A DNA stretch of 64,000 nucleotides, taken from assembly GCA_002269645.1 (NCBI GenBank), contig NIVC01001509.1, positions 62,001 through 126,000 of the forward strand. The letters run 5' to 3'. The first letter of the stretch is position 1, and every line of letters begins with the position of its first letter. The notes beneath the pieces were generated by a model. That model made no database searches. It was not told the origin of the DNA and worked only from the letters and a program-made list of their open reading frames with translations. Below are positions 1 to 64,000 of the stretch, one piece after another. The position numbers and the translations under genes are program-made. The stretch is from Macrostomum lignano (taxonomy: Eukaryota).

Positions 1-97
1 CCGGGCAACGGAAATTCTCCAGGTGCAACTGGAGCAGGAGGTCACGTTTCGAGTCCAACAGGTGAAGGTGGTCCTCTTGGCCGGAGGCGACGCGACC
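1..97 (-). CDS. VPS13D: VPS13D exon truncated by the window edge
   Basis: ttttcag|GGT CGC GTC...: GRVASGQEDHLHLLDSKRDLLLQLHLENFRCP is open to position 1. Confidence 0.7.
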
Positions 98-3000
98 CTG
101 AAAACGGAAGTATTGCTTAACTGTAGGGCCAGTAGAAGCGTGGAAGTAGCTTAGTATATGGCTTTTTCTACTCAAACTGATCCATTTTATTTACTAATTG
201 TCGCTTAGATAATGACTCATTTTATTGGCTAATTGGCCGCTCAAATGTCGCTAAGTTTACGACTCATTTTATTAGCTAACTGTCGCTAAATTGTTGCTAA
301 GTTTATGACTCATTTTATTGGCTAATTGGCCGCTCAAATGTCGCTAAGTTTATGACTCATTTTATTAGCTAACTGTCGCTAAATTGTTGCTAAGTTTATG
401 ACTCATTTTATTGGCTAATTGGCCGCTCAAATGTCGCTAAGTTTATGACTCATTTTATTAGCTAACTGTCGCTAAATTGTTGCTAAGTTTATGACTCATT
501 TTATTGGCTAATTGTCGCTAAATTTTTGCTAAGGTTATGGCTCATTTTATTGGCTAATTGGCCGCTCAAATACCGCTAAGTTTATTACTCATTTTATAGG
601 CTAACTGGCCGCTTAAATGTCGCTAAGATTATGACTCATTTTATTAGCTAACTGTCGCTAAATTTTTGCTAAGTTTATGACTCATTTTATTGGCTAACTG
701 TCGCTAAATTGTTGCTAAGGTTATGACTCATTTTATTGGCTAATCGTCGCTAAATTGTTGCTAAGGTTATGACTCATTTTATTGGCTAATTGTCGCTAAA
801 TTGTTGCTAAGGTTATGACTCATTTTATTGGCTAATTGTCGCTAAATTGTTGCTAAGTTTGACTCATTTTATTGGCCAACTGTCGCTAAATTGTTGCTAA
901 GTTTGACTTATTTTATTGGCTAACTGTCGCTAAATTGTTGCTAAGGTTATGACTCATTTTATTGGCTAATCGTCGCTAAATTGTTGCTAAGGTTATGACT
1001 CATTTTATTGGCTAATTGTCGCTAAATTGTTGCTAAGTTTGACTCATTTTATTGGCCAACTGTCGCTAAATTGTTGCTAAGTTTGACTCATTTTATTGGC
1101 TAATTGGCCGCTCAAATGTCGCTAAGTTTATGATTCATTTTATTGGCTAACTGTCGCTAAATTGTTGCTAAGTTTATGACTCATTTTATTGGCTAATTGT
1201 CGCTAAATTGTTGCTAAGTTTGACTCATTTTATTGGCTAACTGTCGCTAAATTGTTGCTAAGTTTGACTCATTTTATTGGCTAACTGTCGCTAAATTGTT
1301 GCTAAGGTTATGACTCATTTTATTGGCTAATTGTCGCTAAATTGTTTCTAAGGTTATGGCTCAAATGTCGCTAAGGTTATGACTCATTTTATCGGCTAAT
1401 TGTCGCCAAGATTATGACCCATGTGATTTGCTGATTGGTCATTAAACTTAAGACGCAGTTTCAGCTATCAAAAACGGCTAAGATTATAACCAATTCTTGC
1501 AGATTTTTGAGACATTGGATCAGGAAAATCGTTTCACCTTGACACTCAGCATCGGCAGGTGATAGCTCAGGTCCTGCGGCAGCAGATTCACCAGGCACAC
1601 TGGCGGCTCAATAAACACCGAATGACCCGGCAGGGCCACAGACTGGCCGACAATATCCGCCGGGAAATTCTCGCGCAGCACGCTGGTCACCAGGTGATAG
1701 TCGGGCCCGGTTGGTCCGGCGTTCGAATCCAAAATGTCGTCGTCGGCGCCGCGGTAACGGCAGGCGCAGAGGGCGTCGCGCCGTTCCATCGGCTTGACGG
1801 CCCGGCGCCAGTCGACAGATTCACGCGCAAAGTCGACCGACCAGCGCTCGCTGACGGCCGGCCGGACGCGGAAGGCGCAATCGGCGATGTAGCGAATCGG
1901 CACCGGCAGGCAGTCGCCGGGCTCCAAGTGGAAGCTGCGAGCGCCACTCGGTTCGAAATGCTCGTGCGAACGCAGCTGCAGCTCAACCCGATGGTGCAAC
2001 CGGTTGGTGAAAGTCAGAGCCGAGCGCAGAGTGATGATCTTCTGCGCGGTGCTGTTGCGGACGATGTTGAACACCAGCCGGCCGGCCGGACCAGCTGAGA
2101 AGGCGGCAGCTGCGGCACCGGGCGGAGCAGCGGTGTCACGGAAGAACGTGCCGACCCTATCGATGCAGATTGGCTCGCAGGGCTCCCAGCCTTCCAGCTG
2201 CACGGCCAGCCGGTGTACCCGATAGTCGTGGGTGCTCTCGTGCCGGCGCTTGCCGTCGACGGCGTCCAGCTCGATGGCGGTTTCGGCATCGGCGGCAAGC
2301 CGGCGCCAGTCCGGGTCGCAGTGCAGCTGAGTCTGTTCGCGGACCTCCTGGCCGGCGACCTGGGAGGAGCCGGCGGACGCGGCGGCGGACACAACAGCGA
2401 TGGCGGCGGCGGCCGCGGTGTCGTCTCTGAAGGAGTAGCGAGTCTGCACTTTGTAGTGCACGTCGCAGCCGGTGCGGTTCACCAGGCGGAACGGCACAAA
2501 CGGGCTGCGGCGCCGGCCGCTGCCTACCGCAGTCGAGACTCGCCTAGCCGACAGGGCTGTGGAACGTTGCTCCGCTACCGTAGTAGCTGTGGTTGCTATG
2601 GTAACCGCGCTGGATTCTTTTCTAGTCTGATAGATCCGTTTCTGAGCAGATTCGTATAGATCCAGCATGTGCTTGGTGAGGTTGGCGTTCAGCAGCGAGT
2701 TGGCTGCAGACGAAGGGGGGTCCAAGTTCAACAGTGCCGTCACCATGGCAACCAATATGTAGTTTCTATGACAATGAAAGCCTCGAATACTTACAGGAAA
2801 TTTTGAAGGCAAAAGTCATCTCCGAGCTGTCATCAGAGGTGTCAAGCAGCTTGTTGATCCAATTGAACTGGAAGCTGAAAGTTACAAATCAAAATGGCTT
2901 TGAGCACGGATTAGCGCACAGAGAGCCGAGAGAACATTATATAGTTTATTATAACTGTATCATTATATAGTTTACCTCCAGGGCTCAATAAACGGCTCCC

Positions 3001-6000
3001 AACCGGACAGATCCCGATTGAAGTAATTCACCATCAGGGTGGCCGAGCAGCGGCCCTCTCTGGGGCCTTCCAGGCTCCAACGGAACTCCAGGTCTGCAGG
3101 GTGAGATAGGCGAAATCTCTTTTGAACTCAGAACTGAACGGTGATGTTTCAACTAAATATGGATTGATAGATGACCAGTAGCCGGAGGTTTAGTTGTGAG
3201 ACAAGGATTTATAGCTTCGACGCATTGATGTGTGAAAATTTGATTGGCAAGTTTTATATATTGATAGACCTGTGACACTAATTGACAGTTGAAACTATGA
3301 TTTACAGATGAGATTCTGATTGACAGTGGAGACTCTGATTGACAGTTGAGACTGTGATTGACAGGTGAGACTCTGATAGACAGGTTGGACTCTGATTGAA
3401 AGATGAGATTCTGTTTGACAGTCAGACGAGACTCGGATTGACAGGTGAGATTGATTTACAGATAAGACTCTGATTGACAGGTGAGATTGTGATTGACAGG
3501 TGAGACTCTGGTTGACAGTCGAGACTGTGATTGACAGGTGAGACTCTGATTGACAGGTGAGACTGTGATTGACAGGTGAGACTGATTGACAGGTGAGACT
3601 GTGATTGACAGGTGAGACTGATTGACAGGTGAGACTCTGATTGACAGTGTACACTGATTGACAGGTGAGACTCTGATTGACAGGTGAGACTCTGATTGAC
3701 AGGCGAGACTGATCGACAGGTGAGGCTCTGATTGACAGACAGGACTCTGATTGACAGTCAAGGCCAGAAATCCTTTACCTTTGAGGCAGACCTCGGCAAG
3801 CGGCACGTCGCAGTCCTGATAATCGTCAATTAGCACGCAGCTGACTGCTGAGCCGCAGCCGTTGCCGCCGGAGCATTTCACTTGGATCTCGCTGGCGTAG
3901 CGGCCCAGTTCGGCCAGCGGATCGGAGTCTGCGCCGTTCGACCCGGCAGCGGCGTCGGCCTGCCGATTGGGATCGGTCAGCAGCAAAGCGGCCAGCTGAA
4001 GGTCGCCGCCGGCTTCGCCAAGGGCGTAGCGACAGTCGGCCGGGTCGAAGCCCAGCTGCATCAGATCGTAGACCAGGCACTCCGACCATTGCCGAGAGGC
4101 TGAAGGCGGGCTGCGCTGCTGCGGCTGCTGCTGGCCTGGAGTTTAGTGGGATTGGGGGAGCGCTTCATAAGTTTGGAACTTCACAAGCTCGAATTTTCAC
4201 AAGCTCGAATCTTCACAAGCTCGAATCTTTACAAGCTCGAATCTTCACAAGCTCGAATCTTCACAAGCTCGAATCTTCACAAGTTCGAATCTTCACAAGC
4301 TCGAATCTTCACAAGCTCGAATCTTCACAAGCTCGAATCTTCACAAGCTCGAATCTTCACAAGCTCGAAACTTCGAAATAGGAAATTTTGAACACACCCG
4401 GTGTCTCTAACTTCAAACACATACATACACACAACATTTAGTCCTTTAACTACCACAGCCTAAAAAAGGAACTCACCGCCAGGGGGCCGCATGGCCTGAC
4501 TAGGCAGCGAGCCGAGAATAGAAGCGATCAGTTGAAAGTCCCGATAGGAGAACCGGATCGACAGGGTGGTGTACAAGACTTCGATCACCGGCTGTTGCGT
4601 CTCCTTGGCGTCTAGCAGGCCCAGACTCAGGCCGCTGCCGCCTCCGCCTCCACCGCCGCCGCGCCTGGCGTCTGGCCGAGTGACCTCAACAGTGAAGTCG
4701 GTAGGATCAATGATTGACAGGGCGGTCTCGTCCTCGCAGGCCAGGCAGCAGGAGAACGCTTCCAGGCTGTTCAGACTGCAGTTGGCGATGCGGCCCGAGG
4801 CGGTCGGGTTGCAGGCAAAAATGGCTGTGCCGCGCAGGATTACGGCGTTGGCGTCGCGAGAGTCTGTCCGGTCCACGAAGATGATCTCGCAGTCGGACAG
4901 GTTCAGCTTCAGCTCGGACGGCTTGTCCGAGTCAGTTGATCGAACCTGATCGAAGCTCAGGTGTTGGGTCTGTTGGTGAATTTGGGAATAAGAGTTGGTA
5001 AATCCAGGATTAGGTAAATCGGGAGTTGGTGAATCCAATCCAGGATTTGGTGAATCGGAAGTTGGTGAATCCAGGATTTGGTGAATCGAGAATTGGTGAA
5101 TCAGCATTAGGTGAATCCAGTATTTAGTGAATCGGAAAGTTTTTTAATCGGCATTAGGTGAATCTAGGATTTAGTGAATCGTGAGGTTGGTGAATCCAGG
5201 ATTTGGTGAATCGGGAGGTTGGTGTATTTAGAGTTAGGTGAACTGGAAGGTTAGTGAATCGTTGGGTTAGGTGAACCGGAAGGTTAGTGAATCGTTGGAT
5301 TAGGTGAACCAAAAGGTTAGTGAATCGTTGGATTAGGTGAACCGGAAGGTTAGTGAATCGTTGGATTAGGTGAATCAAAAGGTTAGTGAATCGTTGGATT
5401 AGGTGAGCCGGAAGTTTAGTGAATCGTTGGATTAGGTGAACCAAAAGGTTAGTAAATTGCTGGATTAGGCGAACCGGAAGGTTAGTGAATCGTTGGATTA
5501 GATGAACCGACACTTACAGCCATTTGGGCGGCGGCCCGTCTCGCGGGCAGGCACGGCGGCTCCGGGCCGGTGGTGAGAAACCGCTGCGTACAGATGAGCC
5601 AGTCGAACACGGCAAATAGTCGCATATTGTTGAGCACAGCGGTGAACTTATTCGAGATGCTGTTCGATCTATAGTGCAGTTCCAGGTGTAGACAGGTGGA
5701 CGAATTTGGCGAAGATTCAGTTGCTAAGGCTGCCGCCGCGGCAGTTGGGGTCCGCTTAATGATGGTGCTGAACACATTTGGCCTGCCGTTGGCGGGCAGG
5801 TCCGCAAACCTGGTGTCGTGAATGGCCACCTCTGTTGACACCAGATCGGTTTCCTGGCAACCGTTGCTAAGGCTCTCAAATGTCAGGCGAGATCTGGCGA
5901 GTGAATATCGGATTTGAGATTTGATATTCAAATTTAAGACACGCGTGAAGCTTAGGGATTGTGAAGCTTGGGGACTGTGAAGCTTAGGGGATTGTGAAGC

Positions 6001-9000
6001 TTAGGGGATTGTGAAGCTTGGGGATTGTGAAGCTTGGGAATTGTGAAGCTTGGGGATTGTGAAGCTTGGGAACTGTGAAGCTTGGGGATTGTGAAGCTTG
6101 GGGATTGTGAAGCTTGGGGATTGTGAAGCTTGGGAATTGTGAAGCTTGGGGATTGTGAAGCTTGGGAACTGTGAAGCTTGGGGATTGTGAAGCTTGGGGA
6201 TTGTGAAGCTTGGGGATTGTGAAGCTTGGGGATTGTGAAGCTTGTGGATTGTGAAGCTTGGGGATTGTGAAGCTTGGGGACTGTGAAGCTTGGGATTGTG
6301 AAGCTTAGGGGATTGTGAAGCTTGGGGATTGTGAAGCTTGGGGATTGTGCAGCTTAGAGGATTGTGAAGCTTGGGGATTGTGAAGCTTGGGGATTGTGAA
6401 GCTTGGGGATTGTGAAGCTTGGGGATTGTGAAGCTTGGGGATTGTGAAGCTTGGGAATTGTGAAGCTTGGGGATTGTAAAGCTTGGGATTGTAAAGCTTG
6501 GGGATTGTGAAGCTTGTGGATTGTGAAGCTTGGAATTGTGAAGCTTGGGGATTGTGAAGCTTGGGGATTGTGAAGCTTGGGGATTGTGAAGCTTGGGGAC
6601 TGTGAAGCTTGGGGATTGTGAAGCTTGGGTATTGTGAAGCTTGGGTATTGTGAAGCTTGGGTATTGTGAAGCTTGGGGATTGTGAAGCTTGGGAATTGTG
6701 AAGCTTGGGGATTGTGAAGCTTGGGGATTGTGAAGCTTGGGGATTGTGAAGCTTGGGGACTGTGAAGCTTGGGGATTGTGAAGCTTGGGTATTGTGAAGC
6801 TTGGGTATTGTGAAGCTTGGGGATTGTGAAGCTTGGGGATTGTGAAGCTTGGGGATTGTGAAGCTTGGGGATTGTGAAGCTTGGGGACTGTGAAGCTTGG
6901 GGATTGTGAAGCTTGGGGATTGTGAAGCTTGGGGATTGTGAAGCTTGGGGATTGTGAAGCTTGGGGATTGTGAAGCTTGGGGATTGTGAAGCTTGGGGAT
7001 TGTGAAGCTTGGGGATTGTGAAGCTTGGGGATTGTGAAGCTTGGGGATTGTGAAGCTTGGGGATTGTGAAGCTTGGGATTGTGAAGCTTGGGGATTGTGA
7101 AGCTTGGGGACTGTGAAGCTTGGGATTGTGAAGCTTAGGGGATTGTGAAGCTTGGGGATTGTGAAGCTTGGGGATTGTGCAGCTTAGAGGATTGTGAAGC
7201 TTGGGGATTGTGAAGCTTGGGGATTGTGAAGCTTGGGGATTGTGAAGCTTGGGGATTGTGAAGCTTGGGGATTGTGAAGCTTGGGGATTGTGAAGCTTGG
7301 GGATTGTGAAGCTTGGGGATTGTGAAGCTTGGGGATTGTGAAGCTTGGGATTAGCATACCTTAGAAAGTCAATACGACAGAAGCTGGATTCGTGGCCGCC
7401 GCCGCAGTCGCCGAGCAGCTCCACGGAGACGTCATTAAGATCAACAGCCAGCGAAATAGTTTTATAAACACGCTGCGACAGCACAGTGTGGTTCATCGGA
7501 TCCTGCTGGGCAGCAACTAGCAGCTTCTTATTGGCCACATCGTCAAGATTTTCGCCAAGATTGTGGGCTAGGAAGCCGCGCACCAGCTGGTACTGGGCCA
7601 AGTTCAAGTCGCAGTGCACCGAGGACAGGCTGCCGCGAGCGTTCCAGTCTGGGGCAGCGTGGGACACCTCCGTGTCGAGGTTGCGCTCAACCCGCAGAGC
7701 CAGGCGGCAGGCGGATCGCAGCGGCTTCGGATCGCCGCCAGACACCGCCAGGTCGGTGAATCTGAGAAGTGGCGGCTGCTGAGCACCAGCTGGACTGTCG
7801 GGCTCCAGCCGGGTGCCGGTGTACAGGTCGATGTCGCTCAATTCCAGCTGCCACACATCCAGCAGGCAGCGAGACTGTTCAACATCTTCGGCTTCGTCTG
7901 CGGGCTCCGCGTCTGCTACTGGATTCTCCTTGGACTCTGCCGCTTGCTCCCCGTTGAATACAAACTTATTGGTCACCTGTTAGGGAAAGGTGATGCAGAG
8001 CTGATGCAGACACATGCGATCGACGTGCTGTTGAAATTTGGAGACTTGGCAAGGCTGCACTGAGGCGCAGTGCTGATTGGCGCTCAGGGGTGTACTGAAT
8101 ACACTGGCGCTTATGGGAAAAAATCCAACGTTCTGGCAGAATCGTTGAATATCTCGATGGTCCAGGGGGTTGCCAACTTTCTTGAATTTCGCGTGCCTGC
8201 AGTGCTCCGTTCCGGCGAAGCAAAAAATGTCAGAGGGGGACAGCTTCCCAGATCCTCAGTTGCTGGGCCAGCCTCCCAGATCTTCAGTTGCTGGGCCAGC
8301 CTCCCAGATCCTCAGTTGCTGGGCCAGCCTCCCAGATCCTCAGTTGCTGGGCCAGCCTCCCAGATCCTCAGTTGCTGGGCCAGCCTCCCAGATCCTCAGT
8401 TGCTGTGCCAGCCTCCCAGATCCTCAGTTGCTGGGCCAACCTCCCAGATCCTCAGTTGCTGGGCCAGCCTCCCAGATCCTCAGTTGCTGGGCAACCGCCA
8501 GCCTCCCAAATCCCTAGTTGCTGGGCAACCGCCACCTTCCCAGATTTTCATCTTGAAGTATAAAGACTGATTTAGAGTAAACAAGTTAGTCTTACTCAGA
8601 AGCCCTGTTTAAACGCACTAATATTTCAGATTTTTTAGATTAAGAGACACATATGCGTTACACGCCTACTATAAGTAGCATAGTTAGAACTAGCACCGGC
8701 AACAAATGTGAATAAATTACCTGAAAATCGCCCAATCGCATAACAATAAGCCTAGGCGACAGGGCGCTATGCGGCAGCAATAATATTGGCGAAGCGGCCG
8801 ATATGTCTAATTGAATACGCGAGGCCCGCTCAGCATTGGGGAATATGTTCCTGCCGGATGCGCCAGCTCTGGCTCGGCCAATAAAATCCTGTGACTGATT
8901 GAACTGATGCACGAATGTCAACAGTTCGGTGATGAATCTCTGCGAGTGCACGTAGCGCACCGAAGCCATGCGCAGTCGGAGTCGAGCGTCGCAGTCCCTG

Positions 9001-12000
9001 GTGAGGCCGGGGTCCGGCAGGCCGTATTTGAACAGCCGGAGGTCAAGCAGGTTGCCTAGCCGGGGGGACACGAATTTCTGTCTGTACAGCTGGCCAGTGG
9101 GGCTGAGGTCCAGCAGGATGAAGTTGCCCAGCTGTCCGGCCAAATCCAGATTGCCGTCTCGTAGGCGAAGCCGGCCGTGCAATTCGGACATTGTTGCCCG
9201 GCACAGGCTGTGGTTGCGGTCGTTCAGCACCAGGGAGAACTGAGCCACAGATACTGCGATCTACGGGTGGAGTGATTCAGGGTTTTTGGGAGATTCTTCA
9301 GGGTTTGTGGGGCGATTCTTCAGGGTTTGTGGGGAGATTCTTCAGGGTTTGTGGGGAGATTCTTCAGGGTTTGTGGGGCGTTTTTTCAGGGTTTGTGGGG
9401 AGATTCTTCAGGGTTTGTGGGGCGATTCTTCAGGGTTTGTGGGGCGATTCTTCAGGGTTTTTAGGGAGATTCTTCAGGGTTTGTGGGGAGATTCTTCAGG
9501 GTTTGTGGGGCGTTTTTTCAGGGTTTGTGGGGCGATTCTTCAGGGTTTGTGGGGAGATTCTTCAGGGTTTGTGGGGAGATTCTTCAGGGTTTGTGGGGCG
9601 ATTCTTCAGGGTTTGTGGGGAGATTCTTCAGGGTTTGTGGGGCGATTCTTCAGGGTTTTTAGGGAGATTCTTCAGGGTTTGTGGGGAGATTCTTCAGGGT
9701 TTGTGGGGCGTTTTTTCAGGGTTTGTGGGGCGATTCTTCAGGGTTTGTGGGGAGATTCTTCAGGGTTTGTGGGGCGATTTTTCAGGGTTTGTGGGGAGAT
9801 CTTCAGGGTTTGTGGGGCGATTTTTCAGGGTTTGTGGGGAGATCTTCAGGGTTTGTGGGGCGATTTTTCAGGGTTTGTGGGGAGATTCTTCAGGGTTTGT
9901 GGGGAGATTTTTCAGGGTTTGTGGGGCGATTCTTCAGGGTTTGTGGGGCGATTTTTCAGGGTTTGTGGGGAGATCTTCAGGGTTTGTGGGGCGTTTTTTC
10001 AGGGTTTGTGGGGAGATTCTTCAGGGTTTGTGGGGAGATTCTTCAGGGTTTGTGGGGAGATTCTTCAGGGTTTGTGGGGAGATTCTTCAGGGTTTGTGGG
10101 GCGATTCTTCAGGGTTTGTGGGGAGATTCTTCAGGTTTTGTGGGGCGATTCTTCAGGGTTTGTGGGGAGATTCTTCAGGGTTTGTGGGGAGATTCTTCAT
10201 CTTTTGGGGTGATTTGTGGGGCGAGTCTGAAGGATTGTTTGGGGGCAATTCTTGACGGTTTTTGAGGCCACTTTAAAGGTTCCTGACGGAAATTTTTTAG
10301 GGTTTGTGGGCGGCGATTCTTTAGGATTTTATAACGCAATACATAAAGGCCTAGACCGGATCCCGCAGACCCTGTCTTATGACCTAAGTAGACTAATAGA
10401 GCTCACCTGTTGGTTACAGATCTCCTCCTCAGCGTACTGGCTCTCCTGCAGTATGGTTGTCACCTTAGTAGTGTCGGACATTCGCATCAGCACGTCGCGT
10501 TCGTGAAATTTCGAGCCCAAGTTAAGAAAGTCCAGCAGCAGCACCCAGGCCTGCAGATTCAGGTTGCACACCAGGCTGTTGAACTCCGCCCGGACAAACC
10601 GGCCGGTCTCCGCGTAGCGTGCCGCAAACTGTGGCGCTTTCCGGTCCACCAGGCGTAGCCGGATTCGAACCAGGCTCTGCTGCCGGGCGGCCGCCTCCTC
10701 CTCCCGCTGCTCCGTCCGCCTGTCCGCCTCGTCCGCTGCCCACATGGCCCGCCAGACTTCGTCATCTACCGCGTCGTCGGCTTCCTTGTTGGGCGCGGCA
10801 AAATCTGGCTGATGATCAGTTTGCAGCGTAGCCGGCGGCAGCGTCGACCTCGCCGACAGCGGCGACGGCGGCGGAGTTGCCGGCTTTGGTTTCGATGCCT
10901 GATGGCGCCGATGCTGGCGCCGAGCGGCGGCGGCCTGAGCGCGGGCGCGCGCCGCCACAACCAACATGGAGGCCGGGGTGGCGGCCGTGCGCGGTGGGAA
11001 ACTGGCCGACTCGACGTCGACGCCACCTCCACCGCCGCCGCCCGGAGTTGCTGCCCGACGCTCGTCGCTGCTCCACCCGGCGCCGGCGGGTCGACAGTTG
11101 CCAAAGTCCTCGTCGTCGGACGCGGCGGCCGGCGAGCTCGGACAGGACACGGAGCGGCCGTAGGACGGCGGCGGCCGAGCAGAGTGCTCCGGAGCCAAGG
11201 AGCTCAGCAGATGACGAGTTGGGGAGTCTGGCGACTGCAGCAGGTCCAGCATGGTTAGAGTGCCCAGGCGAAGGCTGACGTCCTTCACCCAGGGGCTGGG
11301 CTTGGCCATGTGGACGGCCAGCTCGCCCGCAGTCAGTCTGGCGATGCCTTTCTCGTCGCCTTCGCTCAAATCGCCGACAATTTCAACGCGCAGCTCCGGC
11401 AAAGCGAAGTCGAACACCAGCGGGGTGTACTCGGATTGAGCTGATGCAGCGGCGTCCGGCAGCTGAGCCTCAGACGCAGCTGTCTCAGTCGCCGAGGAAG
11501 TCGTCTCAGAGGTGCTCCACTCGTCGTACACTAAATTATCCAACGACTTCAGCACCTGATCGAACACCGCCTTGGGCAGGCGAACGGACACGGTTTCCAT
11601 GGTGACGGCTTCAACGCAGAGCAGGTGATTACCGAGACTGGCCGGCTCGACTCCGTCAGCGGAGCCCAGCGTCTCAGCCAGGAGTTTGCGGCAGCAGTTT
11701 CGGCGGCTGAGGCGCAGCGATAGAGAGGCTTCGCTCAGCAGGAACTCGCACGTGTCCGGCCGCTTCAGGCGAGCCAGCAGGCCGCCACGATGCTCGGCTT
11801 CGTCACCCAAATTGGCCCCGGCGATGGCCAGGTCCACAGACATGACGCTGATGTCCTTGAAGTCCAGGTAGAGGGTGCCGACACCCGGGGAGGCGAATAG
11901 CGGCGCCAAGCGACGCTGGTGCTGGCGCCGATCGCGCAACACACGCTCGAATCCGTCAACGTCGAACAGGGAGGCCTGGCAATGCGGGCAGTTCCGATTG

Positions 12001-15000
12001 GCTGGATTCGAACAGACAGGCACAAAGACTACAGGTCACAGACAGGGAGACCGTAGAAAATTATCAGATAAAAAGATCATAGACACAAAGATCATAGACA
12101 CAATGATCAAAGACAACGATCATAGACACAAAGACTGATCATAGACACAAAGACCATAGATAAAAAGACTATAGACACAAAGACTGACCATCGACACAAA
12201 GACTGACCATAGACACAAAGACTGACCATAGACACAAAGACTGACCATAGACACAAAGATTGACCATAGACACAAAGACCATAGATAAAAAGACTATAGA
12301 CACAAAGACTGACCATAGATAAAAAGACTATAGACACAAAGACTGATCATAGACACAAAGACCATAGATAAAAAGACTATAGACACAAAGACTGACCATA
12401 GATAAAAAGACTATAGACACAAAGACTGATCATAGACACAAAGACCATAGATAAAAAGACTATAGACACAAAGACTGACCATCGACACAAAGACTGACCA
12501 TAGACACAAAGACTGACCATAGACACAAAGACTGACCATAGACACAAAGATTGACCATAGACACAAAGACCATAGATAAAAAGACTATAGACACAAAGAC
12601 TGACCATAGATAAAAAGACTATAGACACAAAGACTGATCATAGACACAAAGACCATAGATAAAAAGACTATAGACACAAAGACTGACCATAGATAAAAAG
12701 ACTATAGACACAAAGACTGATCATAGACACAAAGACCATAGATAAAAAGACTATAGACACAAAGACTGACCATAGACACAAAGACTGACCATAGACACAA
12801 AGACTGACCATAGACACAAAGACTGACCATAGACACAAAGACTGACCATAGACACAAAGACTGACCATAGACACAAAGACTGACCATAGACACAAAGACT
12901 GACCATAGACACAAAGACTGACCATAGACACAAAGACTGACCATAGACACAAAGACTGACCATAGACACAAAGATTGACCATAGACACAAAGACTGACCA
13001 TAGACACAAAGACTGACAAATGCAGACAATTAGACAGCCAGATTCAGCTAGACAGACAATTGCAGACACAAGAAAACGCAAATAAAGTTTACCTGATTAG
13101 TAAGCGAAATTGTGCCCAGATGGGCAACCAGTGCCTCATTGCTAGTGGGAGTTTTGGGCCACACAATAACGGGAGTGTCAAGTCGCACAGTCAGTCGAAT
13201 GCCATCCAAGCCACTGTCGGCGGCCGAGGCTGCCGAGGCGGCGTCGGACGCGTCAGCGGCTGTTGCCATAGTTACAGAATCGTCCAAGTCAAACGAACGC
13301 TGCTGTTGATGAATGACAGACTGAGCCACGGCAGTGGCGGCCGCGCGAACTTTAAGCGCCAATCGACTTTTGTACTCGGCAAATTTCGAAACGCATTCGC
13401 CAACTTCGTACAGCAGCCGGGGCGCGTGCAGATAGCACAGCGAGGCCATCTGGGCTTCAATTTCTCGGTCGCCCTCGGCGTCGGAGTACACAGATAGAGT
13501 GAGGGCCTGGGCGGGGAATTCAGATGCACAAGTGGCGGCATTTAGTGAAGCTTTACGAGAAAATATAATATCAGAATCAGGTCAGCAGCGATTCTTACGA
13601 GAAAGTCGAATAATGTCAGGGGCGGTTTATTGGAGGTCAGTCGGGAATGATTTATCGGGGACAGTCAGGGCGATTATCGGGGGGCAGTCAGGGGAGATTT
13701 ATCGGGGGGCAGTCAGGGGAGATTTATCGGGGGTAGTCAGGGGAGATTTATCGGGGGCAGTCAGGGGAGATTTATCGGGGGGCAGTCAGGGGAGATTTAT
13801 CGGGGGGCAGTCAGGGGAGATTTATCGGGGGGCAGTCAGGGGAGATTTATCGGGGGGCAGTCAGGGGAGATTTATCGGGGGGGGCAGTCAGGGGAGATTT
13901 ATCGGGGGACAGTCAGGGGAGATTATCGCGACAAAGTCAGTTCATCAGCCAGTGGCACCTGCTCGCGCTGAGGGCAGCGCTCGTCAGTTGATTCCGAAGG
14001 ATCTCCACCGATCCACACGATGGACCTGTGCAGCCGGGACGAATTAGTCAAGTCCAGGACGCTGACGCTGGCCAGAGAAGCCGTGGCAAAGCTGCTGGAG
14101 TCCACGTGATTCGCTGTCACCTGCGAGTTTGCGGTTCGGTTTGGGGCGGCATTGTCTGTGATAACCCTGACAGGTCCAATGCGATCCAGTCTTGAAATTT
14201 ACTGCATATTGAATGGATTCCAATGTTCTTTACCACTGATAGGCTGTTGATTATTCTGACGAACTGCAGCTTTCCCCACACACCTAGTCACCAGACACCT
14301 CTGCACATGAGACACCTCTATCCACTAGACACTCCTAGACAGCAGACACCCCAACTCACTAGATCTCATGCCCCTATCCGCCAGATACCCCTAGACAGCA
14401 GACACCCTAGACAGCAGACACCCCTAGACAGCAGACACCCCTAGACAGCAGACACTCCTAGACAGCAGACACCCCTAGACAGCAGCACTATCACCTACTC
14501 ACTCTTACCTACGTCAATGTTCTACTCAAAACCCAAGCCAGAGACTCACCTGCATCCCAGTCAGAGTGACAGTGGCGACCTTCTTAGCCGACTTTCTCTG
14601 CTGCTGCGGGTCGTCTAGCACGCGAACTAGCAGCACGTGTAATCGTGAAAAAGTCGCCTGCAGTTCGCTGCGAACTCCGGGCGCTTTAACTGCAGCTGAG
14701 GCAGCTGGCGGCTCTGAATCCTGACGGCCCCGGTTCTGCTGCTGCTTCTTTTTCTGTTGTTGCTCTTGGCTAGAAGCGGCAGCTTCAGCCGCGCGTCGCT
14801 CACCCTCCTTGGCGGCGTAAGTGTCTGCTGGGTTTATGCGCTTAGCAAAGCTTACTAGCTCTACCAGCGTCTTCTGATTGGCTGAAATGGTTAGGGTTAT
14901 AATAAGTCAACACTCCACTCAGCTAGCTGCTCCACCCCACTCCGCCAACCATTCACTCCACCAACCCCCTTACTCCGCCAACAACCCCACTCCGCCAACC

Positions 15001-18000
15001 ACCCCACTTCGCCAACTCCCTCACTCCGCCAACCACCCCACTCCGCCAACCCCCTCACTCCGCCAACCACTCGATCATCTGCACCAATATCAATCGAAGA
15101 GACTGCCCAGCAAACGAAGGTCCAAACACATTCTAACCAATAATGTCCAACTCGGAGAAGTGCACGCCAATCCGTTGAACTGGACAGCCGCTGCCGCCGC
15201 CAGCACCAGCGGACTCGTCAATCCACTGATATGTGCAGTTGATAAGCGGCTCGCCCGGACCGGATGTGGAGGCGGCAGCCGCCGCAGCGGCAACCTTTGG
15301 TCCAGCCGCAGTTGACAATGGCGGATGTTGCGGCTGCCTACGCCAGGGATTGAAGTCCGCCTCCGTTGGCGACTGCGGCGACGCCGGCGATTGCGGATTT
15401 GAAATGTTGATGCTGCCGGATACCGTCTCGATTCTGCGGGTTTTTATAGGAAATAAAGGTAAATTTTTTAATATGCTATTAACAGTAGGCAAGCAGCGAA
15501 TATGCAATCAATTACTTGACGTCGCGATGCGAAGCCACTAAAAGATCGAAATCCGGCCCCAGATTTGATAGAGCGTCGGCCACGATCAAAGAATTAATTG
15601 TTAGTTGAAACAGCTGCGTCTTTGGGCACAGAGTGTACTGGGCTGTGCTCTGGCTTAGCGAGAACTCGGCCACTGGTCGGTCTGAAATGTGCAGCCAGGG
15701 TTTAATATTTCATTTTATGACCAAAGTAAAGCTAAACGGGACGATCTAAAAGGGAGGAGCTAAGCGGGAGAGTCTAAGCGGGAGGAGCTAAGCGGGAGGA
15801 TCTAAGCGGGAGGATATAAGCGGGAGGATCTAAGCGGGAGGATCTACGACCTAAGCGGGAGGAGCTAAGCGGGAGGAGCTAAGCGGGAGGATCTAAGCGG
15901 GAGGAGCTAAGCGGGAGGAGCTAAGCGGGAGGAGCTAAGCGGGAGGATCTAAGCGGGAGGAGCTAAGCGGGAGGATCTAAGCGGGATGATCTAAGCGGGA
16001 TGATCTAAGCGGGAGGATCTAAGCGGGAGGAGCTAAGCGGGAGGATCTAAGCGGGAGGAGCTAAGCGGGAGGAGCTAAGCGGGATGATCTAAGCGGGAGG
16101 AGCTAAGCGGGAGGAGCTAAGCGGGAGAGTCTAAGCGGGAGAGTCTAAGCGGGAGAGTCTAAGCGGGAGAGTCTAAGCGGGAGAGTCTAAGCGGGAGAGT
16201 CTAAGCGGGAGAGTCTAAGCGGGAGAGTCTAAGCGGGAGAGTCTAAGCGGGAGAGTCTAAGCGGGAGAGTCTAAGCGGGAGAGTCTAAGAGGGAGAGTCT
16301 AAGCGGGAGAGTCTAAGTGGGAGAGTCTAAGCGGTAGAGTCTAAGCGGGAGAGTCTAAGAGGGAGAGTCTAAGTGGGAGAGTCTAAGCGGGAGGAGCTAA
16401 GCGGGAGGATCTAAGCGGGAGGATATAAGCGGGAGGATCTGAGCGGGAGGATCTAAGCGGGAGGATCTAAGCGGGAGGATCTACGACCTAAGCGGGAGGA
16501 GCTAAGCGGGAGGAGCTAAGCGGGAGGATCTAAGCGGGAGGAGCTAAGCGGGAGGAGCTAAGCGGGAGGATCTAAGCGGGAGGATCTAAGCGGGAGGAGC
16601 TAAGCGGGAGGAGCTAAGCGGGAGGATCTAAGCGGGAGGATCTAAGCGGGAGGATCTAAGCGGGAGGAGCTAAGCGGGAGGAGCTAAGCGGGAGGATCTC
16701 GGTCTCACACCGAATAAAGATGCCAATAGAAGACGCAACCCACCGTCGCTCTCCAGCTGTACAATGAGCTGGTCAATGCTAAACAATGCGTCTACAAATT
16801 TAGCCAGCTCCTGAGTATCCATAGCGCTGGCGGTGGTGGACGATGATGCCGCGGCTGCCACAGCGGCGGCGGCGGCAGCAGCCGTCTCCGAGTCGGCGGC
16901 GGAGGCCGACGATGTCGGTCGATCGCGCGGCGCCCTCGGCGACGTTCGTGCAGCCGACTGCGCCGGCTTTGTCAGTCCGGTGTCGCCTCCGCCTTCAGCG
17001 CCGCCGCCGCCGCCAACTGCTGACTGCAGATTCATGAGGCAGCGCTGCAGCCGGGTGATCTTACGATCGCTGGCCTGCAGCAGGAAGTGCGCCATACGGC
17101 CGAGCACTCGACAGCGGGGATAAACTGAGTCGCTGCCACGCAGCAGGCGGCGCTGCAGGCGGACTATCACTGAGAATTTCTGCACCAAGCTGAGCTGCTC
17201 GCGCTGTCGCTGGGTGAGAGTTGCTGGTCTGGGAGAATTTGCAGTGGGGTTGGGAGATTTGAGTACGCTTCGGTAGGGGTAGCTCGTATTTGTGATGGAC
17301 AGATCTGCTTCATAATGTTAGAGTAGCGTCAGTGTTTTAGTAATCTCATTTATCACAGTTTCATGTGTCACAGTGTCATGTGTCACAGTGTCATGTGTCA
17401 CAGTGTCATGTATCACAGTGTCATGTGTCACAGTGTCATGTATCACAGTGTCATGTATCACAGTGTCATGTATCACAGTGCCATGTGTCACAGTGTCATG
17501 TATCACAGTGTCATGTATCACAGTGTCATGTATCACAGTGCCATGTGTCACACTGTCATGTATCACAGTGTCATGTATCACAGTGTCATGTATCACAGTG
17601 TCATGTATCACAGTTTCATGTGTCACAGTGTCATGTATCACAGTGTCATGTATCACAGTGTCATTTATCACAGTGTCATGTATCACAGTGTCATGTATCA
17701 CAGTGTCATGTATCACAGTGTCATGTGTCACAGTGTCATTTATCACAGTGTCATGTATCACAGTGCCATGTATCACAGTGTCATGTATCACAGTGTCATG
17801 TATCACAGTGTCATGTATCACAGTGTCATTTATCACAGTGTCATGTGTCACAGTGTCATGTATCACAGTGTCATGTATCACAGTGTCATTTATCACAGTG
17901 CCATGTGCCATAGTGTCATGTATCACAGTGTCATGTATCACAGCGTCATGTATCACAGTGTCATGTATCACAGTGTCATGTATCACAGTGTCATGTGTCA

Positions 18001-21000
18001 CAGTGTCATGTATCACAGTGTCATGTATCACAGTGTCATGTATCACAGTGTCATGTGTCACAGTGTCATGTATCACAGTGTCATGTGTCACAGTGTCATG
18101 TATCACAGTGCCATGTGTCACAGTGTCATGTATCACAGTGTCATGTGTCACAGTGTCATGTGTCACAGTGTCATGTATCACAGTGTCATGTGTCACAACA
18201 CCCTTGCTCGCAAGAACCACAGTGCAAATCAGCAGCCCCAAGCGGAGCCCTAAGCCAATCCTCATTACCTGGCTTTTCCCGCAGCTTCAACAGCGGACTG
18301 GAACGGCACCAACTTGTTGACATCGGCAAAAGGACCAACTAAGATTTGCAGATCTCGCATCGCCAGCGAATAGGTCTCGTAGATTTTTGCTTCAATCGCG
18401 TCCGCGGCAGCGGCTGCGAGAGTTTCGTCGGTGGCAGCGGCGGCTTCAACGCATTCAGGCGGCGTAGAGCTCGGCGTTGCGAAGTCCTCATCGTCCGCGT
18501 CTTCCTCGTCGGCTGCAACGGCGCCGGTTGCGGTGGTGCTGACGGCGGCGGCTGTAGTGGGAGCCGTCGTAGAGGCTCGCAACTCTGGCGAAGTGTTGAC
18601 TAAATGCAAATGACCAAAGTCGAACAGCACAACTGGACTAGCTGGGTCCGTGAACTTCTCAGGCAGCAAAAATTGCGGCGCGCTGATGTTCAACTCCACC
18701 TCCCAGCGCTTGCCGTCAACCTGGGTTTGCATTGGATGAGCAGCTCAGGGCTGTGAGATTCTTGCTAATGAATAATTTAGTCACTAATTTGACGATTCTT
18801 TTAGTGACTAATTGGTGATTCTCACGTGACTAATTGGCGATTCTCAGGTGACTAATTGGTGATTCTCAGGTGACTAATTGGCGATTCTTGTAGTGACTAA
18901 TTGGCGATTCTTGTAATAACTAATTGGCGATTCTTGTAATAACTAATTGGTGATTACCAGGTGACTAATTGGCGATTCCCAGGTGACTAATTGGCGATTC
19001 CCAGGTGACTAATTGGCACTTCAGGTGATCAATTGGCGATTCTCAGGTGACTAATTGGCGATTCTCAGGTGACTAATTGGTGATTCTCAGGTGACTAATT
19101 GGCGATTCTTGTAGTGACTAATTGGCGATTCTTGTAATAACTAATTGGCGATTCTTGTAATAACTAATTGGCGATTCTTGTAATAACTAATTGGCGATTA
19201 CCAGGTGACTAATTGGTGATTACCAGGTGACTAATTGGCGATTCCCAGGTGACTAATTGGCACTTCAGGTGATCAATTGGCGATTCTCAGGTGACTAATT
19301 GGCGATTCTCAGGTGACTAATCGGCAATTCTCATGTGACTAATCGGCGATTCTTGTAGTGATAAATTAATAGCGATTCTCCATACCATAATAAAATAAAG
19401 GTCATTCCCAACTCTCACCTGTCGATCTCCCCGCTGAATCTGATCGATCATCTCTTTGATGTTGGCGCGAGCATTTTCTCTGGCCCGATAGTACTTACGT
19501 CTGGCTGCGTCTGCAACATTTACAGCGGGGCCGCTTTGAGTTGGAGCGTGAGGGAATAATTTCAGCACTTGGTTTGTGGGTGCCGCTTCCCCACTGTGGG
19601 CAGTTGACAGAGGACACCCCCTCGGTTGACGCCGCTACCCGTCCGGCCCTCAGTGGACACTGCTATCCTCTCAGTGAACACCGCTTCCCCCCTCAGTGGG
19701 GACACTGCTATCCTCTCAGTGGACACCGCTTCCCCCTCAGTGGACACTGCTATCCTCTCAGTGGACACCGCTTCCCCCTCAGTGGGGACACTGCTATCCT
19801 CTCAGTGGACACCGCTTCCCCCTCAGTGGACACCGCTACCACCTCAGTGGACACCGCTACCACCTCAGTGGACACTGCTATCCTCTCAGTGAACACCGCT
19901 TCCCCCTCAGTGGACACTACTATCCTCTCAGTGAACACCGCTTCCCCCTCAGTGGACACTGCTATCCTCTCAGTGAACACCGCTTCCCCCTCAGTGGACA
20001 CTGCTATCCTCTCAGTGAACACCGCTTCCCCCTCAGTGGACACTGCTATCCTCTCAGTGAACACCGCTTCCCCCTCAGTGGACACTGCTATCCTCTCAGT
20101 GAACACCGCTACCCCCTCAGTGGACACTGCTATCCTCTCAGTGAACACCGCTTCCCCCTCAGTGGACACTGCTATCCTCTCAGTGAACACCGCTTCCCCC
20201 TCAGTGGACACTGCTATCCTCTCAGTGAACACCGCTTCCCCCTCAGTGGACACTGCTATCCTCTCAGTGAACACCGCTTCCCCCTCAGTGGACACTACTA
20301 TCCTCTCAGTGAACACCGCTTCCCCCTCAGTGGACACTGCTATCCTCTCAGTGAACACCGCTTCCCCCTCAGTGGACACTGCTATCCTCTCAGTGAACAC
20401 CGCTTCCCCCTCAGTGGACACTACTATCCTCTCAGTGAACACCGCTTCCCCCTCAGTGGACACTGCTATCCTCTCAGTGAACACCGCTTCCCCCTCAGTG
20501 GACACTGCTATCCTCTCAGTGAACACCGCTTCCCCCTCAGTGGACACTACTATCCTCTCAGTGAACACCGCTTCCCCCTCAGTGGACACCGCTACCCTCA
20601 GTGGACACCGCTACCACCTCAGTGGACACCGCTACCCCCTCAGTGGACACCGCTACCCCCTCAGTGGACACCGCTTCCCCCTCAGTGGACACCGCTACCC
20701 CCTCAGTGGACACCGCTACACCCTCAATGAACACCGCTACCCCCTCAGTGGACACCGCTACCCTCTCAGTGGACACCGCTACCCCCTCAGTGGACACCGC
20801 TACCACCTCAGTGGACACCGCTACCACTTCAGTGGACACCGCTACCCCCTCAGTGGACACCGCTACCACTTCAGTGGACACCGCTACCCTCTCAGTGGAC
20901 ACCGCTACCCCCTCAGTGGACACCGCTACCACCTCAGTGGACACTGCTACCCCCTCAGTGGACACCGCTACACCCTCAATGAACACCGCTACCCTAAACA

Positions 21001-24000
21001 ACAAAGCATATAAAGTACACAGAAAATACAAGTCCGAACCAAAGACAACTTACCTCTCAGGTGATAATTAGACCGACTAGTTTTGAACACGGCAACTACA
21101 TCGGCAGTTAATTGTGGATTATAAACCACCTGTAGAGCGTGAGTTCTAATGTGCAATCGATAATCCGCAGTGCAATCCAATGGGTTCAGCTCGTACAACA
21201 GCTCAAATAGAAGGCGCTCCTGCTTGTTGTCGGCGGCGGCGGCGGCTGCAGCGGCGGCGGCAGCGGCTGCCTGCGGCGCCACCAAGACGGGGAAAACACT
21301 GCCAGCTCCGAGGCGACGATCCCGAAGCAGCAGGGAGGCCACGGCGGCCGAGATTGCCAGCGAGCGATGCTTCGGACGCGACTCGACGCTCAACGACAAT
21401 CGGCGACACTCGGTGGCTACTAACGGCGAAGCCGCTCGCATCAGCGTTAAAGTGCACGCCTCCAACTGGAAGCTGAGCCGGATAAACACGGGATCGCGCT
21501 TCATCAGGGTGTCGCTGTCCTGGTCTAAGCTGAATGCTTCAACTAGTTCAGCTTGCTCTTTGTCGGTTAGGCCCAGCGGTTGCTGCTGCTGCTGCTGCTT
21601 TTGTTGAGAAGTCACCGACGTCGGCTGCTGCACCAGGACCGGCGCATTGTCGTTGTCGTCATCGTCCATCATCGGATCGGCCTCTGGGGCGGCGGCGGTG
21701 ACGGCGGCAACTGGGTCAGTTGAGTAGCCGCTCGCCCAGGTGAGCCAGCTGCCCCAGTAGCCCCAGGACGAACGGCTGGCAGGTGAGGCGGCTCCGTGGC
21801 TCTGGGCCTGGCCGCCCTGGCCAGCAGCGGGATCGTCTGGGACTGCCGCCGCCTGCTGCTGCTTGATCAGGCTGGCTAGAGGGTCCAGGCCGGTGCGCTC
21901 GATCCGATCACGCCTGGCCCTGACGGCCCGGTCCATGGCCAGCTCGCGGACAACCAGCAGTTCGCCGGTGCTCCAGACAGCCTCAGCGTTTGTTAGAAAT
22001 TTTGCCGCCTAAAATGTATAAGAAATCACATGTTTGAATATTGCTACTTAATAAGTAGACAAGTAGAAAATAGTCAGTGTCAGTTAGTATCAGTGTCAGT
22101 GTCAGTGTTAAGTGCCAGTGCCAGTGTCAGGGAGAAACCAACCTCCGGACTGAGCTTGTCCTGCAGCAGCTTGCTCTGGTAGCACCGGACGTACTGAACC
22201 AATTCCCGGCACCTGTCGCGCAGATAAGGCCAGCTCCAGTTCTCGCGGCGCTGTCGAATATCGCGCAGATGGGCCTGGATAGCGAAGCGCCACCAGGTGG
22301 CTGCGTGGCCGGCCACGCGCACCCTGGGCCGGTACTTGCGGTGCCGGCGGGACCTGGAGATGGGGACGGAGTCTGTAGGTGTGGGATCTAGCGATGGGGA
22401 CGGGATCTGTAGGTGTGGGATCTAGCGATGGGGACGGAGTCTGTAGGTGTGGGATCTGATCTAGCGATGGGAACGGAGTCTGTAGGTGTGGGATCTGATC
22501 TAGCGATGGGAACGGAGTCTGTAGGTGTGGGATCTAGCGATGAGGGCGGAGTCTGTAGGTGTGGGATCTAGCGATGGGAACGGAGTCTGTAGGTGTGGGA
22601 TCTAGCGATGAGGGCGGAGTCTGTAGGTGTAGGATCTAGCGATGGGGACGGAGTCTGTAGGTGTGGGATCTAGCGATGGGAACGGAGTCTGTAGGTGTGG
22701 GATCTAGCGATGGGAACGGAGTCTGTAGGTGTGGGATCTAGCGATGCGGACGGAGTCTAGGTGTGGGATCTGATCTAGCGATGGGAACGGAGTCTGTAGG
22801 TGTGGGATCTGATCTAGCGATGGGAACGGAGTCTGTAGGTGTGGGATCTAGCGATGGGAACGGAGTCTGTAGGTGTGGGATCTAGCGATGGGAACGGAGT
22901 CTGTAGGTGTGGGATCTAGCGATGGGAACGGAGTCTGTAGGTGTGGGATCTAGCGATGGGAACGGAGTCCGTAGGTGTGGGATCTAGCGATGAGGGCCAC
23001 AATACCTGTGGAAGCGGTCCAGCTCGTTAAGCAGGGCCACCATGCAGGCATACTGCGAGTCGGCCAGCGTGAATGCCAGCTCCTCCTGCTGAACATCCAG
23101 TTGAATTCTGGGCGTCTGGCGCGACCTCAACGGCAGCGGAGTGGTGTACCGCTTCAGTCTTGCGGTCAGGGAGGTCGGCCGAAGTAGATAGTCGTGCTTG
23201 GCCGCCGATCCGCCGGCCGCTAAACCGGCAGCGGCGGCGTCGAAACCGGCGCCGGGCGACAATTCCGACATGAGCAGCGGCGCGTCTAAATCCAAGTAGA
23301 GGCAGAGCTCGGACAGGTTCAGCAGTTTGTAGGCGATTTCGCTAGAAGATTTTTGATTGCCCGAGTCAGGAGTTGCAGCCGATGATGAGGCGGCGCGCGG
23401 TACCCAATTGGAGTCTGTGCTTTGCGCTCGGAGCTCCTGCAAGTGTGATTGCGTCATCACTCAGATTCTTCCGTAGTTGTAGCTGCATAGGATCTGCTTG
23501 GGCAGCCACTGCCGCTCATGAGGACCAACCGCCAACTGTCTCCAATTGATGCACAGTTCAGCATCAATCCCCATCAATTCTCAGCCTCAATCTCCATCAA
23601 TTCTCAGCATCAATCCCCATCAATTCTCAGCCTCAATCTCCATCAATTCTCAGCCTCAATCCCCATCAATTCTCAGCCTCAATCTCCATCAATTCTCAGC
23701 CTCAATCCTCATCAATTCTCAGCCTCAATCTCCATCAATTCTCAGCTTCAATCCCCATCAATTCTCAGCCTCAATCTCCATCAATTCTCAGCATCAATCC
23801 CCATCAATTCTCAGCCTCAATCTCCATCAATTCTCAGCATCAATCCCCATCGATTCTCAGCCTCAATCTCCATCAATTCTCAGCCTCAATCTCCATCAAT
23901 TCTCAGCCTCAATCCCCATCAATTCTCAGCCTCAATCTCCATCGATTCTCAGCCTCAATCTCCATTAATTCTCAGCATCAATCTCCATCAATTCTCAGCA

Positions 24001-25672
24001 TCAATCCCCATCAATTCTCAGCATCAATCTCCATCGATTCTCAGCCTCAATCCCCATCAATTCTCAGCCTCAATCCCCATCAATTCTCAGCCTCAATCTC
24101 CATCGATTCTCAGCCTCAATCTCCATTAATTCTCAGCATCAATCCCCATCAATTCTCAGCATCAATCTCCATCAATTCAACACAACACAATCTCAGTCAA
24201 GCGGACACAACACAATCCCAGCCAAGCGGACACAACACAATCCCTGCCAAGCGGACACAACACAATCCCAGTCAAGCGGACACAACACAATCCCTGCCAA
24301 GCGGACACAACACAATCCCTGCCAAGCGGAAACAACACAATCCCAGTCAAGCGGACACAACACAATCCCTGCCAAGCGGACACAACACAATCCCTGCCAA
24401 GCGGACACAACACAATCCCTGCCAAGCGGACACAACACAATCCCTGCCAAGCGGACACAACACAATCCCAGTCAACCCTCCTGAGTCAAATCTCAGGACA
24501 ACCGCAGCCGAAATCCGCCAGTTCACCTTCAAGCTGATTCCGCAGGCGAAAGTTCGCCCATCCGGCAGCGTCTGCGCATCCTCGTATCGGATGTGAACGT
24601 CGCGCACGATCAGTTGAATATTTTCAACAACGCTCATGGCCAGGCTGGCTCCATAGGACAGCAGGCTGGAGCCGTAGCCGCCGCCACCTTCGCCAGAATC
24701 TCCTTCGCTAGCTGCGGCTAGACCCTGGCTCTTGATCCAGCGGGCCTCCAGGGCCTGCAGCTGCTTCCGTTTCCGTTCCAATTCGCCAAGCGTCTCCTTG
24801 CGCTCGTCGTACTGAACACAGTGTTGTTGATTAAAGATTATTTTTATAGAGTATTTACGCTGCTCAGCTCATCTCCTCTCATTTCATCTCATCCCCTCTC
24901 ATTTCATCTTATCCAGCGGCTGCTTTTCGCGCTCAAGTCTCAAGGGTTCAATTTCACATTAATAAATTGGGGGGGGGGGGGGGAAATGAGTAAGTCAGGG
25001 CTGCTGGACACACCCTGTATTAATTTGCGGCAGACGAAAGTAAACCCAAAATTCTCCGAAGTTAGCATGCCTGCAACTCTTCATTTGGGCGCCCCAAGTA
25101 GCTCTACTGAGATGGGGTATTGTAAGTTGGATTTATGCATAAAAATGACATCAAACCAAACACTGACTTACCTTCTTGTGAATAAGAGGCTTTGCGACAA
25201 TGTACAATTTCTCTATAGTGAATAGCCATGGCTGACTTCTTAGCTGAGTGTAAGGAATCTTCAGCGATATCTTGCCAATGTGGCCTAGTTTAAAAACAAA
25301 TATAGTTTTAATAAGTTTCACGCATGTACTCACATGTTAAAACTATATTTAATAATCACTGTCTTTTACAAAGAAGTGTACATACCTGATACAATTTCAA
25401 CAGGAAGGTCAAAGATGTCCAGTAGAGCATCACTCTTTAGTGGCAAGTTTTCCAGAGTTACATCGCCTAAAATTCATACCAAGTATAGCAATTAAAACTA
25501 TTTCAAGAACACATTCATTTACTACAGGGGTTGGCAAACTTTTATTTCAAGGGTCAGATAAATAATCTAGCCAATGGCTGCAGGCCAGATTAGGGTGAAA
25601 ATGAGAGGGAATAGAAGATGAGAGGTAGATAGAAGAGAAGAAGATAAAGGGGAGAAGGAAGAAAAGAGGTGC

Positions 25673-25748
<76 letters not shown>

Positions 25749-26111
25749 GAGAAAGAGAGAGAGTGAGAGAGAAGAAAGAAGAGAAGAAAGGGGGAAGGGA
25801 GAAGGGAGAGAGGAGCGGAAAGAGGAAAGGGGAGAGAATAAAGATGAGAGAAAGAACTGAATTCAGACATAAACCTTCAAAAGGCTATATTGCTATGAAG
25901 TTTCAAAGACCTAAGGGCCATATAGAAAGGCTTTGTAGGCTGCATGTGGCCTATAGCTAAGAGTTTACCAACCCTTAATTTTATTGCAATAATAGACTTT
26001 AAAACAACAATTACCTTGAAAAACACCAAATGACACTTTTTCACTATTGAAGTTTTCCACATATTTTCCCACATATTTTTGAAGGATATAACTTATTACT
26101 CCTTCAAGCAT
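1..26111 (-). CDS. VPS13D: Vacuolar protein sorting 13D-like lipid transfer protein; multi-exon, 5' part only (continues past position 1)
   Basis: Spliced N-terminal chorein domain: MLEGVISYILQKYVGKYVENFNSEKVSFGVFQ (26111-26015), GDVTLENLPLKSDALLDIFDLPVEIVS (25466-25386), GHIGKISLKIPYTQLRSQPWLFTIEKLYIV (25284-25172), with GT-AG junctions in matching phase. Also VVENIQLIVRDVHIRYED, WWRFA and YFNRDLSGWEPFIEPW motifs. An internal UBA domain points to the D paralogue. Confidence 0.93.
128..1400. repeat. Intronic minisatellite, ~44-46 bp unit (gactcattttattggctaattgtcgctaaattgttgctaaggttat)
   Basis: Period 46 between 725 and 771; AT-rich; about 20 TGACTCA cores. Confidence 0.95.
1538..2703 (-). 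CDS. VPS13D: VPS13D large exon, start of the VAB (SHR-BD) repeat region
   Basis: SPFVPFRLVNRTG, LAVQLEGWEPCEPICIDRVGTFFR, KIITLRSALTFTNRL, IEPPVCLVNLLP; polypyrimidine acceptor ccccccttcgtctgcag|; donor |gtgaaa. Confidence 0.85.
2976..3093 (-). CDS. VPS13D: VPS13D exon with the conserved WEPFIEPW motif (not in ORF track)
   Basis: LEFRWSLEGPREGRCSATLMVNYFNRDLSGWEPFIEPW; ctgcag| acceptor, |gtaaac donor. Confidence 0.85.
3300..3757. repeat. Intronic minisatellite, ~19 bp unit (gacaggtgagactctgatt)
   Basis: Direct tandem periodicity. Confidence 0.9.
3779..4135 (-). CDS. VPS13D: VPS13D exon encoding the UBA domain
   Basis: QLGFDPADCRYALGEAGGDLQLAALLL is a UBA-type GF...AL...GDL..A..LL pattern; bounded by ctccag| and |gtaaag. 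Confidence 0.85.
4170..4370. repeat. Intronic minisatellite, 16 bp unit (cacaagctcgaatctt)
   Basis: Direct tandem periodicity. Confidence 0.9.
4960..5510. repeat. Intronic degenerate minisatellite built on a ggtgaatc core
   Basis: Recurrent ggtgaatc/gttagtgaatcgttggattaggtgaa units. Confidence 0.85.
5946..7351. repeat. Intronic minisatellite, 16 bp unit (gaagcttggggattgt)
   Basis: Occupies almost all of intron 7359-5894; one HindIII site per unit. Confidence 0.97.
8240..8540. repeat. Intronic minisatellite, 28 bp unit (gctgggccagcctcccagatcctcagtt)
   Basis: Direct tandem periodicity. Confidence 0.93.
9275..10330. repeat. Intronic minisatellite, 22 bp unit (ttcttcagggtttgtggggaga)
   Basis: Direct tandem periodicity. 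Confidence 0.96.
12065..13015. repeat. Intronic minisatellite, 19 bp unit (agacacaaagactgaccat) with block duplications
   Basis: Direct tandem periodicity; ORFs 12107-12337 and 12377-12628 start with an identical translation. Confidence 0.96.
13655..13925. repeat. Intronic minisatellite, 23-24 bp unit (cagtcaggggagatttatcgggg)
   Basis: Direct tandem periodicity. Confidence 0.93.
14320..14485. repeat. Intronic minisatellite, 17 bp unit (ctagacagcagacaccc)
   Basis: Direct tandem periodicity. Confidence 0.85.
14925..15070. repeat. Intronic degenerate C-rich repeat (ccaaccaccccactccg)
   Basis: Short, degenerate tandem units. Confidence 0.75.
15755..16698. repeat. Intronic minisatellite, 14 bp unit (ctaagcgggagga[g/t]; central variant ctaagcgggagagt)
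   Basis: Direct tandem periodicity; begins ~10 nt inside the donor at 16708. Confidence 0.96.
17345..18197. repeat. Intronic minisatellite, 15 bp unit (cacagtgtcatgtat)
   Basis: Direct tandem periodicity. Confidence 0.97.
18775..19375. repeat. Intronic minisatellite, 22 bp unit (gtgactaattggcgattctcag)
   Basis: Direct tandem periodicity. Confidence 0.93.
19640..20995. repeat. Intronic minisatellite, 21 bp monomer with a 42 bp dimeric higher-order repeat
   Basis: ctcagtggacactgctatcct alternates with ctcagtgaacaccgcttcccc on the left; monomeric ctcagtggacaccgctaccc[c/a] on the right. Confidence 0.96.
22360..22992. repeat. Intronic minisatellite, 34 bp unit (gggaacggagtctgtaggtgtgggatctagcgat)
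   Basis: Fills intron 23005-22354 almost end to end. Confidence 0.96.
23545..24475. repeat. Two abutting intronic minisatellites: 23 bp (catcaattctcagcctcaatctc, ~23545-24178) and 25 bp (cacaacacaatccctgccaagcgga, ~24178-24475)
   Basis: Direct tandem periodicity with an abrupt switch of unit. Confidence 0.94.
25676..25860. repeat. (GA)n microsatellite and purine-rich tract in VPS13D intron 1
   Basis: Direct observation. Confidence 0.9.
26015..26111 (-). CDS. VPS13D: VPS13D first coding exon (not in ORF track)
   Basis: ATG CTT GAA GGA...TTT CAA G|gtaatt; 32 codons plus 1 nt; phase fits the next exon ttttag|GC GAT GTA at 25466. Confidence 0.93.
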
Positions 26112-28436
26112 GACTTGTTCTTTAAGTAATATCCATGCAATAAATAAATGATTATTTTAAATTTTGTGTATATAAAGATGATATAAAAAGCAAAAAATAT
26201 AATTTGAAAACTCTGAGTAAAAAACTATTAAAAATATATAGTTATCGCTACTTGTTAAATTTGCCATATATTCACTTGATTTGATTTATAATAGCTTAGA
26301 TACTTATTAAATATTAAAGCCTAAGACTTATAATCAAAGAAAAAAATATACTCTAGCTAAATTGTAATTATACCATTCTTAGAAGATATAGTAAAGTATT
26401 TAGTATAAGTGGATTTATGTATTACTACTAGTCAATAAAACACGAAATCAATTTATTTTAATTTTTGCATATTTAAGTTTATATTTATGATAAAAATGAC
26501 ATTTTAGAAATCTAATAAATCTTTTTTATTTACTTATGGCTATCCAAAACAAACATACTATATATTAATTGGCAATGTTTAGGCCTACCTTCTATTTAAT
26601 AGTGATATCAGTTTGAATCAAATTAATGAATTTAATGAAATGAAATAAAAATATAAATTATATGAAACTGAAAAGGCGAGGCCTATATAGTTTTTCTATT
26701 AAGATAAACATAAGCATTTATTTCATGTATACTTTGGTTATTCACAAGTAATAAATTCAAACTATAAGACAGAACTGTTGATTCATTAGTAAATATTCTT
26801 CATTTTAACAAAAAGAGCACACAGTATTTGTATATCATAGAATAATAAAAATTACTAATTGTTTAACAAGGCCTTTTCATATTGCTTATTCTGGTTCTAG
26901 AACCAGATCCAATTTGTAAAGTATAACTTTTTGTCTCCTAAACTAGAGGGATATTAGTGCTTTAAAGTTGTGATTATTGAATGGCAATAGCCAAGAAGAA
27001 AGTGAAAAATTGTGCAAAGTGAGGCTGTTAAGGCAGTTAAACATTCAACAAAGTTAAATAGTTATACTGTTTTTTGGAAATCCGAACCGATTCTGGTTCT
27101 GGAATTGGTAATGTGAAAAGCCCTATATATAGTTACCATTTAAAAAATTATAGTAAAACGTGTGCATCGACTTTGTAATTGGCACCTATTCTGGATTTAA
27201 ATAGGTAGATATTAAGTAAGGCTTTTTGTACCAAGAGCAAACGACCAATTTAATACAGTAGTGTAGTTCCTGTAGACAATAATCACGCAATGACAAAACT
27301 CTTTTCGTTGTTTTAAGTCTAAGAACATTGTATATTTTCATTGTTTTTAACTCGCGTTTATAATTCCTAACAGTTAAGAACACCAGAAATTACTTCTAAT
27401 ATATTTCGAAATTAAGATCATAAAGATAGTTATTCATCTTGTTCCTCATGCTTACAAAAGGACCAAGAGGTACTATTTTAAGTTGTTGAGCTTTTCTTAG
27501 ATTTTTCTTGGAAAGTTTAAAATTTTGTAAATTATTACATATTTTAACAAAAACTTCAATGTAAATTAAAAGTCAATACGTAAAAGTAATATATAAACTA
27601 TGTTTTACTGTTTTTAGTTTACGGAGTCATTCACTTTTGAAATTAATTGCTTATTTACAGTTGTTGGGTAATACTTTAAGTATCGATTCTATTGATTCTA
27701 TAGTACTTTCGGAACCAGAGCCAGTTGGATCCCCATATTTGTTTCTTCTCTTCTGGCTTTGTCGATCTAAACCAATGACCTTTTTCGTATTCTCGATTCC
27801 GGTTCAGAACCGAATCTATGTAGTGCATGCAGACTGTATGTCCGATCAATTGGATCGTCCATAAAATTACTCAACGGTTGGATATGGTACAATGTATATA
27901 TAGTATTGGTATAGTTACAGCTGCATGTATCAGTGTACTTGTAACATCAAAATGAACATAAAGCCAGCTCTTAAAATCTATGGTATATGTATACCCTTAG
28001 TGAAACTCAGTACTTTTTCAGACTGCAATTTGTTTTCTAAAAGATGCTTTATGTATTAAACAGGTGTTTAATATACATGTATTGCAAGCATTATGTACAA
28101 CCTGTATACATGGGGACGTCGACAGTGCAAGAGTTGTCGCAAAAAAATGTGCATACAGCGCAGGAGGTTCAAATGAGTGTTACAGCGACAGGTCATGTCC
28201 ATGAAATTCTAAGGACGATAGAATTAAAGCTTGTCTGAGAAATTACTCTAGAGAAAGAATAGGCGCATGAGAAAATTGCGAATTGTGGTTAGTTCTTCAG
28301 TTCCTTCAGTAAGCATTTAAATAATATGAATACCGTAAAATGTATATGAACTCTCCTCTGAATTGGCTGGGACTGGGAGAAACGGGTACTGGACTAACAT
28401 GTATAGATAGGCCAGCAAGTCCGAGTTAATATCCAT

Positions 28437-28697
28437 TGTAATCCCGTTAGACCGTCCCTAAACGATCGCACATACCATGCATATGCCATGTGAGAAATGA
28501 CAATAAACAACTAAATTATTATTTATTTAAATGATGTAATAGTAATGATAACAAATCACTAATGTTACACGCGTTTATTTAACATTTATTCATACATGTA
28601 AAATGTGAAAAACACGTTTCTGAATGCAGAATACGATTAAACGCAAGTCATGCAAAGATTTTAGAATGGACACGCATTTAGACAATGTAGAAACTTT
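28437..28697 (+). repeat. Left arm of a ~261 bp inverted repeat (partner 32370-32631)
   Basis: tgtaatcccgttagaccgtccc...gacaatgtagaaacttt is the reverse complement of 32370-32631, with about 9 differences, all in the AT-rich middle part. Confidence 0.96.
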
Positions 28698-28699
28698 CT

Positions 28700-28925
28700 G
28701 ACAGTCACTATCTGACTGTCACTATCTGACTGCCATTACCTGACTGTCATTATCTGACTGCCACTATCTGACTGTCACTATCTGACTGTCACTATCTGAC
28801 TGCCACTATCTGACTGTCACTATCTGACTGTCACTATCTGACTCTCACTTTCTGACTGTCATATCTGACTGTCACTATCTGACAGTCACTATCTGACTGT
28901 CACTATCTGACTGTCATTATCTGAC
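28700..28925. repeat. 14 bp minisatellite (tgtcactatctgac); resumes at ~29360-29402 after an interruption
   Basis: Direct tandem periodicity. Confidence 0.9.
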
Positions 28926-29586
28926 CCCCCCAGTTCGCTACATCAGGTAACCAGTGTTGAGCACCAGTCCGTTAATAAGCGTTAAGATTTTTCATTAACG
29001 TTAAAGGACTGTCGTTAAGATTTTTTGCAGTAACGGATTAACGAATTTGCGTTAATAATTTTGTGAGTTACCGACAAATTCATCGTTAACGTTAATGACA
29101 ATGTCAATGACGAAAGACGCAAAGAAAGAACAAAAATATGTCTGACGGGAAGTTACAACAGTGAGAATGTATTCGAATTTACCTAAATGCCTAATTAATC
29201 TCTTTATTTATCAAGATGATCATGCAAATGCAACAACTCCGTATTTTCTGTGTTAACTTTACCGGATTAACGCTTATTATCGATTATCAGTTAACTTTTA
29301 GTTAACTTAACGAAATTAACACATAAGTTAAGATTTCTTCGTTTTAACGCTAACGCTTTTGCCATTATCTGACTGTCATAATATGACTGTCATTATCTGA
29401 TTGTCGATTCAACGCAGAGAGAACTATCAATTAAGGATTGGTAGATTCATCATCCCGATGAGGCGAGGAGGCTATTGGCTCTTGGTCGATACAAAATGGG
29501 CCATATTACTTCCGTTACCGTATTGCCTACTGACACAAATGTGGCGGTAGCGAAGTATAAATTGAAGTTGAGTGCTCTCGGTAATT

Positions 29587-29706
29587 GGCAACGGCCATAC
29601 CACGTTGAAAACACCGGTTCTCGTCTGATCACCGAAGTTAAGCAACGTTGGGTTTGGTTAGTACTTGGATGGGTGACCGCCTGGGAATACCAAATGCTGT
29701 TGTCTT
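29587..29706 (+). rRNA. 5S rRNA gene, single copy
   Basis: GGCAACGGCCATACCACGTTGAAAACACCGGTTCTCGTCTGATCACCGAAGTTAAGCAACG...GGATGGGTGACCGCCTGGGAATACCAAATGCTGTTGTCTT. Terminal helix pairs; TTTGG/CCAAA stem is complementary; T-run terminator at 29705-29710; TATAAA at 29556-29561 (about -30). Confidence 0.96.
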
Positions 29707-30101
29707 TTTTGCCATTTCGTTTTGTGCACTTAAGCACTTAACTAAAAAATTATATTAAAATGACTAACTGTTTGTATTTTCTTTTTGTTTCACTATAGAA
29801 GATTGAGTCGGCTTTAAAACATAGCACTTTTCTAACTTTTATTTTGTGCTTGCAATGCTTGTTCTTGCAATTATTTTCTATACATATCGCCGATTTCCAG
29901 AATCAGTTAATCTGAATAACAAAATTAATTATTTGCTACCAAAACGATCGTTAATATTCGTTAACCCCATTTTCCACAGGATTTCTTGATTCATTCAACA
30001 TTGTAAATATGTTTGTAAGAATATTAGACTACAGGTTTGTTACTTTCTACTTAAAGTAGGCGAAATAGACGCAGACGGTAAAATTTGTCAAGCAATTCTT
30101 T

Positions 30102-30121
30102 TTTCGAGAAATTTCCAGAAC
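30102..30121 (+). promoter_or_regulatory. Distal heat shock element, 4 perfect units
   Basis: tTTCgaGAAatTTCcaGAAc, an alternating nTTCn/nGAAn HSF site. Confidence 0.9.
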
Positions 30122-30163
30122 GAGCTAAAAATAGCTCGCGGCGCATTCGCGGAGGATGGTGCG

Positions 30164-30178
30164 GGAAACTTCTAGAAA
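30164..30178 (+). promoter_or_regulatory. Proximal heat shock element, 3 perfect units
   Basis: gGAAacTTCtaGAAa, ~12 bp upstream of the TATA box. Confidence 0.9.
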
Positions 30179-30190
30179 CGGGCCGGAGTC

Positions 30191-30198
30191 TATAAAAG
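30191..30198 (+). promoter_or_regulatory. Hsp70 TATA box
   Basis: TATAAAAG between the HSEs and the ATG at 30355. Confidence 0.85.
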
Positions 30199-30354
30199 AG
30201 AAGCACCCGGCCCAGAATTGGAGGCAAGAATTGAAATCGGATCGCAAGGCGAACGAAACGAACAGCAAAGCCAAGCAAGCCATCAAGGCAACTGACGCAT
30301 CAGCCTACGCTACTACTCGTATATCAAGCAAGTGCGAATTAATCGATCGACAAC

Positions 30355-32271
30355 ATGGGTAAGAGCAACAACGGACCTGCAATCGGCATTGACCTGGGCA
30401 CCACGTACTCGTGCGTTGGCGTGTTCCAGGCAGGCAAAGTGGAGATCATTGCCAATGACCAGGGCAACCGAACCACTCCCAGCTACGTGGCCTTCACGGA
30501 CACGGAGAGGCTGGTAGGCGACGCTGCAAAGAACCAGGTGGCGATGAATCCGGACAACACGGTGTTTGACGCGAAGCGTCTGATCGGACGAAAGTTCGGA
30601 GACGAGACGGTGCAGAGGGACATGAAGCTGTGGCCATTCAAGGTGACGAACGACGGAGGCCGACCCAAGATTGAGGTGCAGTACATGGGCGAGAGGCGCA
30701 GCTTCTACCCGGAGGAGATCTCCGCCATGGTTCTCACCAAGATGAAGGAGACGGCGGAGGCCTACCTCGGCGAGAAGGTGTCTGACGCGGTGATCACAGT
30801 GCCGGCCTACTTCAACGACAGTCAGCGACAGGCAACGAAGGATGCCGGGGCGATTGCCGGACTGAACGTGCTGCGCATCGTGAACGAGCCGACTGCTGCG
30901 GCACTGGCCTACGGTCTGGACAAGAACCTGCAGGGTGAGAAGAACATTCTCATCTTTGACCTGGGAGGCGGCACGTTCGACGTGTCCATCCTGACAGTGT
31001 CGGAGGGCAGCATGTTCGAGGTGCGCGCAACCGCCGGCGACACCCACCTCGGCGGCGAGGACTTTGATCATCGTCTGGTTGAGCACCTGATGCAAGAGTT
31101 CAAGCGCAAGTACCGCAAGGACATGAGCGGCAACGCTCGGGCTGTGAGACGCCTTCGGACTGCGGCTGAGCGAGCGAAGCGAACGCTGAGCAGCTCGGCA
31201 CAGGCGAGCATCGAGATTGACTCGCTGTTCGAGGGCATCGACTTTTACACGAGCGTCACCAGGGCTCGATTCGAGGAGCTGTGCGCCGACCTGTTTCGCC
31301 AGACGATGGAGCCGGTGGAGCGAGCGCTGAGAGACGCCAAGATGGACAAGAGCAACATCAACGAGATCGTGCTGGTTGGCGGATCAACCCGGATCCCGAG
31401 GGTGCAGAAGTTGCTGCAAGAATTCATGGGCGGTCGGACGCTGAACAAGTCGATCAACCCGGACGAGGCGGTCGCCTACGGAGCTGCCGTGCAGGCTGCG
31501 GTGCTGACTGGCGTGAAGGACGACAAGATCGACGACCTGCTGCTGCTGGATGTGGCGCCGCTGTCTCTCGGCATCGAGACCGCCGGCGGGGTGATGACCA
31601 AGATTGTCGAGCGGAACAGCCGCATCCCGACCAAGGCGACGCAGACGTTCACCACCTACTCGGACAACCAGAGCGGCGTCACGGTGCAGGTGTTCGAGGG
31701 CGAGCGAGCGCTCACCAGAGACAACCACCTGCTGGGCCGGTTCAACCTGGACGGCATCCCGCCAGCGCCGCGCGGAGTCCCTCAGATCGAGGTGACCTTC
31801 GACGTTGACGCCAACGGAATCCTGGTGGTGTCGGCGAAAGACAAGAGCACCAGCAAGGAGGAGAAGATCACGATCACGAACGACAAGGGCCGCCTCTCGA
31901 AGGACGAGATCGACAGGATGGTGCGGGATGCGGAGAAGTTCCGCGAGGAGGACGAGCGGCACCGCGAGCGCCTGGCGGCCCGCAACCAACTCGAGTCGCT
32001 CGCCTTCCAGTACAAGCAGGCTGCCAACGACTGCAAGGACAAGCTGGGCGAGAAGGACTCCGCCGAGGTGGTGGCCGCCTGCGAGCAAGTGATTTCCTGG
32101 CTGGAAAACAACCAGACTGCCGAGAAGGACGAGATCGCCCACCAGCAGCAGCAACTCAGCAGCCGCTGCTCGCCAATCATGGCCAAGCTTCATCAGCAGC
32201 AGCAGCAGTCTGGTCAGCCTCAGCCTGGACATCAGCGAGCTGGAGGACCCACCGTTGAGGAGGTCGACTGA
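30355..32271 (+). CDS. hsp70: Heat-inducible cytosolic Hsp70, intronless, 638 aa
   Basis: [25 protein letters not shown] and [11 protein letters not shown] signatures; C-terminal GPTVEEVD; HSE and TATA promoter. Confidence 0.99.
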
Positions 32272-32369
32272 GCATCATGTGCACATTCTTCAAGGACTGA
32301 GTCTCTTGAATAACCTTTGTACAAAGTATACATTTGCAATTTCATGTATCATCGATCGAGCTAGTTGTA

Positions 32370-32631
32370 AAAGTTTCTACATTGTCTAAATGCGTGTCCA
32401 TTCTAAAATCTTTGCATGACTTGCGTTTAATCGTATTCTGCATTCAGAAACGTGTTTTTCACATTTTACATGTATGAATAAATGTTAAATAAACGCGTTT
32501 AACATTAGTGATTTTTTATCATTTACTATTACATTATTCAACCAAATATTAATTTAGTTGTTTATTGTCATTACTCACATGGCATATGCATGGTATGTGC
32601 GATCGTTTAGGGACGGTCTAACGGGATTACA
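32370..32631 (-). repeat. Right arm of the inverted repeat; lies between the convergent Hsp70 and CENP-V-like stop codons
   Basis: Reverse complement of 28437-28697; contains AATAAA on both strands. Confidence 0.96.
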
Positions 32632-32716
32632 TGGCTTAGACAAATAGCTTCTTGCCTATCCCCATTTCCCCGTATTCCCATCGCAGTACAAGCTAGGTGT
32701 AAAGCTTCGACTAAAG

Positions 32717-33202
32717 CTACTTGGACCGATTGGACAGGTTCTCTCCGATTGTCTCCATCGACTGTTCCCAGTTCTGGCCGTCGAAGTGCTCCCAGACTAA
32801 CTGGCTGACGGTGTCCGGCCGCAGGCAGTGCACATTGATGCCGTAGCCGTCCGGATTGGATCTGGGCGTGTAGAAACTCTGCACTCCGCACCTGGCGCAG
32901 AACGTGTGCTTGGCTGCGTGCGTGTTGAAGGTGTAAGTTGTTAAACAGTCGGAGCCCGTCAGCAGGGTGAAGTGGCTGGCTGGCACAATGAAATGATCAT
33001 TGCCTTTCATGCTGCATACTGAGCAGGAGCATTTGATGACATTGATCACTGCCGGTGCCCTTACTGTGAAGGTCACGGCACCGCAGTGGCAGCCGCCGTG
33101 ATGAGTCACCAGCTCGGTCTTGTCCTTGTTGACGGGATGAGGCGGTTGGGAACAGCGGAATTTATAGCTGCTGTACACTACTTTAATGAGGTTGTCATGC
33201 AC
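32717..33202 (-). CDS. CENPV: CENP-V-like / GFA (glutathione-dependent formaldehyde-activating) family protein
   Basis: HHGGCHCGAVTF, KCSCSVCSMKGNDHFIVP, HTFCARCGVQSFYTPRSNPDGYGINVHCL. The exact start codon is uncertain. Confidence 0.9.
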   Translation of the reverse strand: MHDNLIKVVYSSYKFRCSQPPHPVNKDKTELVTHHGGCHCGAVTFTVRAPAVINVIKCSCSVCSMKGNDHFIVPASHFTLLTGSDCLTTYTFNTHAAKHTFCARCGVQSFYTPRSNPDGYGINVHCLRPDTVSQLVWEHFDGQNWEQSMETIGENLSNRSK

Positions 33203-33217
33203 TGTAGTATTAATGCA

Positions 33218-33522
33218 GTGGACAGCTACCCTACCTTCTAGTCGATTCGGTGGACAGCTACCCTACCTTCTAGTCGATTCGGTGGACAGCTACCCTACCT
33301 TCTAGTCGATTCGGTGGACAGCTACCCTACCTTCTAGTCGATTCGGTGGACAGCTACCCTACCTTCTAGTCGATTCGGTGGACAGCTACCCTACCTTCTA
33401 GTCGATTCGGTGGAAAGCTACCCTACCTTCTAGTCAATGCGGTGGACAGCTACCCTACCTTCTAGTCAATGCTGTGGACAGCTACCCTACCTTCTAGTCA
33501 ATGCTGTGGACAGCTACCCTCC
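33218..33522. repeat. 32 bp minisatellite (gtggacagctaccctaccttctagtcgattcg) directly upstream of the CENP-V-like ATG
   Basis: Period 32 (33221 to 33253), about 9 copies. Confidence 0.93.
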
Positions 33523-34200
33523 TACATTGTTGCCTTTGAAATAAAAGAAGATTTAATTAAACAAAACCTGTTGTTTAACAAATTAGTTCACAGTGTACTG
33601 CAATTCAAAATAGTTTCGGTCGTGTAATTTAATGTAAGAGTCTATAAGTGGCTAAGTAATGTACAATGAAAGCAAACTTGATAAATAAACAATTAAAATA
33701 GAAGGCTTATTTAAAAAAACAGTGGTCACTTTAGCAGAGACTCATCATACTGATGAGTCAGGATGGAAAAAGAATGAAACAAATGATTTTTTGGCTAAAA
33801 ATATGTTCCTCGTTAGTGTCAGTGAGGATCAGCTGATTGTAAAAGGATTGGTAAAACCTAATAAAATGTAGTTTAGCAGCCAGTAAACATCAGCACTATC
33901 CTTTGAGTAGTAAATATGGCCATGATTAATTGATGCTAAACACCTTACTACTGTTCAGTAGTATAAAACGCAAACAATTAGCAAACACAACAGAAAGATG
34001 TTGTTTGAAAAATGGCACAAAAACCCCATAATTTTTAGTCATTATCGAATCAATAGTTGAAAGACATTTACGGGATAATTTCAGCAATACAAGGAAAAAG
34101 TGGGAATTCCACCGCTTTAAAAGGCAGCGACCTATTATTTCTTAGAAATGAGATTGGTTGATAACACTAGAAGCAGCAGCAGAAGGCCGCACTGCAGCCT

Positions 34201-37200
34201 CTAGCTCCTGGCAGTTGGCCGATCCAATGAAATCGAAGCGGCTCGCGGTCTCTGCAGCTGCGGCCGCTCCGCTGAGCACATTTCGCACTCAAGCAGGTCC
34301 GGGTGGTTAGCGAATGTGCAGCACTGACAGTGCCACGGCGGCAGCGACGGCGCCGGGGCAGCCTCCTGCGGCACCGACGATGGCCGGAACAGCAGGATCG
34401 GAGGCGGGGCACCTGAAGAATAGATTTTCCATGTGAAATTTATGCTAGCAGTGCCAGTAGCTTATTGTTGTCATGTCAGCAGTCGCATTGGGACGCGGGC
34501 CGTAGCCCAGTGGTCCAGCGCGGCGCTCTGATGTGCCAGCGGCCCAGGCTCGATTCCCAGTGCAGTCACATTAATTTGGGGCTGAATTTGAATCTCGGCT
34601 TGGCTCTGCTCGTGCAATTAACACCCTTGAGGGCCAACCCCCAAGGCGTAGTGAAGTGTACATGCCTAACGATAAAAAAAATTAGGGCCGCTGTACACTC
34701 CTGTGTGAGTGTGTGCCTGCGTACGTATCCGCGCGCTCGTATGCCTGCTCAGGGGAGTCGGCGGAATGGGCAGTAATGCCTCTCGCCGGTTGTGTGCCTA
34801 TGTCGCTTAAAATGCGCCAGGGACACACAACCCCCCTGCCTCTAATAAAAAAAATAGGATAACAATTTCTAATATACTCGCTCTGAAAATTGCTCACTGG
34901 GCCATAGAGTGGCGACTTTTCAATGTTGCTGAGTATAGTTGACTGTTCTGTTTTATACAACACTCAAAGCTCACCGGCGGCCCCACTGGGAGCTGGCAGG
35001 AGCGAAACGGACACTCGCTGATGCCGCGGCGCCTGTCCAGAATCTGCGCTGCCGCTCCCACCGCCGCCAGAGTTGCAACCGAATTTTGGACGACGTCGCG
35101 TAACGGCCGAGCTTGGAGCCAGCGTGTGTTGTTGCTGCTGCTGCCAATCGCCTCTCGAACTGTTAAGAGTCGCCCATTGGCGATTCAGTTGACGAATATC
35201 GTTTAATAGGGTGTCGCGAGCCAGCTCGAAGATTACGGAGCTGGCCGCGCCTTGCGATACGCCGTTCTGCGTAGCCGAGACGTGCATCGGCAGCAGCAGC
35301 GCCAGCATCTCCCGTCGGGCGGTCACGGCCCGCCAGGCAAGCGTCAGGCTGTTGGACGATGTCGACCGGGCGCTAGCAATGCGATTCAGGCTGTGGCGCT
35401 GCACGGCTACTGGAAGGTTCAAAATTGGCGCGAAATGCCTTGCCGTCCCGAAGCTGAACCAGTTTTAGCAACTAAGGGTAGCTGGTTCAGGGCGGAGCAG
35501 CTCAGCGGTGAACGCGTCTGCCTCTCGCGGCGGTCACATTAATTCAGAGCTTTGTTCGCGAAAATTGACCAAAGCCAAAGGGCTTGTCGTGCAAGTCAAC
35601 ACCCATGATAGCAACCCCAAGCCCTGTGTGAGCGTGTGAATGAAGTGCTTGTGGGAAGATGTCTTCAAGACCCGTCATCTCACCGTGGTGATCCACGTCA
35701 GACATTTGTCCAACAGGCTGCACTGCCGCAGCAGCAGATCCGTTTGTTGCAGTCGCCTCCGCAGCTGCTGGCGCTGCCGCTGCTGTTGGCGACAACTGCC
35801 GACTGCTGCCGCCGCGGTTGCCACCGCCCAGCTTGGGCCAGCGCCATTTGAAACGGCGCTTCGGTTTGGCCTGCTGCCGCCCTCTCAGCTGGTTTAGGGC
35901 CTCGCGGCACCGGCTCAGGGAAAATTCGTGCTGCGGTATCGAAGCGCGACGGTGGAGAATGAAATAGAGATTAGAGATATTGCTTTGAAATGAGTCAAAA
36001 TGAACTTCTGACATCTACGTACTGCACAGACAAATTGCTGCTCAAACAATAATAGGCCTAAGACAGGTGAATCCAGCAACTGGAGTCCTAGCTGACACAG
36101 GTGAATCCAACAACTGGAGTCCTAGCTGACACAGGTGAATCCAACAACTGGAGTCCTAGCTGACACAGGTGAATACAGCAACTGGAGTCCTAGCTGACAC
36201 AGGTGAATACAGCAACTGGAGTCCTAGCTGACACAGGTGAATACAGCAACTGGAGTCCTAGCTGACACAGGTGAATACAGCAACTGGAGTCCTAGCTGAC
36301 ACAGGTGAATACAGCAACTGGAGTCCTAGCTGACACAGGTGAATACAGCAACTGGAGTCCTAGCTGACACAGGTGAATACAGCAACTGGAGTCCTAGCTG
36401 ACACAGGTGAATACAGCAACTGGAGTCCTAGCTGACACAGGTGAATACAGCAACTGGAGTCCTAGCTGACACAGGTGAATACAGCAACTGGAGTCCTAGC
36501 TGACACAGGTGAATACAGCAACTGGAGTCCTAGCTGACACAGGTGAATCCAGCAACTGGAGTCCTAGCTGACACAGGTGAATACAGCAACTGGAGTCCTA
36601 GCTGACACAGGTGAATCCAGCAACTGGAGTCCTAGCTGACACAGGTGAATCCAGCAACTGGGCCACGAAAGAGTATAAAAAGCTCAAGTGCACCTGCACT
36701 CATCAACCTTGCTTGCAGAACTCTTACATGTACTAGCTTAATACATGCGAGAAGCCAAAAGATAAGAAATACCAAAGACGCTAACAAAAGTAGTAGCTAA
36801 AGGAGAAAAATTTCTTCGAAGGTTTTGTGCATACGAGTACGATTGTAATTTTTTTCAACTTCAGCACCACTTATTACCGCTGGACTATATGCGCCTAACT
36901 ACATTGGCTTTGGCAGCAAGCGGGAGGTAGCTAATCTCTTCGCTTCATCGTAAAGGAAGGTCGCCTATAGCAGACAAGCTAACTGCAAACTAACAGGTTC
37001 GGTTACGGGGGGGGGCAGGTAAGCTGATCTTGTCGCAGCCCCTTGCACACGGGGCACAAGGCATAGTATAGGCTGCTAGGGCTCTATTTCTGCCAAATTC
37101 GAGACAAAATTAACTATATTAATAATTGCTGTAAACTCTGCTTCAGCCGGCGGAATTTCCTTAGAGTTTCTTAGACTCCTGAGAATTAATTTGTTAATTT

Positions 37201-40200
37201 CAAGCTTTATGCGCTAACGGAAACAAGAGTATTGCCCAATAACTGTGATATCAAAAAAGAGCCCTCTGTAAAATTCTATCTTGAAAAGATTATTCAAAAA
37301 CGAGTAAATAAAGCTTAATAGTATACAAATTGTAAAGAGTTGAAAAAGATATGCAACATCACAACAGTGAGCAAAAATGGTGTCTGTATTAGTGTCTGTA
37401 TTAGTGCCTGTATTAGTGCCTGCATTAGTGCCTGTATTAGTGCCTGTATTAGTGCCTGTATTAGTGCCTGTATTAGTGTCTGTATTAGTGCCTGTATTAG
37501 TGTCTGTATTAGTGCCTGTATTAGTGTCTGTATTAGTGCCTGCATTAGTGCCTGTATTAGTGCCTGTATTAGTGTCTGTATTAGTGCCTGTATTAGTGCC
37601 TGTATTAGTGTCTGTATTAGTGCCTGTATTAGTGTCTGTATTAGTGCCTGTATTAGTGTCTGTATTAGTGCCTGTATTAGTGTCTGCATTAGTGCCTGTA
37701 TTAGTGCCTGCATTAGTGCCTGTATTAGTGCCTGTATTAGTGCCTGTATTAGTGCCTGTATTAGTGTCTGTATTAGTGCCTGTATTAGTGTCTGTATTAG
37801 TGCCTGCATTAGTGCCTGTATTAGTGCCTGTATTAGTGTCTGTATTAGTGCCTGTATTAGTGCCTGTATTAGTGTCTGTATTAGTGCCTGTATTAGTGTC
37901 TGTATTAGTGTCTGTATTAGTGTCTGTATTAGTGCCTGTATTAGTGCCTGTATTAGTGCCTGCATTAGTGCCTGTATTAGTGCCTGTATTAGTGTCTGTA
38001 TTAGTGCCTGTATTAGTGCCTGTATTAGTGTCTGTATTAGTGCCTGTATTAGTGTCTGTATTAGTGCCTGTATTAGTGTCTGTATTAGTGCCTGTATTAG
38101 TGCCTGTATTAGTGCCTGCATTAGTGCCTGTATTAGTGCCTGTATTAGTGCCTGTATTAGTGCCTGTATTAGTGTCTGTATTAGTGCCTGCATTAGTGTC
38201 TGTATTAGTGCCTGTATTAGTGCCTGTATTAGTGCCTGTATTAGTGCCTGTATTAGTGTCTGTATTAGTGTCTGTATTAGTGTCTGTATTAGTGCCTGTA
38301 TTAGTGCCTGTATTAGTGCCTGCATTAGTGCCTGTATTAGTGCCTGTATTAGTGCCTGTATTAGTGTCTGTATTAGTGTCTGTATTAGTGTCTGTATTAG
38401 TGCCTGTATTAGTGCCTGCATTAGTGCCTGTATTAGTGCCTGTATTAGTGCCTGTATTAGTGTCTGTATTAGTGCCTGTATTAGTGCCTGTATTAGTGCC
38501 TGCATTAGTGCCTGTATTAGTGCCTGTATTAGTGCCTGCATTAGTGCCTGTATTAGTGCCTGTATTAGTGCCTGTATTAGTGCCTGCATTAGTGCCTGTA
38601 TTAGTGCCTGCATTAGTGCCTGTATTAGTGCCTGTATTAGTGCCTGTATTAGTGCCTGTATTAGTGTCTGTATTAGTGTCTGTATTAGTGTCTGTATTAG
38701 TGTCTGTATTAGTGCCTGTATTAGTGTCTGTATTAGTGTCTGTATTAATGCCTGTATTAGTGTCTGTATTAGTGTCTGTATTAGTGCCTGTATTAGTGCC
38801 TGTATTAGTGTCTGTATTAGTGTCTGTATTAGTGTCTGTATTAGTGTCTGTATTAGTGTCTGTATTAGTGTCTGTATTAGTGCCTGTATTAATGCCTGTA
38901 TTAGTGTCTGTATTAATGCCTGTATTAGTGCCTGTATTAGTGTCTGTATTAGTGCCTGTATTAGTGTCTGTATTAGTGCCTGTATTAGTGTCTGTATTAG
39001 TGTCTGTATTAGTGTCTGTATTAGTCTCTTTATTAATGCCTGTATTAGTGTCTGTATTAGTGTCTGTATTAGTGCCTGTATTAGTGTCTGTATTAGTGCC
39101 TGTATTAGTGTCTGTATTAGTGTCTGTATTAGTGCCTGTATTAGTGTCTGTATTAGTGTCTGTATTAGTGCCTGTATTAGTGTCTGTATTAGTGCCTGTA
39201 TTATTGCCTGTATTAGTGTCTGTATTAGTGTCTGTATTAGTGTCTGTATTAGTGTCTGTATTAGTGTCTGTATTAGTGTCTGTATTAGTGTCTGTATTAG
39301 TGTCTGTATTAGTGTCTGTATTAGTGTCTGTATTAGTGTCTGTATTAGTCTCTTTATTAATGCCTGTATTAGTGTCTGTATTAGTGTCTGTATTAGTGCC
39401 TGTATTAGTGTCTGTATTAGTGCCTGTATTAGTGTCTGTATTAGTGTCTGTATTAGTGTCTGTATTAGTGCCTGTATTAGTGTCTGTATTAGTGTCTGTA
39501 TTAGTGTCTGTATTAGTGTCTGTATTAGTGCCTGTATAGTGCCTGTATTAGTGCCTGTATTAGTGCCTGCATTAGTGCCTGTATTAGTGCCTGTATTAGT
39601 GTCTGTATTAGTGCCTGTATTAGTGTCTGTATTAGTGCCTGTATTAGTGCCTGTATTAGTGTCTGTATTAGTGCCTGTATTAGTGCCTGTATTAGTGCCT
39701 GTATTAGTGCCTGTATTAGTGCCTGTATTAGTGCCTGCATTAGTGCCTGTATTAGTGCCTGTATTAGTGTCTGTATTAGTGCCTGTATTAGTGCCTGTAT
39801 TAGTGTCTGTATTAGTGCCTGTATTAGTGCCTGTATTAGTGCCTGTATTAGTGCCTGTATTAGTGCCTGTATTAGTGCCTGCATTAGTGTCTGTATTAGT
39901 GCCTGTATTAGTGTCTGTATTAATGCCTGTATTAGTGTCTGTATTAATGCCTGTATTAGTGTCTGTATTAATGCCTGTATTAGTGTCTGTATTAGTGCCT
40001 GTATTAGTGTCTGTATTAGTGCCTGTATTAGTGCCTGTATTAGTGCCTGTATTAGTGTCTGTATTAGTGTCTGTATTAGTGCCTGTATTAGTGCCTGTAT
40101 TAGTGTCTGTATTAGTGCCTGTATTAGTGCCTGTATAGAGTTACAGGCAAAACCGCTCACTCTGAATTAGTTTTACACTGTATTAAAATATTGGCAATAC

Positions 40201-40450
40201 GGGCTCGTAGGCTCTAGCATAACAAAAAACACAAAGCAATTAATTGGCAGAAATTACAGTAGCAATGTCATATACTTGTACATAAATAGCAGCTAATTAA
40301 CGGAACTTCCACGGAATTTCCATGCACACACGCCACACTCTTGCTCACCGCCTCTAAAGTCTGCTGAATGCACTGCTCGCTAAATTCTGGATACTCGGCT
40401 CGGAGCTGACGCTCAGAGCTCTGCCTGTCTGTCTGATGACGTTGCGTCAT
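34201..40450 (-). CDS. TAB2: TAB2/TAB3-like adaptor, 4 exons (40450-40349, 35930-35684, 35409-34975, 34412-34201), 331 aa
   Basis: Junction phases 0,1,1 are consistent and total 996 nt. The spliced CUE domain reads RQLRAEYPEFSEQCIQQTLEA|HEFSLSRCREALNQL. Coiled coil LLNDIRQLNRQWATLNSSRG. C-terminal NZF WHCQCCTFANHPDLLECEMCSAER has the TAB2/3-type CTFxNHPxL..CExC pattern. Confidence 0.75.
34497..34854 (+). mobile_element. tRNA-headed SINE, apparently full length, in the TAB2-like last intron
   Basis: A box TAGCCCAGTGG (34503-34513), B-box-like GGCTCGATTCC (34547-34557), A-rich tail; body shared with the copies at 35491 and 56826. Confidence 0.7.
35491..35638 (+). mobile_element. Degenerate, internally deleted SINE copy
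   Basis: Head ggcggagcagctcagcggt matches the 57039 copy; gtcacattaatt, tcgtgcaa..aacaccc and cctgtgtgag match the 34497 copy. Confidence 0.55.
36062..36660. repeat. 34 bp minisatellite (gacacaggtgaatacagcaactggagtcctagct), TAB2-like intron 1
   Basis: Period 34, about 17 near-identical copies, no spacers. Confidence 0.97.
37380..40137. repeat. 12 bp minisatellite (gtattagtg[c/t]ct), ~230 copies, TAB2-like intron 1
   Basis: Direct periodicity; source of the 932/720/432 aa artefact ORFs. Confidence 0.98.
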
Positions 40451-40669
40451 CTGCAGGTTGTTGGAGGCTGGCACAGACAGTTGTGGTCAGTAAGGGGCAG
40501 AAATAGGCGGTGCAGCTTAATAATGGAATTCGATCCAAATAGTTTTTTTTAGTAATCTTTGTCTTTATCTAGGAATACTAAAAAGGTTTATGGCTTGGGT
40601 CGGTGGTTTCATAAGCCCCAAAAGTAATAAACATCGTCTAAAAGTTTAAGCATCCATTTTCAAATAGGA

Positions 40670-42566
40670 CTAGATGTTAGCGTCACAGACTAGATTTTAG
40701 CATCACAGACTAGATTTTAACGCCACAGACTAGATTTTAGCGTCACAGACTAGATTTTAGCGTCACAGACTAGATTTTAGCGTCACAGACTACATTTTAG
40801 CGTCACAGCCTAGATTTTAGCGCCACAGTCTAGATTTTAGCGCCACAGACTAGATTTTAGCGCCAAAGCCTAGATTTTAGCGCCAAAGCCTAGATTTTAG
40901 CGCCACAGACTACATTTTAGCGCCACAGACTAGATCTTAGCGTCACAGACTAGATCTTAGCGTCACAGACTAGATCTTAGCGTCGCAGACTAGATTTTAG
41001 CGTCACAGACTAGATTTTAGCGTCACAGACTAGATTTTAGCGTCACAGACTAGATTTTAGCGTCACAGACTAGATCTTAGCGTCACAGACTAGATTTTAG
41101 CGTCACAGACTAGATTTTAGCGTCACAGACTAGATTTTAGCGTCACAGACTAGATTTTAGCGTCACAGACTAGATCTTAGCGTCACAGACTAGATTTTAG
41201 CGTCACAGACTAGATTTTAGCGTCACAGACTAGATTTTAGCGTCACAGACTAGATTTTAGCGTCACAGACTAGATTTTAGCGTCACAGACTAGATCTTAG
41301 CGTCACAGACTAGATCTTAGCGCCACAGACTACATTTTAGCGCCACAGACTAGATCTTAGCGTCACAGACTAGATCTTAGCGTCACAGACTAGATTTTAG
41401 CGTCACAGACTAGATCTTAGCGCCACAGACTAGATTTTAGCGTCACAGACTAGATTTTAGCGTCACAGACTAGATCTTAGCGTCACAGACTAGATCTTAG
41501 CGCCACAGAATTGATTTTAGCGTCACAGACAAGATTTTAGCGCCGCAGACTAGATTTTAGCGTCACAGACTAGATTTTAGCGTCACAGACTAGATTTTAG
41601 CGTCACAGACTAGATGTTAGCGTCACAGACTAGATCTTAGCGTCACAGACTAGATTTTAGCGTCACAGACTAGATTTTAGCGTCACAGACTAGATCTTAG
41701 CGTCACAGACTAGATTTTAGCGTCACAGACTAGATGTTAGCGCCACAGACTAGATTTTAGCGTCACAGACTAGATTTTAGCGTCACAGACTAGATTTTAG
41801 CGCCACAGACTAGATTTTAGCGTCACAGACTAGATTTTAGCGTCGCAGACTAGATTTTAGCGCCACAGACTAGATTTTAGCGCCACAGACTAGATGTTAG
41901 CGTCGCAGACTAGATGTTAGCGCCACAGACTAGATTTTAGCGCCACAGACTAGATGTTAGCGTCGCAGACTAGATGTTAGCGCCACAGACTAGATTTTAG
42001 CGCCACAGACTAGATGTTAGCGTCGCAGACTAGATTTTAGCGTCACAGACTAGATTTTAGCGTCACAGACTAGATTTTAGCGCCACAGACTAGATTTTAG
42101 CGCCACAGACTAGATTTTAGCGTCGCAGACTAGATTTTAGCGTCGCAGACTAGATTTTAGCGCCACAGACTAGATTTTAGCGTCGCAGACTAGATTTTAG
42201 CGTCACAGACTAGATGTTAGCGCCACAGACTAGATGTTAGCGCCACAGACTAGATTTTAGCGTCACAGACTAGATTTTAGCGTCACAGACTAGATTTTAG
42301 CGTCACAGAATTGATTTTATCGTCACAGACTAGATCTTAGCGTCACAAACTAAATTTTAGCGTCACAGACTAGATTTTAGCGTCACAGACTAGATTTTAG
42401 CGTCACAGACAAGATGTTAGCGTCACAGACTAGATGTTAGCGCCACAGACTAGATTTTAGCGTCACAGACTAGATTTTAGCGCTACAGACTAGATTTTAG
42501 CGCCACAGACTAGATGTTAGCGCCACAGACTAGATTTTAGCGTCGCAGACTAGATTTTAGCGTCAC
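40670..42566. repeat. 20 bp minisatellite (tagcgtcacagactagattt), ~95 copies, between the TAB2-like and RhoGAP coding regions
   Basis: Direct periodicity. Confidence 0.98.
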
Positions 42567-43658
42567 TATAATGCAGTTGTAGAGTGGACTCTAAACTATG
42601 AACAGCAGATTTATGGTGCTAAATAGGCCTAGAAAAGAAAAAAATACAGAAAATAAACTTTAAATATCCAGTTGAGACAAGCGGCTCTGATAAAATATTT
42701 GGTACATAATTTATTTGTTTTAATTAACTGTACAGTATTAATAATGTCAGTCGTATAGTCTGTTTTCCGTCACAATGGAAGATAAGCACAAGAGGATTAG
42801 GAGGAATGCAAAACAGAGGCCTCGGCCTTCATTATACTTAATAAAATTGAGCTTCTGTACACTTTGAATTGGTTTTTTTAAAAATGCCCCTAGCTCTTAA
42901 TCAGAAGAACTTGAACTCAGCAAGCTATGTTTTAAAATAGTAAAAAGTTCATATAAACAGGAAGCGATTCGGTTTGAATATACACATAAATTTAGTAGTG
43001 GAAGCATGCCCAGCGTCTGTACTTGACTACTGAAAATGCCATGAATCCGGTTAAGCACCAAGCGACTTTTAAGTTAATAGTCAGAAGCAATTAAATCTAC
43101 GAGATTTGTCATCAGACTTCTAAGTTGAATTACACAAAGCAGGTTTGTGCCATAGACATAGTTGTAGTGTCAAAACCGAGATCCAAGAATGTCTATGGTA
43201 AAAAGACCATCGACATTTTAGGCTGTCTATGGTAAATTCTCTCACTCGCTATCTACGACTCTAATAAGTATTGGCTGGTTCAGAATTTTTTTGTCTATTT
43301 ACACAAGACTGAAGATTTTACTAAATCGCAGAGCAATTACTTAGTCTTAAGATTCTGGCTCAAGAACTCGATACGCTAAAGCCATAGACCTCATTATACA
43401 CTCTAAATAGGCCACTTTGTGCTGAAAAAAGATAGCAAAAAATGTGGATATTCGATGGCGCACAAAAATTACTAACTCGTGTAATGCGAGACAATTCCGG
43501 GTTAAGCAAACAATTGAGAATATTTTGGCCTCAACGCTCTGTTGAAGATAATGTAGACTGGGTGTTAGAGTTCAGCAGAATGTCTATGGTAGAAGTCTGT
43601 TCAGATTCGTTGATGGCTAGAGAATCGAGCTGAAAGCTTCATAGGCTCAATTAAGGCC

Positions 43659-48427
<4,769 letters not shown>

Positions 48428-51039
48428 TTCTGTTCTTTTGCAGCGCCGAACCACTTCTGGCTGAAGATTCGGATTTTCTGGGTTAATAATCTTTGTTTGA
48501 AATTTAAATACAAACTTATGAAATCATTTTTTGCTATATTTGTGCTACTTCGTACTCAACCATTAAGTGTCAGATTTGATTTCAGATCAGATAAACCATA
48601 TAACTTACAATATACGGTATATAATTTAATACATAGAGCTTGAAGATAATGGAAAGAAATTGTTGCATTATAATATAGACAAAATCAGGATAAAAAGCTG
48701 TTACATTAAAGTTAAAAGATTCTGTTTCTACGAGCGTCGATAACTTGTTGGAGCCATACTGTAATAAAAACAATTAGTAATCTGAGCTAAATAACTAAAT
48801 GGTTTATAATAAGGACATATCATATAAATAGCAACGTTTAAAAGAGATGCTATTTATTATATACAAAATTAAATTTTAACCTATTTATATTTCTCTGTGA
48901 AAAAACAACAATGATACCTCTCATACCCTTAACTTGCTATAGGTTTTAATTAAAAAAATATGATGAATTAATTTGAATATTAAAAAGAATAGGCCTAGAG
49001 CATCATAGTTTACAGTTAAAGATCAGAATTTCAGGTAGAACCTATTTTATAGTAATTTAAATCCGATTTTCAACAACACTTTGTATTTCTGTCATTCTGC
49101 TTCAACTCATTAAAAGTACTATTACTAATAAAAGTTCAAACTAAGAAAATTAAATAAATAAAAATGAAGAAGCAGCTAGTCGATACATTTTGTGAACATT
49201 TAAGAGAGCGTTTACAGCCTTTACAGAATTACAGGCAGGTGCTTACTGTAGATATTTTCATCTACTTGTCAAGTTCGGTGATCAAAAGCACGCAGTATCC
49301 ATGGCTTATGCTCAAATAATTTATTTCTTAGAATGATGGATCTCTGATAAATAGTGAGTTAAACGCAACTACTAATAAATAATATTATAGGTAATTTAGT
49401 GCATTTTCACCATTTTTAAGTGGTAACACTTAGCTATAAACAAGTACGTTACTATAAGCTGACTGACTACTCTCAATAAAAAAAGCAACAATGTTTTCCG
49501 TTTGAATTGCTTCGTAAGTTGTTTATACTTGTTTCACTTGCTTGATCTTTTATTTTCGCAAAATTCATTATGAGAAAACTTTTTTAACACTCCTACATAA
49601 TGTTTTATTGTTTTTTGCATTATTTACAGTGACTATTTTTATATATTTGTTTTAACTATTACTTGGCGGTCGCCACCAATTAGCTCCAACCAAGGACCAC
49701 TGTATATAATTGTAATATACAGTTGTCTTTGCTCCCCACAAAATACTTTTTATAAACGAAGACTACTACCCGACTATACATGTATATGCCACTTGCAAAT
49801 AAAAACGAGGGGATGAGCGACGAAAAATCTTACTAATTGACGTATTGTTTGATCGAGTAATTGCTACCCCCCCTTGAGGCGGGAAAAACAAAATGTTGTG
49901 CTATTGGATTATACGACAAATGCACATTCTCTTTTTGTGCCACACATGTCAATTAATCAATTGATTCCGTCAATTAATTATTAGTGCGTGCAACACAAAT
50001 TTTAACAACAAAAGATCATATACATGTATATATACTCAGCGTTAGCGTGGTTGCTATGCAGCAATTTTTATAGGGGATGACCCAAAGATCATATAAGATC
50101 TATGGGATGACCCCAGTGGGGGTATACAGTGCCTCTTGCCTTTTTTGGATAAATTGTAAGGGGGACCAAACGAGTCTGTCTCCTTATCAGCTCTATTTCC
50201 AAGTTGTCTCACTTGTCTCACATCTCCAAGTTTCGTCCATCACTCTTAATTAGGATTTCAATACACATATTCAATTACATGTAACTTGCTTTTATTACGG
50301 TTAAATAATAGGAGTCATTTTGATCAACCCAACATTCGGTAAAAGGGACAAAGGGCCGGGGCGCTAAAGACTTCCCATTGGCTATCAAAAGTATATTGCT
50401 AGCAGTATTGCTACTCGTAAAGCCCCTGGTGCTTGTGCACTCTTCAAGTGTTTCTGATTGCGCTGCTCAGCTTCAGTGGATATAATAGCTGCTCTGTAAA
50501 CAAATTTATTTATGCAAAAACTCGGAACCCTTTCGAAGGCAAAGACGGGAGAAGCAGAAGAGGAGGAGCAAGGCAGGGGAAGCGAGCGCGCTGCAGCTGG
50601 GGAAATGCGAAGCAACCGAAAGTACAGCTATAAGGCCGAGAATTATCGATTGGCCGGGATAGTAGACGAGGGACGTGCAGCAGAGGATCGGGGAGGCGAA
50701 TGAGGAGGAGGGGCTGAGAGGAAAATATCCCCCAATTCTCTCTCTCCCTTTCTATCTGGCTGTGGCCCCGATCGCAGTACAGCGGATGACTAGCCTGACT
50801 GCTGCTCCAGACTGGGGTATCCCCTCTCTCTCTCTCTCTCGCTTCTCAGTGAATAGTCGAGAGGCCTGCAATTTAGCGAACTATTTGGGAGGGCTGGCCG
50901 AACCAAGCGTAGCCGAGAGTTGCTGCTTTTTCTTCATTTCCTGTCCAAACTTTGGCCCCTATTCCTGAAAAAGAAAGTTGACTGCGCCAGTCTTAGAGAC
51001 GCCAGCAACCGTCTAGACTAATAGAGATAAATCTTCTGA

Positions 51040-51378
<339 letters not shown>

Positions 51379-51664
51379 AGTTTGTTTTCTTAGGAATTTG
51401 TTCAGAATCTCTGATCTCAGCTTGGTATTGGCATTATTATTCCATTAAACCATGCTCTCTAGCATGCTGCCATTGTTGAATTTGAGCAGAACAATTGAAA
51501 AAATTATATAAACAGTTCCTTTTTTGGGCATATTACACACAGATTCCCCTTACAAGACCGACATTTGGGCATGCTTAGATACAAATGATCCCTCGTCTTT
51601 TACTCTGCTCTCATTTTTCCAAATTTACAAACTTTTCGAGCAATTGATTACCAGAGCGTGAAAA

Positions 51665-52270
51665 AAGTCGTATTTCCAAGAAATCACACATTTCTTCTCA
51701 ATCAATTAGCACAGCGTTAAAATAAGTCGTATTTCCAAGAAATCACACATTTCTTCTCAATCAATTAGCACAGCGTTAAAATAAGTCGTATTTCCAAGAA
51801 ATCACACATTTCTTCTCAATCAATTAGCACAGCGTTAAAATAAGTCGTATTTCCAAGAAATCACACATTTCTTCTCAATCAATTAGCACAGCGTTAAAAT
51901 AAGTCGTATTTCCAAGAAATCACACATTTCTTCTCAATCAATTAGCACAGCGTTAAAATAAGTCGTATTTCCAAGAAATCACACATTTCTTCTCAATCAA
52001 TTAGCACAGCGTTAAAATAAGTCGTATTTCCAAGAAATCACACATTTCTTCTCAATCAATTAGCACAGCGTTAAAATAAGTCGTATTTCCAAGAAATCAC
52101 ACATTTCTTCTCAATCAATTAGCACAGCGTTAAAATAAGTCGTATTTCCAAGAAATCACACTTTTCTTCTCAATCAATTAGCACAGCGTTAAGATAAGTC
52201 GTATTTCCAAGAAATCACACATTTCTTCTCAATCAATTAGCACAGCGTTAAAATAAGTCGTATTTTCAAG
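51665..52270. repeat. 59 bp tandem repeat, about 10 copies
   Basis: Period 59 (51724 to 51783); near-identical units. Confidence 0.96.
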
Positions 52271-52774
52271 AAACCAGATATTCCTTCTCGATTATACTGA
52301 GTTTAACAAGCTCAAAGAACGCATTGAAATTGTAAATAAACAACTTTATACTGAATCAAAAATATATTTGTTAGTTAGTTGCTTCCTTCATTGTTATTTT
52401 GCATCGTTTTTGAGCTTTTTTTTCTTGTAGACCCAAATTTTGGTCGGTCACTGAACAAAGATTAGTAGTGTGTAATGTTTTCTTACTATATTTACTTTTC
52501 TATCTGCATCTAATTTTTGTCTAAATTATTTAATTACAACTATTTGTATACTCAACTAAGTCCATATCTCTCGACTTAGTTTGAGTGAACGATTGAAAAT
52601 ATTTAAGACTATATATTTTAAATAAAGGACGTATTAAACAGATTTTTTAACATCCAATTTAATGATAATTAGCAATTGGGGCACCGTTCACTCGCCTTTA
52701 TCGATATTTCGCTATTCGTATTGTGTCGCAAAAATCAATTTAACAGGGATTTCTTTGAAAAACTACCAAATTTG

Positions 52775-54198
52775 TGGGGGTGACTGGGACTGGATCTCGT
52801 GAACGGGTGTGGGTCACTGGGATTGGATACCGTGAACGGGTGTGGGTCACTGGGATTGGATACCGTGAACGGGTGTGGGTCATTGGGATTGGATACCGTG
52901 AACGGGTGTGGGTCATTGGGATTGGATCCCGTGAACGGGTGTGGGTCACTGGGATTGGATACCGTGGAAGGGGTGCGGGTCACTGGGATTGGATACCGTG
53001 AACGGGTGTGGGTCACAGGGATTGGATACCGTGAACGGGTGTGGGTCACTGGGATTGGATACCGTGAACGGGTGTGGGTCACTGGGATTGGATACCGTGA
53101 ACGGGTGTGGGTCACTGGGATTGGATACCGTGAACGGGTATGGGTCACAGGGATTGGATACCGTGAACGGGTGTGGGTCACAGGGATTGGATACCGTGAA
53201 CGGGTGTGGGTCACAGGGATTGGATACCGTGAACGGGTGTGGGTCACTGGGATTGGATACCGTGAACGAGTGTGGGTTACAGGGATTGGATCCCGTGAAC
53301 GGGTGTGGGTCATTGGGATTGGATCCCGTGAACGGGTGTGGGTCACAGGGATTGGATCCCGTGGAAGGGGTGTGGGTCACAGGGATTGGATCCCGTGAAC
53401 GGGTGTGGGTCACTGGGATTGGATACCATGAACGGGTGTGGGTCACAGGGATTGGATCCCGTGAACGGGTGTGGGTCACTGGGATTGGATACCGTGAACG
53501 GGTGTGGGTCACAGGGATTGGATACCGTGAACGGGTGTGGGTCACAGGGATTGGATACCGTGAACGGGTGTGGGTCACTAGGATTGGATACTGTGAACGG
53601 GTGTGGGTCACATGGATTGGATCCCGTGAACGGGTGTGGGTCACTAGGATTGGATACTGTGAACGGGTGTGGGTCACATGGATTGGATCCCGTGAACGGG
53701 TGTGGGTCACTAGGATTGGATACTGTGAACGGGTGTGGGTCACAGGGATTGGATCCCGTGAACGGGTGTGGGTCACTGGGATTGGATACCGTGAACGGGT
53801 GTGGGTCACAGGGATTGGATACCGTGAACGGGTGTGGGTCACAGGGATTGGATACCGTGAACGGGTGTGGGTCACTAGGATTGGATACTGTGAACGGGTG
53901 TGGGTCACATGGATTGGATCCCGTGAACGGGTGTGGGTCACTAGGATTGGATACTGTGAACGGGTGTGGGTCACTGGGATTGGATCCCGTGAACGGGTGT
54001 GGGTCACTAGGATTGGATACTGTGAACGGGTGTGGGTCACAGGGATTGGATCCCGTGGAAGGGGTGTGGGTCACAGGGATTGGATCCCGTGGAAGGGGTG
54101 TGGGTCACAGGGATTGGATACCGTGAACGGGTGTGGGTCACTAGGATTGGATACTGTGAACGGGTGTGGGTCACAGGGATTGGATCCCGTGGAAGGGG
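52775..54198. repeat. 33 bp G-rich minisatellite (gggtgtgggtcactgggattggataccgtgaac)
   Basis: Direct periodicity; all ORFs here are 11-aa repeats. Confidence 0.97.
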
Positions 54199-54662
54199 TG
54201 TATGCTTCGACAAAACAAAACACAAAGCTTTGTCGAAAAAGTAAAATTGAAAACTATTTTTTTAAACCGAAGTAGGTTAGCTCAGAGCCAATATTGCACA
54301 GCAATTGTATTCTACAGTTGATCCCACCAGCACCAACTTTTGTTAATTATATTGTTGGTGAAGCAATTAGTTTGAAACCAGCTTTCCTAACGATTTAGGT
54401 ATTGAAGAAAAATTAATTTATTACTTTTCCTACATTTATGGAATCGATTCTGCATTACATGTAGACGTCGGACTATGCACTAAAATGATTAAATTACGGT
54501 AGAGATATGCGCTTTTGCTACTTGTTTATAGCGAGACTATTTATAAGTAGCTTTACAGAATATAGCTAGAATATTTTATTTTGAAACAATAAACGATAAT
54601 CAATTTCTAGCCAACTCAGTCTAAAGTCAGAAGGTTATGGATTCGATCCCCCCCGCCCCGGG

Positions 54663-56191
54663 TCAGTCGCAGCCAGACTGCAGAGCCTCCTGCTCCTCTG
54701 CCAGCCGCTTGTGCTGCAGCAGAATCATCTTCAACTCGTCGCGGGCAATCCGGCCGTCCTTGTCGGAGTCCCACTGCTCCATGATGACATCGCGGAAGTA
54801 TAGCATCTTGGACTCGTCGTAGTCCTCGCCGGTCAGCTCCAGGAGGTCCTTCAACAGTCCGGCCAGCTCGTCTCCCTCGATCTGGCCGCTCCTGTCCGTG
54901 TCGTATTTGCGGAACAGCCGGTCGATCTCGGGGCCGGACAGGCGGGACGCGTTTTTCAGCAGCGGCTTGGCCAAGAAATTGTCCTTCACTGGCAGCAGGC
55001 GGGCCAGCTCGCTCAGCTGCAGCTGGCCGTCACCGTTTCTTAGAAATAATGGAATGGCGGGAATTCAAATTGTTTCAGTTTCTTCAGCTGAAGTAGTTGC
55101 TTCTCTCGGAATATATAGAAGTTCAATACTTGTGAGACTAATTAAATGCTAAACTGTAAACTTTGAAACTAGAGAATAAGCTTACTCAGAATCTATTGAA
55201 AACTCTGAGAATTTCAAATCCTCAAGATCCACAAAGTTTTAATCGGTAGAGGATCTCAAAAAAACTTAATTCTCAGAATCCGATTTCACAATTTTTTTAA
55301 AAATTGAAATTCTTGATTCTTGGAATCATAAATTATAATTTTAAAAATACAAAGTGCATACTTCTTTAAATCCGAAATTATAAATCTGTAGAATTCCAAA
55401 TATAAGACGCTTTGTATCCTCAATTCTTAAAATCTTAAATTCCACATTGTTAGAATCCTTGATTCTTAAAATCTTAAATTCCACATTGTTAGAATCCTTG
55501 ATTCTTAAAATCTTAAATTCCACATTGTTAGAATCCTTGATTCTTAAAATCTTAAATTCCACATTGTTAGAATCCTTGATTCTTAGAATCGCAAATTCCA
55601 ATTTGTTAGAATCCTTGATTCTAAGAATCACAAATTCCAAATCGTTAGAATTCCAGGCCCCTCGCACCTGTCAAACAGGCGCAGGATGGTGTCCCGGTAC
55701 TCCTTCATGCGCTCCTCGCCGACCTTGCGCTTCTCTCCCAGGATGTGCCGCAGAAAGTCGCCCAACTCGTCGGCATCGATGTGGCCGGAGCTGTCACGGT
55801 CGAACTGTCGCCAGACCCGGATGAACTCCACGCTGCTGGACAGCGGGTTGCTCCGCCGGAACAGCAGCAGGAAATTCTCCTCCGTCGGCAGCATCTGCGC
55901 CAGCTCGCCAATCTCGATTTTATTGTCCTCGTTCTCGTCGTACGCCCGCATGAACTCCTCCTTGAGGTCCTGCAGGGCGCTGTCCGACACGACCTCTTCG
56001 CCAATCCGGCCGGGAACGATGGAGCTGACGAACTCGCGCAGGAAGCTGTCCAGCTCCCGGTCCTCGATGTAGCCGCTACCATCCAGATCGTAGTGGCTCC
56101 ACACCTCCAGGAACTGGCTGGCCGTGAAGTTCTTGAAGGCGCGGGTGTCCTTGTCGCGAAATTTCTGCAGGAAGTTGCTGGCGGTGGCCAT
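54663..56191 (-). CDS. Six-EF-hand calcium-binding protein (calretinin/calbindin-32/secretagogin family), 2 exons (56191-55668, 55038-54663)
   Basis: EF loops DLDGSGYIEDRE, DENEDNKIEIGE, DRDSSGHIDADE, D|RNGDGQLQLSE (across a phase-2 junction), DTDRSGQIEGDE, DSDKDGRIARDE; linker LPTEENFLLLFR. Confidence 0.93.
55430..55650. repeat. 39 bp minisatellite in the calbindin-like intron
   Basis: tccacattgttagaatccttgattcttaaaatcttaaat, about 5 copies. Confidence 0.88.
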
Positions 56192-56825
56192 GGCGCAGGT
56201 TCGGCAAACACGTTCGGCAGATATAAGCTATGCAAATTTTAACTGCGAGCAGCGACCTTTGCACCGTCCAACGTTTTGGTTTCCGCTTTAATAACAGCCC
56301 GACCCACCCTTGGCTGAACAGAGGAATCCGGAGGGTCTAGCGATCAGCCTTCTTGTCCGATTGGGATATGATTTTTATCGATTTTTCTCACCCATAGCTC
56401 AGAATTTCTCTGCCCCCCCAGCCAGCCGGGTGCAGCTCCCAACCGAAAAAAATCCCCGTCGATTCGCACACGCAGTGGAAATTCACAAAAAAACGGTCCC
56501 CAGCCTACTTGTAGCAGCAGCTGCACAGAAGAATCTATAGAGTCGCTGGCAGGTGCAGGGGGGGGGGTTCAGTCACGTGATGCGATAAGATCGTCTATTG
56601 TTATTTGGCTATGCCGCTCGCAGCTCATTGGTCCCGCAGAATTTCCACGAAATCAGCTGCATGGAGACTCGCAAGCCGGCGAGAGAGATTAGGGCAGGAA
56701 TTTTATTGCCTCCTTTTTTGTGCAAAGCACCGAGACCGATTTTGATTTATATCAAACTTTTTTTCAACCTGTATAGCAGGGTATAAATATAACATTGAAA
56801 CACGGTCCAAAATGACACTGCTTCA

Positions 56826-57039
56826 TAAATAATAACTGCAGGAGCCCTGTGCAGGGAGGGACTTTGGCGACATCGTCCAACACAAGCAGCAGCACTGAAG
56901 CTGTTCTGCCCAATCCGCTGAGTCCTGAGCACATACAAGTGCGCCAATACTGTGCACAAGCTCACACAGGGTGTACAGTCGGCCTGGCTTTCTAATTGTC
57001 AGGCAGTCTCCACTTTACCGCTGAGCTGCTCCGGCCGGC
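56826..57039 (-). mobile_element. tRNA-headed SINE-like element sharing a core with the 34497 copy
   Basis: Minus strand: gccggagcagctcagcggtaaag head; ctgtacaccctgtgtgag and tgctcagga.ctcagcggattgggcag core; TTA-repeat tail. Confidence 0.55.
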
Positions 57040-57445
57040 ACAATGGTAGCTCGTAATTAGTTTTCTCCAATTAGGTCACAGTTGCTTCCCAATGTATATC
57101 TACTCCCGACCAAGTACACATTTCATCACGTGACTGCTTTCTTATGTATCCAGCTCTTCTTAAGAAGCTTAAATCGAATTGTCTGTTATTCTGATAGAGT
57201 CAGTTTATTAACAAGATTTTACTTCACAATAATTTACTGATTCGTATATGAGCTTTGATCCTTAACAAGCGCCCTTTTTAGCAGATGTAGCTTGCATGTA
57301 ATAACGGTAACGCCAAATTTGTTTTATTACTGTTACAGCAGTCGCGGCTCTTCTGCGACAGTTTTCAGTGATGAACATCGATGAAGGGCATTTCAATTGT
57401 TACTTTACAACGGTATTTTCACAGTTTTTTTTGTTCCCTGATGCT

Positions 57446-57896
57446 TCATTGTTGGTTATCTTCGGAGGTCAGACTGGAGTCCCACAGCTGCTGAGTTCGT
57501 ACAGCCAATCGGCTGACGCTGAGCATCTCTCCGGTCGCTGTGCTGTCCTCCACTGCCCGCCAGACCAGTTCAGGTGGAAAGCCGAGCTTGTCAATCAAGA
57601 CGGGACTGAAGCGGTGAAATTCCTTTCGTACCGTTTCTTGATGCTGCTGCTCAGAAATGCTGCTTTGATTTGCTGGAGACTCGAAATCGCCAGCTGTGAT
57701 TTTGGTGTGGATTAGTGAATTCGTATACTTTTCAGGGCATAACGCTACGCTATCTATATGTATACATAATGGCATAAAACCATAAAACCATAAACTTACA
57801 AAGCTTGCCATCGAAGTCAATCCGGGTAGGCCATGCGATTGTCGACTGAGACACCCGTTGAATACTGGCAGATTGCTGCGGAACACTTGCTGGCAT
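57446..57896 (-). CDS. Putative small orphan protein, 2 exons (57896-57800, 57693-57446), ~114 aa, UBA-like motif
   Basis: Canonical T|gtaagt donor and cacag|CT acceptor in matching phase 1; LGFPPELVWRAVEDSTATGEMLSVSRLAV. Upstream exons are possible. Confidence 0.5.
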
Positions 57897-58366
57897 TGTG
57901 TTTTGAATGCGCGTTGTTATGGAGGCAATTGCAACTCTAAAAACTGACTAGCTAGTTTCTTATAGCTTATTATGTACATTGTCTAAGCGACTGTCGAGTC
58001 CTGAAAAAAATTAAAATTAGGTTCTACGTAATTTCCTTTTTTGCCGAGGCATTGCAGTATGCGGTAAAACTACAAGGTACCAAATGACGGGCTTGTCGTA
58101 AGTTCTATTTTTAGAAATACTGGATTGAATTCTCTTTCCGACTGTACTCGCAATGCACTAGCAGCAGTTAGCTGCTGAAAAGTATGCATTGAAACATAAT
58201 CTCCGCCGCGCCCTTGATAAGTGCAGTTGTGAGAACTACGTAGTAAGACTGCGTATATTAGTAGACTACGAGCAGGACCAGTACAGCAAGGACATTAAAA
58301 AATTTACATATGTGTGTAATTAATTCTACATGTATAATTACGTTATTAAATGTACGTCATACATGT

Positions 58367-58660
58367 CAAGGACGACTCAAGTAGAAGAACTGGAAACCTC
58401 GTTTCCAAGAAAATTTTATGAGGCAAGTTTTTCAGAAAAATACACTACGGAAATAGGAAGTTTTCATTTTTCAGCACAAAAATTATTACGGCTTTCGATA
58501 GGAGGCAGACCCAGCAGTGCTCATCTTTTGATACGTTGTGCCTTTCTGACAGCTGTATTGATATTTATAAAGCCTGTCGTTCAGAAAATTAGGAACCAGC
58601 CTCCTCAAATTTTCCAAGAGACGAGCTATGTTTCCCGTCCTTCGAATTGAGTCGTCCTTG
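58367..58660. mobile_element. MITE-like element with ~55 bp imperfect terminal inverted repeats
   Basis: CAAGGACGACTCAA...TTGAGTCGTCCTTG perfect 14 bp ends with further inward similarity; no TSD found. Confidence 0.65.
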
Positions 58661-58866
58661 GTTAAGGCACTCGTTATTTGCACGGGACCGTATGAAAAAA
58701 TGATAATAATTTAATTTCATAATGAAAACGAGAATAAAAAAATCAAATAACAATTATAGTTATTTATTTTATTACTCTTACAAAAATAGTTTCTCTGCAA
58801 TCAAATACTGCATTGACAAAAAATGTTATAATGTATTATAATGGGCTGCGAAATACCAGTTGACAC

Positions 58867-59463
58867 GGTTTCAACCTACTTCGGCGAAAGAATTTTCGGC
58901 GAAAGTCAATAACGGCGAAAAATACTTTCGCAATGACCATTTCGTCTGAAAGCTGACCATTTCGGCGAAAAATTTATTCTAAGCTTCGCTGAGAAGTTTT
59001 TTGTTTTAGAAGTAAGTTAAAAAAACGACGAACTTTAAAAAGACTAATTTTATCTAAACATGTTTTTGTTTTGTCGCAGTTTAATTTAGTTGTTTTATTA
59101 GATGCCCTTCCATTACGGCGGAATTTCAAAGTACGATTTTAGGAGCCTGGGATTTAATCTGAAAAACCACACCGTCATCATCCCTAATCTATCGACTGCA
59201 TATCGATAGATCGCATGTACATAACATAGCTACGAGCTAAGTCATGAGTTTTTAAATTTCCTAACTGTAAATAATTTGCAGCAATGAACAATTTATTAAA
59301 AGGTTCAATCACCAAAGTGGTATATTTGCAATATATACGTAGCCCATCTTTTCGCCGAACTGGTCACTTTCTTTCGCCGAAATGTAAATCTATTGAAACT
59401 TAAAATTCACTTTCGCTGAAGCGTCTTTCGCCGAAAATTTCTTCGCCGAAATGGGCTGCACCC
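58867..59463. mobile_element. MITE, 597 bp, TTCGGCGAA subterminal repeats, 8 bp TSD
   Basis: TIRs GGTTTCAACCTACTTCGGCGAA / reverse complement GGGTGCAGCCCATTTCGGCGAA; exact TSD gttgacac at 58859-58866 and 59464-59471. Confidence 0.85.
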
Positions 59464-59785
59464 GTTGACACGGTCCGATACTTTTTTAATATTTTGCACT
59501 TGCTCACACTTAAACAAAGTAAATACTTTTAAATAATATTTTTATTAATCAACTGCGCAAATAAGAAGAATTAATATTCTTTGTGTATTTAATTTAAATT
59601 TAGTAGCTTATTAGGCGATTAAACTACAACGAGAAGAGATTTTTTAAATTGTGCTGAAAAATATCTTACTCGACGCGGACGAGACCATTCTCACGATACA
59701 GGTTTTGTCTTTAAAGATATAAATTAAATTGGGTAGAATCTTTCCTTAAAAGCTTTAATTTCATAATTTATTAAATAGCCTCAAT

Positions 59786-62700
59786 ATGATTCAGTCAGCT
59801 ACAACTGCTGGGCAGGAAGCTCAAGCGGGCGTCTCCCTTCGAGAAAAAACACTGTCAGATTATAGAAAAAAATTAATGGAGCATCGTGAATTGGAGGCCA
59901 AGCTCAAGGAGGGTAAGATATTGATTTACTTGCGTTGCAAATAATTTTTTCTCTGACTAACAAGTTTTTAAATAACCTTTTTGCTTTTCACATAAACCTA
60001 AAATATGAATACCATATAATGCTATAAAACTTTTGCCATAATAAAAGAATGCTATAAAAAGATAGATAGAATGCCATAAAAAAATAGTTTTTCAAGTTAA
60101 GTTATCCCATCCAATCTTTTGTATTGTAGACTGGGTTTGGAGAAATGAAAAGTTAATGAGGTATTGGGAAAGGAACCAGAATCTGTAGGAAATCATCAAG
60201 CAAAGAAAGCTCAAATATTGTGGACATTCCACACTCAGGAAGGTGTACATTATGGCGGAAAATTCCAGCGCACATCAACGAAAAATATGTGCGAAGTGGC
60301 GCACACGGCGCACAACAAAGGCTTAGCAGAAGTTTTTAGCGCACAGTGGCGCACAGCAAAATGTGATCAGAAAAATTTAGCTCACATTGAGTCACCTAAA
60401 TGTATAATCTGCATATGCAGTGCATAAAATATGCTTTAAGATTACATTTTTTCCAAGCATATCAATAAAAAAAATTGTTTCTTGGTAAGTAAAACGAATA
60501 ATAAAATTCAAAATTGGATTTTAAAGTAAAGTTAGAGCTATTTCTTTTGAAAATTCTCTATGTAAGCTAAAATAAAGCAAAAGTTTTAAGTTGAAAAAAA
60601 GCCTATATAATGTACGAAAATTTATCCGTTTTTTTAGTTTTGTTTTAATTGGACTTTTACTGAGTTTTTAGTGCTAGGCCTATGGCGCATTAGTACTCTA
60701 GCTATGTATTTGTCAAATAAACGAATGTAGACCTTGGCGCAAAAATTCATATTTTAGCTTCGCGCATAGCGCACACTCCAAAAATACACTGAAATATATT
60801 CCCGCGCATACGTGACACCTTCCTAAGTGTGGTGGACATTAGACAATGAAGGGTGCCATGACAAATGTCTTTTCAATGAGAAATTGGAAGGTGAAAAAAT
60901 GGAAGACCACTAGGATCTAGAATCTATACATTGTATAGTAGTAAATACTAGATCAAGAACCTATCTTAGATTCTTGTACATCCTATTCTTCTTGTTATCC
61001 TATCTTGCACAATGAAGCATTATGCACTTTAAATTGCAATGTCATATACACATATGTATAGTTTTTATAATAGCAGTTGTTTTTTATGGTGACCATTAGA
61101 GGTCGGACGGGATCCCAATCCCTAAATCTCGGGATCCCAAGGAATATTGAATTCTCACAAGATCAGAATCCCGCCCTAAAAAACTCAAGATTCAGGAACA
61201 GGTCTTTTGATTAAAAATTTATAGAATTAGTGATTACTTGAAGGTATTTTCTTTAACTTGTACTTGTTATATTATTTATTTTGTTGGTTACAAAACTTCA
61301 TATCAATTTCATTGTGCTTTATTTCTTGATCTTGAGAATCTTTTCTCAATTTTGTTTAACTTTACATGGACAATACACTAAAATTGTCCACATGGACAAT
61401 CACTATATGTAAGCAAAATGGTTATTTTTACAGTCAGAAAAAAAAATTTTATTTTAATTACAATGTAATAGTTAACAATTACCTAAAATAAGCTAGCTAT
61501 AGATGGCGACAAAAACTATTAGAAGTCAACATCATATCAATATATTTATTAATAATATGTTTCTTTTTTTATAAAATTTTATAGACTTAGGCCGAGCTTA
61601 AATTATAGTTTATCACTTCATCTAGATGGTATTTGTTTCAAGTGTTAACTCTAAAAATAACCATCTTGCTATTTATATGGTCACCATAACAATAACAATT
61701 ATATTTTATAATGATTGCTTCTTAGCCATGTACATGTTACTGGTAGAACATATATGTGCAACCTCCAAAATTTGGTTGGCCATGCGACTTAGTGCCTACC
61801 CTAAACTCATTACAAAGAATGTCTATACAGAATGTCTATCTATATGCTATACAAAGCATACATACTAAGAAGATTTGTTAGGTAGAGATGAAATCTATCA
61901 ATAATACATATAAGTTTCAATTGAAATTATAAATATAGCAAATTATATAATATAGATTTTTAAAAAGTCATTATCACTTAAAAATTCACAATTAAAATAG
62001 AATTTCAGCACAACAAAATAAATAATAGTTTAGTTATTTAAAGTAAAAAGTATTGCAAAGCATCTATTGTTAAATTAGGACCTACTTTCTATTTTGCATC
62101 TAAATCTAATTTATAATTTAGGCACCAAAAAGACAACTACTGAAATATCAAATACTGAAAAGTAGAGGTTGGACGGGATTGAAATCTTTGGGCGGGATCG
62201 GGATTGGGAATAATTTTTTTCTCGGGATTGGGATCGGGATTGGGATTTGAGAATTGGGATCAGGTCTTTTAGTGTATTGTCCATGTAAAGTTAAACAAAA
62301 TTGAGAAAAGATTGTCAAGATCAAGAAGTAAAACAATGAAATTGATATGAAGTTTTGTAACCAACAAAGTAAATAATGTAACGAGTACAAGTTAAAGCAA
62401 AATACCTTCAAGTAATCACTAATTCTATAAATTTTTAATCAAAAAACCTGTTCCCAAATCTTGAGTTTTTTAGGGTCAGGATTCTGGTCCCGCGGGAATT
62501 CAATTTTCTTTGGGATCCCGAGATTTCGGGATCAGGATCGGAATCCCGTCCGACCTCTACTAAAAAGCATATGAACCAAAAAGTGTGGATACCATACCAA
62601 TTAAATCAGTTAGTCCCTATATAAAGGAACACCACAAGACAAAATGATTATCAAGACTATAGAACAATTTATAAAAGCCAAAACTTTGTCCATATGTCTA

Positions 62701-63619
62701 TATAAAATTATAGTGCTATTGAAGTCCTAAACTGCTCAACAAAATAGCACCAGATTTTGTATTAACCCTATATTCACTATAGAAAAGGCTGTAGGCTACC
62801 ATAAAAGGTTTGCATTTATCTCTTCATTTTCTTAATCTAAAGGTGCAAAAAACATTAAAAAGTTAGTTTTTTAGCATTAGCAAAACATTAAACAACTATC
62901 CCAACCCCAGTTCTCTTTCCTTCCATATCTGGTTAACAATATTGCACTTTGCACATCATTTAAATGATAAACTATAGTCAATAAAGGCCTTCAAGGAAGA
63001 GTCCTTGAATGGTATTGTTTTTGTGTTGGGTAGGGTATGGCCCAATAGATGTTACTTATAATAAGTCAATATATAACAACAGTCTGCTATAAATGTGTAC
63101 ATTTAATATTGATTTGCAAGGCAAACAATAAAAATCCACTTCCAATTTGTTATTCCCAACTCTGTTTAGCTCGCGAAAAACTCCGCGACCTAACAAAAGA
63201 ATTCGACAAGTCGGAGGACGCACTAAAGGCGCTTCAAAGTGTTGGCCAAATTGTTGGCGAAGTGCTTCGCCAGCTAACCGAGGAGAAATTCATTGTAAAG
63301 GCCACCAATGGGCCGCGTTATGTTGTTGGCTGCCGGCGCAGTATCGACAAGAAACGGCTGAAGTCTGGCACCCGCGTAGCTCTCGACATGACCACCATGA
63401 CTATTATGCGCTGCCTGCCGCGCGAAGTAGATCCTCTAGTTTATAATATGAGCGCCGAGGATCCCGGCGACGTGTCCTACGCTAGCATTGGCGGCCTGTC
63501 CGAGCAGATTCGCGAGCTGCGCGAAGTTATCGAATTGCCGCTGCTTAATCCCGAGCTTTTCCAGCGTGTCGGCATCTCCCCGCCTAAGGGCTGCCTGTTG
63601 TATGGCCCGCCTGGCACAG
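59786..63619 (+). CDS. PSMC6: 26S proteasome AAA-ATPase Rpt4; exons 59786-59912 and 63170-63619, continues past the window
   Basis: [19 protein letters not shown]|AREKL...[14 protein letters not shown]...RYVVGCRR...ALDMTT...[12 protein letters not shown]...[12 protein letters not shown]; phase-1 junction is consistent. Confidence 0.97.
60160..60920 (+). pseudogene. Decayed RTE-type LINE 3' fragment split by the 60229 MITE
   Basis: Removing the MITE gives [13 protein letters not shown]...EKLEG...GRP with frameshifts, resembling the region after the RT domain in RTE-clade LINEs. Confidence 0.45.
60229..60832. mobile_element. MITE, 604 bp, 8 bp TSD, in PSMC6 intron 1
   Basis: TIR CCACACT[C/T]AGGAAGGTGT at both ends; exact TSD tggacatt at 60221-60228 and 60833-60840; GCGCAC subterminal motifs. 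Confidence 0.88.
61097..61383 (-). mobile_element. Truncated copy of the 62163 MITE in opposite orientation
   Basis: TAGAGGTCGGACGGGAT end plus ~290 bp that is the reverse complement of ~62266-62559. Confidence 0.85.
62163..62559 (+). mobile_element. hAT-like MITE, 397 bp
   Basis: TIR TAGAGGT[T/C]GGACGGGATT; 8 bp TSD ctgaaaag/ctaaaaag (7 of 8 match); GGGAT subterminal repeats. 5'-TAG ends with an 8 bp TSD are typical of hAT. Confidence 0.85.
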
Positions 63620-64000
63620 GTGAGTCTGACTGGCATTATCTATTATCTATCCTTTCGGTCATAGATAAGATATAAGATAAGATATATAGATAAGATAGAT
63701 AAGATAGGACGAAAAATGACACACACAGTGCGAAAAAAATTCACCCTTTCTTTAAAATTTAAATTCGAATAAATATACCATTATTTTGACCGAAACTAGG
63801 TCTTCGCCAGGGTATAATTGAGAAAAAAAGCTGTAATAAGGGGCGGCGCATTAAAAAAAATTGGTAGTATTTGTCGTGAGTATAGAAGTACAAAATGGCC
63901 GTGCGAATTTCGTGAACAACTCGCCCAGAGTGCTCCGTGAAACGAAACACTATTGTGATACAGACGCTTTTTTCAGTGATAACATGTGTTTAAACCTCCC

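What the first reader, a model, noticed from the sequence alone, without database searches (positions are those of the whole stretch)
28437..32631. 5S rRNA + inducible Hsp70 block bracketed by ~261 bp inverted repeats
Seen: 28437-28697 and 32370-32631 are reverse complements with about 9 differences; the outer 58 bp and inner ~125 bp are identical. They enclose a minisatellite, a complete 5S gene, an HSE/TATA promoter and an intronless Hsp70. No transposase or TSD is visible. Inference, four competing models: (a) a non-autonomous cargo element carrying a stress gene plus a Pol III gene; (b) an invertible cassette flipped by recombination between the arms; (c) the remnant of a divergent Hsp70 pair, as at Drosophila 87A, whose left gene was lost or collapsed in assembly; (d) two chance insertions of one dispersed repeat.
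Basis: partly seen in the sequence, partly recalled or inferred. Interest (0 to 1): 0.8.

Follow-up and report, generated by a model that had tools for sequence, protein, structure and literature searches.

The report
Flatworm Hsp70 gene with inverted terminator copies
In the flatworm Macrostomum lignano, a heat-inducible Hsp70 gene with a lone 5S rRNA gene upstream is bracketed by two inverted copies of its own 3'-end region, most likely the leftover of a head-to-head Hsp70 gene pair that lost one member; it is an ordinary product of gene-family turnover, not a mobile or invertible cassette.

Summary
Arms 28437-28697 and 32370-32631 are reverse complements (262 aligned columns, 8 substitutions and 1 indel) and occur only twice in the 64 kb window. 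They enclose a 14-bp minisatellite, one full-length 5S rRNA gene, a canonical HSE/TATA promoter and an intronless 638-aa Hsp70 gene. The window comes from Macrostomum lignano.

The right arm is not a foreign repeat. It starts 99 nt after the Hsp70 stop codon and carries that gene's two AATAAA signals. On the other strand it carries the first AATAAA downstream of the convergent GFA-domain gene. All nine differences fall between these opposed poly(A) signals. The left arm is the same terminator piece, oriented as the 3' end of a divergently transcribed partner gene.

Such a partner exists in this species. UniProt model A0A1I8I9J3 reads an antisense Hsp70 copy joined to the promoter and coding sequence of a second copy identical to the window's gene, which is a head-to-head pair. 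No trace of a left coding sequence, target-site duplication or transposase remains in the window.

Copy number and read-level checks need the genome, which the tools did not hold. Interest is low to moderate.

The parts
28437..28697 (-). Left arm: inverted copy of the Hsp70/GFA 3'-end region. On the minus strand it reads like the distal 3'UTR of an Hsp70 gene that would lie to its right. Minus-strand AATAAA at 28574-28579 and 28585-28590; plus-strand AATAAA at 28502-28507.
28693..28925 (.). 14-bp minisatellite (ACTATCTGACTGTC, about 17 copies) that begins exactly at the inner end of the left arm. It resumes in phase at 29360-29405.
28926..29359 (.). 434-bp insertion that splits the minisatellite. 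It is rich in CGTTAA hexamers arranged in inverted symmetry. Nature unknown (possibly MITE-like).
29556..29562 (+). TATAAAT about 25-31 nt upstream of the 5S gene. This is a TATA-like upstream element of the sort used by many invertebrate 5S genes (inference from position only).
29587..29710 (+). Complete single 5S rRNA gene (29587-29705) followed by a T6 Pol III terminator (29705-29710). It matches the published M. lignano 5S primers exactly.
30103..30198 (+). Heat-shock promoter: HSE1 TTCgaGAAatTTCcaGAA (30103-30120), HSE2 GAAacTTCtaGAA (30165-30177), TATAAAAG (30191-30198). Three of the four canonical HSE matches in the whole 64 kb are here.
30355..32271 (+). Intronless Hsp70 coding sequence, 638 aa, ending in EEVD. 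GC3 is 0.83.
32272..32369 (+). Proximal 99 nt of the Hsp70 3'UTR; unique, not part of the repeat.
32370..32631 (+). Right arm, consisting of: the distal Hsp70 3'UTR with AATAAA at 32477 and 32488; about 70 nt between the poly(A) signals, holding all 9 arm differences; and the stretch carrying the minus-strand AATAAA (32561-32566) that would serve the convergent GFA gene.
32717..33262 (-). Terminal exon of a GFA-domain (CENP-V-like) gene converging on the right arm. Its stop codon lies 86 nt outside the arm.
26013..26111 (-). First coding exon of a VPS13 gene transcribed leftwards (ATG at 26111). It is the left neighbour of the block, 2.3 kb from the left arm.

Best explanation
The block is a native Macrostomum lignano heat-shock locus lying between a VPS13 gene and a GFA-domain gene.

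The 262-bp repeat is the 3'-end region where Hsp70 (+) and the GFA gene (-) converge. It holds the distal Hsp70 3'UTR with its poly(A) signals, a short stretch between the poly(A) signals, and the GFA gene's poly(A) signal.

An inverted duplication once created a head-to-head Hsp70 pair whose two 3' ends pointed outward, each carrying this terminator piece. In this copy of the locus the left gene (proximal 3'UTR, coding sequence and promoter, about 2.3-2.5 kb) was later deleted. That left only its terminal 261 bp as the left arm.

The spacer that remains holds a minisatellite (itself split by a 434-bp insertion) and a solitary but apparently intact 5S rRNA gene.

Shown: the anatomy of the arms, the intact inducible-type Hsp70 gene, the intact 5S gene, and the existence of a head-to-head Hsp70 pair in M. 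lignano gene models.

Inferred: that this locus once held the second gene, and that deletion rather than a short copying event produced the left arm.

The arms have no demonstrated function beyond acting as terminators. Recombination between them could occasionally invert the segment, with no effect on expression.
For: (1) Species. A VPS13 exon is 99% identical to M. lignano A0A1I8J3G7. The Hsp70 is 99-100% identical to M. lignano UniRef entries. The published M. lignano 5S primers match exactly.

(2) The right arm is contiguous with its neighbours on both sides. It starts 99 nt after the Hsp70 stop and holds the only AATAAA signals downstream of Hsp70 (32477, 32488). It also holds the first minus-strand AATAAA after the GFA stop (32561).

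(3) All 9 differences lie between these opposed signals (P about 2e-4 for such clustering). The arm therefore has the internal structure of two gene ends, not of a transposon.

(4) The left arm's orientation is that of the 3' end of a minus-strand gene lying to its right, that is, divergent from the extant gene.

(5) UniProt model A0A1I8I9J3 (1070 aa; UniRef100 n=3):
- Residues 1-459 are the antisense reading of an Hsp70 coding sequence from its 3' end back to codon 153. This copy differs from the window gene by five point differences and a 6-nt in-frame deletion.
- This part is joined by a predicted GT..AG intron to the sense promoter, 5'UTR and coding sequence, which are 100% identical to the window.
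- The only arrangement that gives this is a head-to-head pair.

(6) At least three further M. lignano Hsp70 models with different 5'UTR readings show a multi-copy family. This fits the recent whole-genome duplication and assembly redundancy reported for this species (PMC5704211, PMC5730564).

(7) No TSD and no transposase were found, and the arm has only two copies in 64 kb.

(8) Inverted Hsp70 pairs that undergo deletions and pseudogenisation are well known in Diptera (PMC3071340).
Against: No remnant of a left coding sequence, 99-nt proximal UTR or inverted promoter survives. tblastn and sensitive blastn both find nothing, so the deletion is inferred, not seen.

The genomic DNA of the A0A1I8I9J3 locus could not be retrieved. 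It is therefore unknown whether that pair is allelic or homeologous to this locus, whether its spacer holds the 5S gene, or whether its left copy is followed by the arm.

The ML2 assembly behind that model is an early long-read assembly, and a palindromic artefact cannot be fully excluded. The substitutions and the in-frame deletion in the left copy argue against one.

The genome-wide copy number of the arm is unknown.
Confidence: 0.55

Rival explanations
1. Short templated inverted duplication. A double-strand break about 3.7 kb upstream of the Hsp70 terminator was repaired by copying 261 bp from the nearby terminator in inverted orientation (fold-back or template-switch filler DNA). No second gene was ever present here.
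For: Both ends of the left arm are sharp, and there is no trace of coding sequence, proximal UTR or promoter beside it. There is a possible 3-nt microhomology (CCA) at the outer junction.
Against: This model needs an independent event, whereas the species demonstrably has full inverted Hsp70 copies. The arm's divergence (about 3%, clustered) shows it is not very recent. The microhomology is trivial.
Confidence: 0.2
2. The arm is one member of a dispersed repeat family (for example a MITE or SINE fragment). Two copies happened to insert on either side of Hsp70, and the right copy was co-opted as the gene's poly(A) region.
For: More than half of the M. lignano genome is repetitive (PMC5730564). 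The genome could not be searched. The arms are AT-rich (31% GC).
Against: There are only two copies in 64 kb and no TSD. The arm supplies the poly(A) signals of both convergent genes, and the differences sit exactly between them. The pattern found no hit in public metagenome contigs.
Confidence: 0.1
3. Assembly artefact. The true locus holds a full head-to-head pair, and the left gene was dropped or mis-joined in this assembly.
For: M. lignano assemblies are redundant and repeat-rich. The gene model with a pair has a right copy identical to the window gene.
Against: The sequence between the arms is unique and continuous. There is no shared sequence at 28697/28698 that could cause a mis-join. 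The arms differ at 9 positions, so they are not a collapsed or mirrored read.
Confidence: 0.05
4. Non-autonomous cargo transposon carrying Hsp70 plus 5S, mobilised through its 261-bp terminal inverted repeats.
For: Inverted repeats bracket a discrete gene-bearing block.
Against: There is no TSD at any register and no transposase in the block. The termini are unlike those of known superfamilies. The right terminus is contiguous with the neighbouring GFA gene's 3' end, so the right arm is native to its site.
Confidence: 0.03
5. A functional invertible cassette flipped by recombination between the arms to regulate Hsp70 or 5S.
For: A 129-bp perfectly identical tract in inverted orientation could support occasional homologous recombination.
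Against: Promoter, gene and poly(A) signals all lie within or on the arms, so expression would be the same in both orientations. No recombinase gene or recombinase site is present.
Confidence: 0.03

Closest known systems
Head-to-head (inverted) Hsp70 pair of Diptera, e.g. Drosophila melanogaster Hsp70Aa/Hsp70Ab at 87A and the inverted pairs of Stratiomyidae (PMC3071340)
   Same: Intronless HSE/TATA-driven Hsp70 gene. Inverted homology with 3' ends pointing outward. A spacer of 1-5 kb. A family kept near-identical within the species. Deletions in intergenic regions and loss of copies are documented.
   Different: Only one coding sequence survives here. The homology is confined to 262 bp of 3' flank starting 99 nt after the stop. 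The host is a flatworm. The spacer carries a Pol III 5S gene and a minisatellite.
M. lignano UniProt gene model A0A1I8I9J3 ('Secreted protein', actually an antisense-Hsp70/sense-Hsp70 fusion model)
   Same: Its sense half is 100% identical to the window's promoter-proximal region and coding sequence.
   Different: It includes a second, inverted Hsp70 coding sequence, with five point differences and a 6-nt deletion, which the window lacks.
5S rRNA orphons / solitary 5S genes outside the main array
   Same: A single full-length 5S gene with terminator, outside any tandem array. The M. lignano 5S array (unit about 1.65 kb) maps to the end of chromosome MLI2p, and its authors allowed for undetected dispersed copies (PMC5704211).
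   Different: It lies 400 bp upstream of, and in the same orientation as, a heat-shock promoter. The literature search found no description of such a linkage.
Inverted duplications left at inversion breakpoints by staggered breaks (Drosophila; from my own knowledge, not checked in the literature here)
   Same: Short inverted repeats flanking a few-kb segment.
   Different: That model predicts that the inner side of one copy keeps its ancestral neighbour. Here the right arm keeps both its ancestral neighbours (Hsp70 3'UTR and GFA 3' end) and the left arm keeps neither.

Membership tests
Head-to-head Hsp70 gene pair (87A type) | Two Hsp70 coding sequences in opposite orientation around a shared spacer | tested here: not met
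   tblastn of the Hsp70 protein against the window finds only 30355-32268. The window is therefore filed as a relic, not a member.
Head-to-head Hsp70 gene pair (87A type) | Inverted homology of the gene ends, with 3' ends pointing outward | tested here: met
   The arms carry the Hsp70 poly(A) region in the outward-pointing orientation.
Head-to-head Hsp70 gene pair (87A type) | An intact pair exists in the same species | tested here: met
   A0A1I8I9J3 is an antisense Hsp70 joined to a sense Hsp70. This is indirect, protein-level evidence only.
Class II TIR transposon / MITE with cargo | Target-site duplication flanking the terminal inverted repeats | tested here: not met
   No 2-10 bp direct repeat at shifts of -3 to +3.
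Class II TIR transposon / MITE with cargo | Transposase gene, or many dispersed copies for a non-autonomous element | tested here: inconclusive
   No transposase in the block and only two arm copies in 64 kb. The genome-wide count is not testable with these tools.
Site-specific invertible DNA switch | A recombinase nearby, and a promoter or gene split by the inversion boundary | tested here: not met
   No recombinase ORF; promoter, coding sequence and poly(A) signals are all internal to or on the arms.
Site-specific invertible DNA switch | Both orientations present in a population or in reads | not testable with these tools
   No read data available.
Foldback element | Long inverted arms built of tandem subrepeats | tested here: not met
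   The arms are unique sequence. The 14-bp array abuts only the left arm's inner end.
5S rRNA gene (Rfam RF00001) | Full-length match above the gathering score, with conserved helices | tested here: met
   116.5 bits against a gathering score of 38, model positions 1-120 of 120, no non-canonical pairs flagged.
5S rRNA gene (Rfam RF00001) | Pol III terminator (T-run) directly after the gene | tested here: met
   TTTTTT at 29705-29710.
5S rDNA tandem array | Head-to-tail repeats of gene plus spacer (about 1.65 kb in M. lignano) | tested here: not met
   One 5S gene and no fragment elsewhere in 64 kb. The unit size is from PMC5704211.
Heat-inducible Hsp70 (HSPA1/Hsp70B type) | HSP70 domain, C-terminal EEVD, intronless ORF | tested here: met
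   Pfam 851 bits. Single ORF of 638 aa ending ...TVEEVD. The best named relatives are HSPA1 / Hsp70 B2 / Hsp68 types.
Heat-inducible Hsp70 (HSPA1/Hsp70B type) | Canonical HSEs next to a TATA box | tested here: met
   Three of the four canonical HSE matches in the window lie at 30101-30177, 14-90 nt upstream of TATAAAAG.
Heat-inducible Hsp70 (HSPA1/Hsp70B type) | Transcript induced by heat | not testable with these tools
   No expression data could be mapped. The supplements of PMC12801592 are not held.

The most novel reading that the evidence does not exclude
The block is a self-contained heat-shock domain kept by selection. The two arms would act as bidirectional poly(A)/termination modules that stop heat-induced read-through and upstream antisense transcription from reaching the VPS13 promoter and the GFA gene. 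The TFIIIC/Pol III-bound 5S gene 400 bp upstream would act as a chromatin barrier or nucleosome-free bookmark for the HSE promoter, a flatworm analogue of the scs/scs' boundaries at Drosophila 87A.

The perfect identity of the UTR-like parts of both arms, with all differences confined to the stretch between the poly(A) signals, would then reflect constraint rather than gene conversion.
Probability: 0.06. Interest if true: 0.6.

Novelty: new member of a known kind. Interest (0 to 1): 0.28.

Why it matters
The finding documents, at low cost, that the inverted-pair organisation of inducible Hsp70 genes (best known from flies and mosquitoes) also occurs in a flatworm. It also captures a stage of its decay, with one gene lost and only the terminator stub left.

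It flags mis-predicted M. lignano gene models: an antisense/sense Hsp70 fusion named 'Secreted protein', and spurious introns in Hsp70.

It gives M. lignano researchers a compact, well-delimited native heat-shock promoter and terminator that could serve as an inducible cassette alongside the hsp20 promoter already in use.

It locates a solitary 5S gene outside the MLI2p array, which bears on the reported loss of the 5S cluster from chromosome MLI1.

None of this overturns current understanding.

Tried and rejected
- **Full-length Hsp70 search.** It timed out. The C-terminal 146-aa query returned only proteins of 255 aa or less and no close relative. The tool appears to return only proteins up to about 1.75 times the query length. 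A 368-aa query then found the M. lignano entries.
- **Exact-protein look-up of the window Hsp70.** Not on record, so no M. lignano genomic contig could be fetched.
- **Contigs of the 82%-identical relatives** (L001 from JGI; L002 and L003 from Logan run SRR14039613). Coding sequence is 75-81% identical. L001 has an HSE/TATA promoter but no 5S in its 422 nt upstream. None shows arm homology.
- **Metagenome scan with a 24-mer from the arm.** No hits. The metagenome scan with the Hsp70 C-terminus gave only distant Hsp70s (54% or less, one 47-residue fragment at 68%), which were uninformative.
- **Search for relics.** No Hsp70 fragments elsewhere in the window. No homology between the sequences outside the two arms, nor between the inner-left region and the Hsp70 gene or its UTRs. 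No second GFA copy.
- **Staggered-break inversion footprint.** Rejected, because the right arm keeps both its natural neighbours.
- **Is the 1657 bp between the left arm and the ATG one 5S rDNA unit?** The published PCR product is 1645 bp. Rejected as a whole-unit insertion, because that stretch includes the native HSE/TATA promoter and 5'UTR. A partial unit cannot be tested.
- **Other ncRNAs in 27.5-33.5 kb at E≤1.** None apart from 5S.
- **Literature.** No paper describing M. lignano Hsp70 loci or an Hsp70-5S linkage was found.
Full report
**1. Observation.**

The inverted repeat is real. The repeat finder reports two abutting arm pairs, 28544-28697/32370-32523 (154 nt, 99%) and 28437-28545/32523-32631 (109 nt, 94%). 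blastn merges them into one 262-column alignment at 96.6% identity. It finds no further copy in the 64 kb window apart from a 25-nt AT-rich chance match.

In the MAFFT alignment the homology starts and stops abruptly. The inner 129 columns are identical. The next 75 columns hold 8 substitutions and one 1-nt indel. The outer 58 columns are identical again.

Between the arms lie the following features:
- A 14-bp minisatellite at 28693-28925.
- A full-length 5S rRNA gene at 29587-29705 (+). It scores 116.5 bits in Rfam, covers model positions 1-120 of 120, and has all pairs canonical. A T6 run follows it.
- Two canonical heat-shock elements and a TATA box at 30103-30198.
- An uninterrupted 638-aa Hsp70 ORF at 30355-32271.

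There is no target-site duplication at any register and no transposase-like ORF.

**2. Source organism and surroundings.**

A 431-aa VPS13 exon (1523-2815, minus strand) is 99% identical to Macrostomum lignano A0A1I8J3G7. The Hsp70 is 99-100% identical to four M. lignano UniRef entries. The 5S primers published for M. lignano match at 29612-29632 and 29589-29607 without mismatch. The window is therefore M. lignano, a flatworm with a recent whole-genome duplication and a repeat-rich, redundant assembly (PMC5704211, PMC5730564, PMC12801592).

About 35% of the window is minisatellite. The genes around the block are:
- A VPS13 gene on the minus strand, from at least 1.5 kb up to its ATG at 26111.
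- 2.3 kb of AT-rich spacer.
- The Hsp70 block.
- A GFA-domain (CENP-V-like) gene on the minus strand. The stop of its terminal exon is at 32717-32719, 86 nt outside the right arm.

**3. What the arm is.**

The right arm begins 99 nt after the Hsp70 stop codon. It contains the only two plus-strand AATAAA signals downstream of the gene (32477, 32488). It also contains, on the other strand, the first AATAAA after the GFA stop (32561-32566). The arm is thus the place where two convergent genes end.

All nine differences between the arms fall at 32499-32573, which is between the two opposed poly(A) signals. The chance of nine random differences spanning 75 of 262 positions or fewer is about 2e-4. 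This internal structure belongs to native gene ends, not to a transposon terminus.

The left arm is the same sequence inverted. Read on the minus strand, it is the distal 3'UTR and terminator of a gene that would lie immediately to its right, divergent from the extant Hsp70.

**4. Evidence that such a partner gene exists in this species.**

The 90% cluster of the closest M. lignano Hsp70 holds four UniRef entries. One of them, A0A1I8I9J3 (1070 aa, named 'Secreted protein', UniRef100 n=3), is a composite.

- Residues 1-459 are the antisense-strand translation of an Hsp70 coding sequence, from near its stop codon back to codon 153.
- This part is then joined to the sense reading of the Hsp70 promoter-proximal region, 5'UTR and coding sequence.
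- In window coordinates the join runs from a GT after 30811 (minus strand) to the AG at 30133-30134. It is a predicted intron of unknown length.
- A single strand can only read antisense-Hsp70 and then sense-Hsp70 if two genes lie head to head.

The sense half is 100% identical to the window gene. The antisense half differs by five point differences and a 6-nt in-frame deletion. That pattern looks like a diverged paralogue rather than a mirrored read.

Two other models (A0A1I8HH09, A0A1I8IHW4) differ in their 5'UTR readings, so the family has several near-identical copies.

**5. Best explanation.**

An inverted duplication produced a head-to-head Hsp70 pair, each gene ending in the terminator piece. 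At the locus in this window the left gene was lost by a deletion of about 2.3-2.5 kb. The deletion ended inside the left gene's 3'UTR and left the 261-bp stub.

The deletion itself is inferred. No coding, UTR or promoter remnant is detectable.

The remaining spacer is a mosaic. The 14-bp array starts exactly at the stub's inner end. It is itself split in phase by a 434-bp insertion rich in CGTTAA motifs. This shows that the interval has been reworked repeatedly.

The arrangement parallels the inverted Hsp70 unit of Diptera, where intergenic deletions and loss of copies are documented (PMC3071340). I give this reading about 0.55.

**6. Rivals.**

- **Short templated inverted copy of the terminator made during break repair.** It fits the sharp ends and the lack of remnants, but ignores the documented full inverted copy (0.2).
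- **Dispersed repeat.** It cannot be excluded without the genome, but it fits poorly with the arm's two-gene-end structure, the two copies in 64 kb and the lack of a TSD (0.1).
- **Assembly artefact.** Unlikely, because the interior is unique and the arms differ at nine positions (0.05).
- **Cargo transposon.** It fails the TSD and transposase tests, and its right 'terminus' is native to its site (0.03).
- **Regulatory invertible cassette.** It fails on logic: promoter, gene and terminator all move together, and either arm gives the same 3' end (0.03). Occasional homologous inversion between the arms remains possible but would be neutral.
- **Staggered-break inversion footprint.** Rejected, because the right arm keeps both its ancestral neighbours.

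**7. The 5S gene.**

The gene is complete. It has a TATA-like element at about -30 and a T6 terminator, and it is the only 5S sequence in the window.

The main M. lignano 5S array has a unit of about 1.65 kb and sits at the end of MLI2p. The homeologous cluster on MLI1 was reported lost, with the caveat that a few copies might escape FISH (PMC5704211). This solitary copy fits that caveat.

Whether it is transcribed, and whether its place 400 bp upstream of a heat-shock promoter matters, is unknown. I found no report of an Hsp70-5S linkage. A related macrostomid contig (L001) has the HSE/TATA promoter but no 5S within its 422 nt upstream.

**8. Verdict.**

The feature is a normal by-product of Hsp70 gene-family turnover in a repeat-rich, recently duplicated genome.

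It is a new member of a known kind (the inverted Hsp70 unit and its decay products), now seen in a flatworm, with an unusual but unexplained 5S neighbour. Interest is about 0.28.

The key missing test is a BLAST of the arm and the retrieval of the A0A1I8I9J3 loci in the M. lignano assemblies, neither of which these tools could reach.

Noticed in passing
window 28926-29359 (also 29949-29964): A 434-bp segment interrupts the 14-bp minisatellite exactly in phase, with no TSD. It holds 13 of the window's 30 CGTTAA hexamers, on the plus strand in its left half and the minus strand in its right half. CGTTAATAAGCGTTAA at 28970 has an inverted copy at 29267. A third similar copy (CGTTAATATTCGTTAA) lies between the 5S gene and the Hsp70 promoter. 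It could be a MITE-like insert or a cluster of binding sites.
   Followed up: partly
window 1-26111 and throughout: About 35% of the 64 kb is minisatellite, with dozens of unrelated units of 12-59 bp and arrays up to 2.8 kb. Most sit in the introns of a VPS13 gene (minus strand, ATG at 26111). This is far above the 15% simple/tandem-repeat fraction reported for the whole genome.
   Followed up: partly
window 33218-33520: A 32-bp minisatellite (9.5 copies, 98% identical) runs into the 5' end of the GFA-domain ORF. The first 18 residues of the stop-to-stop ORF are encoded by repeat units in frame. The true start or upstream exon of this gene is therefore unclear.
   Followed up: no
UniProt A0A1I8I9J3, A0A1I8I8J9, A0A1I8HH09, A0A1I8IHW4 (mapped to window 30135-32268): The public M. 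lignano Hsp70 gene models are mis-predicted. All four splice out 30538-30795 as a spurious intron and translate promoter or 5'UTR sequence. One fuses an antisense Hsp70 to a sense Hsp70 and is named 'Secreted protein'.
   Followed up: yes
window 32499-32573 (arm positions 130-204): All 9 differences between the arms are confined to the 75 nt between the opposed poly(A) signals. The UTR-like parts are 129/129 and 58/58 identical. This could reflect gene-conversion tracts, constraint, or a slippage-prone AT-rich stretch.
   Followed up: partly
window 54666-56227 (-) and 63049-63672 (+): Other genes in the window: a calbindin-like gene with multiple EF-hands, and a proteasome Rpt ATPase (OB domain) exon.
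   Followed up: no
L001 (JGI metagenome 3300040801, contig Ga0450804_2748667): An environmental contig encodes an Hsp70 about 82% identical to the query region used (the C-terminal 368 aa of the window protein; 81% at DNA level over the coding sequence). It has its own HSE pair and TATAAAAAG, so it is presumably from a related macrostomid flatworm in a metagenome sample.
   Followed up: partly
window 10498-10512: The only canonical HSE match outside the Hsp70 promoter lies in a long minus-strand ORF (10380-12035) within the VPS13 gene span. It is probably a chance match.
   Followed up: no
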